Positions 1-64,000 of a stretch of DNA of 64,000 bases are shown here, piece by piece. Position 1 is the stretch's first letter. Each line of letters opens with the position of its first letter. The stretch is from an uncultured cyanobacterium (GTDB lineage: Bacteria > Cyanobacteriota > Cyanobacteriia > PCC-9006 > JAAUQQ01). The stretch lies in assembly GCA_963718615.1 (NCBI GenBank), contig OY970368.1:2336001-2400000 (forward strand). Direction: 5' to 3'. The notes under the pieces were generated by a model. That model did no database searches. It saw only the letters and a list, made by a program, of their open reading frames with translations, and was not told the origin of the DNA. Position numbers and translations under genes: made by a program.

Positions 1-837
1 ACCCCTGGAGTTTTGGTGGTGGACCTCGATACTGACAACTATGTTGATTTGGGTTCCAGTCGGCGTTTTGCGGCGGCTAGCACGATTAAGCTTCCTATCC
101 TGGTGGCGTTGTTTGAGCAGATCGATGCAGGCCAAATCAGCTTGAATGAACCGTTGACCATGACCCCCGAGGTGGTTGCAGCGGAAGCGGGCGAGATGCA
201 GTTTCAGCCACCGGGGACTCAGTATTCGGTTCTGGAGACAGCAACAGAAATGATTCGCATTAGCGACAACACCGCTACGAACATGGTGGTTCAGCGCCTC
301 GGGGGGGCTACGCAACTCAACCAGCGGTTTCGCGCTTGGGGCCTAGAGCAAACGGCCTTTAATAATTTTCTACCGGATGTAGAGGGAACTAACACGATCT
401 CTCCGAAGGATTTGGTGACGTTGTTGGGACGGATTAACCAGGGGGAGATTGTATCGTTGCGATCGCGCGATCGCATTCTCGAAATTTTGCGCACCACCGA
501 AACCAACGATCTCCTCCCCCAGGGATTAGGACCGGGGGCAATAATCGCCCATAAAACTGGCAACATTGGCAAGTCTGTAGGGGATGTTGGGCTTGTGGAT
601 ATGCCGAGTGGCAAACGCTACGTGATTATGGCAATGGTCGAACGTCCCCATGGGGATGTGCGGGCGGATGAGTTGATTCGCCAGATTTCTTCGACAACCT
701 ATCAATTTTTGGAGTCCATGGGCAGCACGTCGGAGAAAATGCCACTGCCTCCGGTGAAACGCTCAAACATTGCGGAAGAAACGCCCCGATTAGCCCCATC
801 CATGATGTCCACTGATCCTTTACTCAAAGATCCCTAA
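1..837 (+). CDS. Class A beta-lactamase-fold serine hydrolase (cyanobacterial PBP-A type), 5' end outside the window
   Basis: Frame is open from base 1. SxxK (ASTIK), SDN and KTG motifs; LPDVEGTNT omega-loop lacks the deacylating Glu166, as in PBP-A. Confidence 0.85.
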   Translation, partial: TPGVLVVDLDTDNYVDLGSSRRFAAASTIKLPILVALFEQIDAGQISLNEPLTMTPEVVAAEAGEMQFQPPGTQYSVLETATEMIRISDNTATNMVVQRLGGATQLNQRFRAWGLEQTAFNNFLPDVEGTNTISPKDLVTLLGRINQGEIVSLRSRDRILEILRTTETNDLLPQGLGPGAIIAHKTGNIGKSVGDVGLVDMPSGKRYVIMAMVERPHGDVRADELIRQISSTTYQFLESMGSTSEKMPLPPVKRSNIAEETPRLAPSMMSTDPLLKDP

Positions 838-1187
838 AGTCGACTTCCCTGAGACAAGGCTGAATTAAAGTACGAAAGGCTTGGACAAATGTCGCAAGGC
901 TCTAGCCCGTAGACTTTGACAATGCCTGGGTGGTCAAGCTGACGGGCGATTATATATGGGTCTCCAAATTGTAAAATTTCGCGGGCGCTGGGTTGAAGAT
1001 TGCGCAAGCGTTTAAGAATGAGCGATCGCCCTGTTGCCCCACAGACTCCCCGAAAAATCTGCGAATAGCTGCTTTCATAGATTGTTTCACGGATCTCATA
1101 ATTCGCAGGTATTTCTTCAAATGCCCATTCAAATGCTAGGATAAAGCAATATAGTTGAATAGTTATGTTTTGGCGGGAATGATGCAA
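834..1187 (-). pseudogene. N-terminal remnant of a cyanobacterial Ser/Thr kinase (multi-sensor kinase type)
   Basis: YEIRETIYESSYSQIFRG...LILKRLRNLQPSAREILQF...IARQLDHPGIVKVYGLEP matches kinase subdomains I-IV; the ORF stops before HRD/DFG. Confidence 0.65.
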
Positions 1188-1607
1188 ATGATTGCAACGT
1201 TTAATTGGCCTGCCGCTTTATGGGGCGGTATTTTTATCGGCAGTAGCGCCACGCTTTTATTGGCGTTCAATGGCCGCATCGCAGGCATTAGTGGCATGAT
1301 CAACGGCGCACTGCGGTTTGTGCCTCAGGAAAGCTGGCGCTGGCTATTTTTAGTGGGAATGGTTTTGGGCGGTGCGATCTATGAGTTTGGCGTTGCGCCT
1401 CAGCCGACGCCTGTCTCAACTTGGTCTCCTGGGGCAATGGTTGTGGGAGGGCTATTGGTGGGGGTGGGCACGCGCCTGGGGAATGGTTGCACCAGTGGTC
1501 ACGGGGTCTGTGGTCTAGGACGACTGTCGGTGCGATCGCTCGTCGCGGTGTTAACGTTTCTGGCGACGGCGTTCATCACGGTCTTTATTTTGCGTCACGG
1601 GGTCTAA
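1179..1607 (+). CDS. YeeE/YedE family sulfur-compound transporter subunit
   Basis: GRIAGISG and GNGCTSGHGVCG motifs; 4 hydrophobic helices. Confidence 0.9.
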   Translation: MMQMIATFNWPAALWGGIFIGSSATLLLAFNGRIAGISGMINGALRFVPQESWRWLFLVGMVLGGAIYEFGVAPQPTPVSTWSPGAMVVGGLLVGVGTRLGNGCTSGHGVCGLGRLSVRSLVAVLTFLATAFITVFILRHGV

Positions 1608-1610
1608 ACC

Positions 1611-2054
1611 ATGAAAACACAGGTAATGGCGTTGCTCTCGGGTTTATTGTTTGGGTTTGGCTTGGGTCTTTCCCAGATGATTGATCGCGATCGCGTCCTA
1701 GGCTTCCTCGACTTGGCAGGCACCTGGGATCCGACGCTGCTGTTTGTCCTCGGCGGTGCTGTAGGGGTGACGGTAATTGCATTTCGCTTTGTGTTGAGAC
1801 TGTCCCAGCCCCTGTTGGGCGGTCAGTTTGCCCTACCGACACGCAATGATATCGATCGTCCCCTCGTCCTGGGTGCTGCGCTGTTTGGCATTGGCTGGGG
1901 GATCGCAGGTTATTGTCCGGGTCCGGCGGTGGTTGCGCTGATTTTGGGCATTGGCAACCCAGTGCTATTTTTGCTCAGCTTTGTCGCTGGCTCGTTCCTC
2001 GTTCAGTTTTTCAGTACCTGGCGGTTGCGTCAGCAAGGTTTGAAAGGTTCCTAG
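1611..2054 (+). CDS. YeeE/YedE family partner subunit (DUF6691-like)
   Basis: GLLFGFGLGLSQM, GFLDLAGTWDPTL, GWGIAGYCPGP motifs; 3 bp after the partner gene. Confidence 0.9.
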   Translation: MKTQVMALLSGLLFGFGLGLSQMIDRDRVLGFLDLAGTWDPTLLFVLGGAVGVTVIAFRFVLRLSQPLLGGQFALPTRNDIDRPLVLGAALFGIGWGIAGYCPGPAVVALILGIGNPVLFLLSFVAGSFLVQFFSTWRLRQQGLKGS

Positions 2055-2840
2055 GGCGGTGAGGTAGCGATCGCCCGCCACCGCCATCAGATCGTTATGG
2101 TCTGCCCCTTCCACCCAGAAGACTTGTTTGGGCGATCGCACTGCCCCATAGAGTTGTTGCCCATGCCATAGGGGAATGACATCATCTTGGGTGCCATGGA
2201 TGATCAAAACCGGGCAGCGAATCTGGCGAATTCGGGCGAGGCTGGGAAACTTATCGAAGGGCAGGATTGGAATACGGGTGACGACGCGAAAGATGCTGAC
2301 AAAGGAGCTTTCGACGATGAGCCCTGCAACGGGATGGCGAGTTGCGAGGTAAACACTGGGGCCTCCTCCGACCGATCGCCCCTGGATGACGAGCCGATGG
2401 GGATCTATCTTCAACTCCTCGACCGCGTAACGATAAACGGCCTCAATATCCCCATAGGTTTTGCGTTCGGAAGGGCGAGGACCGGAGCTGAGACCATAGC
2501 CGCGATAGTCGTAGGCTAAAACCGAATAGCCCGCTTGGGCAATACGTTGGGCGACGGGACGAACCATGCCGAGGTCTTCACCGTTCCCATGGCTGTAGAG
2601 AATAACCCAGTCGCTGGAGGGGTTGGGCAGGTAGAAAGCGGCGACGGAGTCCTGGGCGGTGACAGGAATTTTGAGGATTTCGTCATTGGCGCTATAGGTG
2701 GGGGTGGGTGGCAAAAAGATTTGACGTTCGGCTAGGAAAAATCCGTAAAACGCCAGGGTCCCATAAGCAATGAGCAGGAGTCGCAGAACTCGCCATCCAG
2801 TCCAAGTGCCGATGATTGTGCCAATGAGTTTTTGCCGCAT
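1965..2840 (-). CDS. Alpha/beta hydrolase (ABHD17/Bem46-like) with N-terminal membrane anchor
   Basis: YSHGNGEDL, YDYRGYG, GRSVGGG nucleophile, HGTQDDVI, GADHND. Confidence 0.9.
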   Translation of the reverse strand: MRQKLIGTIIGTWTGWRVLRLLLIAYGTLAFYGFFLAERQIFLPPTPTYSANDEILKIPVTAQDSVAAFYLPNPSSDWVILYSHGNGEDLGMVRPVAQRIAQAGYSVLAYDYRGYGLSSGPRPSERKTYGDIEAVYRYAVEELKIDPHRLVIQGRSVGGGPSVYLATRHPVAGLIVESSFVSIFRVVTRIPILPFDKFPSLARIRQIRCPVLIIHGTQDDVIPLWHGQQLYGAVRSPKQVFWVEGADHNDLMAVAGDRYLTALGTFQTLLTQPPGTEKLNEERASDKAEQK

Positions 2841-2965
2841 CCTGTTTACTGCATCCGAATCTACACCTATAAATTTACACCTATAAATCTAAGCTTATAA
2901 CTTATACAACAACTTATCCGACGCTTTCCCATTGTGATTAACCGATAAGGCTGATGCCAACAAGG

Positions 2966-4093
2966 CTAAGGTAATTGCCGAATTCCCTCAATCACCCGAG
3001 TTAAATCTTCATCGGTTAAATTCGACCCCGACGGCAAACAAAGCCCCTGCTCAAACAGGCTTTCCGCCACTGCACCGCCAATCCGTTCACAATCTGCAAA
3101 CACCGGTTGTAGATGCAAGGGTTTCCACACTGGGCGAGTTTCAATATTTTGCTCTGCTAAGGCGAGGCGGATGGTTTCGCGATCGCACCCAAACCCTTCC
3201 GGCTCAATGGTTAAACAGCTCAGCCATCGACTCGCCCGCCCATAGGGCGCTTCCGGCATCATCGTCACCCCTGGCAAATCCCCCAACGTCGCCGCATACC
3301 GCTCAAAATTCCGCCGCCGCGCTGCCACCCGCTCTTCGAGCACCTGCAACTGTCCCCGACCAATACCTGCCAAAACATTGCTTAAACGATAGTTATAACC
3401 AATTTCAGAATGCTGATAATGGGGAGCCGGATCGCGGGCTTGGGTTGCCAAGAAACGGGCCTGGTTAATCAACGCGGCATCCTCTGAAACCAACATCCCG
3501 CCGCCGGAGGTTGTAATGATTTTATTGCCATTGAAAGAATAGATACCCAAAGTACCAAAGGTGCCGGGCGATCGCCCCTTATAAGTCGCCCCTAGGGCCT
3601 CCGCTGCATCTTCAACCAACGGAATTTCATAGCGACGGCAAGCCTCTACGATCGGTGCCATATCCGCACTTTGGCCATAGAGATGGACGACAACGACCGC
3701 CTTGGGTAGGCGATTTTGCCGAGCGCGGTCGTCGAGCCAAGCGCTGAGCAATTGTGGATCGAGGTTCCAGGATTGGCGATCGCTATCGATAAACACCGGC
3801 TTCGCGCCCAAAAACGTGATCGGACTGGCGCTGGCAATAAACGTCAGCGTTGAGCAAACCACTTCATCCCCTGGACCAACACCCACCAGCCGCAGGGCCA
3901 AATGCAGTGCCGCCGTTCCCGAACTGAGAGCGGCAGAATAGCTTGAGCCGACGACTTGGCAAAACTCCCGTTCAAAGGCATCCACATGGGGACCGATGGG
4001 GGCAATCCAGTTGGTCTCGAAGGCTTCTTGGACAAAGGCTTGTTCGCGATCGCCCATGTGAGGTGTAGATAGCAGGATGGGAGTTTTGCTCAT
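2966..4093 (-). CDS. DegT/DnrJ/EryC1/StrS sugar aminotransferase (PglE/EpsN-like)
   Basis: SSGTAALHLAL, EDAAEALG, SFNGNKIITTSGGG (PLP Lys), GYNYRLSN, RPVWKPLH, GLCLPSG. Confidence 0.92.
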   Translation of the reverse strand: MSKTPILLSTPHMGDREQAFVQEAFETNWIAPIGPHVDAFEREFCQVVGSSYSAALSSGTAALHLALRLVGVGPGDEVVCSTLTFIASASPITFLGAKPVFIDSDRQSWNLDPQLLSAWLDDRARQNRLPKAVVVVHLYGQSADMAPIVEACRRYEIPLVEDAAEALGATYKGRSPGTFGTLGIYSFNGNKIITTSGGGMLVSEDAALINQARFLATQARDPAPHYQHSEIGYNYRLSNVLAGIGRGQLQVLEERVAARRRNFERYAATLGDLPGVTMMPEAPYGRASRWLSCLTIEPEGFGCDRETIRLALAEQNIETRPVWKPLHLQPVFADCERIGGAVAESLFEQGLCLPSGSNLTDEDLTRVIEGIRQLP

Positions 4094-4173
4094 AGAAGTT
4101 TCAAGGGGTTGTCGGAAAAACTATTGTGGGTAAAACGAAGGGATTAAACCGGAAAATGCTACGCTGGGGAGGC

Positions 4174-5286
4174 TTAGAGGGGTTGTAAAACCTTAGGAGA
4201 TTGCGGTGTTTCAATCCTGGTGCGATAGCTGGGGAAAAAGGGTTGAGCCTGAAGTTCAGCCATGGAAATACCCAGCTGATGGGCTCGGTTTTGGGTGACC
4301 TGTTGGTATAGTTTGGGGTTGATTACAGGTCGCCAGGTCGAGAAGTGAAGTGTTCGGGGAGAAAACCGGCGTTTGTATTTAAATAAGTTATCTTGACTGC
4401 CCCCGACACCGCCGCCTAAGTGCAGCCATCGATAGCCCTCGGCTTTAGCCTGAGTTCGCACGTAGTCGATCATGAGCGTACTGGGAGATTGCTTCAAAAC
4501 ATGACTGCGGGTGCCGCTGAGATGCCACTGAAGAACACTGCCCACTAGGGTAAAGAGTGCTGCACCCACGATCTCCTCACCCTGCTCTACCACACATAGC
4601 CGGAGGCGATCGCCCAAAATTTCCGATAATTGCTGGTAGTAATGGGCATCAAAATAATAGGAGCGGCTGGCCCCAACCCGATCCATCGTTTCTTGGTAGA
4701 TCTCGATAAAGTGGGGCAGATGGGTCTGAACATCGGCCCATCGGGCTGAAAACCCGGTTGTTTGGAGCCGTTTGATCAGACGTTGATGATTGGAACTGGT
4801 TTGATGCCACAGTTCTGTTTGGCTTAAACTTAAATCGACGACTACGGTTGTTCCATTGGCGGTAAAGCTGAGGCCATGGGTGTTGGTTTCCAAGTCGGCA
4901 TTGAGAATGGGATGAAGGCGAATAAAAGCACTACAGATTTGGCGATCGCGCCACACCTCTAGCATTTGTGTGAGAGCTTGCCGCAAAAAACTGGGTGATT
5001 GAGCCGCGCCAGGACTCAGCAAAAATCCTGGATAGCCATAGGGCGAAAGAATGTCCCAGAGGGAAGAGTGACCCAATCCCGCCAATAACTCGGTTGGGAT
5101 GGAGCGCAGCAAATAGGGCAAAAAAAGCTGATATGTGCCATCACTGACCCAAAGTCCCTCTGGAACGCCACCCAGACGCTTAGCTTCTAGGGTCAGATAG
5201 CCAGGTAGATGATAAAAGTCGTAGGTCAACGTCGTCAGCAGCTGTTCCCAGCGAGGATCTGTGACGTTGAGACAGGTAACATTCAT
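4174..5286 (-). CDS. GNAT/FemAB-like acyltransferase of polysaccharide loci
   Basis: SPYGYPG, FIRLHP, YQETMDRVGA...YYF, HLGGGVGG...LFKYKRRF motifs; lies inside the EPS operon. Confidence 0.8.
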   Translation of the reverse strand: MNVTCLNVTDPRWEQLLTTLTYDFYHLPGYLTLEAKRLGGVPEGLWVSDGTYQLFLPYLLRSIPTELLAGLGHSSLWDILSPYGYPGFLLSPGAAQSPSFLRQALTQMLEVWRDRQICSAFIRLHPILNADLETNTHGLSFTANGTTVVVDLSLSQTELWHQTSSNHQRLIKRLQTTGFSARWADVQTHLPHFIEIYQETMDRVGASRSYYFDAHYYQQLSEILGDRLRLCVVEQGEEIVGAALFTLVGSVLQWHLSGTRSHVLKQSPSTLMIDYVRTQAKAEGYRWLHLGGGVGGSQDNLFKYKRRFSPRTLHFSTWRPVINPKLYQQVTQNRAHQLGISMAELQAQPFFPSYRTRIETPQSPKVLQPL

Positions 5287-5295
5287 GCTTTCGCC

Positions 5296-7110
5296 TTATC
5301 TTTCGAAGGACCCCATAAATTCCGGCATTGTGATCTCCTGTCCTTGATTAATCCCTTCTTGGCGGAAGACTTTAACAAACGTGAGGTACAAAATTTTCAG
5401 ATCGAGGGCTAAACTCCAGCGATCGACATATTCGATATCCAGCTTAAATTTTTCGTCCCAGCTCAGGGTATTGCGGCCATTCACCTGCGCCCAGCCCGTG
5501 ATGCCGGGTTTAACCGCGTGGCGACGGGCCTGCTCTGGGCTATAGCGCGGCAGGTAGGAGACGAGCAGGGGGCGGGGGCCAATCAGACTCATATCGCCGC
5601 GCACCACATTCCAGAGCTGGGGCAATTCATCCAGGCTGAGTCGTCGGAGCCCTGTGCCCAGGGGCGTAATCCGCTGGGTGCCCGAATCGCCAGCGCCAGC
5701 GGTCATGGTCCGAAACTTGTAGAGCCGGAAGATCCGACCCTGCTCACCGGGGCGCAGTTGGGTAAACAGAACGGGGGTGCCCATTTGGAGGGCGATCGCC
5801 ATCGCCACCACCAGCATCAAGGGAGAGAGCATCACCAAGGCTAAGGCGGCTAAGCTGCGTTCGAGACCAGACTTGAGACTGCGCTGCCAAGGCGCGCTAG
5901 ACGGACGCACTTCGGGAGGGAACGGCTCTGTACCGCTGAGGACCTGCTCGTAGAGGCGATCATGCTGTTCAATAATCGTTTCTAGGTCGTAAGCCTGGGC
6001 CTGGGCGCGGCCTTGTTCGCCGAGGGTTTGGGCGAGGTCGGGGTGGTTGACCAGATCATCCAGGGCCGTTGCCAAGCCCGCCTGATCGCCCAGCTCGACC
6101 AAAATACCGCCCCCTTGGGCCAATAAATCCTCGGTGCCCCGAATCCGCGACCCAATCACGGGGGTTCCCAGGGCAAGGGCTTCGAGAATACAGCGGGGCA
6201 GGCCCTCCTGTTGAGAAACCAATACCAGCGTCCGAGCGGCGCGAAGCAGTCGGGGAATATCAGTTCGCTGGCCGAGGAAATGGACGCGATCGCCAATCTC
6301 CAAGTCGATCGCCAACTGTTGCATCTCCCCCTTGATCTCCCCCTCCCCCGCCAGCAGCAAATGGGCCGTCTGGGACTGCATTTGGGCAAAGCCCTGGAGC
6401 AAATCGGCATGGCGTTTGCGCGGGATAAATTCGGCAATGGAGAGGATTAGGGGGGTGTCTGGGGGCAACTGGAGCTCGGTGTAGAGGGCTTGAATGGAGG
6501 ACGGGGCGATCGCCTCCGGGTTGTAAAAATCCAGATCAACGCCAATCCCCGGCATGTAGGTCAGCCGATGGGGGCCGCTGAGTCCTGACAATCCTTCACA
6601 CAATCCGCCACCCACGAGCTGATAATCATAGGCGGCCTGCTGGTCTTCACGATTAATCACGATAAGGTGATCGGTCCAGCGGCCTGCGATGCGTTCTAGG
6701 GTTGAGAAAACTAGATTTTTGAGGGGATGGCCGCCTTGGTAAAAATGGAAGCCGTGGGCGGTATAAATGACTTTGACGCGACCTTGGCGACGGAGCGATC
6801 GCAAGGCCCAGCGGGTGACAAAGGCGGCAACGGGCGTATGGACATGGACCAGGTCGTAGCCTTCGCGGGCCACAATGGTTTCAATTAACGGAGCCGCTTG
6901 TTTCAAATTCTTGGGGTCGAGGGGATTGCGAGACCACTGGATATCCCAGAGGCGGTCAAAATGGGCCTGACAGCGTCGGGATGTGGAGACGCCGAGGGCG
7001 AGGGCATCGACCTGCCAGCCTTCCGCCCGAAAATGCTGGGCTAGGGGCAGCAAAAAGGCTTCTAGGGTAATGGGAACGGTAGTAATGAGCAGCAGCTTGC
7101 GAGGAGTCAT
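5296..7110 (-). CDS. Fused GT4 glycosyltransferase (PglA/EpsD-like) + monotopic phosphoglycosyltransferase (PglC/EpsL-like)
   Basis: N-terminal part: VHVHTPVA, YTAHGFHF, EGLPRCILEA. C-terminal part: KFRTM, LDELPQLWNV, GPRPLL, KPGITGWAQVNGRN. Confidence 0.9.
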   Translation of the reverse strand: MTPRKLLLITTVPITLEAFLLPLAQHFRAEGWQVDALALGVSTSRRCQAHFDRLWDIQWSRNPLDPKNLKQAAPLIETIVAREGYDLVHVHTPVAAFVTRWALRSLRRQGRVKVIYTAHGFHFYQGGHPLKNLVFSTLERIAGRWTDHLIVINREDQQAAYDYQLVGGGLCEGLSGLSGPHRLTYMPGIGVDLDFYNPEAIAPSSIQALYTELQLPPDTPLILSIAEFIPRKRHADLLQGFAQMQSQTAHLLLAGEGEIKGEMQQLAIDLEIGDRVHFLGQRTDIPRLLRAARTLVLVSQQEGLPRCILEALALGTPVIGSRIRGTEDLLAQGGGILVELGDQAGLATALDDLVNHPDLAQTLGEQGRAQAQAYDLETIIEQHDRLYEQVLSGTEPFPPEVRPSSAPWQRSLKSGLERSLAALALVMLSPLMLVVAMAIALQMGTPVLFTQLRPGEQGRIFRLYKFRTMTAGAGDSGTQRITPLGTGLRRLSLDELPQLWNVVRGDMSLIGPRPLLVSYLPRYSPEQARRHAVKPGITGWAQVNGRNTLSWDEKFKLDIEYVDRWSLALDLKILYLTFVKVFRQEGINQGQEITMPEFMGSFER

Positions 7111-7176
7111 GGTGGGGTCGTTGAATAGGGAACCGGTAGAGCACCCTGATTCAATCTCACAGGATCTGACGGGATC

Positions 7177-8544
7177 TCACAGGACCGTCATCTCGCGGGT
7201 GCGGCGTTGAAGTCTGGCTTCTGTCTGTTGCCGGACATGGCGATAGAAGAGACGGCGCTGGGTTTGGAGGATGTCGGATTCAAAGCCTTGGGCGCGCTGC
7301 CAGTTGCGCAGGGACATGAGGGTGAGTCGCTCGGGCGATCGCACCACTTCACAAAGCTTCCGGGCCAGGGCCGCAACATCGCCGGAGGGCACCAAGTCCT
7401 CTTGAGCCAGCAACTCGGGAATCCCGCCCACGGCTGAACCGATGCAGGGTAACCCCTGGGCCATGGCTTCGACCATCGCACGGGGCAAGCCTTCTTGGAA
7501 TGAGGGCATGACAAAGACATCCGCTTGGGCCAGTTGCTCCCGCACCGCTTCACTGGAGGAAAGCTGACCCAACCAAGTGATGCGAGAGGCAATGCCCAAA
7601 TGCTGGGCTTGGGTTTCGAGTTGTGGGCGATACTGTCCTTCTCCCACAAAACTGACTTGGAGATCAATGCCTTGGGCGACGGTGGCGGCGATCGCATCCA
7701 GCAAAATATGGGGCGCTTTGTAAAGCTGGGCCAAGGTTCCTATAAATAGTAGTCGAATCGGGCAATCCTGGAAGGCGTCGTCGCGGTAGGTCCGGGGGGT
7801 GGTCGCAAAGGCTTCTGGTGGCAGCTCGACATCGGAAACCCCAATCGCTAGAGGGGCGCAGGGATAGCGGCGTTGCAGCGCGGCTTCGGTGACATAGGCA
7901 GCGGCGATCGCCCCGGCGCATTGTCGCTGGAGCTGGCGGGTCAGATGTCCCCGCAACCAAGGCCGGAGGGGATGCTGAATGGAACCCGGTGCCAAAACAT
8001 CGTAGGGGTCGGCCACCACTTCCACGGCATAGGGATGCTGCTGCTGACGCAACCAAGGTTCTAGGGTATTGGCCAGGGGCGAGCCCACCCGCAGAATCAC
8101 CGCATCCTGGGGAGTCACCGCCTGTCGCACCGCTTGCCGCACCTGCCGCACCTTTTGCAAATATTGCCGGGGACCGACGTAATAGGGCACTGCCGCGAAG
8201 CTCACCCCTAGACCATCGGCTCGTCGCCAGCCTGCTGGCGGATGGGAGATGGGTTGCAGCCTGGCAACGACGTGAACGGTGTCAAAGACGTCCAGATATC
8301 GTCCCCAAAAGCCATAGGCGTTGGTGGCTGGGGTCCAAACTGCACCGTCTGGGGTTTGGGCAAACCGCTGTTCGAGCACAACGACAACACGGGAACCACT
8401 CGGCTGGGGGGGAGAGCTGAGGGCTGGGCTGAAAGGCGTTGGGTTTAAAGACATTGGACTTACAGGCATTGGGCTTAAGGGCGTTAGGCCAATTTCTTCA
8501 GCTTGGCTGGATGGAAGGAATTGCAGTTCAGAATCGAGTGTCAT
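7177..8544 (-). CDS. GT4 glycosyltransferase
   Basis: PSFQEGLPRAMVEAMAQG motif; start placed at the ATGA overlap with the upstream stop (8541-8544). Confidence 0.88.
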   Translation of the reverse strand: MTLDSELQFLPSSQAEEIGLTPLSPMPVSPMSLNPTPFSPALSSPPQPSGSRVVVVLEQRFAQTPDGAVWTPATNAYGFWGRYLDVFDTVHVVARLQPISHPPAGWRRADGLGVSFAAVPYYVGPRQYLQKVRQVRQAVRQAVTPQDAVILRVGSPLANTLEPWLRQQQHPYAVEVVADPYDVLAPGSIQHPLRPWLRGHLTRQLQRQCAGAIAAAYVTEAALQRRYPCAPLAIGVSDVELPPEAFATTPRTYRDDAFQDCPIRLLFIGTLAQLYKAPHILLDAIAATVAQGIDLQVSFVGEGQYRPQLETQAQHLGIASRITWLGQLSSSEAVREQLAQADVFVMPSFQEGLPRAMVEAMAQGLPCIGSAVGGIPELLAQEDLVPSGDVAALARKLCEVVRSPERLTLMSLRNWQRAQGFESDILQTQRRLFYRHVRQQTEARLQRRTREMTVL

Positions 8545-9692
8545 GGTAAGAGGGGATAAATTTGAATGGCTAAGGGGGCAAGCGTGGTGCGGAGTGGGGT
8601 TTTGGGCTGAATTGGCAAGCTCTGAAAACTCACGGTTTGGGGTTGGTTGGCCAGATTGAGGACGATCAGGAGATCGGGCTGATTTGTATCGAGATGCCAT
8701 TGCCCGACAAGGACGGATTCGCCTAGCCGATAGACGTCTGGAGGACCGCTCAAAAGCCAAGGTTCAAAGGATTTAAGCTCAGGCACCAAGCTCTGCAAGC
8801 CCTGCCACAACTCGGGATGATCCGGTAGAGACCAGGATGGATCGCGAAAGGTGTAGTACAAAATCCCCTGAGCTCCAGCCAAAATGGCCTGATAGGTCAT
8901 GTTGCGCAGTTCCGCAAAGGTGGGGGCTCGGGTCTGGGGCCGCAGCGCGGTCTTTTCCCACTGGAAGGCTTGTAAATTGGCGATGACGGGGGCCACGTTT
9001 TGGACTGAGGTTTGAGCCACCGTGACGGCATTGTGAATCTCGCTAAACGTGGCGGTGAGCGATCGCTCGGGAATCGGATAACTCTGCATCCCCATCCAAT
9101 CGGCACTGTCCCGATAGCGCTGTAGCACCACTGGATCGGGATCAAAGGCACTAATGTAGGTCGGATGGAGCGGGTCCTCGGCTTTCACTTGGGCCTGGAG
9201 TTCGTTCAGGGCTTGGGGGGTATGGTTGCGGTTGACATCATCACCAATGTTCCAGCCAAGCAGTGCAGGATGATGTTGAAAGCGTTTTAGGACTTCGATG
9301 CGAGGCAAATTGGATTGATAGTCACCGATGATCTGGAGCTGCAAAGCTTGAGCCTGATCGAAAACCGCTTCTGTGGCCTCTAGGTCATCGTAAATCGCTA
9401 AATGAATCGTATTAAAACCAGCTTGAGCGAGGGCCTGAACAGCGGCTTTTTGCCCTGCGAGCCAAGGTGAGGTTTTAGCGGCATCAACACGATCATAATC
9501 TACATAATAAAAGCCAAAGGGAAAGAAGGGTAGAGGAGTAAAATAGGGAGGAGAAAAATGATCAACAGGCGACTGTAAGGCGATCGCAGAAAATCTACCT
9601 GACACCCCCGACAGCCACTGGGGTTGAGGAAGCCCGACGAATATTAGAAATACAAAAAAACCAAGAAACATGATTTTAAGTCTCTTCATCAT
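8541..9692 (-). CDS. Exported glycoside-hydrolase-like (TIM-barrel) protein
   Basis: Signal/anchor MMKRLKIMFLGFFVFLIFVG; FPFGFY, AGFNTI, HPALLGWNIGDD, AILAGAQGILYYTF resemble clan GH-A scaffolds. Confidence 0.6.
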   Translation of the reverse strand: MMKRLKIMFLGFFVFLIFVGLPQPQWLSGVSGRFSAIALQSPVDHFSPPYFTPLPFFPFGFYYVDYDRVDAAKTSPWLAGQKAAVQALAQAGFNTIHLAIYDDLEATEAVFDQAQALQLQIIGDYQSNLPRIEVLKRFQHHPALLGWNIGDDVNRNHTPQALNELQAQVKAEDPLHPTYISAFDPDPVVLQRYRDSADWMGMQSYPIPERSLTATFSEIHNAVTVAQTSVQNVAPVIANLQAFQWEKTALRPQTRAPTFAELRNMTYQAILAGAQGILYYTFRDPSWSLPDHPELWQGLQSLVPELKSFEPWLLSGPPDVYRLGESVLVGQWHLDTNQPDLLIVLNLANQPQTVSFQSLPIQPKTPLRTTLAPLAIQIYPLLP

Positions 9693-11104
9693 GCTCCACC
9701 TCGAAGTTTCCTGGGTTGGGGAAAAGCCCTATGCGGTGTGGGGCGAAGGGCGATCGCCACGGAACAAAAATAGAAATGTAAAAAACCAATCAGGGCCGGA
9801 ACGGGATAGAATGTCTCCTGGGCTAAGCCTGAGAGTAGATGGGTAATACTCATCCAAAACATGGCTTGAGGCATGGCTTCTTGTTGCCGCAGGGCAATGA
9901 GAATTTGGCCAAAGAGCAAAATGGCTAATCCCAGACCAATTACGCCTGCCTCGGATAGAATGTGAAGCGGTAACAAATGGGCGCTTTCGCCAGAGTCAGT
10001 CGTGTCCCAACCGGAACCAAATCCCCCACCCACAATCCAACGAACTGGGCGATCGTTGAGGAAGTGAATCTTTGCGGCCCAGCGTTCATCTCGACCACTT
10101 AAGTTTTCTGTATTGCCTGCATCTAAAAGCGTTGCTTGGCGTTCAATGAGCGAACCGTCGGTGGATTCTAGGCCCGATAAATCTAACCCAGGTAAGAAGG
10201 GAGAGACGACAATTAAGGTTAAGAACGCAGCCATTAACCAAGCTAAGCAAAGTGGCTTTTTCAGGAAGAAAATCAGCGCATAAAATAAAATGAGTCCTAG
10301 TCCAGTCCGGGCTTCGCTAAAAAAACAGGCCAGAATAGTGAATAGCAGGAAGCCTGTATTGCGCCAATCTTGAGACGCAGGGGCTAGATGCATGCGCAAG
10401 CCAAGCAACATGCTGAGCTGGGTTGCCACGTAGGCATGGTTGTAGCCTAATGTCCCCCAACCCGCACCGCCATATTTGCCAATATTGGCGTAGGCGCTCC
10501 AAGGGCCTGATCCCTTTCCCGGCGGCAGATGGGCGGTGATGCTGCCCAGGGGAATGACCTGAAAAAAAGTCAGCAAGACCGTGAGACACCCCACAATCAA
10601 GGCCGCATCCACCACCCAAGATAGCCATTTTTGGCGTTTAGCATCGATCGGCAGTTTAGCGGTGATCCCAAAGACGACCACCACCTGCAACATGCGATAA
10701 ACTTGGTATTGTCCCAACTTGATGCCAATTAGATCGCCATCCCGAACGCTGCCTACGTAAAAGTTGTAGGAAATCATTGAGGCGATCGCCATCACCCCCA
10801 ATAGCAAAAAAACTCGCCGCTGCACCTGCGTCATGGGCTGAAGATGACGCCGCTGGAGCAGCCAAGCTCCCCCCAATCCCAACACCGTCAAATCCGAGAG
10901 CGTAGGCCACATCGCCCAAGGTCCCGCAGGCACCAAAGGGATGGTAATACATTGGGCAAAAAGATAGCACAGCAACAGACCAAACAACAATCTGGACCCC
11001 CCCAAGGCGCGTTCGGCCTGGGTAGAACCGTTGATGTCTAATCCTGTCGGGGGGAAAGCAGTTGCATCAACCAAGGTAGAGGGCCTCCAACTGCTGAACG
11101 CCAT
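9689..11104 (-). CDS. O-antigen ligase/Wzy polymerase family membrane protein
   Basis: About 10-12 hydrophobic segments; SEARTG, SGRDERW, GGGFGSG and AHLLPLHILSEAGVIG (Wzy_C signature). Confidence 0.8.
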   Translation of the reverse strand: MAFSSWRPSTLVDATAFPPTGLDINGSTQAERALGGSRLLFGLLLCYLFAQCITIPLVPAGPWAMWPTLSDLTVLGLGGAWLLQRRHLQPMTQVQRRVFLLLGVMAIASMISYNFYVGSVRDGDLIGIKLGQYQVYRMLQVVVVFGITAKLPIDAKRQKWLSWVVDAALIVGCLTVLLTFFQVIPLGSITAHLPPGKGSGPWSAYANIGKYGGAGWGTLGYNHAYVATQLSMLLGLRMHLAPASQDWRNTGFLLFTILACFFSEARTGLGLILFYALIFFLKKPLCLAWLMAAFLTLIVVSPFLPGLDLSGLESTDGSLIERQATLLDAGNTENLSGRDERWAAKIHFLNDRPVRWIVGGGFGSGWDTTDSGESAHLLPLHILSEAGVIGLGLAILLFGQILIALRQQEAMPQAMFWMSITHLLSGLAQETFYPVPALIGFLHFYFCSVAIALRPTPHRAFPQPRKLRGGA

Positions 11105-12236
11105 AGTCGATGTTGAAGGGGCTTTGGAGCAGGCTTTCAAGGCTGGCAGGGGCGATCGCCCCTGCCTTTCTCCGTAGGGCAATCAGCGCCTCAACCCAGT
11201 TTTCCAGCGGCTCAGTAAGTGACACAGATTGAACCCAATGGGGCGGAATCCGAGTCTCCGGGGGAATGGCCTCAGACACCAAACAGGGCAGCCCTGCCGC
11301 TTGAGCTTCGATTAACACCAGAGGTAGCCCTTCGTGGTGGGAAGGCAGACAGAAGCAGTCCATAGCCCCTTGCATTAGCCGAGGCACATCGGGACGAACG
11401 CCTGCAAAAACCACCTGGGAAGCAATGCCCAGTTGCTGAACCCAGCGACGGATCTCGGCCTCAAGCTCGCCCGTACCCACGAGGAGCAAATAAAAAGATG
11501 GATCCTGGGCGATCGCCCCAGCCAAGCAACGAACCAAGAATTCATGGTTTTTCTGGGGAGCAAACCGACCCACATGGCCGACCACAAAAGCCTCTGGGGG
11601 AATCCCGAGTTCGGCGCGCAACTGCGCTCCCTCGATTCGCTCCTGAAATGGCTTGAGATCTACTCCGCAATAGAACACACGCCAACGGGAATCCTGCTGC
11701 CAGTTTTGCGTAAACAGATCCTGGGCCGCAGGCTCACTCACCGCCAATCCCTGGGTTGCATACCGCCTTAGCCAATAGCCCATAAGCTGTTGATAAAGCC
11801 GCCGCTGGAAAGGCGTTTCCAATTCCCGCGTATCGTTATGGCTGTGGGCGATTCGTTGAGGAATGCTCAGTTGATGAGCCAACCGCAGGATGTAGCCACT
11901 AAAATAATGAACATGGCTATGAACCGCATCATAGGCAGGACGAGCCTGCAGCAGTTGCTTGAAAACTTGTCCGTAGCGCCGAGGCTGGTGGGGATAGGGA
12001 CAGACCAAAATTTCACTGCCCAAGGCCCTGGCCTCGTCGTCATATTGACCCGGTTCATCAGTGTGGACCAAGAAATCAATGGCTAGGCGATCGCGATCTA
12101 CCCGGCGCAGCACATGCATCAACCAGGTTTCGATACCGCCCCGATTGAGACTGCCGACGACCTGTAAAATGCGTCGAGGTTGAACCGCCTGGGCAGAGGA
12201 GACCGGCGGTCTAGGCCTTGAGGCGAGAGAGGGCAT
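11067..12236 (-). CDS. GT4 glycosyltransferase (EpsF-like)
   Basis: LNRGGIETWLM, RIAHSHN, GHVGRFAPQKNHEFL, PSHHEGLPLVLIEAQAAGL. Confidence 0.9.
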   Translation of the reverse strand: MPSLASRPRPPVSSAQAVQPRRILQVVGSLNRGGIETWLMHVLRRVDRDRLAIDFLVHTDEPGQYDDEARALGSEILVCPYPHQPRRYGQVFKQLLQARPAYDAVHSHVHYFSGYILRLAHQLSIPQRIAHSHNDTRELETPFQRRLYQQLMGYWLRRYATQGLAVSEPAAQDLFTQNWQQDSRWRVFYCGVDLKPFQERIEGAQLRAELGIPPEAFVVGHVGRFAPQKNHEFLVRCLAGAIAQDPSFYLLLVGTGELEAEIRRWVQQLGIASQVVFAGVRPDVPRLMQGAMDCFCLPSHHEGLPLVLIEAQAAGLPCLVSEAIPPETRIPPHWVQSVSLTEPLENWVEALIALRRKAGAIAPASLESLLQSPFNIDYGVQQLEALYLG

Positions 12237-13467
12237 GGATAAAAACTCCCAAACTAATCAGCACTTGCACGACAGCAGCTAGGACCAAGGCATAGGCTGC
12301 GCCCAGTAGATGAAATGGTGGCATCAATCCCCAGCAGGCGATCGCCGATACCCCCGTGACCCCGAGAAACAAAGGCACTTGCACCTGGAAATAGCGCGCC
12401 GCTGAGACGGAATATCCCAAAAATGACCCGACATACCCCAATCCGGCGGCCACCATCAGCCATACCAATAGGACGGACTGTTCGGCATATTCAGGACGGT
12501 AGAGCAACGTCAGCAATGGCTTACCAGCGACCAGTGCCACCAAGACCGCCGCGCTGCCTAACCCGCCGCCCATTAGGATCATTTGTAATGACAACCGTTG
12601 AAAGGCAGGGCGATCGCCCTGGGCATAATACCGGGCTAGACGAGGACTGGCAGAATTCCCCAAGGCATTCACGATCATCGTGCCGACCACCATGAGATAG
12701 GCCAAGGCCGAAAAAATGCCTAGCTCTCGTTGACCCAATGTCTGCTCAATAAAATAGCGGGGGATGTTCGTATTGAGGGAAATCAACATCATCACCAGTC
12801 CAAGGGGCAGAGAGGTGCTGAGCAACTTTTGCAGAGGCAACCGCTGCCAATTGGGCTCTAGAGGACCTAATTCAGGATAGGCTGCCAAAATTTGCTGACA
12901 GCAGGGCAAATCATAGGCAATCAAGACTGCTAGCCAGGAGAGACTGAGTGCCAGACAACCGATGAGCAAATTTCCTGTCAACCCGACCCCAAGGCCCAGA
13001 AAAATCAGCGAAAGGGTTCCCTTAATCATCAGCGATTGGGAGAGGCGATCGAGCTGTTCCTGTTGCTGCAGCAAGCCATGGCAAATGTCGCTGATGGATT
13101 CGATGGCCTTGGCTAATCCCATGAGCAGGACTACCCCTGCGGTTTCACCCCGGTAGCCGCTGAGGAAAGCGATCACGGCGATCGCCAGCAGCGAAGTCCA
13201 GGTGGCAAACAATCGCAGCCCTAGGTAATGGCCAAATCGATATTGATTAGCTGCATCGGTCGACTGTACAACCCGGAGCTGGAGATTGGTAAGCATAACC
13301 ACGGGGGCCGTCACCGCCAGTCCCAGCGTGAACTGACCCACCATCTCTGGGCTACCCAGTTTGGCTAGCACAACCAGCATGCCCCACTGGGATGCGGCAT
13401 ACCAACCATTGCCTACCAACGTCCAGGCAAAATTATGACGAAGCGTTAAAGGCCGAATGGGTGTCAT
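12211..13467 (-). CDS. Wzx oligosaccharide flippase
   Basis: NFAWTLVGN..., about 12 TM helices, NIPRYFIE...LGIFSAL pattern; EPS operon context. Confidence 0.85.
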   Translation of the reverse strand: MTPIRPLTLRHNFAWTLVGNGWYAASQWGMLVVLAKLGSPEMVGQFTLGLAVTAPVVMLTNLQLRVVQSTDAANQYRFGHYLGLRLFATWTSLLAIAVIAFLSGYRGETAGVVLLMGLAKAIESISDICHGLLQQQEQLDRLSQSLMIKGTLSLIFLGLGVGLTGNLLIGCLALSLSWLAVLIAYDLPCCQQILAAYPELGPLEPNWQRLPLQKLLSTSLPLGLVMMLISLNTNIPRYFIEQTLGQRELGIFSALAYLMVVGTMIVNALGNSASPRLARYYAQGDRPAFQRLSLQMILMGGGLGSAAVLVALVAGKPLLTLLYRPEYAEQSVLLVWLMVAAGLGYVGSFLGYSVSAARYFQVQVPLFLGVTGVSAIACWGLMPPFHLLGAAYALVLAAVVQVLISLGVFIHALSRLKA

Positions 13468-13469
13468 GG

Positions 13470-15485
13470 TTAACAGGGTTGGAGCGAGGCTAAAAGATCG
13501 GGATCAGCGATCTCCAAATCTGTTTTTAGCTCAGGACTTGAATCCACCGTAGAAGACTCGGTTTGACTCAGACGAACGACTCCGTTGGGATTGGGCTGAT
13601 AGCCAACCACATGGGATTTAAGTAGATTAACTAAAGTGGAATAATCATTTTTCGCTGCGGCTAAAACTAAATGCAATACCACATGGTCTAGTCCCGCAGG
13701 GAGTTGCCGGCTGGCATTGGGAACGGTCAAGATGGTCTGGTGTTTGGTTCGTTCGTAAACCTCGCCGGGAATAAACAGCTCTTCGTACAGTTTTTCGCCG
13801 GGACGAAGACCGCTGTATAAAAGTTTGATGTCGCGATCGACTTCATAACCAGCTAGTCGAATCAAATCCTTGGCCAAGTCAACAATTTTGACCGGTTGAC
13901 CCATGTCTAGCATAAAGACTTCGCCCCCTCGACCAAGGACTGAAGCTTGCAAGACCAACTGAACTGCCTCTGGAATCGTCATGAAATAGCGACAAACATC
14001 GGGGTGGGTAATTGTAATCGGTCCCCCTGCTTGAATTTGACGCTGGAAAGTGGGAACCACACTCCCCCGGCTCCCCAGAACATTGCCAAAACGAACCACG
14101 ACAAAGGCTCGTTGATAGCGCTGCGCTGCTTGCAAAACCACCATCTCCGCCATGCGCTTGCTCGCCCCCATGATATTTGTGGGATTGACCGCTTTGTCGG
14201 TAGAAATCATGACCAGATTCTGCACGTCAAATTGGACCGCAAGGTCAACCAAGTTTTTGGTGCCAATCACATTGCTGCTAATTGCCTCGGGAGGATTGAG
14301 CTCCATCAACGGCACATGCTTGTGAGCGGCGGCGTGAAAAATGACGCTGGGACGATAGCTTTCAAAAATATGTTCAAGGCGTTTACGATTGCGAATATCG
14401 GCGATAATAGCTTTGATTTCCGGTAGCCGCTCAGGCTGATGGGCTTTTAATTCTTGAATTGCTCTTTCGAGTTCTTGCTGGATCAAGAAAATCGAGTTTT
14501 CACCTTTGCCTACTAAAATAATGGTTGTGGGTTCGGCTCGAAGAATTTGGCGACACACTTCACTGCCAATGGAGCCACCTGCGCCAGTGACTAAAACGCG
14601 CTTGGCCCCTAAAAATCGCCTGACCTCTTCGATATTGGTTTGAATGGGTTCCCGACGCAACAAATCCTCCAGACGCAGTTCGCGGGTTTGCGTGAGGGAA
14701 TGGGGACTCCGTAGAATTTCGTCGATTCCAGGCAGCGTCAATGTGGCAATTCCTAGTTCACGACCCATTTGCATCAGCTCCCGAATCATAAAACCGGGGG
14801 CGGTGGGCATCGCGATGATGATTTTGTCAATTTGCTGCTGACGTACGATTTGAGCAAGTTGGTGGCGATCGCCCAGTACAGGAATGCCCCTAATTTTGAG
14901 GTGTCGCTTGTGAGGATCGTCATCAACAAATCCCACGGCTTGGAGCTCTAGATGGGGACTGGTCCAGAGAGAATTAACAAAGGCAATTCCTGCGACGCCT
15001 GCACCAATGACCAGGACCCGTGATTGACTTACATGACGCTGATGATAACGCTGTTTTCCGGTGGCTAATGCGCGAATACTCAGGTGGATTCCGAGGATTA
15101 AAACGAAGCTGACTAGGGCATCAAGGAATGGAAGCGATCGAGGCAGATTGCTAATGGAAGGAACCGCAAGGGTAAATAAAACGCTGAATCCAAACAGATT
15201 TGCGATGCCTGCGAGCAGGACTCCAAACACTAGCCGCATGACTTCATCAAGCCCTGCATGACGCCAGTAGCAGCGATAAACGGAGCAGGCGATTAAACAG
15301 GCAATCTTTGTGACTAAAAAGCAGGGAATGATTAGAAGCAGTCCTAGGCCGTAGCGTGGCCAATCAATCATTCCATCTAATCGAAGACATAAAGCCAAGA
15401 TGGGGGAAAGCAGGGCTGCAAGTAGGTCAATCCAAATTAGCCCTACACTTTCCATTCGAATCCAGGGACGGAATGCGATATTCAT
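13470..15485 (-). CDS. Membrane-bound UDP-GlcNAc 4,6-dehydratase (PglF/CapD/EpsC-like)
   Basis: 4 TM + CoA-binding-like domain + GAGGSIGSE, HAAAHKHVPLME, STDKAV, MGASK, VRFGNVLGSRGSV, GLRPGEKLYEEL. Start uncertain (15533/15485/15455). Confidence 0.92.
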   Translation of the reverse strand: MNIAFRPWIRMESVGLIWIDLLAALLSPILALCLRLDGMIDWPRYGLGLLLIIPCFLVTKIACLIACSVYRCYWRHAGLDEVMRLVFGVLLAGIANLFGFSVLFTLAVPSISNLPRSLPFLDALVSFVLILGIHLSIRALATGKQRYHQRHVSQSRVLVIGAGVAGIAFVNSLWTSPHLELQAVGFVDDDPHKRHLKIRGIPVLGDRHQLAQIVRQQQIDKIIIAMPTAPGFMIRELMQMGRELGIATLTLPGIDEILRSPHSLTQTRELRLEDLLRREPIQTNIEEVRRFLGAKRVLVTGAGGSIGSEVCRQILRAEPTTIILVGKGENSIFLIQQELERAIQELKAHQPERLPEIKAIIADIRNRKRLEHIFESYRPSVIFHAAAHKHVPLMELNPPEAISSNVIGTKNLVDLAVQFDVQNLVMISTDKAVNPTNIMGASKRMAEMVVLQAAQRYQRAFVVVRFGNVLGSRGSVVPTFQRQIQAGGPITITHPDVCRYFMTIPEAVQLVLQASVLGRGGEVFMLDMGQPVKIVDLAKDLIRLAGYEVDRDIKLLYSGLRPGEKLYEELFIPGEVYERTKHQTILTVPNASRQLPAGLDHVVLHLVLAAAKNDYSTLVNLLKSHVVGYQPNPNGVVRLSQTESSTVDSSPELKTDLEIADPDLLASLQPC

Positions 15486-15769
15486 GAATGAGACTCCATC
15501 GGTCATCGCAAAAACGATTATTGGAGAATGCAAACCCTAATCCGAAAATAGAAATTTAGGGATTTAATTAAGAGGCTTTGATCGAAATGTTATTAGTCAC
15601 ACTCAGTGAATTAAAGTGAACTAAACAAGGTGACTCTTCTCATTCTACAACTTGTTTTTAATCAATCCGACTTTACTTTGATTAAATGCTTTAAACCTGT
15701 TTTTATGTTTGTAAAAAATATTTGAATAATAAATGAAAAAGTATCGAGTTGTGGAACTGAAAACTGGTT

Positions 15770-16462
15770 TTATGAGCTGCTGTTTATAAGAGCTTTAGGT
15801 GTGAGGTATTTCTCACCTGGATGGCGATCGCGGACGACTCTAGCGGGCGTTCCATAGGCCACTTTTCCCGCAGGAATATTGTGCAAAACCGTTGCCCCTG
15901 CGCCAATTACTGTGTGCTCCCCGACGCTAATACTGTGGCTAATCGTAGCCCCAATGCCAATGGCAGAAAATGAACCAATTTTCACATTCCCTCCCGTGGT
16001 CACCCGAGGTGAGAAACTGGAAAAATTACCCATTACAGAATCATGGTCCAGAGACGAATTCGTATTCAAAATACAGTGATGACCTACCCAGCAACAAGGA
16101 TTGACAACTGCTCCGGCCATGATGACGGTTCCAGCTTCGAGGATGGCATGTTTGGAAATAACTGCGCTGGGATGACAGGCGCTAACAAAATTAAAGTTAA
16201 GATCAATGCCGTGGAGTTTATTGACGATTTCCGAGCGTACGAAGTTGTCTCCGATGCCTACAATTCCTCCGTATACTGAATAAACCTGGCTAAGCCGAGG
16301 TAGATCCTCTTCGGTGCCTAGAACGCGATAGCCCAGAATGCTTTCGCCAAGCTGGCGAAAGCTATCGATAAATCCTACAATTTTGTATTTTCCTTCAGCC
16401 TCAACAATGTCGGCTACGGTCTTGGCATGGCCGGATGCGCCAATGATTAAAATATTTCTCAT
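15770..16462 (-). CDS. Sugar acetyltransferase, left-handed beta-helix (PglD/NeuD/EpsM-like)
   Basis: MRNILIIGASGHAK, GIGDNFVR, hexapeptide repeats, DHD catalytic motif, GTPARV. Confidence 0.9.
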   Translation of the reverse strand: MRNILIIGASGHAKTVADIVEAEGKYKIVGFIDSFRQLGESILGYRVLGTEEDLPRLSQVYSVYGGIVGIGDNFVRSEIVNKLHGIDLNFNFVSACHPSAVISKHAILEAGTVIMAGAVVNPCCWVGHHCILNTNSSLDHDSVMGNFSSFSPRVTTGGNVKIGSFSAIGIGATISHSISVGEHTVIGAGATVLHNIPAGKVAYGTPARVVRDRHPGEKYLTPKALINSSS

Positions 16463-16512
16463 GGTTGACTGGAGATAGGCGATGAGGAGTGCCCTGGCCG
16501 AGCGCTCGGCTT

Positions 16513-17976
16513 TTATGCGTAGAATTTCTGCTTTTGAAAAGCAGGTTGACGAGCGTCGATGAGATAAATCCACAGACCTGCCAACAAAAGTCCTAATAAG
16601 AAACCTGCTACATAAATAGGAGTTTTGCTAGAAACCGATTTCTCTGGTGTTTCTGCCTTGACTAGAACCTGGGCATTGCCGACTTTTTGACCTTTCGCAA
16701 TCCTCAGCTCTTCTGCTTTTTTCAAGAGTTCCGAGTAGCTGGCTTGGGCCACCTCCAGTTTGCGACTGAGATCCCGCTGCTCGGCTTGGAGTTGGGGCAA
16801 AACGGCTAAATTTTCATCACTTAGTTTTCGTTGGGTTTCTATAACCTCGATTTGGTGCTGAAGCCCTTGCCGTTGACTCTCTAACTCAACCAGCCTGCGC
16901 GTTAGCTCTTGATAGAGATTCCCCACCACTTGAGAGGGTTGGGTTAATGAAGGCAGCTCAAGCGCCTGCTGAGCCCTTGCCGCGACTAATCCCCGCAGAT
17001 TATTGACCTTTCCTTCTAGCTCAGCGACCTGAGGCGCAGTGCCCTGGTATCGCGATCGCGCCAAAGCCAACTGCATTTCTAGCTCATTGAGCTCTTTCAA
17101 GGCCTCTTGCAGTGCCGTAGACTGGCTTAGCATGGATTGCTGAACGATCGGATCTGCTTGAATGCCGGAAAGTTGCGATCGCAAGTTTTGCAATTGTGCT
17201 TCTGTATCGACCAGGGTCGAGCGGAGCGTATTGGCCTGCTGTTTGAGGCTTTCGGCCTGAGTCACCGCTGAAGTAACTTCTTGATCTAGAACAATGGTCT
17301 TGTTTTTCTCTTGAAAAGTTCTGAGATTTTGCTCTGCAAGATGAACCTGATGCTCCACCTTGGGCAATTGCTGCTCGACGAACTGGCTAGCCGCCCGTAC
17401 TTGAGCCTGCCGCGCCAGGATGTCCTGTTGTAAATAGACTTCCATAACCCCATTGACAACCGCCGCCGCCTCTTCGGCATCCCTAGACACATAGGTCACG
17501 GCTAAAATATCTGCCGAACGGACAGGTTTGACCTTGAGATTTTCTAAAAACTCCGTCGTGCTCAGCAACTGGCCTTCGGTATTCTTTAGCTTAAACTGTT
17601 GAATGACAGGCTGCACCAAGCCTGTGGAACGGAGCACTTCTGCTTCGGTGTCGAGGGGACTAATCTGATCCAAGAGAGATTCGAGTTTACCCGCTTCTTT
17701 GCTGGTCTCTGTGACCGAGGCCGTTGGCGTTGAGCGTGTAAATTTCAAGCGCCCTTCCGCTGCATAGTCTGGTTTTTTAAAGTTGGCAGCGGTGATCGTG
17801 AGGGCCAGAACACCCACGAAGATTCCGCTAGCCGATATCCAACTGCGACGGAGGCCTACAGTCGGGAAAGATGGCGTGAGGGCTTTAGTCATCAAACTTA
17901 GTGTTGATAAAGGGTCGATGGTGATGCTATTCCCCTGATTACCCCTATCAAGTAGAATTCCCGCTTTTGGGATCAT
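16513..17976 (-). CDS. GumC/Wzc-type polysaccharide co-polymerase without kinase domain
   Basis: TM - long coiled coil (TEAEVLRS, ADILAVTY, YSELLKK) - TM, then a short tail with no Walker A. Start may be 17892. Confidence 0.8.
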   Translation of the reverse strand: MIPKAGILLDRGNQGNSITIDPLSTLSLMTKALTPSFPTVGLRRSWISASGIFVGVLALTITAANFKKPDYAAEGRLKFTRSTPTASVTETSKEAGKLESLLDQISPLDTEAEVLRSTGLVQPVIQQFKLKNTEGQLLSTTEFLENLKVKPVRSADILAVTYVSRDAEEAAAVVNGVMEVYLQQDILARQAQVRAASQFVEQQLPKVEHQVHLAEQNLRTFQEKNKTIVLDQEVTSAVTQAESLKQQANTLRSTLVDTEAQLQNLRSQLSGIQADPIVQQSMLSQSTALQEALKELNELEMQLALARSRYQGTAPQVAELEGKVNNLRGLVAARAQQALELPSLTQPSQVVGNLYQELTRRLVELESQRQGLQHQIEVIETQRKLSDENLAVLPQLQAEQRDLSRKLEVAQASYSELLKKAEELRIAKGQKVGNAQVLVKAETPEKSVSSKTPIYVAGFLLGLLLAGLWIYLIDARQPAFQKQKFYA

Positions 17977-18173
17977 TTCATCTGCTCATGCCGCTCTGGA
18001 TTTTCTTTGTTGAAGATCTTTTTTAAAGGTTTTTGTTGAAGGTTTTGGTGGGAGAGAGGATACTATCTCCCTATTTTGGGGTTCTTTCCTATTCCAAAGG
18101 ACAGACGTCAACCCTTTGTCTGTTCGATAAGTTAGAGCTAGTGACAAACCCATTCGTAATTTGGAGTCAGTTT

Positions 18174-18356
18174 ATGAGTACCTCTGATAGAGCAAAGGCA
18201 ACCGCCAAGAACGTTGAAGGCAAAGTTCAAGAAGCAGTCGGTGACGCAACTGGTGATAAATCTACCGAAGCTAAAGGCAAAGCCAAACAAACAGAATCCA
18301 GTGCTGAACATGCCAAGGAAGACCTAAAAGACGGCGTCAAAAAGACAATCGACTAA
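18174..18356 (+). CDS. csbD: CsbD family stress protein
   Basis: MSTSDRAKATAKNVEGKVQEAVGDATGD...EAKGKAKQ, 60 aa; GGAG upstream of the ATG. Confidence 0.9.
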   Translation: MSTSDRAKATAKNVEGKVQEAVGDATGDKSTEAKGKAKQTESSAEHAKEDLKDGVKKTID

Positions 18357-18411
18357 CCTATCGATTAACTTATTGGCTAGCCAATTGACTAAACTTTAGG
18401 TAAGCCGTTGT

Positions 18412-18455
18412 AGTCCCAGCCAGACGCTAGAATCAGCGCCTAGCCGGGGCTTTTT
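18412..18455. terminator. Hairpin between convergent csbD and the PKHD-type hydroxylase gene
   Basis: 17-bp stem (three G-U pairs, one mismatch when read on the minus strand); T-run follows on the plus strand. Confidence 0.5.
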
Positions 18456-19122
18456 AATCCATCCATTGACGAAGTAGATTGGATACGCTTTTAGAAATTA
18501 AATCAAATTCATTGGTTTTTCCCGATTGAGAAAAAAGCGATCGCCTCGCTGTTTCCAGATCAAACAAAATTTCCCGTTTCGCCGGATCTCGTACTAAACT
18601 TTGAACCCACCCCACTGCCACGAGCCGTCTGCCCTGGGTCACCGGCTCAACTTGATGCAAGGTCGAAGACGGATACAGAATCGCAGTTCCAGCCTCTAGC
18701 CGATAGTGGGCTTCATCATCGGCTGCTTCGATGACGAGGGCTCCCCCTTCATAGTCCTGCGGCTCGTTCAAAAAGAGGGTAAACGATACATCGGACCGAT
18801 GAAAGGCAGCACCTCCCATCATGGCATTATCGGTATGGCGTCCATAGGACATTCCAACTTCATAGCGACTAAACAGAACCGTATGAACCACCCGAGGACG
18901 AACCGCCACTTGAAACAAGGGATGACGCAACAGTGCCGTTTTAACCTGATTTTGTAAGGTTTGGGCAATAGTACCCTCAGTTTTGAGCTGTTCGTTGTTC
19001 TTGACGGTTTTGGCGTGCCAACCGGCGGTCAGTTGTCCGTCGATAAATTCAGCTTGGTCTAAGGTTTTGCGGATGCTGTCCAGTTCTTCAGGATTCAGGA
19101 CTTGGGGGATGCGAAAGAGCAT
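18454..19122 (-). CDS. PKHD-type Fe(II)/2-oxoglutarate dioxygenase (PiuC/YbiX family)
   Basis: FIDGQLTAGWHAKTVKNNEQ, YGRHTDNA (HxD), LYPSSTLHQVEPV, RLVAVGWVQSLVRD. Confidence 0.93.
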   Translation of the reverse strand: MLFRIPQVLNPEELDSIRKTLDQAEFIDGQLTAGWHAKTVKNNEQLKTEGTIAQTLQNQVKTALLRHPLFQVAVRPRVVHTVLFSRYEVGMSYGRHTDNAMMGGAAFHRSDVSFTLFLNEPQDYEGGALVIEAADDEAHYRLEAGTAILYPSSTLHQVEPVTQGRRLVAVGWVQSLVRDPAKREILFDLETARRSLFSQSGKTNEFDLISKSVSNLLRQWMD

Positions 19123-19369
19123 GGATGGCTAAACGTTGTACCAGTTGATCATAAAGGGTATCTGGAACTGCCGTGCGGAGCGATCGCCCCAGCCGTTTCT
19201 TTTTTTGAGCTTCATGCAAGCAATCTGCAGTTTTGCAAAGATAGGCCGATCGCCCCATGCCCTCGTCTAATTGCACTTGCCCAGAATCATGCACCCGTAC
19301 CACCCGCCAAAGTTCGGATTTGGGGGCAACGGTTCGGCAACTAATGCAACGGCGATAGTTGGGTTTCAT
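19088..19369 (-). CDS. ylxR: YlxR/RnpM family RNA-binding protein (DUF448)
   Basis: RRCISCR...K.EL.RVVR...GRSAYLC...C...KKKRLGRSLR. Confidence 0.9.
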   Translation of the reverse strand: MKPNYRRCISCRTVAPKSELWRVVRVHDSGQVQLDEGMGRSAYLCKTADCLHEAQKKKRLGRSLRTAVPDTLYDQLVQRLAIHALSHPPSPES

Positions 19370-19413
19370 CGGTTGGCTGGGTTGGCTTTAATCGGTTGGA
19401 TTATCGATTGGAT

Positions 19414-20271
19414 TTATCGCGACTCACTAGACGTTTTCGGAGACAACAGACCCCCGCAGCGAGGCCCGAGGATTGCGGCCTCCGCCAACGCTTCTAAGTT
19501 TACGCTTTTCAGGAGCTGCGTCCAATCGGCAGTAGCGGCTTCATCGCTGGGATCTGCTCGGCGCTGGGCAATGACAGCCGCCAAGGCATCAAACCAAAAG
19601 CCTTGCTGGGCATAGAGTTGAGCCTGTTCTGCCAGATCTAGCTGATTTAGCTGGTCTGGGGAAAGCTCGCTGGGCAGTGCCTGTCGCTCGATCCATCCCG
19701 ACACATAATCCAAATTCGTCGCCAGGGAATTGCCCTCGCTACAGGCATAGTCCATTGCTAAATACCACTGATACCGCTGACCCAGCGCCAATTCGGGAAG
19801 AGACTCTGGGATCTGAACCGTTACTACACCAGTTTGGTTGGGGGCCTCGACGGGCAATTCATAGAGCACTTCTCCCGCATCATTCAGAACCAACAGCGTC
19901 AGGTCCACCGAAGCCACCTCCGCCGCTGCAATGGGAATATAGAATGCAAACAGGGGATGGGCCTGCGTGGTTTGGCCAATAATCTGATTCGCTTGGCCTG
20001 CTTGGGTCGCTTGATATTGGGGGATCAAAGCCGTGAGCGATGCCAATCGATTTTCGCTTTCACAGGTGCGGCTTGCGCCCTCGCCGCGCTTACCGGGGGC
20101 TCCGCGATCGCTCGACAACTTCGGTAACACAAACTGAAGGGCTCCCCGCTGGGTCTTGGCGCTGGCCTCACCCCGAGGCACCATGACACCGCCAGAAACC
20201 AGGAAGAGGGCGAGGGCCAGGGTGGCAAGTTTACGCTTGAGGGTTGGATGGGTCGTTGTCACGTTCGTCAT
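19414..20271 (-). CDS. DUF928 domain exported protein
   Basis: Signal peptide; PGKRGEGASR, HPLFAFYIP, YQWY, GWIER, YAQQGFWFDAL, WTQLLKSVNL. Confidence 0.88.
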   Translation of the reverse strand: MTNVTTTHPTLKRKLATLALALFLVSGGVMVPRGEASAKTQRGALQFVLPKLSSDRGAPGKRGEGASRTCESENRLASLTALIPQYQATQAGQANQIIGQTTQAHPLFAFYIPIAAAEVASVDLTLLVLNDAGEVLYELPVEAPNQTGVVTVQIPESLPELALGQRYQWYLAMDYACSEGNSLATNLDYVSGWIERQALPSELSPDQLNQLDLAEQAQLYAQQGFWFDALAAVIAQRRADPSDEAATADWTQLLKSVNLEALAEAAILGPRCGGLLSPKTSSESR

Positions 20272-20584
20272 GGCAAGCTGTGTCCGAGAATTGAGATTGA
20301 ACAGTGCAGCTTAGGGCTTAGGTAGGTACGTTAGGCAGGGTACGAAAGAGGGCCTGACTGGTGCTTCGTCCGCTTTGATGCCAGGTTTAACCCGGTTTAA
20401 TGTCGGTTTTGATTTCTTAATCTTGTTTTCGTGCCTTGTTTTCTACCCTACGACAGTCTGCTAATCCTAAAAGTTCCCATTGGGATTGGGGTAAATTGGG
20501 GCAAAGGGAAGTCTGGATTGAGTCATGTCAAGGAGTCTAGAGAGAGAAAAGAGAGAGAAACCTAGCAAAAATTACGGGATTTCC

Positions 20585-21637
20585 TCAACCCCGCAAAATG
20601 CTCATCAAGGGCGCTGGCCCAAAGCGAACCACATCGGTACAGGGAAGCTGGGTTAATTGGGCAACTTGGGCGATCGCCTCCTTGGCCGCCACCACACTCA
20701 AATGCCCTGTATTCAGCGCAATTCCCACCACTTTCACCGGATCATAGGCCCCACCCGCTGCGGCCACCGTTTCATAGAGCCGAATGACCTCTGGCAACGG
20801 CGGAATGGCAATCTGCTCAAATTTACGAATATGGGTTTGTCCGGCGCGATGAACAAGGAGCAAATGGGTCGGCTGACTGCCGCGAATCAGGGGCAGGGTT
20901 GCGGTGGAAGCGGGATGAATCAGTGACCCTTGCCCTTCGATAAAGACGATATCTGCATCGGCTCCCTGTTTCAGGACCTGTTGTTCGACGGCTCCGCTCG
21001 CAAAATCAACTCGCACCGCATCGAGCGGTACACCCTCGCCACTTATCATGATGCCTGCTTGGCCGGTCCCGACAAACTTGGAGCGCAGACCTTGGGCGAG
21101 GGCCGCTTGGTGCAGTTCAAGGCAGGTGGACATTTTGCCGACGGCCATGTCGGTGCCGACGGTGAGAATGCGGGGGCAGAGGAGCGATCGCGCCTGAGCC
21201 CGACCCACACTCAACCCTTCGGGTTCCCGTCGCACATCCCAGATCCATTGCCCCGGTTTAAGCAATGCAGTTAACGCCGGATCCTCAGCCATGCGGGTGT
21301 GGAGACCGTTGACGATCGAGAGACCGGCAGCAACCGCCTGTTTGACTTCAGCTTGCCACGGGGGAGGAAGTTCGCCGCCGCTGGGGGCGATGCCAATGAC
21401 CAGGACATCGGGTTGATAGGGGAGGGCTGCGAGGAGGGAGGGGGCGATCGCCACGTCTCGATCAATCCCCGTCAAGCTACGAAAACTGTCTCCAGCTCCT
21501 AGCTCGGCGCAATCTTCATCAATCACGACGACGATTTCGCCTTGGCGGTACCGCGTCATCGCTAGTCCTGTTTTGCCGTCACTGCCTTTGATGCCGTTGT
21601 GGAGCAGAATCGCCACGCGATGACTCGGTAGAAGCAT
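20585..21637 (-). CDS. DUF1611 P-loop protein (DgcN-like D-glutamate N-acetyltransferase)
   Basis: GKTG, IGIAPSGG, NGLH, VGTDMAVGKM, GTGQAG, EGQGSL...LIRGSQP; adjacent to the epimerase. Confidence 0.88.
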   Translation of the reverse strand: MLLPSHRVAILLHNGIKGSDGKTGLAMTRYRQGEIVVVIDEDCAELGAGDSFRSLTGIDRDVAIAPSLLAALPYQPDVLVIGIAPSGGELPPPWQAEVKQAVAAGLSIVNGLHTRMAEDPALTALLKPGQWIWDVRREPEGLSVGRAQARSLLCPRILTVGTDMAVGKMSTCLELHQAALAQGLRSKFVGTGQAGIMISGEGVPLDAVRVDFASGAVEQQVLKQGADADIVFIEGQGSLIHPASTATLPLIRGSQPTHLLLVHRAGQTHIRKFEQIAIPPLPEVIRLYETVAAAGGAYDPVKVVGIALNTGHLSVVAAKEAIAQVAQLTQLPCTDVVRFGPAPLMSILRG

Positions 21638-21711
21638 AGTCCTTAGGTTGGAAAGAGCGCCTGACTTTAGTGTGCCTGATTTTTATCCCTGTAGACCCTC
21701 GATCGCTTGTC

Positions 21712-22761
21712 CTATAAGTCTGCCCGAGTCACGCCCAACCCCGGCAAATCCTTCGGCACCACACAACTATCCTTTAACTCAGCCCCTTGGAACGGATCAT
21801 CCAATAAATTCAAGTGACTATCCAAATCCAAATAATCGGCTAGCGGGGAAAGCTGAGCTGCCGCTGTGTTGAGTAAACAACTATCGGAATAGCAACCAAA
21901 CATCACCTTGAGCCCATGGGCTTTGGCCGTGTGGATCATCCGCTGGGCTTCGCTGAGACCGCCACATTTCATCAGTTTGATATTGATACCGTCAACGCGA
22001 TCGCTCAATCTCGGAATATCCGCCGTTGTCCAACAGCTTTCATCCACAAAAATCGGTAGGGGGGATTTTGCCTTGAGCCAAACCAAATCCTCCTCCTGTC
22101 CCTTCGCCAAAGGCTGCTCAATATATTCCACCTGTCTCATGGCCAACCACTCTGCCATCACGAGGGCATCTTCCAAACCCCAACCGCCGTTGGCATCGAC
22201 GTAGAGCCGAGCACCGGAGGGAGCGATCGCCTGCACCGCTTCAAACATGGCCTGGTCCGCTGCGAGGCCCTCGGGACTCCCCAATTTGAGTTTGATTAAC
22301 TTCACCGGCAGTTGTTCCTGCCAAGCCCGTAGGCGCTCCTGGGCCGCCTCGGGGGTACTGATGCCAATCGTGACAGAAATGGGCTGGATGCGATCGCGAT
22401 CCAGTCCCCACAGTTTCCAAAGTGGCAGTTGCAGCGCCTTGCCCAACCAATCGTGCATCGCCACATCGATCGCCGTTTTCACACCGGAAGAAACCTGTTG
22501 CTCCTGCAGTATTTGCTCCACCCGTTGGCGCTCCCAGGGGCTGATCGATTTCAGGAGGGGGGCTAACTGCTCCAATTCAGCTTGCCATTGAGCAGTGGTT
22601 TGTGCCTGACCACCCGTCGAGAAGGGCGAGGCTTCTCCCCAGCCTTCAATACCCTCTGCGATCAGCCGCAGCCAGAGATTGTCACTCGCAGCTGTCGTGC
22701 CTCGACTAATGCGGAGGGCATAGCGTTTATGAACGGTAAAAGTGGAGATACGGAGTTCCAT
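21712..22761 (-). CDS. Enolase-superfamily dipeptide epimerase (L-Ala-D/L-Glu epimerase / DgcA-like)
   Basis: GWGEA, KLKLG, VDANGGW, IEQP, VDES, NIKLMKCGG, DLD. Confidence 0.9.
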   Translation of the reverse strand: MELRISTFTVHKRYALRISRGTTAASDNLWLRLIAEGIEGWGEASPFSTGGQAQTTAQWQAELEQLAPLLKSISPWERQRVEQILQEQQVSSGVKTAIDVAMHDWLGKALQLPLWKLWGLDRDRIQPISVTIGISTPEAAQERLRAWQEQLPVKLIKLKLGSPEGLAADQAMFEAVQAIAPSGARLYVDANGGWGLEDALVMAEWLAMRQVEYIEQPLAKGQEEDLVWLKAKSPLPIFVDESCWTTADIPRLSDRVDGINIKLMKCGGLSEAQRMIHTAKAHGLKVMFGCYSDSCLLNTAAAQLSPLADYLDLDSHLNLLDDPFQGAELKDSCVVPKDLPGLGVTRADL

Positions 22762-22901
22762 GACGTTATGATGCAACTGAGAAGGATCAAACCTGTCTCC
22801 AGCTTATAAAGTTAAGGATGTAATGAATCAGCAAATCTGATAGAAATTTAACAGTCTTGTATTGGTTCAGATGGTTACCGCCAGGATACATCCCAGCACC
22901 T

Positions 22902-24878
22902 ATGGCTCGCTCCCTTTCTTCCCATGATTCCAACCCCAAGGCCCAGATTTCGGCCTTGGAAGACCAGCTTGCGGCAATGACCGCCAGAGTCAAAACCTTA
23001 GAACAGCAACTTCATCAGCAAAGCACCGTCGAGCGCCTGAATCTTGTTACGGAGGCGATGAAAAGCTATGTCTATGATTTCGATTTTCGAAATAATCGCA
23101 ATTATCCAGATTGTGGCTTCTTTGGGGTAACAGGATATCAGCCCGAAGAAATGCCTGAAGATCCAGAGCGACTTAGGGATTATATTCACCCTGAAGACTT
23201 GTTGCGAGTCAACAGGAGCTGGAAACAAGCCCTGGCAGATCCCCAGTGCGATCGCTGGTCTATGGAGTTTCGACTCAAGCATAAGGATGGCCATTATATT
23301 GATTTATTGGATCAAACCGTCTTTATTCGGGATGATCAGGGGACTGTGGTTCGGGCCGTGGGGAATTGCTGGGATGTGAGCGATCGCAAACAAGCCGAAA
23401 AAGCATTGCAACAAAGCGAGGCTCAGTTTCGATCCATTTTTGAACAGAACACAGTAAGTTCTGCCATTATGGATGAACAGGCTAGATTTGTACAGGTCAA
23501 TCAAGCCTATTGTGAACTTCTAGGATATTCAGAATCTGAGCTTTTGGGTAAAAGTGCGATTGAATTAACCTATCCATCCGATCAATTTAAATGTGCTGCT
23601 GTCATTAACGCCATCAAACAAAAGTATAGATCTTCTTACAGAATAGAAAAACGCTATATTCGCAAAGATGGTCAACTTCGATGGGTCTCAATTTATGTAA
23701 CCTCGGCGCTGACGGACTTTATGATTAGCACGGCTGTGGATATTACCTCCTATAAAGAAGCTGAGCTTAGACTCCAACAGCTCAATCAGAATCTAGGGAA
23801 CTTGGTTCAAGAGCAAACCCAAGCGCTCCAAAAAAATGAAGAACTTTTCCGTCGTTTATTCGACGAAGCACCTATTGGCATTGCGATTGTGCATGGCAAG
23901 TCAGGCCAAATAGAACAAGTCAATCAGGAATTCTGCAACATGCTCGGTTATTCTGTGGAAGAGCTTCAAGGCGTTTCCTATAGAGATATTAGCGATGCGA
24001 GAGATCTTGCCTTAGAGGCTCCCTATGTTGAGCAAGTCCTGGCCCAGGTAAGCACCGGTTATCAAATTGAGAAGCGATATATTCGCAAAAACGGCAAAGT
24101 TTTTTGGGCACAACTTACCTCCAGAGTTCTCAGCCACCAAGCTCCCCAGTCTCCTCTCTATACATTGGGGATGATTGAAGATATTAGCGATCGCAAACAA
24201 GCGGAACAACTGCTCCAAGATCAACAGCTACAGCTACAAGCTTCCCTAGAAGAAAAGGATATTTTGCTCAAGGAAGTCCATCATCGTGTCAAAAATAATC
24301 TCCAGATTATCTCCAGTCTATTGCAGATGCAAACGCGCAGAATATCGGATGAGCCGATCGCCATGCTTCTGCGAGAATCCTGTAACCGGATTCAGTCGAT
24401 CGCGCTTATCCATGAACAGCTCTATCAATCTTCCGACTTGTCAAAAATTATATTTAGCGAATATCTCGATACCTTAATCGCTCATTTATTTGTATCCTAT
24501 GGTATTCGCGCCAATCGAGTTGCTTTTTCGATTAATTCAGATAACAAGTATCTGACGCTCAATACCGCAATTCCCTGTGGCTTGATCGTGACAGAGTTAG
24601 TTTCCAATGCCTTGAAATATGCCTTTCCGCAGGGACAAACGGGCAGCATTAAAATTGAACTACATCACCAAAGTAATCCTGAAAATACCATAGGACGATT
24701 GGTCGTGGCGGATGATGGCATAGGTTTACCCATAGACCTCGATTGGCAAAACACACAATCCTTAGGTCTACTGATTGTGAAAAATCTAGTAAAACAAATC
24801 AAAGGGTCGATTACCCTCGATCGCTCAACCGGGTGTCATTTCGAAATCTGTTTTCCACTCGATCAACCTAAGTCATAG
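22902..24878 (+). CDS. Multi-PAS sensor histidine kinase (HisKA_2 type)
   Basis: Three PAS/PAC units; LLKEVHHRVKNNLQ H-box, ELVSNALKYAF, DDGIG, SLGL. Confidence 0.92.
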   Translation: MARSLSSHDSNPKAQISALEDQLAAMTARVKTLEQQLHQQSTVERLNLVTEAMKSYVYDFDFRNNRNYPDCGFFGVTGYQPEEMPEDPERLRDYIHPEDLLRVNRSWKQALADPQCDRWSMEFRLKHKDGHYIDLLDQTVFIRDDQGTVVRAVGNCWDVSDRKQAEKALQQSEAQFRSIFEQNTVSSAIMDEQARFVQVNQAYCELLGYSESELLGKSAIELTYPSDQFKCAAVINAIKQKYRSSYRIEKRYIRKDGQLRWVSIYVTSALTDFMISTAVDITSYKEAELRLQQLNQNLGNLVQEQTQALQKNEELFRRLFDEAPIGIAIVHGKSGQIEQVNQEFCNMLGYSVEELQGVSYRDISDARDLALEAPYVEQVLAQVSTGYQIEKRYIRKNGKVFWAQLTSRVLSHQAPQSPLYTLGMIEDISDRKQAEQLLQDQQLQLQASLEEKDILLKEVHHRVKNNLQIISSLLQMQTRRISDEPIAMLLRESCNRIQSIALIHEQLYQSSDLSKIIFSEYLDTLIAHLFVSYGIRANRVAFSINSDNKYLTLNTAIPCGLIVTELVSNALKYAFPQGQTGSIKIELHHQSNPENTIGRLVVADDGIGLPIDLDWQNTQSLGLLIVKNLVKQIKGSITLDRSTGCHFEICFPLDQPKS

Positions 24879-25968
24879 ATCGGGGAATGATCACACTCAC
24901 GCAAGTGCCTTGACCTACCCGACTGGTCACTTCGATCTCGCCTCTTAGGAGTTCTAGGGCACGTTTGACAATTGTTAATCCTAAACCAGTTCCCGCGATC
25001 GCCTTCGCATTTCCCGCTCGCACAAAGGGCGAAAACAGGACAGCCTGGGTCTCTTCGGGAATACCAATCCCGTGATCTTCGATGATGATCGAGAGTTGCT
25101 CTCCTACTTCTGTCAGTCTCACGCCAACAAAACCATCCGGATCCGAATATTTAGTTGCATTGGAGAGCAGATTGTTGAGCACATGCCACAGTAAGGTTTT
25201 ATCTAAAAAAACCAGAGGATTTGATAGCTGAGTCATCAATTGAATACGACATCGATTGGAATTCGTCACGGTCCAGAGCTCGACCAATTCTTGGCAAAAC
25301 TCTAGAATATTTAATGATTCGGGTCTAGTGTCAACGCGATTCTGCTTGACTTTCTCTAAAAATAGGACATCTTCAACCAAGCTAGATAGCAATTGGGTGG
25401 CGGATTGAATTTGCTTCAAATGCTTAGTTATTTTTTCGTCGGAGAGGCGATCGCGAAACCGCTCCAAAATATCCACCGAAATTTGAATCGCCCCCAAAGG
25501 ATTACGCAACTCATGGCTCATCATCGCAATTTGTTCGGAGTGGGATTGCAGTTCAAGTTCTGCCAGAGACTGAGCCTGTCTGGCATTGACTTCAGCCTGA
25601 TGGCGACTGAGGGCAATGTCGATCGCCGTTGACAAAATTTGTCCATTAAAGGGCTTAAGAATATAGCCAAAGGGTTCGCTACGCTTGACCCGTTCCAGGG
25701 TTTTTCGATCGGCATTGGCCGTCAAATAGACCACTGGAATATCAAACTGGGCTTGAATCTGTTCTGAGGCTGCAATGCCGTCGGTTTCGCCTGCCAATTG
25801 AATATCCATCAGCACCAAATCCGGCTGAAGAGCCTGAATCTGCTCCATCACCTCTTCTGCGGTCGCAAAAATTCCTGGAACCTGATAGCCCAAAACCTCA
25901 AGAGATTCCTTGATGTCATAGGCAATCAACCATTCGTCTTCGACCACGAGGATTTTTTCAGCCATCAT
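24868..25968 (-). CDS. Hybrid response regulator-histidine kinase (REC-HisKA-HATPase)
   Basis: ILVVEDE, LMDI, YILKPF; SHELRNPL, NLLSNATKYS, DHGIGI, GTGLGL. Confidence 0.92.
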   Translation of the reverse strand: MMAEKILVVEDEWLIAYDIKESLEVLGYQVPGIFATAEEVMEQIQALQPDLVLMDIQLAGETDGIAASEQIQAQFDIPVVYLTANADRKTLERVKRSEPFGYILKPFNGQILSTAIDIALSRHQAEVNARQAQSLAELELQSHSEQIAMMSHELRNPLGAIQISVDILERFRDRLSDEKITKHLKQIQSATQLLSSLVEDVLFLEKVKQNRVDTRPESLNILEFCQELVELWTVTNSNRCRIQLMTQLSNPLVFLDKTLLWHVLNNLLSNATKYSDPDGFVGVRLTEVGEQLSIIIEDHGIGIPEETQAVLFSPFVRAGNAKAIAGTGLGLTIVKRALELLRGEIEVTSRVGQGTCVSVIIPRSMT

Positions 25969-26087
25969 GCATTACATCGAAGCTGGGTAACGGGAAACAG
26001 CTTGGGCGGTCCTGCGTCATTTTGGACTAGTTTTTCAAGGGTGATTATTTCAATGATTATCATAAGTATAATTAATTTATCGTATTT

Positions 26088-27359
26088 TTATTCCTTTGGA
26101 ACAAAAACAGTCAACCCTTGGGGTACACATTCGATTTCAACGGGTGTCATGCCTACGATCTCCCCATCCAAGACAATTTTCTGAGGAGGGTTGGTCGAAA
26201 TCTTAAGTTGATGGGTTCGCATGTGGTGAACTTGGGGATGACCGGGTTGGGTTTTCAGCAGTGCAGCCCCCAGCGCGCTCATCATCGAAGTTACGGCTTG
26301 GAGTTTGGTCTCGGCAGTGGCGATCGTCACATCCAATAACCCATCATCAAAGGGCACATCCCCCATGCCCTGGGCTAAAAACGAGGTGGGAGGAGCCGCG
26401 TTGGCCACGGTAATGGCCGCTGCCTCAAAGGGATAAATTTGCTCGTTAATCTCAATGTTGGCTTCAAACAGCTCCTGTTCATTCAGTTGCTGCCAGCCTG
26501 CCATCAAATAAGCCAATGCGCCCCATTGATTTTTTAGCTCCCGGTCCGCTCGCTCCACGGTCTCGGCTTCAAAGCCAATTCCCGCCAGTAGGATCATCGG
26601 CATGCCATTGCAATAGGCTGCATCGACCACGCGGGTATGCCCCTCGGCAATGATGCGGCAGGCGGTGCGGATTTGCATGATGGCGCTCGTAATCCCTAAG
26701 GCTGCGCAAAACGCATTCGCCGTACCCCGAGGAATCACGCCCAGCGGCACGTTGCTCTTAATCAACTGTCCGGCCACCGCTGAGACCGTTCCATCGCCAC
26801 CAGAGGCAATCACCAGATCAGCCTGAGCGAGCAGCGCTTTCTGAGTCAGAATCTCAGCATCGACTTCGACAGTTGTACTATGAACTTGCAGGTCAAAATA
26901 AGGGTCCAGTAAATTTTGGATCAAGACCAGTTCTTCATCCGCATTGCCTTGCCCCGCGACGGGATTAAAGATGAGGTGGGCGACGCGGCTGCGGGCGAGT
27001 CCTTCGATCAAAAACCGACTGGTTGCCCCATGGGTGGCAAAGGCAACTTCATAGCGCTGGCAAATTTGCAAGAGCGCTTGGATCCCTGGCAATTCAGAGT
27101 CTAAAGCAAACGGATCTACCCAGCAAAATACAGCACAAACCTTGCCCTCAACGACCTCACTGGCCACCTGCACCACGCCGCCCAAAGCGCCCGAAGCATA
27201 ACAATGGAAGGTCAGATCCGTAGACTCTTGCAACCGTTGGCCGGTGTTCCCTGTGGCGATGAGCCGATAGCGGGATAACACGATCCCATGGGTTCTGACA
27301 AATTCAATTAGGTTATTTTTCTGGGAATCATGGGCGATAAAGGCGATCGTTGCGGACAT
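26088..27359 (-). CDS. Methylglyoxal-synthase-like domain fused to YegS/DAGK-type lipid kinase
   Basis: IAFIAHD..K and ATGNTG (MGS fold); NPVAG, SGGDGTV, PRGTANAF, DDGLLDV, LDGE (DAGK). Confidence 0.88.
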   Translation of the reverse strand: MSATIAFIAHDSQKNNLIEFVRTHGIVLSRYRLIATGNTGQRLQESTDLTFHCYASGALGGVVQVASEVVEGKVCAVFCWVDPFALDSELPGIQALLQICQRYEVAFATHGATSRFLIEGLARSRVAHLIFNPVAGQGNADEELVLIQNLLDPYFDLQVHSTTVEVDAEILTQKALLAQADLVIASGGDGTVSAVAGQLIKSNVPLGVIPRGTANAFCAALGITSAIMQIRTACRIIAEGHTRVVDAAYCNGMPMILLAGIGFEAETVERADRELKNQWGALAYLMAGWQQLNEQELFEANIEINEQIYPFEAAAITVANAAPPTSFLAQGMGDVPFDDGLLDVTIATAETKLQAVTSMMSALGAALLKTQPGHPQVHHMRTHQLKISTNPPQKIVLDGEIVGMTPVEIECVPQGLTVFVPKE

Positions 27360-27363
27360 AGAG

Positions 27364-27410
27364 GGAGATTGTGGGGGGTGGGAGATTGTGGGGGGTAGGA
27401 GATTGTGGGG
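27364..27410. repeat. 17-bp tandem repeat GGAGATTGTGGGGGGT(G/A), about 2.8 copies
   Basis: Copies start at 27364, 27381 and 27398, between divergent genes. Confidence 0.85.
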
Positions 27411-27528
27411 ATAGATTTTGGAAGCCTAGGGTGTATTGTCAAGTCGTTACACTAAAGAATCGATCTATCCTGCGGCATATCATTATTGCGTGCAATCTTC
27501 TCCCGCTTCTTCCGTCCCTCCGTCTGCT

Positions 27529-28842
27529 ATGACCACTCATCAGGTTTTGCCGGGTTTGTCGCTTACGCCGGAACAGGCTGAAGCCCTGGAAGCCCTGTTG
27601 GGGTTTGTGAATAGTGGCGATCGCCTCTATCTTCTCACAGGCTACGCGGGCACCGGCAAAACCACATTGCTGCAAGCCTTGCTCACCTGTTTGCGGCAGA
27701 TCAAAGACGATCGCCCCATTGTTTTTACGGCCCTCAGTAATAAGGCCACCAAGGTCCTGTCATCCATGGCCCAGCGCTGGAAGCTGAAGGTGGACTGCAT
27801 GACCTGCTGTAAGTTGCTGGGGCTGAAACCCACCATCGATAAGGATACTGGCACCCAAACCTTTACGCCCGATCGCAACCGCGAGAGTCTCATCACCCGC
27901 TATGCCTTGGTGGTGGTCGATGAATGTTCGATGATCAACCAGGAGATGTGGGAGCTCTTGGTCAAGGCGATTTCCCGACTCGATAGCACGACGCAAATTC
28001 TGTTTGTGGGGGATTCAGCCCAACTGCCGCCGGTGAATGAAACCGAGTCCCTATGTTTTCAGCAGATTTATGACCGCACGGACCTAACGACGGTCATCCG
28101 CTATGGAGGGGCCATTGGTCTGTTGGCCGATGATGTGCGCCGTAATCTAGAACGACAGCGGCTGCCCCGATGGGAGAGCGATCGCAATGCGCAAAAAACT
28201 GAAGGGGTATTCGTGCTACCGCCCCATCAGTGGGAAAAGCTGCTTCTCCGGGCCTTTCGCAGCGAAGCCGCCCAAAACAATTCCGACCAAGTGCGAGTGT
28301 TGGCCTACACCAATCGGCGGGTGCGTCAGCTCAATCGACGCATTCGGGCGGAGATCTATGGCGAAAATATCGAACGGTTTGTCCCCGGCGAGCGACTCCT
28401 CGCCAATACCCCCTGTCTAGACGAGGACAGCATTATTTTGCAAACCTCGGAAGAGTGCGAAGTGCTAGAGGTGTATCGGGCTAAGGTTCAGGATTCAGTG
28501 CTGCAAGAGCGCTGGCAGGTTTGGTCTTTGGAGGTGCGGACTGAAGAGGGGCAGTCGCGACGGCTGCGGGTCCTGCATGAAAATGAAGGCGATCGCCTCG
28601 CCCTCATCCTCAAGGGCCACGCCCAATCCAAATCCTGGAAAAGCTTCTGGGAGCTAAAGCAATTTTTCCACGATGTCAACTATGCCTACAGTCTGACGGT
28701 CCACAAAAGTCAAGGCTCGACCTTTCAGGATGTCTTTGTGGATTTACCCAACCTCATGACCAATCCCAAGGTGACTGAGCGCAACCAGCTCTGCTATGTG
28801 GCTTTTACCAGGGCGGCTCGACGGTTATTTTTATATCAATGA
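27529..28842 (+). CDS. SF1B DNA helicase (Dda/RecD/Pif1-like)
   Basis: GYAGTGKT, VDECSM, GDSAQLPPV, YTN, YSLTVHKSQGSTF, YVAFTRA. Confidence 0.9.
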   Translation: MTTHQVLPGLSLTPEQAEALEALLGFVNSGDRLYLLTGYAGTGKTTLLQALLTCLRQIKDDRPIVFTALSNKATKVLSSMAQRWKLKVDCMTCCKLLGLKPTIDKDTGTQTFTPDRNRESLITRYALVVVDECSMINQEMWELLVKAISRLDSTTQILFVGDSAQLPPVNETESLCFQQIYDRTDLTTVIRYGGAIGLLADDVRRNLERQRLPRWESDRNAQKTEGVFVLPPHQWEKLLLRAFRSEAAQNNSDQVRVLAYTNRRVRQLNRRIRAEIYGENIERFVPGERLLANTPCLDEDSIILQTSEECEVLEVYRAKVQDSVLQERWQVWSLEVRTEEGQSRRLRVLHENEGDRLALILKGHAQSKSWKSFWELKQFFHDVNYAYSLTVHKSQGSTFQDVFVDLPNLMTNPKVTERNQLCYVAFTRAARRLFLYQ

Positions 28843-29121
28843 GTCTTTAAGACCATTGTTTAAAGATATGAACAAGATTGGATAAAGATTACCGGAACCC
28901 CTTACCCTCCAGGACGTCGTATAAATTGTAACGAGATACAATTTCGACGAAACTTCGGAAATTCGTGAAATCCAGCTTGATGATCTCCGTATCTGCTTTT
29001 ATCTGCTTTACAAAACTTTATCCACAAGCTCTCTCCGCTGATAGAGTTTGATGGGCTGTAAAAGTTCGCACAATATATTCATTCCTTTCTCGCTTTTTAA
29101 ATACCATCGACATTGACGATC

Positions 29122-29304
29122 ATGTCTAAATCACAGGATCATTGGGACGACTGTTACGCCCTCGCCCAGTGGCTGAAGCAAAAATCCTTGCAGGATGCAA
29201 TTCCACCCCTAGAAAGCCCAGAGGACAGAGCTGTGCGGGTCACGCAGGAAGCGATCGCCGATCTTCAGCGCCGAGCTGACAGCCTGCGTCAACGCTACCA
29301 GTAG
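29122..29304 (+). CDS. Small hypothetical protein (60 aa, helical)
   Basis: ATG-started ORF after an AT-rich promoter-like region; C-terminal half looks coiled-coil; no family recognised. Confidence 0.45.
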   Translation: MSKSQDHWDDCYALAQWLKQKSLQDAIPPLESPEDRAVRVTQEAIADLQRRADSLRQRYQ

Positions 29305-29422
29305 TCCCGTAGATGAGGCCGAGGACATGACGAGGTTTTCCCATCAGCGATAAAATAAGCAGACTGAACCCCTAGATTACCTCTAGATTGCCGACTGCCC
29401 TTCTGCTGGATTGACTGAACCT

Positions 29423-29851
29423 ATGCCGCCTTTGCCCCACCGCCCCCATAAACTTTCCCTGGGCGCATTAGAGACTGAAATCCTAGAGATTATCTGGGCG
29501 CAGGAAACTGCGACGGCCAAGGATATCCATGACACCATCCTGGCCAATCCTGATCGAGAATTGACCTATGCATCCGTCAGCACAGTGCTCAAGCGGCTCG
29601 TGCAAAAAGGCTGGCTGGAACGCTGCAAGCAGGGTAAAGCCTTTGTCTGGAAACCTCGGGTTTCTCGACGGGAAGCCCAAATTCTCCAGGCCCATCATCA
29701 GCTTCATAAACTCCTGGATGTGGGCAATCCAGATATTGTGGCTGCCTTTGCTGACGAACTCGATAGTGCCAGTGCGGCCAAGTTTGAGGCGATCGCCCAG
29801 CGCATTAAAACCGCCCGCCAAGCTCGCCAAGCCAGAACCAAGGAGGACTGA
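29423..29851 (+). CDS. BlaI/MecI/CopY family repressor
   Basis: LGALETEILEIIW, LTYASVSTVLKRLVQKGWL, GKAFVW. Confidence 0.92.
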   Translation: MPPLPHRPHKLSLGALETEILEIIWAQETATAKDIHDTILANPDRELTYASVSTVLKRLVQKGWLERCKQGKAFVWKPRVSRREAQILQAHHQLHKLLDVGNPDIVAAFADELDSASAAKFEAIAQRIKTARQARQARTKED

Positions 29852-30738
29852 TGCATAGCCTGTTGCTCAGCTTAGGAATCCTGGTGGCCCTTCTCCTTCG
29901 TCAATGGGCCAAACATAAGGCTGTCCATCGAGGCAACCAGTCTTGGCCGCAGCGATGGCAGGGCACCCTTGGCCTATTTCTGATTCCGCCTTTGTTTTTG
30001 GGTATGGCGGCCATTGCAGTGCTTGCCATGGGGCTCCGGGGGTCCATGTTAGGGGTTTCCGTTGGCTGGCCTGGATACTGGGCTGCGTTAGGGATTTGCG
30101 GTCTAGGCTGGGTTTCGCTGTTGTCTGAAGGGTTTTGTTGTTGGCGATCGCACCAGCGAATCCGCCAATTGCCTAAGATTCAGGTGCAAGGCGTCGAAGC
30201 TTACGCTCTGGCAACCCCCCTTCCCTTTGCCGGTCGTGTGGGCCTGTGGAATGCAGACCTCGTGGTCAGTCAAGGACTCCTTGATTTGCTGCAACCCGAA
30301 GAATTAGAATGCGTTCTGCTCCACGAACAGGCCCATCGCCATTTTCAAGACACCTTTTGGTTTTTTGGTCTGGGCTGGATTCGTCGCTGGAGCACCTGGT
30401 TGCCCCAGACCGAAGCCCTCTGGCAAGAGCTACTGCTGTTGCGGGAGCTCCGGGCCGATCACTGGGCAGCACAGTTCACCGACCCCCTTTGCTTAGCGGA
30501 AACGCTCCTCAAGGTTGCCAGGGGTGCAGCAACAGCGGGTCAAGCTACTGAACCCATGCCCTGGGCCATGGCCCCTTTTGCCGACGAAACCCTGCGATTG
30601 GAAGAGCGGATCGAACAACTGATTGAGCCAGAGCCAGGCCCCCAAGCAACGGGATGGGGCGATCGCCTGACGCTAGGGCTTGCCTATACCTGTGTCCTGC
30701 TGCCGCTGCTGAGTGCCTTGTCCCACTCCCCTATGTAA
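29851..30738 (+). CDS. M56 family membrane metallopeptidase (BlaR1-like, no sensor domain)
   Basis: VLLHEQAH (HExxH), LRELRAD, LAETLLKV; translationally coupled to the repressor. Confidence 0.9.
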   Translation: MHSLLLSLGILVALLLRQWAKHKAVHRGNQSWPQRWQGTLGLFLIPPLFLGMAAIAVLAMGLRGSMLGVSVGWPGYWAALGICGLGWVSLLSEGFCCWRSHQRIRQLPKIQVQGVEAYALATPLPFAGRVGLWNADLVVSQGLLDLLQPEELECVLLHEQAHRHFQDTFWFFGLGWIRRWSTWLPQTEALWQELLLLRELRADHWAAQFTDPLCLAETLLKVARGAATAGQATEPMPWAMAPFADETLRLEERIEQLIEPEPGPQATGWGDRLTLGLAYTCVLLPLLSALSHSPM

Positions 30739-30857
30739 AATCGCCTATGTAAAATTCATGACGGTTGGGGCGATCGCCCTTTTTCTTTGCCCCCCCAACC
30801 TTTTGTTTCTCAGGCTCAAGGCCCAAAAACGGTCTCAATACGGATTCACAAAAAGAA

Positions 30858-31238
30858 TCATGGATAAGAGATTCCCGAGGAAAATACGGAAAACAAGAAC
30901 CGTGCTGGAACAATAAGAAAGAGTAGTTCAGCTAGAAGCACAAACGAACCTAAAATCGGAATAAATAGGCTTTCAAGACTATAAATAGATTCCGTCAGCA
31001 ACAAAATGGCAAAGGAAACTGATAGATAGGTCAATGTAAAACTAGTTGCCGCAATCCAGCCTCCGGCGATCGCAGTTGCGGTCATCACTAAGGCCGAAGC
31101 GCTGATCAAAAACCAGCTCATGGGTCCATAAAAACGGTCTGAGCCTCGAATCAAGATCGTTTCGATCACCGTGATGCTCAGCACAACGCAGATTAGTGCC
31201 ACCATACTTCCAACACCCAAACCAATTAGAAGGCCCAT
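30858..31238 (-). CDS. Hypothetical membrane protein (about 4 TM)
   Basis: Hydrophobic 126-aa ORF filling the intergenic gap; no family recognised. Confidence 0.45.
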   Translation of the reverse strand: MGLLIGLGVGSMVALICVVLSITVIETILIRGSDRFYGPMSWFLISASALVMTATAIAGGWIAATSFTLTYLSVSFAILLLTESIYSLESLFIPILGSFVLLAELLFLIVPARFLFSVFSSGISYP

Positions 31239-31481
31239 GGAATTACGGATGGAATGCTTTCCCCTAATTCTACAATTATTGGAAAAGCGACCCTTCGTGA
31301 GCCGTAGGTGAAATTGTAGCGTGTTTACCGATCCGCCGAAATGCTGATTCGGTCTAGTTTTCTAAGGATTCTATGAATTTGTGCGGAGAAGCTTTTTTTC
31401 TCTTTTACGAGCAGTATGCGGATAAGGATGGGTTCACTCCGTAAGGCGCGAAAAAAACTTCATCCTATAGCAAAGTTGGAA

Positions 31482-32126
31482 TTAGCCCTTAGACTGCTCC
31501 ACAAGCTTCGTACCCTGAAGATTTGCACCTCGCCAGTTCGCTTGGTCGAGCTTGGCATAGTCTAGGTTGGTATCCTGCAGATTACTGTTGTGAAAGTCGG
31601 CGCGGCAAAGATTGGCCCATCGCAAGTCTGCATCGCTCAAATCTGAATCGAGGAAATTGGCTTCTAGGGCATAGGCCTGAGTTAACCGAGCGCCTGATAG
31701 ATTCGCTTCTGCAAAATTGGTGCGATAGAGAATTGCGCCAACCATTTCTGCCTGGTGCAAATTGGCCCGATGCAAATTGCCCTGGGCAAGGCTGACACCA
31801 TTCAAAAAAGCCCCCCGCAGGTCCGCGTTTTGCAAAATTGCTGCGGTCAAATCCGCATTGCGCAAATTTGCTCCTCGTAAATCCGCTCCCGTTAGGTCAG
31901 CACCATTTAGATCTGCCCCCTCCAAGTCTACATTGCGCAAGTCCCGGCCTCGTAGATCATAATGGGCAAGATGCAGCCGATTAGCAGCGGGTGCAGGCCA
32001 GCTCTGAGCCCAAAGGGTGCGCAAGGATTGCTGGGCCGAGTGAAGAGACTCACGCGTATCGACAGCAGGCTGCTCCTTCTTATTGCGCGGATCACGAGCG
32101 GAAAGAGACTCTTGTGCGTAAATCAT
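31482..32126 (-). CDS. Pentapeptide repeat protein
   Basis: Long run of A(D/N)LxG repeats. Confidence 0.9.
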   Translation of the reverse strand: MIYAQESLSARDPRNKKEQPAVDTRESLHSAQQSLRTLWAQSWPAPAANRLHLAHYDLRGRDLRNVDLEGADLNGADLTGADLRGANLRNADLTAAILQNADLRGAFLNGVSLAQGNLHRANLHQAEMVGAILYRTNFAEANLSGARLTQAYALEANFLDSDLSDADLRWANLCRADFHNSNLQDTNLDYAKLDQANWRGANLQGTKLVEQSKG

Positions 32127-32321
32127 AGGGCAGAATTCTCCGACAGATTTTGAGGAAAGGGGGATTTCTAGTGTGACGTGAAATCGTTACGGGGATCAAA
32201 CAATCTAAAGTATTTCTCCATGTCTATTGGAAATTTTGTAAGTGTACAAGAACTTTTGTAGGAATTTTGCAATAAATTACAGATTCAACGCGTCCCTCAA
32301 GCGAGAGAGTTCTGTCTGGTG

Positions 32322-33930
32322 CCTGGAGATAGCCCCTCCTTATCGCCACCGGACCGGCAGCCAGCCAGGTTTTTCCAAGAGCGTCGATGGGCTAGGCAAT
32401 CAGATTATCGGCACGGCTTTTAATTGCTCCGGCGGGACAACGCCCTGGGGAACGGTCCTTTCAGCGGAAGAAAATTTTCAGGACACCGTCCAAGAAGCGG
32501 TGAACCCCGATGGCACTCAAACCGCCTATGGGGAAGGTTTAAGTCAGGCGTTTGGCTTAGTGGGAGAAAAATACGGCTGGATGGTCGAGATTGACTTGGC
32601 CAATCCCCAAGTGCGCGCGAAAAAGCACACGGCGCTGGGTCGCTTCCGCCACGAAAATATTGCGTTTCGGCTTCAGGCAGGCGAGCCCCTCGTCGCCTAT
32701 ATGGGGGACGATCGCCGGGGGGGCCACACCTGGAAATTTGTCAGTAGCGGTTCATTACGCAGTCTCAAGGACCGCAGCAATAGCCGCCTGTTTGAGAATG
32801 GCACGCTCTACGTGGCTCGGTTTAATTCCGACGGGACGGGGGAATGGTTGCCGCTCAAGCTTAGTACTAAAACCAACCCTAATCGGCCTTCGGCGATCGC
32901 CGCCATCGAGATCGCGACCCTAGGAGAGGCCAAGCAAAATGGCCGGGTTCAATTGCCCAAGCGGGCGGGCATTGCTGGTGAAACCACCAGCGGTGGCTCC
33001 AAAATTGTTGACACAACGAACGAAGTCCAGGTTCTATCGGACTACGAAGGTAAATCCCTGGGAGACTTCTACGAAAGTCAGGGAGCCGTGCTTGTGGATG
33101 CATTCTTAGCCGCGAATTTGATCGGGGGCACGCCCTCCGCTCGTCCTGAGGATTTGGAAGTGGATGCGCGAACGGGACATGTTTATATTTCCTATACAGA
33201 TTACTTGGCGGGTAGCGATGGCTATCCCGATTCGCGGATTTTCCAGACGGCGAAACTGAGCGACAGCGTCACGGCGAAACAGCCCTATGGTGGCCTCTAC
33301 AAGCTTATGGAAAGCAGCGCTAATGGCACAGGCACGGATTTTACCTGGACCAAACTCAAGCAATCCGGCGAAGCGGGTGCCGAGAATGGAGCAGGATTTG
33401 CCAATGTGGATAATTTATGGCTCGATCGCCAGGGCGGGATTTGGGCTGTGACCGATATGTCCACCAGCCGCCACAATGGCTTTGGCACCGGCTCTCAGCC
33501 CAAGGCCAGAGAAATTAATCACCAGGCCAAGGGCAATCCCGATGGCCTCGTGGGGGTTTTTGGCAACAACTGGATGTTCCACATTCCCCTGAGCGGCCCC
33601 GATGCCGGGGAACTTCAGCCCTTTGCCTATGGGCCAGTGCGATGTGAGATGACGGGACCCACCTGGATTGGCGAGGGTCAGGCCGGAGCGACATTGGTTT
33701 TGTCTGTGCAACATCCTGGTGAAGATGTGCCCATCGGTGCAGGTCAAGCCCCGCTCAGCCGGGAAATTGAAATGCTGGATTTGACGGGGAAGGTCTTTAC
33801 CCAGCAGCGCACGGTGCCGTTGGGGAGCAATTGGCCAAGCAATCTGGGGTATCCGCTCCCCGATGGAACCGTGGATTTGCAGGGACCCCCTCGACCAGCG
33901 GTGATTGGGATTCGGCGCAAGTCGGTTTAA
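32322..33930 (+). pseudogene. phoX: PhoX-family alkaline phosphatase, 5'-truncated and frameshifted
   Basis: NCSGGTTPWGTVLSAEENFQ, YGWMVE, LGRFRHE, ARPEDLE, FANVDN, CEMTG, SVQHPGE. No Tat leader; the upstream LIATGPAASQVF segment lies in a different frame. Confidence 0.75.
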
Positions 33931-33944
33931 CTTTTCCCTATGGA

Positions 33945-34805
33945 TTAGCTCGTAGGCTCGGAGTTTTCCGTTTCGGATCGGGACTTGCCATTCTGGGCCT
34001 GGATTTGAGCCTGGGTTTGGGCCAGCATCTCGCTGATGCCTTCCACCCCAATCAAACTCGGCATGCCGTGGCCTGTATTTACCGTCGGCACAAACACCAT
34101 CGTAGATTTGCCTTCCATACACATTTCATACAGCATGTTCATCGAACGCAGTTGTAGTGATGTCGCTGATGTCGCATATTTTTCCGCTGCCTTGATCATC
34201 GAATTTGCTGCTAAGTCTTCGGCTTCGGCCAGCTTCAGTCGCGCCCGCTTTTCTCGCTCTGCTGCTGCTTCCCGCGAAATGGCATCCTCCAATTCCCGCG
34301 AAACGATCACGTCCTTAATCTCGACCGAAATAATCGTGACGCCCCACTGCATGACAAAATCAGAAATGTGTTCCCGAATCAAATCTCCAACCCTGTCTCG
34401 CTCGGACAATAGCTGATCCAAGTTGCTTTTGCCGACCATATCGCGAATCGCAGCTCGTGTCGCCATCTGGGTTGCGGCGTTGTAGTCATCTACATTCAAA
34501 ACCGCAAACTTGACGTTGCTGACCTTATAAAACACGATTGCGTCCACCTCCACCGGAATATTGTCCCGCGTCAGGCCTTTTTGTAGGGGAACAGTGTAGG
34601 TGACAATCCGCACATCAACCTTACGTTTAGGGCTTTGCAAGAGTGGAACGTAAAAATACAGCCCTGGCCCCACAACCCGAGTGAATCGACCCAGGGTAAA
34701 CAGAACCTTGCGATCCCATTCGTTACAAACGCCAAAGAATCGGAGCATGAATGTGCCCGCGATCAGAAGACCTATCATCCAAATCGAAAATTCCATGTTG
34801 TTCAC
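33945..34805 (-). CDS. SPFH/band-7 (stomatin/slipin) protein
   Basis: GPGL, VDVR, TRDNIPVEVDAIVFY, WGV.I..VEIKDV, AEREKRA, LQLR. Confidence 0.92.
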   Translation of the reverse strand: MNNMEFSIWMIGLLIAGTFMLRFFGVCNEWDRKVLFTLGRFTRVVGPGLYFYVPLLQSPKRKVDVRIVTYTVPLQKGLTRDNIPVEVDAIVFYKVSNVKFAVLNVDDYNAATQMATRAAIRDMVGKSNLDQLLSERDRVGDLIREHISDFVMQWGVTIISVEIKDVIVSRELEDAISREAAAEREKRARLKLAEAEDLAANSMIKAAEKYATSATSLQLRSMNMLYEMCMEGKSTMVFVPTVNTGHGMPSLIGVEGISEMLAQTQAQIQAQNGKSRSETENSEPTS

Positions 34806-34986
34806 AACCGACTTTCGGGGTTATCTAGGGTGATGCCCGCAATTATTGAAAAGAATCAAGCCCCGAATATTCGAGTTCCTGATGTTCCAGTCCCCGCTGA
34901 ATAAACCGCGCTGTAATCTCAGGATGCCCCTTATTCACCTGATCGAGTCTGGCGTGATGAAACTCATGGCCACAAACAAGATCTCA

Positions 34987-35745
34987 TCAATACTCGTAGG
35001 GTTCCTTGGGTTTGGGAATGGGCGTGAGCTGGGTAGGGGCGATCGCCACTTGCCTGACGCCATTGAGCTCGACGACTTGTATTAAGCCCTCAACCTGATA
35101 CCAATCATCGGGTTTATACTGCTCACGACTGGTTTTGAGCGCCACCGGCAGACCAATGGGCGTGGCATCCAGGGCGCAGTGTTTAATCACAAAGCGGGTG
35201 ATATAGAAATAGGAATCGGGCAACGTCGGCGACTGAACGACAAAACCCATGACATTCACCTTTTGACCCGCATAGGCTTCTGGCTCTGGATAAACCGCGA
35301 GGGTGCGTGACCAGTCGCCAATGGTGCGTTCTTCGGGGCGAGAGGCCGTATTAAACGATTGCACCTGAATCTGGGAGGTGAGAGGCGCTTCCGCAAAGCC
35401 TTGCTGAATCGCCGCTTCGCTGCCCAGGGGATTGGGAGGAATGACCAGACCGAGAACGGCCACGCTCAACATCAGCCCATTGGCAAAGCTGGGGGGAAGG
35501 GTATTGAGGTGGCGAGCATTACTGCGGCCCCGACTGCGCAGTAAACTGACGATCCGCAGCCCCGCCAGACCCATGAGGATGCCGCCTGCTGTGAGCGCTG
35601 TCCAAAAATAGCGGGGATGGATCAGCAAGCCCAGCTCGCCACTAAACCAGTAATACACTAGCAAAATCCCCCAGGCGAGGATGGCCAGGGTATCGATAAA
35701 CGTCCAGAGCAGCCCAAGGCGGGGGGAGGGAGAAGATCGTCTCAT
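34987..35745 (-). CDS. TIGR03943/DUF1980 putative permease subunit
   Basis: LLIHPRY, DW.RTL..YPEPEAYAGQKV..GFV, RFVIKHCALDA.PIGLPV. Confidence 0.85.
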   Translation of the reverse strand: MRRSSPSPRLGLLWTFIDTLAILAWGILLVYYWFSGELGLLIHPRYFWTALTAGGILMGLAGLRIVSLLRSRGRSNARHLNTLPPSFANGLMLSVAVLGLVIPPNPLGSEAAIQQGFAEAPLTSQIQVQSFNTASRPEERTIGDWSRTLAVYPEPEAYAGQKVNVMGFVVQSPTLPDSYFYITRFVIKHCALDATPIGLPVALKTSREQYKPDDWYQVEGLIQVVELNGVRQVAIAPTQLTPIPKPKEPYEY

Positions 35746-35811
35746 GGGAATAACCTGAAGGACAATGATCTTAACGAATGACGGGACACTGTGGCCAGGG
35801 TTGCCCTCGAC

Positions 35812-37680
35812 CTAGCCTGCTCGATAGTGCTGCAACAACTCAGGCAAATAATCGACCCCATCCACCCCAATTAACCCCAACAGGGCTGACCGTCGTTGCT
35901 CTAGCATCTGGTTAAATCGCTCCTCCCCCAGTTTCCCTCGCAGCAAACTCACGACTGCTGCCGTTTGACGCCATTCGGGGGCTTTGCGTTGGTGGAGCAA
36001 ATACATCCCGAGACAACCGTGAAATACTGCTGATTCTTGATCTTTGAGCTGATAGTAGACCTCGGCCAAATAGGCATGACTCAAGCCATGGAGCAGTTCG
36101 TGACCGACATCATGGGCCATGACCACCGCTTCCGTTAAGGTTTCTTCCGCTGCGTGGTACCGTTCCAGAAGTAGGTAGGCCAAACCCAGGCCGTTGACAC
36201 AGAGGATTTGACCGATGCGATCGCTCACTTTCTCCGCCCGCTGGCGTCCCTGTTTGAGCCGCTCGACGGTCAGGGCCAACCGATCCACATCGACATATTC
36301 CGTTGCCTGGGCTGCTCGCACCTCGCTATAGCTAATACTCACCAAGGCTTGGGCCTCCCCCAGCAAGTCGCCCTGTTGCCGAGCCAAGATCAAGGCTCGC
36401 TGACTGTAGGCGATCGCCTGCTCATAGTTCTTCTGGCTCAAGCTGGCCCGACTAAGATGGTTCAAATTAGCAATTTCGCAGCGAAAATCCTGGGCTTCCT
36501 GGGCTAGGGCCAGCGCCTCCTGATGCAGCCGAACCCCCTTGGCTTGCTCCCCCATCCACCAACGGGAATAGGCAATCAGCGTCAAGATCCGTGCCTTCTC
36601 TTGGGTTTGTTCCAGGGCCTGCAAGGGCTGATCCAAATACTGCATCGTTTCCCGAAAGGCATCGCCGGAAACGGAAACCAGCACGCCCCCATAGAGCGGA
36701 AAGTTATCCCGTCGGGCAAAGGCCCGCAGAATTTGCAACGACACCTGAAAACAGGCTTTGGCCAACAAAGACCGCTCCTCTGGCAGCAGTTCCAGGGCCT
36801 CCCGAAACCCGGCGCTCAACTCGGCCCAGATCACCGCAAAGGTCAAAAATGTCATGGCCGCTAGGTTGCGGCCACCAGAAATACTGTAAGGTTGCTGGTC
36901 AAACCAAGCAATCAGACCATTTTGCATCCCCCGCATCAGGACCGCAAGTTCGACCCAGCTCACCAGATCGAGCTGCCGCTGGGACTGGGCCAGATCGAGC
37001 GCCGATTGATTCCCCGTTTGTCCGCCAAACAACTCTTTCGCCAGGGCACTGCGGGTTTGCTTCGCCCAATAGCCCCAGGGACTGACCCCTTTGCGGCTGG
37101 TTTCAAATCCAACGGCTCGCTGGGGCGCATCGTACATCCAGCCCACCAAATGGCCTTCGATCTCGCTAAAGGCCGTCAATCCCCGCTTCAGACCCAGGCC
37201 CAAAGGCTGGAGCCCCAAATCAGGATCCGTGGTTTCTAATTCAGCGGCGAGGAGCGCAATCAGTTTGCGATCGAACACGTAAGTTTGGTTCGGATCCAAA
37301 ATCTGAAAGAGCACCGAGAGTCGGTCTTCCGGAGCTGCGGTTTGGAGCTGGGCGATCGCCGCTGCACAGGCGCTCTGGGCCTGATTTTCCTGCTGCCAAC
37401 GCTCCCACGCCTCGCTGAGTACTTTAATCGCCCGAGACTGGCGCAGCGCCTTGGCCTGTTTTAATTCGTCTTTCTCACCTGCAAGGAGTTGCTCAATGGT
37501 TTCCCGTCGCGTCCAGAGGCAACGTTCAAAGATTTCTCCCGTACCTGGCTCCAGCTCCTGGGTTAGCAGTCGATAGACTTGCTCCTTGGAGCTAATTTGC
37601 CCCTTCAGGGTTTTCGTAATAATCGATTCTACAAACGCAGCATAGCGCTCCGGCCAGGAGGGAGAGTCCAAGACAGACAC
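35812..37680 (-). CDS. Conserved cyanobacterial TPR protein
   Basis: TLKGQISSKEQVY, GTGEIFERCL, NFPLYGG, C-terminal TPRs, IGVDG.DYLPELL. Confidence 0.8.
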   Translation of the reverse strand: MSVLDSPSWPERYAAFVESIITKTLKGQISSKEQVYRLLTQELEPGTGEIFERCLWTRRETIEQLLAGEKDELKQAKALRQSRAIKVLSEAWERWQQENQAQSACAAAIAQLQTAAPEDRLSVLFQILDPNQTYVFDRKLIALLAAELETTDPDLGLQPLGLGLKRGLTAFSEIEGHLVGWMYDAPQRAVGFETSRKGVSPWGYWAKQTRSALAKELFGGQTGNQSALDLAQSQRQLDLVSWVELAVLMRGMQNGLIAWFDQQPYSISGGRNLAAMTFLTFAVIWAELSAGFREALELLPEERSLLAKACFQVSLQILRAFARRDNFPLYGGVLVSVSGDAFRETMQYLDQPLQALEQTQEKARILTLIAYSRWWMGEQAKGVRLHQEALALAQEAQDFRCEIANLNHLSRASLSQKNYEQAIAYSQRALILARQQGDLLGEAQALVSISYSEVRAAQATEYVDVDRLALTVERLKQGRQRAEKVSDRIGQILCVNGLGLAYLLLERYHAAEETLTEAVVMAHDVGHELLHGLSHAYLAEVYYQLKDQESAVFHGCLGMYLLHQRKAPEWRQTAAVVSLLRGKLGEERFNQMLEQRRSALLGLIGVDGVDYLPELLQHYRAG

Positions 37681-37890
37681 AGCAACTCCTCTGAGTGAGA
37701 TAAAGGTCGCTCAAGTTAACAGACACTATAGCGTTCTTCGCGAAAATCCATTTACGAAAATTTACAAGTGCCCTTTATACTAAACTTGTGCTTCCCCCCC
37801 CCTTGCATTCCAAGACCTGGCCCCCCTGGCGCTGTGGGGAACCCAAGCGTTCAATCCAATTCTTTTTTCCCCATGATGTCATCAGGCTTC

Positions 37891-37921
37891 AACCGAACCG
37901 TTGCGAACGGCTCGGTTTTTT
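37891..37921 (+). terminator. Intrinsic-terminator-like hairpin in the sulP leader
   Basis: AACCGAACCGTT-GCG-AACGGCTCGGTT with a T6 tract, ending about 40 nt before the ATG. Confidence 0.55.
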
Positions 37922-37963
37922 GAGCAGGGAAATTGCATGTCCTGATAAAACTGGAAAATTCCT

Positions 37964-39466
37964 ATGATTCAACTTATTCCAAAAGATGTATTCAAGCCAG
38001 AGGCTTGGTTGGCCAATGTCCGGGGAGATTTGCTCTCGGGGGCGGTGGTGGCGCTGGCTTTGATTCCAGAGGCGATCGCCTTCTCCATCATTGCCGGGGT
38101 TGATCCCAAGGTCGGTCTCTACGCGTCGTTTTGTATTGCAATTGTCACCGCGTTTTTGGGCGGTCGTCCGGCGATGATTTCCGCCGCCACCGGAGCCATG
38201 GCGCTGGTCGTGACTCCCCTCGTCAAAAGTCATGGGCTCGATTATTTGCTAGCCACGACGATTTTGACCGGTATCTTCCAAATGGTCTGGGGATTTATTC
38301 GTCTTGGAAATCAAATGCGGTTTGTGCCCCGTGCCGTCATGGTGGGATTTGTGAATGCACTCGCGATTTTAATTTTTGGTGCCCAGCTCCCCCAGATTGA
38401 GGGAGCCAACGCTCGACTGCCGATTTATTTAATGGTGGCGGCAAGTTTGGTCATTATCTATGGACTACCCCGACTCACTAAACAGATTCCATCGCCGCTG
38501 GTGGCGATCGTTGGGGTAACCGCCGCCTCCCTCTGGTTCGGTATTGATGTCCCCACCGTCGGAGATATGGGCACTCTACCGGACTCACTTCCCCCGTTTT
38601 TGATTCCCCAAGTCCCGTTCACGTTTGAAACCTTGCAAATTATTGCACCCTATGCATTGGCGCTGTCCCTGGTGGGGCTCCTGGAGTCATTCCTCACCGC
38701 CAACGTCATTGATGACCTGACCGATACGCCGAGCGATAAAAACCAAGAAGCCAAGGGTCAAGGCATCGCCAATATCCTCACGGGCTTTTTGGGGGGCATG
38801 GCGGGATGCGCCATGATTGGCCAGTCGGTGATTAATGTCAGCTCCGGGGGCCGTACCAGACTATCGACCCTCAGCGCTGGCGTTTTGCTTCTGCTGTTCA
38901 TGCTGCTGTTTGGCGATTGGGTTTCGCAGATTCCCATGGCGGCGCTGGTGGCTGTGATGTTTATGGTTTCCTTCAGTACCTTTAGCTGGGCCTCGCTGCG
39001 CAATCTGCGGTTAATTCCCAAGAGCGAGACGGCGGTGATGGTCACAACGGTGCTGGCGACGATCTTGACCCATAATTTGGCGATCGGGGTGTTGTTGGGT
39101 GTAGCGCTGAGCGCGATTTTCTTCACCCGTAAAATTGCGGCGCTGGTCACCGTAGACTCGGTTTGGGATGAGGCGCTCCTCACTCGGACCTACACCGTTT
39201 CCGGGGATATTTTCTTTGTCTCAGTGGAGAGTTTTTTGGGTCGTTTTCAGTTTCGCGAGGTCTTGGAACGGGTGATTATTGACTTAACCCATGCCCATAT
39301 TTGGGATCAGTCGGCGGTGGATGCCATCGATAAGCTAGTGCTGCGCTTTCGCAAACGGGGAGTCGTGGTTGAGCTGCGGGGACTCAACGATGCCAGCGCC
39401 ACGCTGCTCGATCGCCTCGCCATCCACGATAAACCCGAGGCTCTAGGGCAGGTTCCAGGCCACTAA
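37964..39466 (+). CDS. SulP/SLC26 family anion transporter with short STAS domain
   Basis: [58 protein letters not shown]. Confidence 0.93.
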
Positions 39467-39504
39467 AAACCAGACCACTAAGAACCAGACCACTAAGAAC
39501 CAGG
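39455..39504. repeat. 15-bp tandem repeat CCAGACCACTAAGAA x3 duplicating the sulP 3' end
   Basis: Copies at 39455, 39470 and 39485. Confidence 0.85.
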
Positions 39505-39656
39505 TCTTTGAGACTCCAGGATTATGTCTTGACTGCTTTACAAAATCTTCATACATCTGAATCAAATGAATCAGTGCCTGCGGGGACGGAGGAGATTACA
39601 GAATGTGAAGGAAGACGGTTTTATTTTTATACGGTCTGGCTATTAGGACGGTGATG

Positions 39657-39687
39657 CAAGGGCTAGGGAATAGAACCCTAGCCCTTG
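39657..39687. other. Perfect 12-bp inverted repeat upstream of the NRPS
   Basis: CAAGGGCTAGGG-AATAGAA-CCCTAGCCCTTG. Confidence 0.7.
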
Positions 39688-39907
39688 TGAATTTCAAGTG
39701 TAAAGTTCCAGTACTTTTGGGTTCTTGTTCTGCGAATAAGATCGGTTTTCTGGGTTTTCAATTGAACATTTGGGCGATCGCTGACTTTGCCATTGAGCTA
39801 GATCTATTTTGAGTTTGAGTCCAATGACCCGTTAAAAACTTTGCGGATCGACCGGCGATTCTCAGCATGGCTTAGATGTGTAGGAGCTTCCCCATCTAAA
39901 ATTCGCT

Positions 39908-42900
39908 ATGTCGAACCACCCCCCTGGACATTACAACCGATCGACAACGCCGAGACTGCAATCCCAGGAGCCTGCGATCGCCTCTGCTTCAGACCGGGAA
40001 AGCAGCGTCCACGAAACCTTTTGGAGCGAACGTCTGGCAACCCTTCAGCCCATGGTATTTCCCTATGAGACCGGGTGCACCGATGTTCCGTCTTTCTCCC
40101 CAGCCCCCCTGGCAACCCTGTCCCTGCCCCTGAGCGACGCGGTGCAGCAGTTTTTGCAACGGCCACCCCATGCGGAAACTAGGATGCTCGCTGCCTATAC
40201 GGCCTATTTGGCTCGATTGAACCGAGAAACGGTGTTTGATCTGGGGTGGTTAGAGGCGGGCCAGATTTATCCGTTCCGCGTTGCCTTTGACTTGGAGCAA
40301 CCCTTTACGGTCTGGTGGCGAGAGGTTTGGATAGAGCTCCAGCGCCTCCGCACCCATCAGCGGGTGCGATCGCCCTTCCCGCAGTCCAACCCTTTCCCCC
40401 TCCAAATCGGCTGGGACTTCGATTCCATGGCTTCTTCTCCCATGGCTTCAGCGGCGGGACTGACGCTGTTAATGGCGGAACAAAGCTGGACCTACCGCTG
40501 GACCTATCCTCCCCAGGTCTTTTCCCCGGAAGCGGTGGAGCGGTTGCGGAGCGATTTTTTGCTCTTTCTAGACCACCTCGCAATCCAGCCCGATCGCCCC
40601 CTCAGCCAGATCCCCCTCCTCAGCGAAGCCCAAGCCCAAATCATCTTGCAGGATTGGAATGCGTCACCGAGTCCTGCCGGGGGCGATCGCTGCATTCAGG
40701 CTTTATTTGAAGAACAGGTTGAGCGAACACCGGAGGCGATCGCCCTCGTCTACGAGCAAGTCCAGATCAGCTATCGTCAGCTCAATGCCAGGGCCAATCA
40801 ACTGGCCCATCATCTCCTGGGTTTAGGGGTAGAGCCAGACCAATTTGTGGGGCTCTGTGTGGAGCGGTCTCCAGAGCTGATCATTGGCCTCCTCGGGATT
40901 CTCAAGGCTGGGGCAGCCTATTTGCCACTTGATCCGGGCTATCCCGCCGAGCGGCTGGCACTCATGATCGAAGACGCTCAGCCCCAGGTCATCGTCACCC
41001 AAGGCGCTGTGCAGGACCGTCTCCCCCAGGGCAAGGCTCAGTTGGTCAATCTCGCCGATCCTGATCCTCTCCCCCAGACGTCTTCAGACAACCCAACGGC
41101 CCCCGTTCAGCCTTGGCACTTGGCCTACATCATCTATACCTCCGGCTCAACGGGAAAACCCAAGGGTGTGATGATCGAGCACCGAGCCCTAGTGAACTTT
41201 GTGCAAGCTGCCCGTGAGCAATACGGGATTGGAGCCACGGACCGGGTGTTGCAGTTTGCCTCGGTAAGTTTTGACGCCGCAGCGGAGGAAATTTATCCCT
41301 GTCTGACGGTAGGGGGACGGCTGGTGTTGCGATCGCCCCACTGGATGGGATCCATACCCCAATTTTTACAACGCTGTCAGGACCAAAAAATCACAGTCCT
41401 GGATTTGCCTACGGCCTACTGGCATCTGATGGTGGCTGAGCTCAAGGCCGATCCAGGACTATGCCTGCCCCGTTCGTTGCGGCGGGTGATTATTGGCGGC
41501 GAGGCCGTGGATCCGGAGCGGGTTGTCCAGTGGCAGGACATTTTGCGCCGCACCCAGGTCACGGCGGACCTAGTCAATACCTATGGCCCAACGGAAGCAA
41601 CGGTGGTGGCGACCGCCTCTCACTTGCCTGCTCCCAGGGGCCAATCTTCCCGGAACGCTGCATCGGTAGAATCCCCAGGCCAGGGTACACCCCGAATGAC
41701 AATCGGTCGCCCGCTTCCAGGGGTCCGGGTTTATGTGCTGGACGATCGCCAACAGCCCGTCCCCTTGGGACTTGCCGGTGAGCTTTGTATTGGAGGAGGG
41801 GCGATCGCCCGAGGCTATCTCAACCGACCGGAGCTCACGGCCCAACGCTTTTTGCCCGATCCCTTTTTACCCGCTCCCTTTCTTCAATCCGCAACCTCTG
41901 GGGTAGACAATACAACCGCCCGACTGTATCGCACGGGGGATTTGGTTCGATATTTGCCCCATGGAGAGATCGATTTTCTGGGTCGAGTCGATAGCCAAGT
42001 CAAGTTACGGGGGTTTCGGATCGAGTTAGGCGGCATTGAAGCAAGGCTCAGCCAGGATGAAAGGGTGCAAGCGAGCATTGTCATTTTGCGGGAAGATCCC
42101 CCCAGGGAGCCCCAACTGGTCGCCTATGTTGTTCCCCATCCGACTCGGGCAGACGCTGGGGAATTTTCAACCCAGGCCCTACGGCAGCGTCTTCAGGCAA
42201 CGCTACCCGATTACATGGTGCCAGCGGCGATCGTCTGTTTGCCAGCGCTGCCCCTAACGCCCAATAACAAAATCGATCGGCGGGCTTTACCGGCTCCCAG
42301 CTTGGCGGATTTTCAGGCCGATGAAGACGAATTTATCCCGCCGTTGGGTGAGCTAGAAATCCAGCTCGCGGAGCTCTGGCAGTCCATCCTGGGATTACCC
42401 CAAGTTGGAGCCACGGATCACTTTTTTCAGCTCGGGGGAAATTCCCTTTTGGCGATCAAGCTCTTTGTCCAGATCGAACGGCGCTTGGGTCAGAGTTTGC
42501 AGCTTTCTGCGCTGCTCCAGGCTCCAACCCCCCGCAAGCTGGCCCAGCGCTTGAGCCAGACGGCGGGAGCCGAAGCCTCTGCGCCCGTGAAATCTGAGTT
42601 CACAACCGTGGTGCCCTTCCACCCCAAAGGCTCCCAGCCCCCTCTCTTTTTTATCAACTCCATCAGCTATGCCCGACGGCTTTCGTCACAGTTGGGAGAG
42701 GAGCAACCATTTTACTGTCTCAATCTGTTTGGAATCACGGATCTTTTGAGCAGCCATTTAACGGAGCTTTCCCTGGCAAACATTGCACAACGGTTCGTGC
42801 AGGATATCCAACGGGTCAATCCAACGGGTCCCTACTGGCTCTGTTCCTATTGCGGGGATACAAAATTAGCGATTGAAATCGGACATCAGCTCCAGGCCAA

Positions 42901-43369
42901 TCCTTTCACCCCAGTGGTGCAAATCTTAATTGACCCCCTCTGGGATGAACCGATAGGGTCTCAACCTTGGGTGCAGAATTTGCAGCGGTTTGGTTTAGAT
43001 TATGGCGTTCAAAAACTGCAAAACCGCATCCGCATCGTTCGAGAACAGGTCAACTATCGATCACGCCAACTGGCAGGACGTTGGCTCAACTCAGAGCGAG
43101 GGGCTCAGCTCCAAAAGGATTTGGACCTTTATGACCAGTTTCGGGCACTGTGCGATCGCCACCAACCCCAACCCTACGCAGGTCCGGTCACCGTCATCTC
43201 CTGCCAAGAACTCGCCTCTTGGGATACTCCCCGTTTGCGAGCGACGTTCCCCCAGGGGTTTAACTTGCGCATTGTGCCGGGGTACCACCACAATCTCTTT
43301 GTCGAGCCCCAGCTCCAGCAGTTGGTCAGGGAGATGCAGTTAGTCCTAGCCCCAGCCGCGAAAGTTTAG
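39908..43369 (+). CDS. Stand-alone single-module NRPS (partial C - A - PCP - TE)
   Basis: A-domain cores YTSGSTGKPKG, FDA, NTYGPTE, GELCIGG, YRTGDL, KLRGFRIELG, NNKIDR; PCP FFQLGGNSL; TE-like C-terminus. Confidence 0.92.
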   Translation: MSNHPPGHYNRSTTPRLQSQEPAIASASDRESSVHETFWSERLATLQPMVFPYETGCTDVPSFSPAPLATLSLPLSDAVQQFLQRPPHAETRMLAAYTAYLARLNRETVFDLGWLEAGQIYPFRVAFDLEQPFTVWWREVWIELQRLRTHQRVRSPFPQSNPFPLQIGWDFDSMASSPMASAAGLTLLMAEQSWTYRWTYPPQVFSPEAVERLRSDFLLFLDHLAIQPDRPLSQIPLLSEAQAQIILQDWNASPSPAGGDRCIQALFEEQVERTPEAIALVYEQVQISYRQLNARANQLAHHLLGLGVEPDQFVGLCVERSPELIIGLLGILKAGAAYLPLDPGYPAERLALMIEDAQPQVIVTQGAVQDRLPQGKAQLVNLADPDPLPQTSSDNPTAPVQPWHLAYIIYTSGSTGKPKGVMIEHRALVNFVQAAREQYGIGATDRVLQFASVSFDAAAEEIYPCLTVGGRLVLRSPHWMGSIPQFLQRCQDQKITVLDLPTAYWHLMVAELKADPGLCLPRSLRRVIIGGEAVDPERVVQWQDILRRTQVTADLVNTYGPTEATVVATASHLPAPRGQSSRNAASVESPGQGTPRMTIGRPLPGVRVYVLDDRQQPVPLGLAGELCIGGGAIARGYLNRPELTAQRFLPDPFLPAPFLQSATSGVDNTTARLYRTGDLVRYLPHGEIDFLGRVDSQVKLRGFRIELGGIEARLSQDERVQASIVILREDPPREPQLVAYVVPHPTRADAGEFSTQALRQRLQATLPDYMVPAAIVCLPALPLTPNNKIDRRALPAPSLADFQADEDEFIPPLGELEIQLAELWQSILGLPQVGATDHFFQLGGNSLLAIKLFVQIERRLGQSLQLSALLQAPTPRKLAQRLSQTAGAEASAPVKSEFTTVVPFHPKGSQPPLFFINSISYARRLSSQLGEEQPFYCLNLFGITDLLSSHLTELSLANIAQRFVQDIQRVNPTGPYWLCSYCGDTKLAIEIGHQLQANPFTPVVQILIDPLWDEPIGSQPWVQNLQRFGLDYGVQKLQNRIRIVREQVNYRSRQLAGRWLNSERGAQLQKDLDLYDQFRALCDRHQPQPYAGPVTVISCQELASWDTPRLRATFPQGFNLRIVPGYHHNLFVEPQLQQLVREMQLVLAPAAKV

Positions 43370-43458
43370 GATTCGACCTAGACTTAAGCCCAGGTTCCAA
43401 TACCGTTTCCTTAAGATTCCCCGGAATCAACCCAACAGCCGGAGAAAATAGAGGACAA

Positions 43459-43500
43459 AGGGGGCTCAATCCATGAACTTTCAGGGTTCCGAGCCCCCCT
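43459..43500. other. Extended hairpin between the NRPS and the amidase gene
   Basis: AGGGGGCTC...GAGCCCCCCT outer stem with an imperfect inner stem. Confidence 0.5.
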
Positions 43501-43581
43501 GCCAATCGTTTGCAAAGCCGATTGAGTAGTGTAGAGTAGCCTACGTTAAACTCTGGCCGCGTATTTATTATTACTTAGTCC

Positions 43582-44937
43582 ATGGGACGCATTTTCTTGT
43601 CAGCAGGTCACGGGGGCTTTGAGCAACCCGGCACCATTGATCCAGGGGCCATCGTGGCCGGAACCACCGAAGCGCAGGAAATGATTTTGCTGCGGGATTT
43701 GATTGTGCTGGAGTTGCGATCGCGCAATGCCGAAGTCCTCTCCGTTCCCGACGACCTTAGCGAAACCCAGACCCTGGGGTGGATTAACGCGCGAGCGCGG
43801 CCCGGAGATGTGGCCTTTGAAATCCATACCGGGGCCTTTAGCAATCCCAACGTGCGCGGAGCCACCTGTTTTCACATCACCAACAATGATGAACGGCAGC
43901 GTCATGCGGAGTTTATGCTTGCGGCGCTGCTGCGGCGGGTACCGCAACTGCCTAAGCTTGGAGCCAAGCCAGATACCGCAACCGGTTTAGGTCGATTGGC
44001 GTTTTGTCGGGATGTGATTCCAGCCTCTTTGCTGATGGAAGTGGCCTACCTGACCAATCCGGACGATCGCAGTTTGCTGCAAGGGCGGCGGCGAGACTTT
44101 GCGGTTGGCCTTGCGGAAGGCTTGGTGGCCTGGAGTCGGGCGGTAACCAGCGGTACGCCCCTAGAGCAGCCGGTGGAATATCCTTCAATCAATATTCGGC
44201 TCAATGGCCAGGTCTATGGCGAGCGGGGCATTTTGGTCAGCAACAATGCTTACATTCCCGTAGACCTGGTGGATAGCCTCAAAGCCAATATTGCCAGCAT
44301 TCCCCAGGCGCGCCGAATTAACTATCGCGGCATTGTTTATATCAAAGCGGTGGAACTGCGGGACTTCAACGTCTCCGTCGGCTGGGACAAGAATACTCGA
44401 ACGGTGATTCTCCAATCCATTTTAAGAATTTGCCAGGGCAGTCTGGACAAAATTATGGGTCACGGTAATACCTCTGAGGTCCAGCTCATGGTATTCCTCA
44501 AGAACCAGAATCCGGATGGTCTGACCCTTTTCCCCGACCTGCCCAGACTGTATCGCGAAGAGGGCATGGTAGAAGGCATCAACTATGACATTGCTTTTTG
44601 CCAAATGTGTCTGGAGACTAACTATCTGCGGTTCGGCGGTACGCTTAAAGCCACACAGAATAACTTTGGAGCCCTGGGCGATGTGGGTGGGGGAGCCGAA
44701 GGAGCCGTCTTTCCCAATGCTCGCATTGGCGTGCGGGCGCAGGTTCAACATCTCAAAGCCTATGCCAGCACAGAGCCTGTGGTCCAAGAGATTGTTGATC
44801 CCCGCTTCCGGTTCGTGACCCGAGGGATTGCGCCACTGCTCAGCCAGTTGGGCGGACGCTGGGAGGCAGATTTGCAGTATGGCGATCGCATCCTCGCGAT
44901 CGTTCGTCAGCTCTACGAGGCATCGGGTCTGCTGTAG
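43582..44937 (+). CDS. tftA: Amidase_3 + glucosaminidase cell-wall hydrolase (TftA-like)
   Basis: FLSAGHGG, TEA, EIH, LMEV zinc/catalytic residues; C-terminal FCQMCLETNYL, QNNFGALG, QHLKAYAS, DPRF. Symbol assigned from recalled similarity. Confidence 0.75.
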   Translation: MGRIFLSAGHGGFEQPGTIDPGAIVAGTTEAQEMILLRDLIVLELRSRNAEVLSVPDDLSETQTLGWINARARPGDVAFEIHTGAFSNPNVRGATCFHITNNDERQRHAEFMLAALLRRVPQLPKLGAKPDTATGLGRLAFCRDVIPASLLMEVAYLTNPDDRSLLQGRRRDFAVGLAEGLVAWSRAVTSGTPLEQPVEYPSINIRLNGQVYGERGILVSNNAYIPVDLVDSLKANIASIPQARRINYRGIVYIKAVELRDFNVSVGWDKNTRTVILQSILRICQGSLDKIMGHGNTSEVQLMVFLKNQNPDGLTLFPDLPRLYREEGMVEGINYDIAFCQMCLETNYLRFGGTLKATQNNFGALGDVGGGAEGAVFPNARIGVRAQVQHLKAYASTEPVVQEIVDPRFRFVTRGIAPLLSQLGGRWEADLQYGDRILAIVRQLYEASGLL

Positions 44938-44960
44938 CTGGGATTGCTGTAGCGGTTAGC

Positions 44961-44993
44961 AAGGGACAGGTGATGACCTGTCCCTTTATTATT
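44961..44993 (+). terminator. Terminator hairpin after the amidase gene
   Basis: AAGGGACAGGT-GATG-ACCTGTCCCTT followed by TATTATT. Confidence 0.7.
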
Positions 44994-45045
44994 GCAACAT
45001 TCTTTTTGCGACCCACACCCTGCAACCAACCTGAAGCCAATAGAC

Positions 45046-45585
45046 TTAAGCCAACAAAACTTGGCGCAGATGACGCATATTCATCGGCAAATCTAGCTTC
45101 ATGGCTTGCTCAATAAAGAACGAGGGCGCTGGGATTTTGGAGGTGGCTTGAACGCTATAGCGCAACTGGGTGCCCTCATGGAAATCCTGTAGCTGAATTT
45201 CCGCTGAAAAATCATGGAAGCTACCGCTATGACCCACCATCTCAAAAATTGCAGTTCGTCCCGGCAATTCCTTGACGGAAAGCTGAATCTCAACCTCGAT
45301 GCTGAGCATCAGAAAAGTCTTCCGGGCGGCCTGAAAAAGCTGTTTATGGTTGGGAGAAAATTCAGCAGTGACTTCGCTCTGGACAATGTCTGGGAAAAAC
45401 TGAGTCCAATTGGGGTAATGGGTTAGGGCTTGCCAGAGTCGCGATCGCTCCATCGGCACATACATGGTTGCCGCTACAGAACCGCCGTGGGGGCGATAGG
45501 AATAGGTCTTCGTTAAAATTTCCCCTTGGATTAATGCTGCTTGTTCAGGGGAATCGACACAAGTTTTGAGCGGGGTTGCAACCAT
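45046..45585 (-). CDS. SRPBCC/START-fold cyclase-dehydrase family protein
   Basis: LWQALTHYPNWTQFFPDI..SEV, GSFHDFSA, YSVQA, DLPMNM. Confidence 0.85.
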   Translation of the reverse strand: MVATPLKTCVDSPEQAALIQGEILTKTYSYRPHGGSVAATMYVPMERSRLWQALTHYPNWTQFFPDIVQSEVTAEFSPNHKQLFQAARKTFLMLSIEVEIQLSVKELPGRTAIFEMVGHSGSFHDFSAEIQLQDFHEGTQLRYSVQATSKIPAPSFFIEQAMKLDLPMNMRHLRQVLLA

Positions 45586-45876
45586 GGATATCCTCGTAAG
45601 CCACAAAGTAAGCCACTAAGGCGAGAACTGCCTACACACCCATACTTCCTCTGCTGAAGTAAGACAGAATCCGTATAGATTCAAGAAGACTTTATCGGTC
45701 GTTGATAAAGGGACGTAATTTTCTGAAGTTCGGCACCGTTGTAGCAAAAAAATTTGCAAAAGATCAACGGTAATTTCTATGAGTAGGGGATAGTTTATAA
45801 CTCAATTATGGTGGGAACTGTCGTGGGAATTGTTGTGAGAGTCAGTAAGAGTCGGTGTGAGATCTTCTAGCGCACC

Positions 45877-47547
45877 CTAATGAAGACTACATCTTGCTTG
45901 ATTGCTAATCCAGTCGACAACAAAAGTTAGGAGCAAGAATGTGCCTAATGTTACGCCTAAACCGGCTGTATCAAAACTACTAACCTGTTCCATCATCAAA
46001 TAGCCTAATCCTCCGGCTCCAACCAAACCCACAATGACGGTTTCTCGCATACAAACTTCCCAACGATAAAGATCGTAGGCCAGAAAACGCGGTAGGGTCA
46101 TTGGCAAAATACCATAGAAGAAAATCAAAATCGTTGGGATTCCCTGGTTTTGTAGACTTTTGAGCGGGGCGGTTTCCAGATTTTCAATCACTTCTGCTTG
46201 GAGTCGGCCCAAAATGCCGAGATTGTGAAGTCCAAGGGCGATCGCCCCCGGCAAAATCCCCGGAAACCAAACATAGAGCAACACTAAGGCCCAAACGGGA
46301 GCTGGAATGGCACGGGTAAGGAGCAAAAGCCCTCGACTGACCATCTGAATCACCCAGGACCGAACCAGCGAGCGGGCCGCCAAAAAGGCCAGGACAGTTC
46401 CGCCTGAAGCGGCGAGGGCGATCGCCAACACGGACATGGCTACAGTCTGGGCGGCTAGCAACGGCAGTTGCCCCAAAAAAGAGAGGTCCGGGGGAAACGC
46501 ATCCGCTAGGAGAAGCTGGAGACGCTGGTGGGATTGGGGATCAGTCAGCTTGGTGAGGTTGGGCTGGAGAGCGTGAAAGCAAAGGGCAAACGCAAACAAA
46601 ACCCCCACCCCCAAAACCATCGGCGTAGGGACGAATGGCTGTTTGTCCGTTGCCTGGGGCCGCTGTTCGTCGGTTCCCTGAGCCATTGTTCGGCCCATAG
46701 TGGTTTTAGAACCCTGGTTCAGGTCCAAGCGGCTGGTGCAGCCAAGCTGATGGCGCAGGGAGGCGGAGAACCCATCCACGAGACCATTGAGTGCCACCAG
46801 AGCATAAAAAAACGTCCACAGCTGTTCGTAGCGCAGGGACTGAAGGCTGACCTGGATTTCCGTGCCCAGGCCACCCACGCCAATCATGCCCAGGACAGCA
46901 GCGGAGCGCAGGGAGCATTCAAACCGATAAAGGGCGTAGGAGACCAAATTCAAAAACGCCTGGGGCAGGAGGCTGTAGAAAAATGCGCTGAGGGGGGGAG
47001 CGCCGCTGCTCAGGAGTGCCTGCCAAATGTCGCGGGGGGTGTCGTCGAGAATTTCGGAAAAAATTTTTGCGGTGACGGCTCCGAAGGGGAGGGCGATCGC
47101 CACAATTCCCGTCAACGGATCCGTGCCCCACACATTGATCAAAATCAGCCCCCAAATCAGCTCATGAATCGCACGGGGAACCGCCAGCAGCGCTCGTAGG
47201 CTAAACCAAAACCCTAGCCAGCTCGGTTGTTGCTGAATCGTCCGGGGCAACACCGCCTGCCACCACACCTGGGAACAGAGCAATCCGCCCATCGCCCCCA
47301 GGATCACGCTCAGAACGCTGCCACAAAGGGCATAGGCCAGGGTCGTAAGGGTCGCCGTTGCCGTGGTTTGGAGCAGTGTCAGGCTCAGGTCGGGATGAAC
47401 GCTGGCCTGGAGAAACCGCCACAACTGGGGCCAGCCACCGGGGTTGAGCAGCTCGGTCCGAAATAGACCGGTGGGGATCAAGGCGAGGGCGATCGCCCCC
47501 AGGGCTAGCAGTGCCCAATTCAGCACCGGGGAGCGGGCGATCGGCAT
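45877..47547 (-). CDS. PhnE/PtxC-type ABC permease with two permease domains
   Basis: Two repeats: PRAIHELIW...YRFECSLRSAAVLGMIGVGGLG and TRAIPAPVW...YRWEVCMRETVIVGLVGAGGLG. Confidence 0.88.
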   Translation of the reverse strand: MPIARSPVLNWALLALGAIALALIPTGLFRTELLNPGGWPQLWRFLQASVHPDLSLTLLQTTATATLTTLAYALCGSVLSVILGAMGGLLCSQVWWQAVLPRTIQQQPSWLGFWFSLRALLAVPRAIHELIWGLILINVWGTDPLTGIVAIALPFGAVTAKIFSEILDDTPRDIWQALLSSGAPPLSAFFYSLLPQAFLNLVSYALYRFECSLRSAAVLGMIGVGGLGTEIQVSLQSLRYEQLWTFFYALVALNGLVDGFSASLRHQLGCTSRLDLNQGSKTTMGRTMAQGTDEQRPQATDKQPFVPTPMVLGVGVLFAFALCFHALQPNLTKLTDPQSHQRLQLLLADAFPPDLSFLGQLPLLAAQTVAMSVLAIALAASGGTVLAFLAARSLVRSWVIQMVSRGLLLLTRAIPAPVWALVLLYVWFPGILPGAIALGLHNLGILGRLQAEVIENLETAPLKSLQNQGIPTILIFFYGILPMTLPRFLAYDLYRWEVCMRETVIVGLVGAGGLGYLMMEQVSSFDTAGLGVTLGTFLLLTFVVDWISNQARCSLH

Positions 47548-47628
47548 GGCAGACTCGAAAACTTCAGCAAACCGATGGTAGCAGCGTAAAGTTTTTGAGC
47601 AGAACATTGTGCAGAGGACGGAGAACCC

Positions 47629-49461
47629 ATGGGGCGATCGCGCTGGAGTCAATCCTGGAGTCAGTCAGGAACCGGGTTGCTGTTGTGGATGGGGGTAGGC
47701 ACGCTATTGCGATTTGTGTTTTTGGGATCGCTGCCTCCCTGGACCGATGAATGCGCCACAGTGGTGTTTGGGTTGGGCAACAGTTTTTCGACGGTGCCGC
47801 TCGACCAACTGATTTCCAGTGATGCGCTGTTGGAACCGTTACGGCTGGATCCGACCCGGCATTTTGGCGATGTCATGGGACAGCTTCGGGCTGAAAGCAC
47901 CCATCCGCCGCTCTATTTCGGGCTGGCTCAGCTGTGGATGCAGACCTTTGGCCAATCCGGTGAACTGGTGTCGATGACGGTGGCGCGATCGCTCCCGGCA
48001 GTTCTCGGTATGTTGTCGATTCCGGTGGGGTTTGGGTTGAGTGCGATCGCCTTTCGCTCTCCCCTAGCGGCCCAATGGACCGCAGCCTTGCTGGCGGTTT
48101 CACCGCTCAATGTCTTCCTGGCCCGAGAAGCTCGGCACTATACCCTAGCGGTTCTGCTGATTACGGTTTCGCTCATCTGTTTTATTCGAGCCATCCAGCA
48201 CCTCCAGCAGCAGGAAAAAATTTCCCTGGGTTTAGCCCTGGGCTGGATCATTACCAATGGCCTAGGGATCGCCACTCACTTCTTTTTTGGCCTGAGTTTA
48301 ATGGCCCAGGCGATCGTCTTCGGGGTCTTGGCGCTACACCAGGGACAGAAAGATCTCCGCCGACTGTGGGCTCCAAGCTGGCGACGATTATACGGCGTCG
48401 CCCTCGCCACCGCTGCCACGGCCCTCGTCTGGCTCCCCCTCATCCAAGAGATGCAGGGTCATCCTGCCACCGCCTGGATCTACGAACTTGACCTAGGGCG
48501 ACGCTGGATTTTGCCGCCGGTTCAGCTTTTGCTCTGGCTCTTGAGTTTGCTGATCCAACTGCCCTCTGCTACTACCATTGGGCTACCGCTGTGGGGTTTG
48601 ATCGGGTCCGCTCTAGGATTGTTGGGGTTTCTGGGATGGTTGATCGCAACGCTGCGGCGGCCTCTGAGAAACTTGGTGCGGGGGCGATCGCCCGAAAAAA
48701 TTCCCACCCCACAAATCTCCGCCCAGGTCCTCGGCGGCTACGTCCTTGGCTGCCTCGGTCTCTTCTGGCTCCTGACCTCCGGCTTTGGCATGGACATGGC
48801 CCGTGCACCTCGATTTGGCTTTATTTATTTGGTGGGGGCGATCGCCTTTCTGGCCGCGCTCTTGACGGGTGATGCTACTGGCAGGCCGCAGGATGGAATT
48901 GGCACAGGGCAGGACGAACGGCGGTTCGTCCCTACGAGGGGTTGGGCTCGACTCCGCAATCTTCTCGTTCCTCCCTTTTCCCTCTTCATTCTATTGATCG
49001 CAGGGCTCTTGGGCTCCGTCACGGTTATCACCAATACGGGCTATTTGCAACATCACCGTGCGGATTTGATCACGCCGTTGATCATCGAAGCCCAGCAAGT
49101 CGAAGCCCAGGAACCGGGGCGATCGCCCCATGCCGTGATGATTGCCAGCACCCACCAACACCATGGCCACACCGGTCGCCTCATGGGCATTGCCTGGGAA
49201 ATGCGGCGCTTGGGGCAGCCGGATCCGCAGTTTTTCTTGGCCCATCGAGACGTGCCTGAGGAAGAGAACTATGGACGGGCGATCGCCCAATTCACCCAAC
49301 AGCTTCGCCAACAGCCTCGCCCCTTTGATCTCTGGCTGCTCAATTTCCATGCCTCCCTCGATACCGAGTCCCTAGGCTGCCAGCGCGATGAGCGTTACCG
49401 AGGCTACATCGGTGAATATCGCTACAAACGGTACCGTTGCGACCCAGGGGATCAGCCTTAG
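47629..49461 (+). CDS. GT-C family (GT39/PMT-like) membrane glycosyltransferase
   Basis: PWTDE, STHPPLYF, AREARHY, many TM helices. Confidence 0.85.
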   Translation: MGRSRWSQSWSQSGTGLLLWMGVGTLLRFVFLGSLPPWTDECATVVFGLGNSFSTVPLDQLISSDALLEPLRLDPTRHFGDVMGQLRAESTHPPLYFGLAQLWMQTFGQSGELVSMTVARSLPAVLGMLSIPVGFGLSAIAFRSPLAAQWTAALLAVSPLNVFLAREARHYTLAVLLITVSLICFIRAIQHLQQQEKISLGLALGWIITNGLGIATHFFFGLSLMAQAIVFGVLALHQGQKDLRRLWAPSWRRLYGVALATAATALVWLPLIQEMQGHPATAWIYELDLGRRWILPPVQLLLWLLSLLIQLPSATTIGLPLWGLIGSALGLLGFLGWLIATLRRPLRNLVRGRSPEKIPTPQISAQVLGGYVLGCLGLFWLLTSGFGMDMARAPRFGFIYLVGAIAFLAALLTGDATGRPQDGIGTGQDERRFVPTRGWARLRNLLVPPFSLFILLIAGLLGSVTVITNTGYLQHHRADLITPLIIEAQQVEAQEPGRSPHAVMIASTHQHHGHTGRLMGIAWEMRRLGQPDPQFFLAHRDVPEEENYGRAIAQFTQQLRQQPRPFDLWLLNFHASLDTESLGCQRDERYRGYIGEYRYKRYRCDPGDQP

Positions 49462-49535
49462 TCTTGCGTTTACCTTTTGGTTGGAGAATAGATGGCGATG
49501 AGTCATGGACATCGCCTTGCGCGGTCTAAATTCCT

Positions 49536-51110
49536 GTGAATCAACCTCCATCGGTCGTCTCCCAGTCCGCTACCGCCTCGTCCGCTATCGACCCCTCTGT
49601 TCTTTCCCCATCTGTTCTTTCCCCATCCGTGCTCCCCCAGACCGTTGCCGCTGCTGCTAACAAGCCTGAGTCGGCCCGCAACGTTCTCCAGATTTTGCCC
49701 GACAGCTTCGAGATCCCCGAGCATTTCTATCCCCGCGTGCTCAATGCCCAAATTCACCCCATGGTGCAGCATTTTCTAAGCCTGGGGAATGAACGGATTG
49801 CCGAGCGCTATATTCATCTGCACCCGGAGGTGCAGCCCGAGGCGGTCCACCAAGCCTTGGCCCATAGGACCGAACATTTTCTCTGGGGAGGGGCCGACCT
49901 TTTTCCCGCCACGACCGATCAAGGGGTGCGCCGCATCATTGTGATTGAGACCAACTCCTGTCCTTCGGGGCAAAAATCCATGCCCTTTGGCAGCGATGCT
50001 CCGGAGAAAAATGGCTACCGAACGCTGCTTCAAAATACATTTTTACCGCTGATTAAGCGTCGCCGTTTGCCCGCTGGAGACTTGGCTGTTCTCTACGACA
50101 AAAACGAAATGGAAACCTCAGGCTATGCGGCCATGCTGGCGGAGGTCACAGGGGAGCCGGTGTGGTGGGTACCCTGCTTTCAAAATGACTCGGATTTACC
50201 CATCCGCTTTACGGAGGATCGGGTTTTAGAAATTCGGACGCCCGACGGCGACTGGCGACCGATTCGCGCTGCCCTGCGTTATGTGACGCAACGTCCCTGG
50301 AGCCGGATTCCGCCCTTGACGCGCACGGCCATTCTTAATCCAGTTCTAGCCTGCCTAACCGGTGGGCGCAATAAGCTGATGGCGGCCAAGGCGTACGATT
50401 TTTATAATGCTGAAATTCAGTCCACGGGCTTGACCATTCGGACACCGGAGACCATCTGGGATGTCTCGAAAAATGAAGTCCCGTTGTGGGTACATCGCAT
50501 GGGTGGAATTGCCGTGGTCAAAGACCCCTACAGCAATGCAGGGCAGGGCGTTTATACGATTACAAATGAGCAGGAACTGGCGGATTTCATGGCCTTGGAG
50601 TTTCGGTTCGATCGCTTTATCGTCCAAAGTTTGGTGGGCAACTCAGGCTGGAGCTCCCAAACCACTCAGGGAAGATTTTACCATTTGGGCACGCTGCCCA
50701 ACCGCCGCAATGCGATCTATATTGCCGATTTGCGCATGATGGTGGGGGTGGGTGACGCTGGATTTTATCCTGTGGCGATCTATGCCCGTCGTGCCCGTAA
50801 ACCGCTCCAGGCCCACCTCGATGGCACGGTGCCCTCCTGGGATATGCTCGGAACCAATTTGTCGGTTCGCAAGGATAATGGATCGTGGGATAGTGAATCG
50901 GAGCGGTTATTGTTGATGGATAGTCGTGATTTCAATCAGTTGGGCATTGGTTTAGATGACTTAATTGAAGGCTATTTACAAACTGTTTTAGCGGTTACAG
51001 CAATTGATAAGATGGCTCAACAACTGGTTACTCAAAAGGGTAGTTTTCGGCGACGATTGTTTCGATCGCTCAATCCCGATCCAGCATTGGTAGATGATAT
51101 TTATAGCTAG
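49536..51110 (+). CDS. Circularly permuted ATP-grasp-like ligase of unknown substrate
   Basis: GADLF...IETNSCPSG near the N-terminus, then GRNK, VVKDPYSNAGQGV, FIVQ, DLRMMV. Confidence 0.65.
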   Translation: MNQPPSVVSQSATASSAIDPSVLSPSVLSPSVLPQTVAAAANKPESARNVLQILPDSFEIPEHFYPRVLNAQIHPMVQHFLSLGNERIAERYIHLHPEVQPEAVHQALAHRTEHFLWGGADLFPATTDQGVRRIIVIETNSCPSGQKSMPFGSDAPEKNGYRTLLQNTFLPLIKRRRLPAGDLAVLYDKNEMETSGYAAMLAEVTGEPVWWVPCFQNDSDLPIRFTEDRVLEIRTPDGDWRPIRAALRYVTQRPWSRIPPLTRTAILNPVLACLTGGRNKLMAAKAYDFYNAEIQSTGLTIRTPETIWDVSKNEVPLWVHRMGGIAVVKDPYSNAGQGVYTITNEQELADFMALEFRFDRFIVQSLVGNSGWSSQTTQGRFYHLGTLPNRRNAIYIADLRMMVGVGDAGFYPVAIYARRARKPLQAHLDGTVPSWDMLGTNLSVRKDNGSWDSESERLLLMDSRDFNQLGIGLDDLIEGYLQTVLAVTAIDKMAQQLVTQKGSFRRRLFRSLNPDPALVDDIYS

Positions 51111-51121
51111 CTAGACTTCCA

Positions 51122-51173
51122 TGGGATGGCGGCATGGGATGGCGGCTTGGGATGACGGCTTGGGATGGCGGCT
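51122..51173. repeat. 13-bp tandem repeat TGGGATGGCGGCT x4
   Basis: Copies at 51122, 51135, 51148 and 51161, between convergent genes. Confidence 0.9.
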
Positions 51174-51825
51174 ATCTTGTCCAAGCTCGAATGGCTTGGG
51201 GAACCGGCAAGCCAGCCTGTAGCCGCTCATCGGGAATTGGGTCATTTGCCATGCAGTGCAACGGCAAAACTCCCGCCCAAATCGGTAACGCATAATCGGC
51301 TTCATCATCAATGGGGGGGCCAGTACGAACCTTGGCTGAGGCTTCATGGAGCGGTAAGGCTAATACCAGAGTGCCTGTGATTTCTGCTTTAGTCACGGGG
51401 CGCAGATCATCCCAGCGATCGCCCACCACCTGATTGGTAAAGGCTCGCAGGGCTACTTCTTTCTGCTCAAATTCCGTCACTAATTCCGCCTGCCCAAAAA
51501 TCACCACCGAGCGATAGTTCATGGAATGGTGAAACGCGGAACGGGCCAATACCAAACCATCGAGCAAGGTTACGGTGACACAAACTTCAAGGCCCTGCTG
51601 GAGAGATTTGAGCATACGGCTAGCGGGAGAGCCGTGGAGATAGAGGCGATCGCCCACCCGCCCAAAGGCCGTTGGAATGACAAAGGGTTGACCCTCTATG
51701 GCAAACCCAATATGACAGATTAAGGCTTCATCTAAAATGCTGTAAATCAGGTCGCGATCGTAATGACCTCGTTGGGGCAATCGTTTAATTTTTGTCCGTG
51801 AAGTCGGTTCTAGAGAATCCATCAA
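51172..51825 (-). CDS. Pyridoxamine 5'-phosphate oxidase-like flavin-binding protein
   Basis: PFVIPT, YLHGS, DGLVLARSAFHHSMNYRSVV, ASAKVRTGPP, WAGVLP. Confidence 0.92.
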   Translation of the reverse strand: MMDSLEPTSRTKIKRLPQRGHYDRDLIYSILDEALICHIGFAIEGQPFVIPTAFGRVGDRLYLHGSPASRMLKSLQQGLEVCVTVTLLDGLVLARSAFHHSMNYRSVVIFGQAELVTEFEQKEVALRAFTNQVVGDRWDDLRPVTKAEITGTLVLALPLHEASAKVRTGPPIDDEADYALPIWAGVLPLHCMANDPIPDERLQAGLPVPQAIRAWTR

Positions 51826-51884
51826 TCACCTCATTTTAAAACACAGGATCAGGTCGGTACATTGCACCGCAATGTCTCGTCTCG

Positions 51885-51941
51885 TCAAAGGTCCACCGTC
51901 ATGGCATTGCTGGGTTGAAGTCCTAGGGTTTCATAGAGCAA
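51885..51941 (-). pseudogene. C-terminal remnant of a GNAT acetyltransferase
   Basis: LLYETLGLQPSNAMTVDL* resembles the LYxxLGF.P.NEM..L GNAT C-terminus. Confidence 0.45.
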
Positions 51942-51962
51942 TAGAGATACGGTAGGCTGAAA

Positions 51963-52009
51963 ATTGGCTGATCACAAGAGCCAATGTTTGATTTTTAGAC
52001 CAGGCCAAT
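51963..52009. promoter_or_regulatory. Putative MocR/PdxR-type operator
   Basis: ATTGGCT-N9-AGCCAAT inverted repeat plus a downstream direct copy GGCCAAT. Confidence 0.5.
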
Positions 52010-52012
52010 TTT

Positions 52013-52072
52013 ATGGACCTCGCCCTTAGCCTCGATCCTCAAACCTCTAAGGCCCTTTACCCCCTAATCTAG
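52013..52072 (+). pseudogene. N-terminal remnant of a MocR/GntR regulator
   Basis: MDLALSLDPQTSKALYPLI* resembles MocR N-termini; divergent from the PNPOx-like gene. Confidence 0.5.
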
Positions 52073-52172
52073 CCAGCGATCGCCCCCCCTGACAGCCACC
52101 GCTCAATTTCAGAAAATGAGCCCTGGAGAGTATCGTTGCATATCCAAGTTCAACGAAGGGTGAGGGAGCGTT

Positions 52173-53558
52173 ATGGGGTGTTGGGGACAAGAAACACTAG
52201 GGGTTTTGTGCGTCGGCTTGGGAGGGTTAGGTCTGCCGGGGCTGAACGTTGCGATCGCGCAAACGCCACCGCAAACATCACCGCAAACATCACCGCAACG
52301 AATCTCCAAAGTCACTTCAGTTCTCTCCGTCCCCTCGCCAGCCAAGGGCCTTGCCCTCGAAGCCCAGGGTCAAAGGTTGTATGAGCGACGAGAATTTCAG
52401 GCAGCGGCGATCGCCTGGACCCAGGCAGCCCAAACCCACGCGGCCCAGCGTCAAGATGTAGCACAAATTCGCAGTTTGAGTTTAGCCTCGTTGGCCTATC
52501 AACAACAGGGGGATTGGGGGGCGGCTCAGGAGGCGATCGCCACGGCGCTCTCGCTGCTGGCACTTCAGCCCCAGTCTGAGGCGCTATCCAATGTTCAAAC
52601 CCAAGCGGGGCTGATCAACGGAACGCTGCACTTCACCCGAGGAGAATGGGCACAGGCGCGTCAAGCCTGGGGACAAGTGGTTCAGCAGGCTCAATCCTCA
52701 ACAAATCCCACCCCAACAGATCCCACTCCGTTAGTTTTGGGACAACTGAATCTGGCCTTGGTGGACGATGCCCAAGACAAAACCCTAGTCGGTTTAGCGC
52801 GTTTAGAAGATCTCAAAAAGCTGTTGCAAAAACAACCTGAGACACCCCAGACCCAAGTCCTACAAGCTGCCCTCTTCAAAACCGAAGGGGATTTGCTTAG
52901 CCATTTGGGTCGATGGACAGAGGCCCAAGCCCGTTGGGAAGCGGCGTTGGCGATCGCCCAAAGTCCCAATCTCCAAACCCCAAACCTTCAAACCCCAAAT
53001 CTCCAAACCCTCACCGGATCCCTCTGGCTCAGCCTCGGCCAAGCCGCGCGCCAGCAAAATAACCTAAGCCAAGCCCAGCATGCCTATGGGCAAGCCAGTC
53101 AAAACGCTGATCCCACCCTACAAATTTTGACCCAACTGGCTCAGCTTGAGCTGGCCCTTCAGCCAGGAGCAAACGCTGCTGCCCTGCCCCACTGGCCACA
53201 GCTTCAGGCCTCTCTAGCGAAGCAACCCGCTCAGCCGCTCACCCTTTGGAGTCACTTGCGGCTCATTGAACTCCTCCAGCAAGCCAATATTCAGGAACCA
53301 CTGACGACCTTGGCCCACCGAGCCGTGCAGCAAGCCTATGCCCTGGGAGACTCCCAGGCGATCGCCCAATCCCTTCGCAGTCTCGGACAGGTCTATGCCC
53401 TTCAGGGACAGCCGGAACGGGCCGAAAGTTTGTATCAAGAAGCCCAAATGCTGATTCAGCCAGACTTATCCTCCCCTCAGTCTGGGTCTTTGGGGGTGGT
53501 TGAGCTGCGATCGCCCCTTTCCCCTTGGTCCACTGCGATCCTCCCCTCGTCCCCCTAA
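52173..53558 (+). CDS. Exported TPR protein resembling the N-terminal region of CHAT proteins, no CHAT domain
   Basis: Signal peptide ending AIA-Q; QGQRLY...FQAAAIAW..AA, TPRs, LGDSQAIAQSLRSLGQVY; ends without HxxxHG/LSAC. Confidence 0.75.
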   Translation: MGCWGQETLGVLCVGLGGLGLPGLNVAIAQTPPQTSPQTSPQRISKVTSVLSVPSPAKGLALEAQGQRLYERREFQAAAIAWTQAAQTHAAQRQDVAQIRSLSLASLAYQQQGDWGAAQEAIATALSLLALQPQSEALSNVQTQAGLINGTLHFTRGEWAQARQAWGQVVQQAQSSTNPTPTDPTPLVLGQLNLALVDDAQDKTLVGLARLEDLKKLLQKQPETPQTQVLQAALFKTEGDLLSHLGRWTEAQARWEAALAIAQSPNLQTPNLQTPNLQTLTGSLWLSLGQAARQQNNLSQAQHAYGQASQNADPTLQILTQLAQLELALQPGANAAALPHWPQLQASLAKQPAQPLTLWSHLRLIELLQQANIQEPLTTLAHRAVQQAYALGDSQAIAQSLRSLGQVYALQGQPERAESLYQEAQMLIQPDLSSPQSGSLGVVELRSPLSPWSTAILPSSP

Positions 53559-53636
53559 ATTCCTTCTCCAACCTAAATTCCCTTCCCCACGCTGGGCATT
53601 CTAGGGGCCAAGACATCTGGCTTCCTGGGATAATCC

Positions 53637-56279
53637 ATGCTTCCCGCTCGCATTAAACAGTATTGGCATCATTGGCAGCATGATCGCTGGCCCTGGGGGC
53701 GGACTCAGCGGTCCTATTCCCTCAGCCTATTGCGGCAGCAGCCGTTCTGGCTGGGGAGCCTGGTGGCTACTGCAACGCTGTTAGGGATCTCGATGATGGG
53801 AGGACTAGAACAGCTAGAGTTGCAGACCTATGATGTTTGGGTTCGACTACAACCAGACCTCCCCCCTGATCCCCGGCTTCTGGTCGTAGAAGTTACGGAA
53901 GCAGATATTCGTCAGCAAAATCAATGGCCCCTCTCGGATGAGACCTTAGCCCAGGTTCTGGCCAAGCTCCAAACCCATCACCCCTTGAGTATTGGGTTAG
54001 ACCTCTACCGGGATATTGACTATCCCCCCGGAGAAAAACAGCTTAAGGCCCAGCTCCAAAAATCCAATGTCTTTGGAATTGAGTTTTTTGGTGATTTAGA
54101 AACCACCAATGTCCCCGCCCCAGCCACCATGGCACCCGAGCAAATTGGCTTTAATGATCTCTCAATTGATCAAGATGGCGTCGCCCGCCGACAATTGCTG
54201 TTTGTGGCGCTGGGAGACGAAGTTTATTATTCCCTCTCTCTGCGATTGGCCCTCCATGCCCTCGCCCAAGATCCCTCAGCCTTGCATCAACCGTTGTTTG
54301 AGCCCATGCCCTCAGGATTAGTGATTGGGGGCAAACGGTTTCCCGTGATCACGCCCCAAGCCGGAGGCTACCAAAATGCGGATAGTACCGGTTATCAAAC
54401 GCTGCTGCGCTATCGTTCTCAGCGGCCTGCGACCCGCCGGGTTACCCTGAGCGATTTGCTCAGCGATCGGGTCAATCCTGAATGGGTCAAAGATAAAATT
54501 GTGTTGATTGGCGTAACTGCACCGAGTCTTAAAGACCTATTACCAACCCCTTATAGCGCTTCCATTCAAGACAGCAACTACCTCATGCCTGGGGTAGAAG
54601 TCCATGCCCAAATGCTCAGCCAAATTTTGAGCGTAGTAGCCGGTGAGCGATCGCTCCTCCAGTTTTGGCCAGAACCTCTAGAATGGGCTTGGATTTGGCT
54701 CTGGGCCATGCTAGGAGGCTGGGTTGGCTGGCGTTTTAAGCATCCGCTCAGTGTTGGTGCAGCGGGTTTTGCGGGACTATTGTTGTTAGGAGGTGGAACG
54801 GTATTGCTGTTTGCCAGCAGTATTTGGATTCCAGGAACACAACCGGCGATCGCATTTCTCTTTAATCTATTTGTCTTAGTCACCTATCGAGGATTCTATA
54901 CCACCTTTCACGATCCATTGACGGGTTTGCCCAATCAACTGATGTTTTTGCGCTATTTGCGGCAGACACTTAAACGTCAGCAAACCGCCAATTCTTCAAC
55001 CAGTCCTTCAACCTCTGCCATGGGTCCCGCAAAGTTAGCCGTTCTTTTTTTAGATCTGGATCGATTTCAAGTGATCAACGAGCGATTTGGTCATCAAATG
55101 GGAGATCAGGTGTTGTTAACGATTACCCATCGGCTCAAACGGGAAAATCCCAATCAGTATCGATTGGCGCGATTGGGGGGGGATGAATTTGCGCTCTTGC
55201 TGGATGGGATGAGTAGTTCTCAAGAGGCGTGCGATTTTGTGGATCATTTGCAAAAACAGCTCAGCCAACCGATCGCCATCGGCAATGAACAAATTGTGGC
55301 TACAGCGAGCGTTGGCATTGCCCTAGGACAAAGCGATTATACCTACGAACCCGAAGGGCTGCTGCGAGATGCCCATACCGCTACCTATCGCGCCAAGTCC
55401 CTGGGCAAAGCCCGGTACGAAGTCTTTTCGACCGGTATGCGAGCCCAGGTGGTCAATCGGTTTCAAATCGAGACTGACCTTTATAAAGTGCTGGAACGCC
55501 AAGAACTTTTTTTAGAATATCAACCGCTGGTTTGTTTAACGACCGGAACAATTGCGGGGTTTGAAGCCTTGGTTCGCTGGAACCATCCTGAACGGGGTCG
55601 AATCCCCCCTGGTGAGTTTATTCCAGTTGCTGAAGAAACCAATTTTATTATTCCGATGGGGCAATGGATTTTGGCTACAGCCTGCCATCAGGCTCAGGTT
55701 TGGCAACAACAATTTCCCCGATGTAAGTCTCTGATCATGAGTGTCAATCTCTCCCCTCAACAATTCAAACAAGCCAATTTAGTTCATCAGATTCGAGAGA
55801 TTCTACTGGATTCAAAATTAGAAGGTCGCTGTCTCAAACTAGAACTGACCGAGAGTATGGTGATGGGCGATGTCGATGCCGCAATCCAAGTTTTGCTCAA
55901 GCTCAAAGCGCTTCAAATCAAACTGGGCCTTGATGATTTTGGCACAGGCTACTCCTCCCTCAGCTATTTACATCGATTTCCCCTCGATACGCTCAAAATC
56001 GATCGCTCCTTTGTGATGCAAATGGAAGAAGCCAGCGAAAATCGAGAAATCGTCAAAACCATCGTAGCCTTGGGCCACAATCTAGGAATGGATATCATTG
56101 CCGAAGGGGTTGAAACCGAAGTACAAGCCCGAAGTCTACAAGGCTTAAACTGCGAATATGGCCAAGGCTATTTTTTCGCCCATCCACTTTCTGCGGCTGA
56201 CGCAACTGCTGCGCTCGCTCAAGAGCAACTCTGGCCCACAAAACTAGAGCCCACAGACTCGATTGAACTGATTAATTAA
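53637..56279 (+). CDS. CHASE2-GGDEF-EAL c-di-GMP enzyme
   Basis: WPLSDETLA, IGLDLYRD, DQDGVARR, KIVLIG, PGVEVHAQ (CHASE2); 3 TM; RLGGDEF; EALVRW, DDFGTGYSS. Confidence 0.95.
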   Translation: MLPARIKQYWHHWQHDRWPWGRTQRSYSLSLLRQQPFWLGSLVATATLLGISMMGGLEQLELQTYDVWVRLQPDLPPDPRLLVVEVTEADIRQQNQWPLSDETLAQVLAKLQTHHPLSIGLDLYRDIDYPPGEKQLKAQLQKSNVFGIEFFGDLETTNVPAPATMAPEQIGFNDLSIDQDGVARRQLLFVALGDEVYYSLSLRLALHALAQDPSALHQPLFEPMPSGLVIGGKRFPVITPQAGGYQNADSTGYQTLLRYRSQRPATRRVTLSDLLSDRVNPEWVKDKIVLIGVTAPSLKDLLPTPYSASIQDSNYLMPGVEVHAQMLSQILSVVAGERSLLQFWPEPLEWAWIWLWAMLGGWVGWRFKHPLSVGAAGFAGLLLLGGGTVLLFASSIWIPGTQPAIAFLFNLFVLVTYRGFYTTFHDPLTGLPNQLMFLRYLRQTLKRQQTANSSTSPSTSAMGPAKLAVLFLDLDRFQVINERFGHQMGDQVLLTITHRLKRENPNQYRLARLGGDEFALLLDGMSSSQEACDFVDHLQKQLSQPIAIGNEQIVATASVGIALGQSDYTYEPEGLLRDAHTATYRAKSLGKARYEVFSTGMRAQVVNRFQIETDLYKVLERQELFLEYQPLVCLTTGTIAGFEALVRWNHPERGRIPPGEFIPVAEETNFIIPMGQWILATACHQAQVWQQQFPRCKSLIMSVNLSPQQFKQANLVHQIREILLDSKLEGRCLKLELTESMVMGDVDAAIQVLLKLKALQIKLGLDDFGTGYSSLSYLHRFPLDTLKIDRSFVMQMEEASENREIVKTIVALGHNLGMDIIAEGVETEVQARSLQGLNCEYGQGYFFAHPLSAADATAALAQEQLWPTKLEPTDSIELIN

Positions 56280-56333
56280 CCCATTAACCCATTCGCTAAC
56301 TAACGCTAACTAACGCATTAACCGATTCGCTAA

Positions 56334-57176
56334 TTAGTAAGACTGAGAGGTTTTAGATGGATGTATCGTTGCCTGTTTTAGGAGCTCACCTTGGGCCAGG
56401 GGCTGACTCTGGAGTTCACTTAAATCTAGGCTTTGGAGGAGTGCTGCCCAAGCCTGTTGAATCTGACCGGAGGGAACCGTAGAGCTGGAGTCCTGTAATT
56501 CTGTGTAAAGTGTCTGAGCCGCTGCTTGCCATAGCCCAAGCTCCTGGTATTGTTGGGCTCGCTGTAGCGGGTTCCCTGTTGTCAGCGGAGCATCGATTCG
56601 CCGTAGGGTGCCCCACTCGTAGCGATCGCTCGACCGATCCACCGCACTGGAAATCACAGAAAGCTGCCAGGTATAGTCCTCATTCATCCGCAAAGACTGA
56701 CCGCTGAGCGGCGAATTTAGTTCAAGCTGGAAGATCCCAGACCGATCCGGTACTTGAAAAAACTTCTCGTAGACTAACTGCCCTGCCGAATCCTCAACCA
56801 ATAATTCAATTGTCCGAGAAATGGCTGCTTCTGGCGATGCCTGTCCCAGATAAACCAACAGACTGGGCCGCTCCGAGAGCACCAGCCAAGGGGTCTGGGT
56901 AGGCGCTAGAACCACCAGTTCGCCAGGGCCTGAATCACTGCGGGTTGCAGCAGCACTTCGACGTCCCGGTAAGCCTTGTCGAAGGGTGGCGGCTTGCAAC
57001 ACATTGCCCCGCGTAGTCGATCTGGTCTGGGAAGAACTGGCTTGGGAAACAGGTGTTGGTGTCGCTGAACGATGGGTTTCGGCCTGAGCTATGCCCGCTT
57101 GTAGCAGACTTAGGCATAATCCCAGACTAGAACAGAGCAAAATGCGGTTCAAAGTGCGGTGGAGGAAAGGATTCAT
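56334..57176 (-). CDS. DUF928 domain exported protein
   Basis: Signal peptide (AQA); PGRRSAAATR, ERPSLLVY, YTW, YQELGLWQ, WAALLQSLDL. Confidence 0.85.
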   Translation of the reverse strand: MNPFLHRTLNRILLCSSLGLCLSLLQAGIAQAETHRSATPTPVSQASSSQTRSTTRGNVLQAATLRQGLPGRRSAAATRSDSGPGELVVLAPTQTPWLVLSERPSLLVYLGQASPEAAISRTIELLVEDSAGQLVYEKFFQVPDRSGIFQLELNSPLSGQSLRMNEDYTWQLSVISSAVDRSSDRYEWGTLRRIDAPLTTGNPLQRAQQYQELGLWQAAAQTLYTELQDSSSTVPSGQIQQAWAALLQSLDLSELQSQPLAQGELLKQATIHPSKTSQSY

Positions 57177-57380
57177 GGCAACTCTAGGGTGGACCAGAAC
57201 TTATAGTTCATTGTGATTTCTCAGCTCTGGCAAAAAAACCGCAGATTTATCCGGTGGCGATCGCCCGATTTGTGAAGCCTCACCACTGTCTTCCGTGGAA
57301 TCGCACAAGCGGTCTAGGCAAAAGCAACTATCTTTACCCTTTTTGGGGACAGCAACTAGGTTTGGATTCAAGCCATTCAA

Positions 57381-57470
57381 ACCATGAGCTGTAAAACCGT
57401 GAGCTGTAAAACCGTGAGCTGTAAAACCGTGAGCTGTAAAACCATGATCTGCAAAACGCTTATCTGTAAA
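57381..57470. repeat. 15-bp tandem array ACCGTGAGCTGTAAA x6
   Basis: Copies at 57381, 57396, 57411, 57426, 57441 and 57456; the last two are degenerate. Confidence 0.92.
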
Positions 57471-57595
57471 ACTGCTTCCCAGAACGGGAATTCTATCTAT
57501 TAAGGTATCAGGGGAAATTTCAGGGGAATTTCAGGATTAATCGAGAATGTTCTACCAGGGCGGCTCCCTTTGGAGGTCAAACCCTCATTGCTCTG

Positions 57596-60259
57596 ATGTA
57601 TAACGGCAAGCGCGATCCCATGGATTTTTTCATCCTCAAACGTCCTCGGCTCTCAGCCTGGATCCATCAAGACTGGATCCGTCAAGACAGGCTCAAGCAA
57701 GATAAGCTTCAGCGGTGGATGACGGTCGGTGGTGTGGTGTTGAGCTTCGGCACTATCACCCTTATCACAGCGACAGGGGCGATCGCCCAACCCATTACTG
57801 ATGGTTCCTTAGGCACTTCTGTCATTTCGATTCCTGCGGGAAGCACGGGTTGTCCATCGGGATGTTTTGAGGTGAAGGATGGAACCGCGAATGGCAATAA
57901 CCTGTTTCATAGCTTTAGTCAGTTTGACCTACCGAGTAATACCCGGCTCTTTTTTAACCATGATCCCAGTGTTCAGCGGATTATTAGCCGAGTGACGGGA
58001 GGCAGACAAAGTCTTGTTGACGGACTCGTTGAGACAAATCCAGGAGTTAGCTTATTTTTGATTAACCCCCAGGGGTTTGTATTGGGTCCCAATGCACAAA
58101 TTAATGTTGCGGATACGTTTGTGGCTGCCTCTGCGGATAGCATTCATCGGTCTAACAGTTCATTTTCAACGAGTTTAAGCGAACCGCTTCTGCTCTTTAA
58201 TGGACAGCCAGACTCTGTCTTGTTTGGGAATAATCCAGGCCCAATCCAAGTGCAAGGAAGCCTTTTTAGCCAACCACTTAACCCCAATCCAGGTTATCGT
58301 CTGGCCTTGCTAGGCAGTCCGGTTGAGATTTCGGATCGAACCCTTTTCATCCCTGAAGATCAACTAGTGTTGGGTGGATTTAAACAGGGAGGGCAGGCAT
58401 TTTTATCCGACTCCCTCTTTTCTTTCAGTTCCTCTCCACCGCAAGACGTTGCGGTTGTCACGCTGGATAATGCCAATCTTATAGCTCAGGATCCAGTGAT
58501 TAATGGCGAAGTTCAAATTCGTAGCAGTGCTTTAAGTTTGAGCCGTGGTTCTAGCATTGTTACAAGGGCCAATCAGCAAGAAAACAAAGATGGCAATATT
58601 CGACTGACTTTAGATGCCGGTACGTTAGATCTGTCGGGGTACAGCCAAATTAGTGCTGAAGCGATTTCGGGAGGGAGCGCAGGGAATATTTGGGTCACTG
58701 GGCCTGTACGTTCAATCAATTTACAACTCAGCTCTATTTCAACCATAACTGAAGGAGAAGGTGGAAATATTACACTGGAGGCTGAGGGGGGCGATATTAC
58801 CTTGGCTTTACTGAGCTCGATTACGAGTCGGGCGATCGCCCCATCTCCAAACCCCTCCCCAAACCCAATCGTAGCCAATATTAATCTCACGGGTGAAAAT
58901 CTGGCGATTTGGGGAGGCAGTAAAATTACAACGGTCAATCAAAGTAACCACAGCAGTGGCAACGTCGGTTATGTTAATCTCAATTTCAGCGATAAGGTTG
59001 AGATTTTAGGCTATAGTCAGATTTCGACTTCCGTCCTCAAGGATGTAGAAAATGCAGCGGCTGGGGACATCACGATTGCAGGCAGCGATTTAGAATTAGG
59101 CCCTTTGATTTTCGGAAACGGCGAGATTAAAACGACGACCAATGTACCGGGAGGGGATATTCAGCTCAATTTTTCTCAAAAAATTAGGCTCCAGAATTCC
59201 AGTTTAATTTCAGCAACGGTTGCCGACGGAACCCTTGGCAATGCGTCGGGCAATATCAGCTTCAACACTCCCGAGCTGGAATTGCGCTCAGGCAGTAGCA
59301 TCGAAACCCAAAGCCCTGGAAGCGGCGGAAATCTTGCCCTGAATTTACCCAGCAACGGTAGGCTAAAACTCAAAAATAGCAGTATTCAAATCAGCACTGG
59401 TTCGCCTGAATTTCAGTTTTTATCCCTCACTCCCGATCAGCTCGCGGTACAAACAGCGGATGATGGAGACATTTCCCTCTGGGTTCCTGAGTCTGTTTCT
59501 GCTCAACTCTTTTCCGCAGTTAGCAATTCGGCCTTTGCTCCAATCTTTAAACTAGTGAGTCAGCCGGTTCAAGGCAATTTCCGCAGTGAAATCAGTCTGA
59601 GCATTATCCCCCCGGAGCAGCTCGCCCTACCCAATGTTGACATCCCCCCTCCAACCCCTTCTGCAACCACAACCCCGCCGCCCCCCTCTACCAGCCCTAT
59701 TTTGTTGCTGCCTTGGCTCAATCCGCTGTTCTCCAACAATGCCTATTTAGGAGGGGATTCTGTGCGATCGCCCACCTCCCGATCCTCAACCGCAACCTCC
59801 CATGGCATCGCTCAAATCGCCTCGGGTATCAGTCCTACAAACAACTCCAGCACGGAAAACTCGGCACTCCCCTCCGTGCAACTGACCTTGGCCAACCCTA
59901 GGCGATGGCAACCCTTGATCCTGCGTCAGTGCCAGTCCTCGCAACCGGTACAGGAGGCCGGAGCAGCAACCTTTCGGATGAGCGGACGAGGAGGCGTACC
60001 GCCGGGGCCGGGGGGATTATTGAGCAGCGGTGCGTCCCTGTCTTTGGAATCCTTAGCGTTAGCGGATCTGGGGCTCTCTTCCCAGGGATCTATTGCGATC
60101 GCAAATCCCAATTCAGCAGTCTTTCCCCAGATCGTTCAATCCTCCTCTGGGCTGGAAGCCCAATCCTGGCGGGTCAATCGACGGGGAGAGGTACAGCTTT
60201 TGGGCGATCGCGCCCCCCGTTCAGACGTTTGGAACAGCAATTGCAATCCTGCTTCCTAA
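57596..60259 (+). CDS. TpsA-type exoprotein with filamentous haemagglutinin N-terminal domain
   Basis: Signal peptide (AIA-Q); NLFHSFSQF, IISRVTGG, FLINPQG; beta-helical GxI repeats; C-terminal SGRGGVP and EAQSWRVN..GEVQL motifs. Start may be 57620. Confidence 0.9.
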   Translation: MYNGKRDPMDFFILKRPRLSAWIHQDWIRQDRLKQDKLQRWMTVGGVVLSFGTITLITATGAIAQPITDGSLGTSVISIPAGSTGCPSGCFEVKDGTANGNNLFHSFSQFDLPSNTRLFFNHDPSVQRIISRVTGGRQSLVDGLVETNPGVSLFLINPQGFVLGPNAQINVADTFVAASADSIHRSNSSFSTSLSEPLLLFNGQPDSVLFGNNPGPIQVQGSLFSQPLNPNPGYRLALLGSPVEISDRTLFIPEDQLVLGGFKQGGQAFLSDSLFSFSSSPPQDVAVVTLDNANLIAQDPVINGEVQIRSSALSLSRGSSIVTRANQQENKDGNIRLTLDAGTLDLSGYSQISAEAISGGSAGNIWVTGPVRSINLQLSSISTITEGEGGNITLEAEGGDITLALLSSITSRAIAPSPNPSPNPIVANINLTGENLAIWGGSKITTVNQSNHSSGNVGYVNLNFSDKVEILGYSQISTSVLKDVENAAAGDITIAGSDLELGPLIFGNGEIKTTTNVPGGDIQLNFSQKIRLQNSSLISATVADGTLGNASGNISFNTPELELRSGSSIETQSPGSGGNLALNLPSNGRLKLKNSSIQISTGSPEFQFLSLTPDQLAVQTADDGDISLWVPESVSAQLFSAVSNSAFAPIFKLVSQPVQGNFRSEISLSIIPPEQLALPNVDIPPPTPSATTTPPPPSTSPILLLPWLNPLFSNNAYLGGDSVRSPTSRSSTATSHGIAQIASGISPTNNSSTENSALPSVQLTLANPRRWQPLILRQCQSSQPVQEAGAATFRMSGRGGVPPGPGGLLSSGASLSLESLALADLGLSSQGSIAIANPNSAVFPQIVQSSSGLEAQSWRVNRRGEVQLLGDRAPRSDVWNSNCNPAS

Positions 60260-60292
60260 ACTCACCGCAACTCACCGCAACTCACCGCAACT
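60259..60292. repeat. 10-bp tandem repeat AACTCACCGC x3
   Basis: Directly visible between tpsA and the CHAT gene. Confidence 0.85.
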
Positions 60293-60307
60293 TAGACCCT
60301 GCCGCTC

Positions 60308-63013
60308 ATGTCCTCACCGATTCGCCATCGCCGTCGTTACCTTGTGCTTGCTCTTGTGGCTTGGCTGGCCAGTTGGTTCGTCGCGGGTTGGGGCAGTTTT
60401 GTGAATGCAACTCCGATCCCGCCCTGGGCGGTGAGTCTCTCCCAGGCCGCAGACTCGGCTCAGACCCTGGAGCAGCGAGGACGGGTGCGATACCAAGCGG
60501 GAGATTTTGCGGCGGCGGCCCAAGCTTGGGGAGAGGCGGCTGAGGACTATGGCCGCTCCGGCGATCGCCCCGCCCAAACCCGAGTCCTGAGCAATTTGGC
60601 CCTAGCCTATCTGGCCCTGAACCAAGGATTGCAGGCAGAAACCGCTATCACCCAAGCGCTCCAAGGGGTTGATCCCCAAACTGAACCGGCCCTACAGGCC
60701 CAGGTTTGGAGTACTCAAGCACGGCTACTGCTGGCCCAAGGCAACGGAGAAACGGCCCTAGAGCGTTGGCAGGCGGCAGTGCAAGCCTATGGGCAAGCGG
60801 GTGATGATTCGGGGCAAATCAGGGCACAACTGGGGCAAGCCGAAGCGTTGGAACAGCTCGGGTTTTACGAGCGTGCCCGTCTCCAATTGGAAAGACTACT
60901 GGAAAGACAACTTCAGACCTCGCCCAACCTCTCGCCCAACCTTCAGGTTTGGGCAATGCTGCGGCTAGGGGCGCTCCATCGAGTCAGTGGCAGCTTGTCC
61001 CGCTCCGAACAGTTGTTTCAGCAAGCTTTGAGCCTCACTCAGCAATCTCAATTGCCAGATCTAGCACCTGTCATTCAACTGGAACTGGGGAAAACGGCCC
61101 AAGCCCAACAACAGTGGGAGAAGGCGATCGCCTCCTATGACCAAGCCCTAGACTTAATCACCCATGATTTAGCCCTGCAACTAGAGGGAGAACGTCTCAG
61201 GATCGAAGTCTTTCTGGCGCAACAAAACTGGGAGGCTGCCCAACAAGCTACGTCTCGCCTAACCGCTCTTTTGGAGTCATCTGTTTCCTTAGATCCGTTA
61301 GATCCGTCCGCCGCGATCGCTCAGTCTCTCCCCCTGAGGCAACAGTTAGACCTCGCCCAGACCTTACTGCATCTACAGAAGCAAGCAATCCGGCAGAAAG
61401 CAATCCAGCGGCAAACTCAGTTTGAAACGCTGCTCAAAATGCTGCTCGAAGCGGCCTTGGGTCAAGCGCGAAGTTTGGGCGATCGCCGCCACCAGAGTTA
61501 TGCCCTGGGGATGCTGGGTGAGCTGGCAGAACAGCAACAGCGCTGGGATCTCGCCCAAGCCCATAGTCAGACAGCGCTACAATTGGCTCAGCAACTTAAT
61601 GCGTCAGAACTCAGCTATCGCTGGGAGTGGCAGCTCGGACGGATTCTACAACACCGGGGACAGGCGGGAGATGCAGCCCTGGCGCTGCGCTTTTCCCGAG
61701 ATGCGGTGCAAACGCTCAATGGCATCCAGTCGGATATTCTCAAACTTAATCCCGATGTCCAGTTCTCCTTTGAGACGGATGTTGCCCCCGTTTATCAACA
61801 ATACGTGGATTTGCAACTGCGTGCGGTTCGAGCGATCGCTGACAAGATTGCCGATCCTGATCCTGGGCGCGATCGCCAAGCTGCTTTGCAGATCGTCCAG
61901 CAAACCCTAGATCAGCGTCGCTTTAGCGAATTTAGTACCTTTTTGGGCGAGCCCTGTAGCCTCAGCGCAATACCCTCTGGCCCAGTCTCAACGGGCCAAG
62001 CCCCTCAGCAACCTGATCCAAGGGCCGCTCTGATCACCCCGATTCCCCTGGCCGATCGCGTTGAAATTTTGCTGCAATTACCCGACGGTAAGCTCCAGCA
62101 ATTTACCACCCCAATCGCCGCTGATGAGTTCCACCGTTTGCTCCAAGACTTCCGCTATTACCTCGTCGTCCGCAGTCGCAAAAACTATTTGCCCCTGGCC
62201 CAACGCCTCTACGATCTGCTCATTCGCCCCTTGGAATCTCAGTTGGCAGACCATCAGATTGCAACCCTTGTGTTTTCCCTAGACAGCACGCTCAACACCA
62301 TCCCCATGGCGGCGCTTCATGATGGCCAGCGGTTTTTGTTAGAAACCTATGGAGTTGCGCTCACGCCTCGATTAGAGCGGATGCAGCCCAGCCCCTTGAG
62401 CGATCGCCAGTTCCAAACCCTAGCGGTGGGCCTTTCAGAAGCACGAGAAGGCTTTTCTCCCCTGGATTCGGTGACGCAGGAAATTGAGGCGATCGCCCAC
62501 CACACCCATCGAAGTACCGTGTTGTTGGATCAGCAATTTACTCAGGCGGCCCTGCGCGATCGCATGCACGAACAGTCCTTTCCCGTGGTGCATATCGCTA
62601 CCCATGGTCAGTTTAGCTCTAATCCAGACGATACGTTCCTGCTGGCCTGGGATCAAACTATCTCGGTTCAGGCCCTGGATGAGATGGTGCGATCGCGCAG
62701 TCTCAATACCTCAGCGCCCATTGAGCTCCTAGTGCTCAGCGCCTGCAAAACCGCTGTAGGCGATGACCGTGCTGCCCTGGGGATGGCAGGGGTAGCGATT
62801 CGGGCGGGGGCGCGCAGTACCCTGGCAACGCTGTGGTCGATTGACGACAGCGCAACGGCGCAACTGATGGATACGTTCTATGCGGCCCTGGGGCAGTCCG
62901 GCATTTCGCGGGCCGAAGCCCTGCGCCAAGCCCAGCTCAAGCTGTTGGCCAATCCGGCCTACCAACATCCGATTTTTTGGTCTCCCTATATCCTGCTGGG
63001 CAATTGGCTCTAG
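60308..63013 (+). CDS. Exported TPR-CHAT (caspase-like cysteine protease) protein
   Basis: Signal peptide; TPRs; IPMAALHDG, HIATHG (His), VLSACKTA (Cys), ATLWSIDD, HPIFWSPYILLGNWL. Confidence 0.93.
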   Translation: MSSPIRHRRRYLVLALVAWLASWFVAGWGSFVNATPIPPWAVSLSQAADSAQTLEQRGRVRYQAGDFAAAAQAWGEAAEDYGRSGDRPAQTRVLSNLALAYLALNQGLQAETAITQALQGVDPQTEPALQAQVWSTQARLLLAQGNGETALERWQAAVQAYGQAGDDSGQIRAQLGQAEALEQLGFYERARLQLERLLERQLQTSPNLSPNLQVWAMLRLGALHRVSGSLSRSEQLFQQALSLTQQSQLPDLAPVIQLELGKTAQAQQQWEKAIASYDQALDLITHDLALQLEGERLRIEVFLAQQNWEAAQQATSRLTALLESSVSLDPLDPSAAIAQSLPLRQQLDLAQTLLHLQKQAIRQKAIQRQTQFETLLKMLLEAALGQARSLGDRRHQSYALGMLGELAEQQQRWDLAQAHSQTALQLAQQLNASELSYRWEWQLGRILQHRGQAGDAALALRFSRDAVQTLNGIQSDILKLNPDVQFSFETDVAPVYQQYVDLQLRAVRAIADKIADPDPGRDRQAALQIVQQTLDQRRFSEFSTFLGEPCSLSAIPSGPVSTGQAPQQPDPRAALITPIPLADRVEILLQLPDGKLQQFTTPIAADEFHRLLQDFRYYLVVRSRKNYLPLAQRLYDLLIRPLESQLADHQIATLVFSLDSTLNTIPMAALHDGQRFLLETYGVALTPRLERMQPSPLSDRQFQTLAVGLSEAREGFSPLDSVTQEIEAIAHHTHRSTVLLDQQFTQAALRDRMHEQSFPVVHIATHGQFSSNPDDTFLLAWDQTISVQALDEMVRSRSLNTSAPIELLVLSACKTAVGDDRAALGMAGVAIRAGARSTLATLWSIDDSATAQLMDTFYAALGQSGISRAEALRQAQLKLLANPAYQHPIFWSPYILLGNWL

Positions 63014-63117
63014 CTAGAGGTTTTGCCCTGATTGGCGGACACAACTCCTAAAACCCAAGCTACGCATCAAAGCGTTATAACAGGAGAGGCGTTGTGGGCT
63101 ATGCCGAGGAGATTGCC

Positions 63118-64000
63118 ATGGAGATTGACCTAGAGAACGGCCTGGTTCTGCACAACCGCTATGAGATTCTGCATCTGCTGGGCCAGGGAGGAAACGGGAC
63201 GACCTATGCTGCGCGCGATCGCCAAACCCAGCAAACCGTGGCCCTCAAAGCCCTCTCCCTCCGTGGCCTCAAGGATTGGAAACAGCTCGACCTGTTTGAG
63301 CGAGAAGCTAAGGTCTTAAAAAATCTCAATCATCCCGGCATTCCTCGCTATGTCGATGGGTTTCAAATCCAAACCGACCAAGATCAAGTTTTCTATCTCG
63401 TTCAAGAACTGGCCGAAGGTCAATCTTTAGCGGTCTTAGTGGAGTCCGGCTGGCATGCAGACGAAGGGGAAGTGCAGCGAATCGCCTTGGAACTATTGGA
63501 AATTTTGGTGTATTTGCATAGTTTAAAGCCCCCCATTGTTCACCGCGATCTCAAACCCCAAAATGTGATTCGTCGTGGAGATGGTCGGATTTTTCTCGTC
63601 GATTTTGGTGCGGTTCAAGCGGTGTATCAAGACGCCTTGCGATCGAGCAGCACGGTTGTAGGCACCTATGGCTATATGGCTCCCGAACAGTTTCGCGGCG
63701 CTGCCAGTCCCGCCTCGGATCTCTACGCCTTAGGGGCAACGCTGCTGTTTTTGCTCACCCACCAATCTCCTGCTAAATTGCCCCAGGAGCGGCTAAAAAT
63801 TCAGTTTCGTCAAGTCGTCGATCTATCGGATGAATTTGCGGATTGGCTAGAGGGGATATTGGAGCCTGTGGACGAAGACCGAATGGGTTCAGCGAAGCTG
63901 GCGATCGCTTACTTACTCAACCCGTTACTCAATCCCTTGCCCAACTCCCAGTCCAGTCTCACCTCATCACCCCCACAGCGCTCCAACCTCCTTCAGCCGA
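63118..64000 (+). CDS. Hanks-type Ser/Thr protein kinase, runs off the window end (absent from the ORF track)
   Basis: Translated by hand: LGQGGNGTTY, VALK, LFEREAKVL, HRDLKPQN, DFG, GTYGYMAPEQ, SDLYALG. Alternative GTG start at 63094. Confidence 0.92.
   Translation, partial: MEIDLENGLVLHNRYEILHLLGQGGNGTTYAARDRQTQQTVALKALSLRGLKDWKQLDLFEREAKVLKNLNHPGIPRYVDGFQIQTDQDQVFYLVQELAEGQSLAVLVESGWHADEGEVQRIALELLEILVYLHSLKPPIVHRDLKPQNVIRRGDGRIFLVDFGAVQAVYQDALRSSSTVVGTYGYMAPEQFRGAASPASDLYALGATLLFLLTHQSPAKLPQERLKIQFRQVVDLSDEFADWLEGILEPVDEDRMGSAKLAIAYLLNPLLNPLPNSQSSLTSSPPQRSNLLQP

Follow-up and report, generated by a model that had tools for sequence, protein, structure and literature searches.

The LapD/LapG/LapA system is built from a giant adhesin at the cell surface, a cysteine protease in the periplasm and an inner-membrane protein that has GGDEF and EAL domains as well as a periplasmic one. 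The locus described here, located in a 64,000-nt stretch of cyanobacterial DNA (this whole stretch is called the window), harbours the same kinds of components, but the families differ throughout. The periplasmic domain of LapD is not CHASE2, LapG is not a CHAT protein, and LapA is exported by type I and not by two-partner secretion. Lap signals from the inside out, whereas the evidence at the window locus favours outside-in signalling. FhaB, with its prodomain, and CdiA are two-partner exoproteins in which the C-terminal part stays in the periplasm until release. The TpsA-type exoprotein of the window shares with them an N-terminal TPS domain, a long repeat-rich body and a special C-terminal part, and TPS-CHAT fusions at other loci place the protease at the C-terminal end of the exoprotein, as the special part is placed in FhaB and CdiA. 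The window locus differs in that no TpsB is encoded there, and to our knowledge neither the GRGG[LIV]P motif of TpsA nor a CHAT partner is a feature of FhaB/CdiA systems. Csx29, from the type III-E CRISPR 'Craspase', consists of a TPR arm and a CHAT protease, and is cytoplasmic, RNA-guided and activated by a signal. The TPR-CHAT protein of the window has the same two-part architecture, but with a signal-like N-terminus and no CRISPR genes.

CHASE2 was described in 2003 and has since been a widespread orphan sensor domain. In passages of papers from 2016 and 2023, its ligands were stated to be unknown and a search for partners was called for (PMC5192318; PMC10581220). According to an excerpt on Sinorhizobium meliloti, a CyaD1 construct without CHASE2 produced cAMP constitutively (PMC5498481), which fits CHASE2 as an input domain. 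The available text on Dgc2 describes CHASE2 diguanylate cyclases of filamentous cyanobacteria as controlling motility and the formation of biofilms (PMC10581220). The 'BiofilmReg' operon of Burkholderiales, which encodes a periplasmic LysM-FecR protein and a CHASE2 histidine kinase, is conserved and tied to biofilm formation. It resembles the present locus in giving a CHASE2 receptor its own periplasmic protein; it differs in its partner family, and no TPS or CHAT arm appears in the available part of its description (PMC5192318).

The EACC2-caspase systems (Kaur, Iyer, Burroughs, Aravind 2021; PMC8195603), which comprise CHASE2, an ECF-type sigma factor and DUF1822, likewise wire caspase-fold proteases to CHASE2. 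In the accessible sections of that description the caspase is cytoplasmic and fused to the receptor, whereas the window has a separate exported TPR-CHAT protein and a GGDEF-EAL output; neither DUF928 nor TPS is mentioned in those sections. Pfam detected no receptor-fused caspase, sigma factor or DUF1822 at the window locus. At the paralogous loci L006, L010 and L012, a sigma factor or DUF1822 gene and a caspase-CHASE2 fusion are followed by DUF928. A further comparison is the gene pair of MtxA and a CHASE2-adenylate cyclase in magnetotactic bacteria (PDB 4Z29), in which, from the portion of the paper at hand, MtxA takes the gene slot that DUF928 takes here, and an MtxA mutant had no phenotype under standard conditions (PMC4439547). 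A full-text literature search found no description of the module reported below.

Gene content of the locus

The genes of the locus and the one intergenic region considered are as follows (E-values from Pfam).

52173-53558, + strand: TPR-only protein, 461 aa; TPR_2, 3.8e-13 (TPR families only)
53637-56279, + strand: CHASE2-GGDEF-EAL receptor, 880 aa; CHASE2 3.8e-72, GGDEF 7.4e-35, EAL 7.7e-73
56334-57176, - strand: DUF928 protein (PF06051), 280 aa; 2.2e-28, 99.7 bits against a cut-off of 26
57177-57595, no strand: divergent intergenic region between DUF928 and tpsA, 419 bp
57596-60259, + strand: TpsA-type exoprotein, 887 aa; TPS (PF05860) 8.4e-35, residues 91-294
60308-63013, + strand: TPR-CHAT protease, predicted to be exported or anchored, 901 aa; TPR_12 5.4e-17, CHAT (PF12770) 1.1e-61
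63094-64000, + strand, continuing past the window: Hanks-type Ser/Thr kinase; Pkinase 8.9e-42

A previous sequence-only reading had named these six adjacent genes and their domains, and both were borne out by the ORF positions and by Pfam. The GGDEF, EAL and CHAT motifs, which it had described as intact, were all present. The receptor carries RLGGDEF, EALVR, DDFGTG, KIDRSF and EGVE (GGDEF motif at residue 514, EAL motif at residue 643), and an RxxD at the usual I-site distance was not found in it. The CHAT domain (residues 629-899) carries HIATHG (His766) and LSACKT (Cys813), which by motif position form a putative catalytic pair. In line with the claim that five of the proteins are exported or have extracytoplasmic domains, the first five each had one N-terminal hydrophobic segment; this and all other signal-like or membrane segments in this study are predictions from Kyte-Doolittle heuristics only. 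The segment of the TPR-only protein lacks a basic n-region.

The receptor is predicted to consist of a first transmembrane segment (residues ~37-57), a periplasmic CHASE2 domain (~58-345), three hydrophobic segments (~346-415) and then GGDEF and EAL. The CHASE2 Pfam match (PF05226) covers residues 46-361, with hydrophobic segments on both sides. An AF2 model of the CHASE2 part had a pLDDT of 89.7 and gave no clear match among solved folds, and no solved structure of CHASE2 was detectable by sequence search. The TPR-CHAT sequence, compared with solved structures, matched TPR proteins only and no CHAT relative.

No Rfam match (E ≤ 1), and no riboswitch, was obtained in positions 51000-64000, including the 419-bp intergenic region. 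The count of promoter-like sites in that region was not above that in shuffled sequences, and the terminator scan likewise did not exceed shuffles. NCBIfam held no curated family naming the TPR protein, the DUF928 protein, the CHAT domain or the module; TpsA also matched TIGR01901 (adhes_NPXG, E 5e-18).

Linkage of the gene families

The co-occurrence of TPS, CHAT, DUF928 and CHASE2 genes, which the sequence-only reading had named as a tendency in cyanobacteria, was found far beyond chance in the genome to which the window belongs, in other cyanobacteria and in Proteobacteria, and the linkage is much wider than that reading assumed. The genome itself contained 16 DUF928 loci, 19 CHASE2 matches, 50 CHAT matches, 24 TPS genes and 3 ShlB genes. 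DUF928 was located within 10 kb of CHASE2 at 11 of its 16 loci (2000 random draws gave a mean of 0.97 and never more than 6), of CHAT at 12 (random mean 2.4) and of TPS at 9 (random mean 1.2).

For the other cyanobacteria, 80 DUF928 loci from 40 genomes were used, chosen from the best 150 of 288 DUF928 matches and not randomly. HMMs made from the paralogues of the window's own genome served to identify the neighbouring genes, and the Pfam re-check was confined to the 55 CHASE2 genes and a small number of loci. In this sample from the best 150 of 288 matches, CHASE2 adjoined DUF928 (gap ≤ 600 bp) at 55 of the 80 loci, on the same strand at 52, and CHAT, TPS and ShlB were present at 32, 26 and 10, respectively. 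A recurrent co-directional order was observed, TPS, TPR-CHAT, DUF928, CHASE2, relative to which the window layout is rearranged, and start and stop codons overlap at L011 and L005. The core pair of DUF928 and CHASE2 is often without CHAT or TPS nearby, a point missing from the sequence-only reading: neither CHAT nor TPS was encoded within 10 kb of most cyclase-type pairs, and the protease arm is thus optional. DUF928 stood alone at 12 of the 80 cyanobacterial loci (from the best 150 of 288), at 5 of 12 proteobacterial loci and at 2 of the 16 in the window's genome. At the loci with a CHASE2-GGDEF-EAL receptor (the window, L097, L104 and L052), DUF928 was adjacent in all four, and a TPS, CHAT or ShlB arm was present in three.

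DUF928 was found in 13 of 401 sampled genomes of one class of Proteobacteria, with CHASE2 adjoining in 8 of the 13 loci and TPR-CHAT in 7. At one of these (L106), the full set of DUF928, TPS, ShlB, TPR-CHAT and a CHASE2-cyclase recurs in one direction as a single operon. Among 151 genomes sampled from the cyanobacterial phylum, CHASE2 was present in 145 but DUF928 in only 50, so CHASE2 is not generally dependent on DUF928. All 50 DUF928-positive genomes had CHASE2 and a strong CHAT match, a profile which is consistent with the linkage and not decisive; 8 of 11 DUF928-negative genomes of the same class also had CHAT.

Receptor outputs and co-diversification

Eight kinds of cytoplasmic end were found on the 55 CHASE2 proteins adjacent to DUF928 in the 80-locus sample, and the sensor domain alone was common to all. 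These ends were a class III cyclase (20), an N-terminal caspase-like domain (17), a hybrid histidine kinase (9), a Ser/Thr kinase (3), a triple TIR (2), GGDEF-EAL (1), AAA_35 (1), and nothing or a truncation (2). This variety indicates that DUF928 tracks the CHASE2 sensor domain itself. c-di-GMP is only one of many outputs, which the sequence-only reading had not considered.

The distances among DUF928 proteins correlated with those among the adjacent CHASE2 domains (Mantel r = 0.78 for 55 pairs, permutation maximum 0.12). For the 31 loci with all three families, the values were 0.86 for DUF928-CHASE2, 0.71 for DUF928-CHAT and 0.67 for CHAT-CHASE2, and the copy numbers of DUF928 and CHASE2 in 61 genomes of the same class gave a Spearman coefficient of 0.92 (0.85 with genome size removed); correlations of both kinds are expected for any co-duplicating genes and are not proof of binding. 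DUF928 thus behaves as a hub: of the families compared, it has the closest tie to CHASE2 and likewise to CHAT.

The DUF928 protein

The DUF928 protein consists of a signal-like segment, a disordered linker, an Ig-like beta-sandwich and a three-helix TPR-like end. It shares with MtxA an Ig-like plus TPR-like fold and a gene adjoining a CHASE2 receptor. In place of the disordered Arg motif of DUF928, MtxA has an additional domain, DUF7354, at its N-terminus. No sequence relationship to MtxA was detected: Pfam (E ≤ 0.01) returned DUF928 alone, with neither MtxA_IG-like nor MtxA_C, a profile search against PDB missed 4z29, and hhalign gave a probability of 0.07. The ESM atlas provided a sub-threshold lead (score 0.76) from DUF928 to a cluster with MtxA families.

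An Arg in the motif [FY]xPP...GG[AGS][ST]RGxC was invariant in 68 of 68 sequences, including the window copy, where it is Arg79 of the precursor; it lies in the disordered linker, in a region with pLDDT below 50. The first of two conserved Cys (RGxC and YRWxLxxxC) was present in 61 of the 68 sequences, and both are missing from the window and L010 copies. The window copy is divergent: its score of 99.7 bits compares with values reaching 161.6 bits among the paralogues, which are themselves ~22% identical to one another. A weak search among proteins of 549-2000 aa found no fused DUF928 forms at E ≤ 1e-5.

TpsA and the TPR-CHAT protease

A short motif, GRGG[LIV]P, is conserved ~90 aa from the C-terminus of TpsA proteins; in the window it reads SGRGGVP at residue 797 (nt 59984-60001), 91 aa before the C-terminus. 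A BLAST search with the last 300 aa did not reveal a conserved C-terminal domain, with no match in other loci, and the short GRGG motif is all that these proteins share in this region. There was no clear link of the motif to a neighbouring unfused CHAT gene, which was present for 17 of 22 TpsA proteins with the motif and 6 of 11 without it.

A TpsB gene (ShlB/FhaC, POTRA_2) was not found within positions 46000-64000 of the window. The genome has three ShlB-type genes, all elsewhere, against 24 TPS genes, and TpsB adjoins the module copies at L006, L015, L038, L104 and L106. The cognate TpsB belongs to the full module elsewhere, a component which had been overlooked in the sequence-only reading.

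Eight full-length TPR-CHAT paralogues were identified in the genome, with 30-38% identity and an N-terminal hydrophobic segment in each. Near DUF928, the unfused CHAT ORFs had such a segment in 36 of 42 cases and kept the His and Cys motifs in 40 of 42. TPS and CHAT are fused in a single ORF at L007, L013, L015 and L016, all in the window's own genome, and these fusions tie the protease to the secreted filament.

Proposed function and alternative explanations

The module is almost certainly a real functional unit, and on balance we favour the overall explanation that the window locus is a rearranged representative of an envelope signalling module that is conserved and occurs in multiple copies. 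In the model that we infer for its physical contacts, cleavages and direction of signalling, the invariant core would be a CHASE2 receptor in the inner membrane and a periplasmic partner dedicated to it, DUF928, whose fold (Ig-like plus TPR-like) is of the MtxA type. DUF928 probably works with the CHASE2 domain in the periplasm: it would bind this domain, or present a ligand to it, and so set the activity of the cytoplasmic domain of the receptor. With the intact GGDEF-EAL pair in the window, the output would be c-di-GMP turnover. A frequent second arm into DUF928 would consist of the TpsA filament, for which a TpsB encoded elsewhere in the genome would form the export pore, and the exported TPR-CHAT cysteine protease. 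The periplasmic target of this protease might be DUF928, the C-terminal region of TpsA, or both, and the state of the surface filament (contact, secretion or shear) would thereby be coupled to the receptor. That signalling runs outside-in is likely; that CHAT acts proteolytically on DUF928 or TpsA is a more doubtful part of the model.

A more specific and rather unlikely version is that DUF928 is a bait or pro-ligand read by the protease, with CHAT cutting at the invariant Arg and CHASE2 sensing the product or the loss of DUF928. The cutting CHAT would be either the cell's own, held in the periplasm by the TpsA filament, or one delivered by the TpsA-CHAT of a neighbour. Such a system would sense contact, kin or danger through a proteolytic cascade outside the cytoplasm, with read-outs ranging from second messengers (here c-di-GMP) to suicide effectors (caspase-like and TIR fusions), and it would name the long-sought input of CHASE2 receptors.

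If the locus instead worked from the inside out, as Lap does, the receptor would read c-di-GMP, and CHASE2 with DUF928 as adaptor would hold or release CHAT, which would trim the TpsA adhesin. The cast is of the same kind (a giant exoprotein at the surface, a cysteine protease in the periplasm, and a GGDEF-EAL protein of the inner membrane that also has a periplasmic domain), and trimming could take place at the GRGG[LIV]P motif that TpsA carries ~90 aa before its C-terminus. However, DUF928-CHASE2 is also joined to cyclases, histidine and Ser/Thr kinases, caspase-like domains and TIR domains, which are outputs and not c-di-GMP receptors. The GGDEF and EAL motifs of LapD are degenerate, whereas both are intact in the window receptor. 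Pfam identified neither a LapG-type protease nor a type I secreted adhesin family on the six proteins, and the constitutive activity of CyaD1 without CHASE2, in the excerpt available (PMC5498481), also speaks against this arrangement, which we regard as improbable. Contact-dependent competition, with TpsA-CHAT as a CdiA-like effector, DUF928 as its periplasmic immunity protein and CHASE2 as merely a frequent neighbour, is considered just as improbable. The order TpsB, TpsA...CHAT, DUF928 at L006, L011 and L038 does mirror the cdiB-cdiA-cdiI order of CDI loci, the families are multi-copy with highly diverged DUF928 paralogues (~22% identity), and DUF928 co-diversifies with CHAT (r = 0.71). But DUF928 tracks CHASE2 even more closely (r = 0.86), and in the loci from the best 150 of 288 matches CHASE2 was adjacent at 55 of 80 while CHAT was merely present at 32. 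In addition, most cyclase-type pairs are without a CHAT or TPS gene within 10 kb, the fold relative MtxA likewise pairs with CHASE2, and the CHAT domain is well conserved and not hypervariable.

The families could also lack any functional coupling and merely pile up, as expanded envelope gene families, in variable genome islands. All module families are highly expanded in the genome, the window layout is rearranged against the common order, and neither the kinase nor the TPR-only gene is a conserved neighbour. Nevertheless, this is very unlikely, because DUF928 and CHASE2 are adjacent on the same strand (gap ≤ 600 bp) at 52 of 80 loci in 40 genomes (from the best 150 of 288), another phylum has the same gene set, L011 and L005 show overlapping start and stop codons, and TPS and CHAT also occur as fusion proteins.

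On the favoured explanation of an outside-in signalling module, DUF928, which follows CHASE2 through eight cytoplasmic ends and two phyla, is a direct and testable candidate for the CHASE2 input. The protease and filament arm suggests a route by which an event at the cell surface could be passed inward, and the module may bear on the surface behaviour (motility, biofilm) of filamentous cyanobacteria. Functional context is gained for three uncharacterised families, DUF928, MtxA and the exported TPR-CHAT proteins.

Flanking genes

The sequence-only reading had included the TPR-only gene and the kinase in the system. Both were absent at the three closest CHASE2-GGDEF-EAL relatives (L097, L104 and L052) and were seen with such a receptor only in this window. 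As this synteny is missing, both were excluded from the module: the TPR-only gene was rejected as a member, and the Ser/Thr kinase is probably outside it. The description of the TPR-only protein as a CHAT-less paralogue had only weak support, from weak co-linear BLASTP similarity to TPR-CHAT arms. With the TPR arm of the adjacent CHAT protein the E-values were 0.002 and 0.011 (the second match with 37% identity over 114 co-linear residues), and with paralogous TPR-CHAT proteins they were 6e-5 to 6e-4. The TPR-only protein is a locus-specific neighbour and may be a relic or paralogue of a TPR-CHAT arm. The full kinase gene encodes 472 aa; two hydrophobic segments lie C-terminal to the kinase domain, as predicted for a membrane-anchored protein.

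Organisation of the locus

ORF calling placed six ORFs in window positions 52173-64000, as listed below.

Genes of the locus at window positions 52173-64000, in order, with Pfam E-values and spacing to the next gene
TPR-only protein, 461 aa, assigned by Pfam; 78 bp to the CHASE2 gene
CHASE2-GGDEF-EAL protein, 880 aa; 3.8e-72 (CHASE2), 7.4e-35 (GGDEF), 7.7e-73 (EAL); convergent with the DUF928 gene, 54 bp
DUF928 protein, 280 aa, on the strand opposite to the other genes; 2.2e-28; divergent from tpsA, 419 bp
TPS-domain exoprotein (TpsA), 887 aa; 8.4e-35; 48 bp to the CHAT gene
TPR-CHAT protein, 901 aa; 1.1e-61; 80 bp to the kinase gene
Ser/Thr kinase, crossing the window end, 472 aa in full; two hydrophobic segments C-terminal to the kinase domain

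The GGDEF, EAL, DDFGTG, KIDRSF and EGVE motifs of the receptor were all intact, and both HIATHG and LSACKT were present in the CHAT domain, so that the six genes and domains described in the sequence-only reading were borne out. A hydropathy heuristic gave one hydrophobic segment at the N-terminus of each of the first five proteins, with extra segments between the sensor and GGDEF domain of the CHASE2 protein. The TPR-only protein showed weak, co-linear similarity to the TPR arms of TPR-CHAT proteins, and may be a relic or paralogue of such an arm. No Rfam family matched the locus, and promoter and terminator scans gave counts no higher than in shuffled sequence.

Linkage of the gene families

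The genome containing the window (6.10 Mb, single contig) harboured 16 DUF928 loci, 19 CHASE2 matches, 50 CHAT matches, 24 TPS genes and 3 ShlB-type TpsB genes. At 11 of the 16 loci a CHASE2 gene lay within 10 kb of DUF928, whereas random placement gave 0.97 on average and at most 6 over 2000 draws; the same distance held for CHAT at 12/16 loci (random 2.4) and for TPS at 9/16 (random 1.2). As TPS genes far outnumber those for ShlB-type TpsB, most TpsA proteins must share a transporter encoded elsewhere, and the TpsA of the window must be among them. The layouts of these copies, from Pfam annotation of sixteen 20-kb pieces, included the following.

Layouts of DUF928 loci in the genome of the window
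L001: CHASE2-cyclase with DUF928
L003: TPR-CHAT, DUF928, CHASE2-GGDEF
L005, L007, L012: caspase-like-CHASE2 fusion, then DUF928
L006: sigma, DUF1822, caspase-CHASE2, two DUF928 genes; opposite-facing TPS, ShlB, CHAT
L009: response regulator, CHASE2 kinase, DUF928
L011: TPS, TPR-CHAT, DUF928, with overlapping stops and starts
L008: two TPS genes, TPR-CHAT, DUF928
L013: TPS-CHAT fusion, DUF928, CHASE2-GGDEF, TPS-TPR-CHAT
L002, L004: solitary DUF928 genes

One of the solitary genes, L002, is a second DUF928 gene within the window itself, at about 19.4-20.3 kb (19474-20082, minus strand; L002:9615-10472; Pfam E 8.4e-47), flanked by a 2OG-Fe(II) oxygenase gene and DUF1611/enolase-like genes and lacking CHASE2, CHAT and TPS neighbours up to 10 kb away. 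Directly downstream of the kinase of the window is a second complete module (L007, G000:C1:2396000-2415900), with a TPS-CHAT fusion of 1326 aa, then DUF928 and a caspase-like-CHASE2 fusion; the next two ORFs match calpain-like Peptidase_C2 and are apparently one split gene.

Of 151 genomes sampled from the phylum, 50 had DUF928, with 1 to 20 matches each, and all 50 belong to the same class as the genome of the window. Eighty loci of about 20 kb from 40 other genomes were compared, a non-random sample drawn from the 150 best-scoring of 288 DUF928 matches, with neighbouring genes called using HMMs made from the paralogues of the window's genome. CHASE2 was directly adjacent to DUF928 (gap ≤600 bp) in 55 of the 80 loci, and co-oriented with it in 52. 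CHAT was present in 32 loci (adjacent in 18), TPS in 26 and ShlB in 10, CHASE2 occurred together with CHAT or TPS in 28, and DUF928 was solitary in 12. The proposed linkage of CHAT, DUF928, CHASE2 and TPS in cyanobacteria therefore holds, both within the genome and across genomes. A co-directional order of TPS, TPR-CHAT, DUF928 and CHASE2 recurred (L070, L053, L058, L076, L092), and was preceded by ShlB at L095. At the window locus this order is rearranged, and DUF928 lies in inverted orientation with the receptor gene on one side and tpsA on the other.

Receptor outputs and related loci

Pfam verified CHASE2 on all 55 DUF928-adjacent genes. These proteins carried a class III cyclase (20/55), an N-terminal caspase-like domain (17/55), a hybrid histidine kinase (9/55), a Ser/Thr kinase (3/55), triple TIR (2/55), GGDEF-EAL (1/55) or AAA_35 (1/55), and two had no cytoplasmic domain or were truncated. 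As the sensor domain is the sole part common to these receptors, DUF928 is tied to CHASE2 itself. Each of the nine hybrid-kinase loci (20 kb) included a CHAT gene, mostly directly beside DUF928, and the cyclase loci were mostly without one. Unusual N-terminal cytoplasmic domains (three tandem TIR, an AAA_35 ATPase, or a trypsin-like peptidase plus cyclase) were present in receptors at L065:6344-9511, L093:6200-9388, L073:6797-9568 and L087:6808-9351, which suggests defence-type or cell-suicide outputs.

Searching with the CHASE2-GGDEF-EAL protein of the window returned two full-length relatives, and the DUF928 loci contributed a third.

Loci with relatives of the window receptor
L097: Pseudanabaenaceae MAG, 56% identity; same convergent DUF928, no other module gene
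L104: Crocosphaera, 48% identity; DUF928, receptor, then TPS and ShlB
L052: DUF928, receptor, then TPR-CHAT

DUF928 was thus present at 4/4 CHASE2-GGDEF-EAL loci and an arm gene at 3/4. The TPR-only gene and the kinase each occurred at the window locus alone (1/4), and both were therefore excluded from the module. The six-gene system originally envisaged stands as regards the linkage of its families, with DUF928 as the hub, and is narrowed by the loss of these two genes. A WecG/TagA-type glycosyltransferase gene just upstream of DUF928 at L104:7968-8717 and L052:8108-8854, in different genomes, may point to a common ancestral gene context linked to envelope polysaccharide.

Co-diversification and occurrence in Proteobacteria

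Distance matrices of DUF928 and the adjacent CHASE2 domain were correlated (r = 0.78 over 55 pairs, against at most 0.12 in 2000 permutations), and for 41/55 pairs the receptor of the nearest DUF928 relative had the same type of output. At 31 loci with all three of DUF928, CHASE2 and CHAT, r was 0.86 for DUF928-CHASE2, 0.71 for DUF928-CHAT and 0.67 for CHAT-CHASE2. Copy numbers of DUF928 and CHASE2 across 61 genomes of the class, where a CHASE2 count of 16 means at least 16, gave a Spearman coefficient of 0.92 (0.85 with genome size removed). These correlations, from genomes that are related and so not independent, show inheritance and duplication of the genes as units; they bear on descent, not on binding.

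The module extends beyond cyanobacteria. A chance match of the receptor search, in a Gallionellaceae MAG (L106), had DUF928, TPS, ShlB with POTRA_2, TPR-CHAT and CHASE2-cyclase, all co-directional. Among 401 genomes sampled from that class, 13 had DUF928, 12 of them above the Pfam cut-off. Twelve further loci from 10 of these 13 genomes (one unpublished genome was left out) had CHASE2 beside DUF928 in seven, TPR-CHAT in six, TPS in three and ShlB in three; DUF928 was alone at five, some of which lie on short contigs. L158, L162 and L164 were verified by Pfam.

Proposed function

An outside-in signalling unit best fits the evidence. Its core would be the CHASE2 receptor with DUF928 as periplasmic partner, and a surface filament and an exported protease would form an optional input arm. 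CHASE2 is taken as the input because the cytoplasmic enzymatic domains of the 55 receptors are diverse, and because a Sinorhizobium CyaD1 cyclase without CHASE2 is described as constitutively active in a figure legend of PMC5498481. In TPS-CHAT fusions the protease is at the C-terminal end of TpsA. The C-terminal ends of FhaB and CdiA are retained in the periplasm before release. By this analogy, and since separate TPR-CHAT proteins have their own signal-like N-terminus in 36/42 cases, the periplasm, which also contains DUF928 and the CHASE2 domain, is the most likely site of action of the CHAT protease.

The same genes might instead serve a Lap-like inside-out control, or form a CDI-like toxin and immunity pair with DUF928 as the immunity protein, or be clustered by chance. 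Of these readings, chance clustering and a role of DUF928 as immunity protein alone are the ones that the linkage counts disfavour most. The outside-in unit would belong to a class of envelope receptors that have their own periplasmic accessory protein and receive a proteolytic input, the mechanism being a proposal.

The module is composed of known families in a wiring absent from the main texts of the literature searched. In that literature, DUF928 appeared in one paper, with a CHASE2, DUF928 and WD40 cluster of Nostoc punctiforme mentioned in passing (PMC5587647), and no paper combined 'CHAT domain' with 'hemagglutinin' or, for cyanobacteria, CHAT with two-partner secretion. Kaur et al. 2021 (PMC8195603) report fusions of caspase and CHASE2 that are accompanied by sigma and DUF1822 genes, and a metacaspase-CHASE2 fusion was listed by Jiang et al. 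2010 (PMC2853523). Two other papers describe a Burkholderia LysM-FecR periplasmic protein in the same operon as a CHASE2 kinase (PMC5192318) and, for Dgc2, state that CHASE2 ligands are unknown and a partner search is warranted (PMC10581220).

DUF928 fold and conserved motifs

The AlphaFold2 model of DUF928 (68 sequences; pLDDT 80, pTM 0.74) had a disordered N-terminal stretch of 50 residues, a beta-sandwich (55-161), three helices (171-217) and a final strand. PMC4439547 presents MtxA as a signal-peptide protein with Ig-like and TPR-like domains, and places a conserved gene that encodes CHASE2 and adenylate cyclase domains after mtxA. An atlas match led to an MtxA gene, confirmed by Pfam, in one proteobacterial genome (DUF7354; MtxA_IG-like, 1.6e-28; MtxA_C, 6.5e-20), where the operon L170 (G480:C87:103000-121000) encodes TPR-CHAT (1359 aa), the MtxA-family protein and CHASE2-cyclase; MtxA thus occupies exactly the slot of DUF928. 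A weak DUF928-CHASE2 pair is encoded in that genome as well (L168). As sequence comparison of DUF928 with MtxA found no homology, the two are either very remote relatives or analogues with the same job.

The disordered stretch of DUF928 contained a common motif, [FY]xPP...GxP...GG[AGS][ST]RGxC, with the Arg invariant (68/68 sequences) and the Cys in 61/68. A second Cys, in the sandwich, was missing along with the first in the DUF928 of the window and one paralogue, and this joint loss suggests that the pair forms a disulfide. A second motif, Fx[VIL][ST]GRGG[LIV]PxxP, of which we know no description, recurred in unfused TpsA proteins of these loci, and its median distance from the C-terminus was 90 aa. 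It was present in 22/49 TPS ORFs, 0/9 TPS-CHAT fusions and 1/585 other long ORFs, and in the genome of the window in 10/20 unfused and 0/4 fused TPS proteins. In both motifs an Arg stands among glycines. Many clan CD peptidases cleave after Arg, and one might speculate that CHAT cleaves at the DUF928 or the TpsA motif. In the TpsA of the window the motif is at 59984-60001, 91 aa from the end, and it also occurs in the Gallionellaceae TpsA (L106), which is among the TPS ORFs with the motif together with those of L008, L011, L012, L019 and L038.
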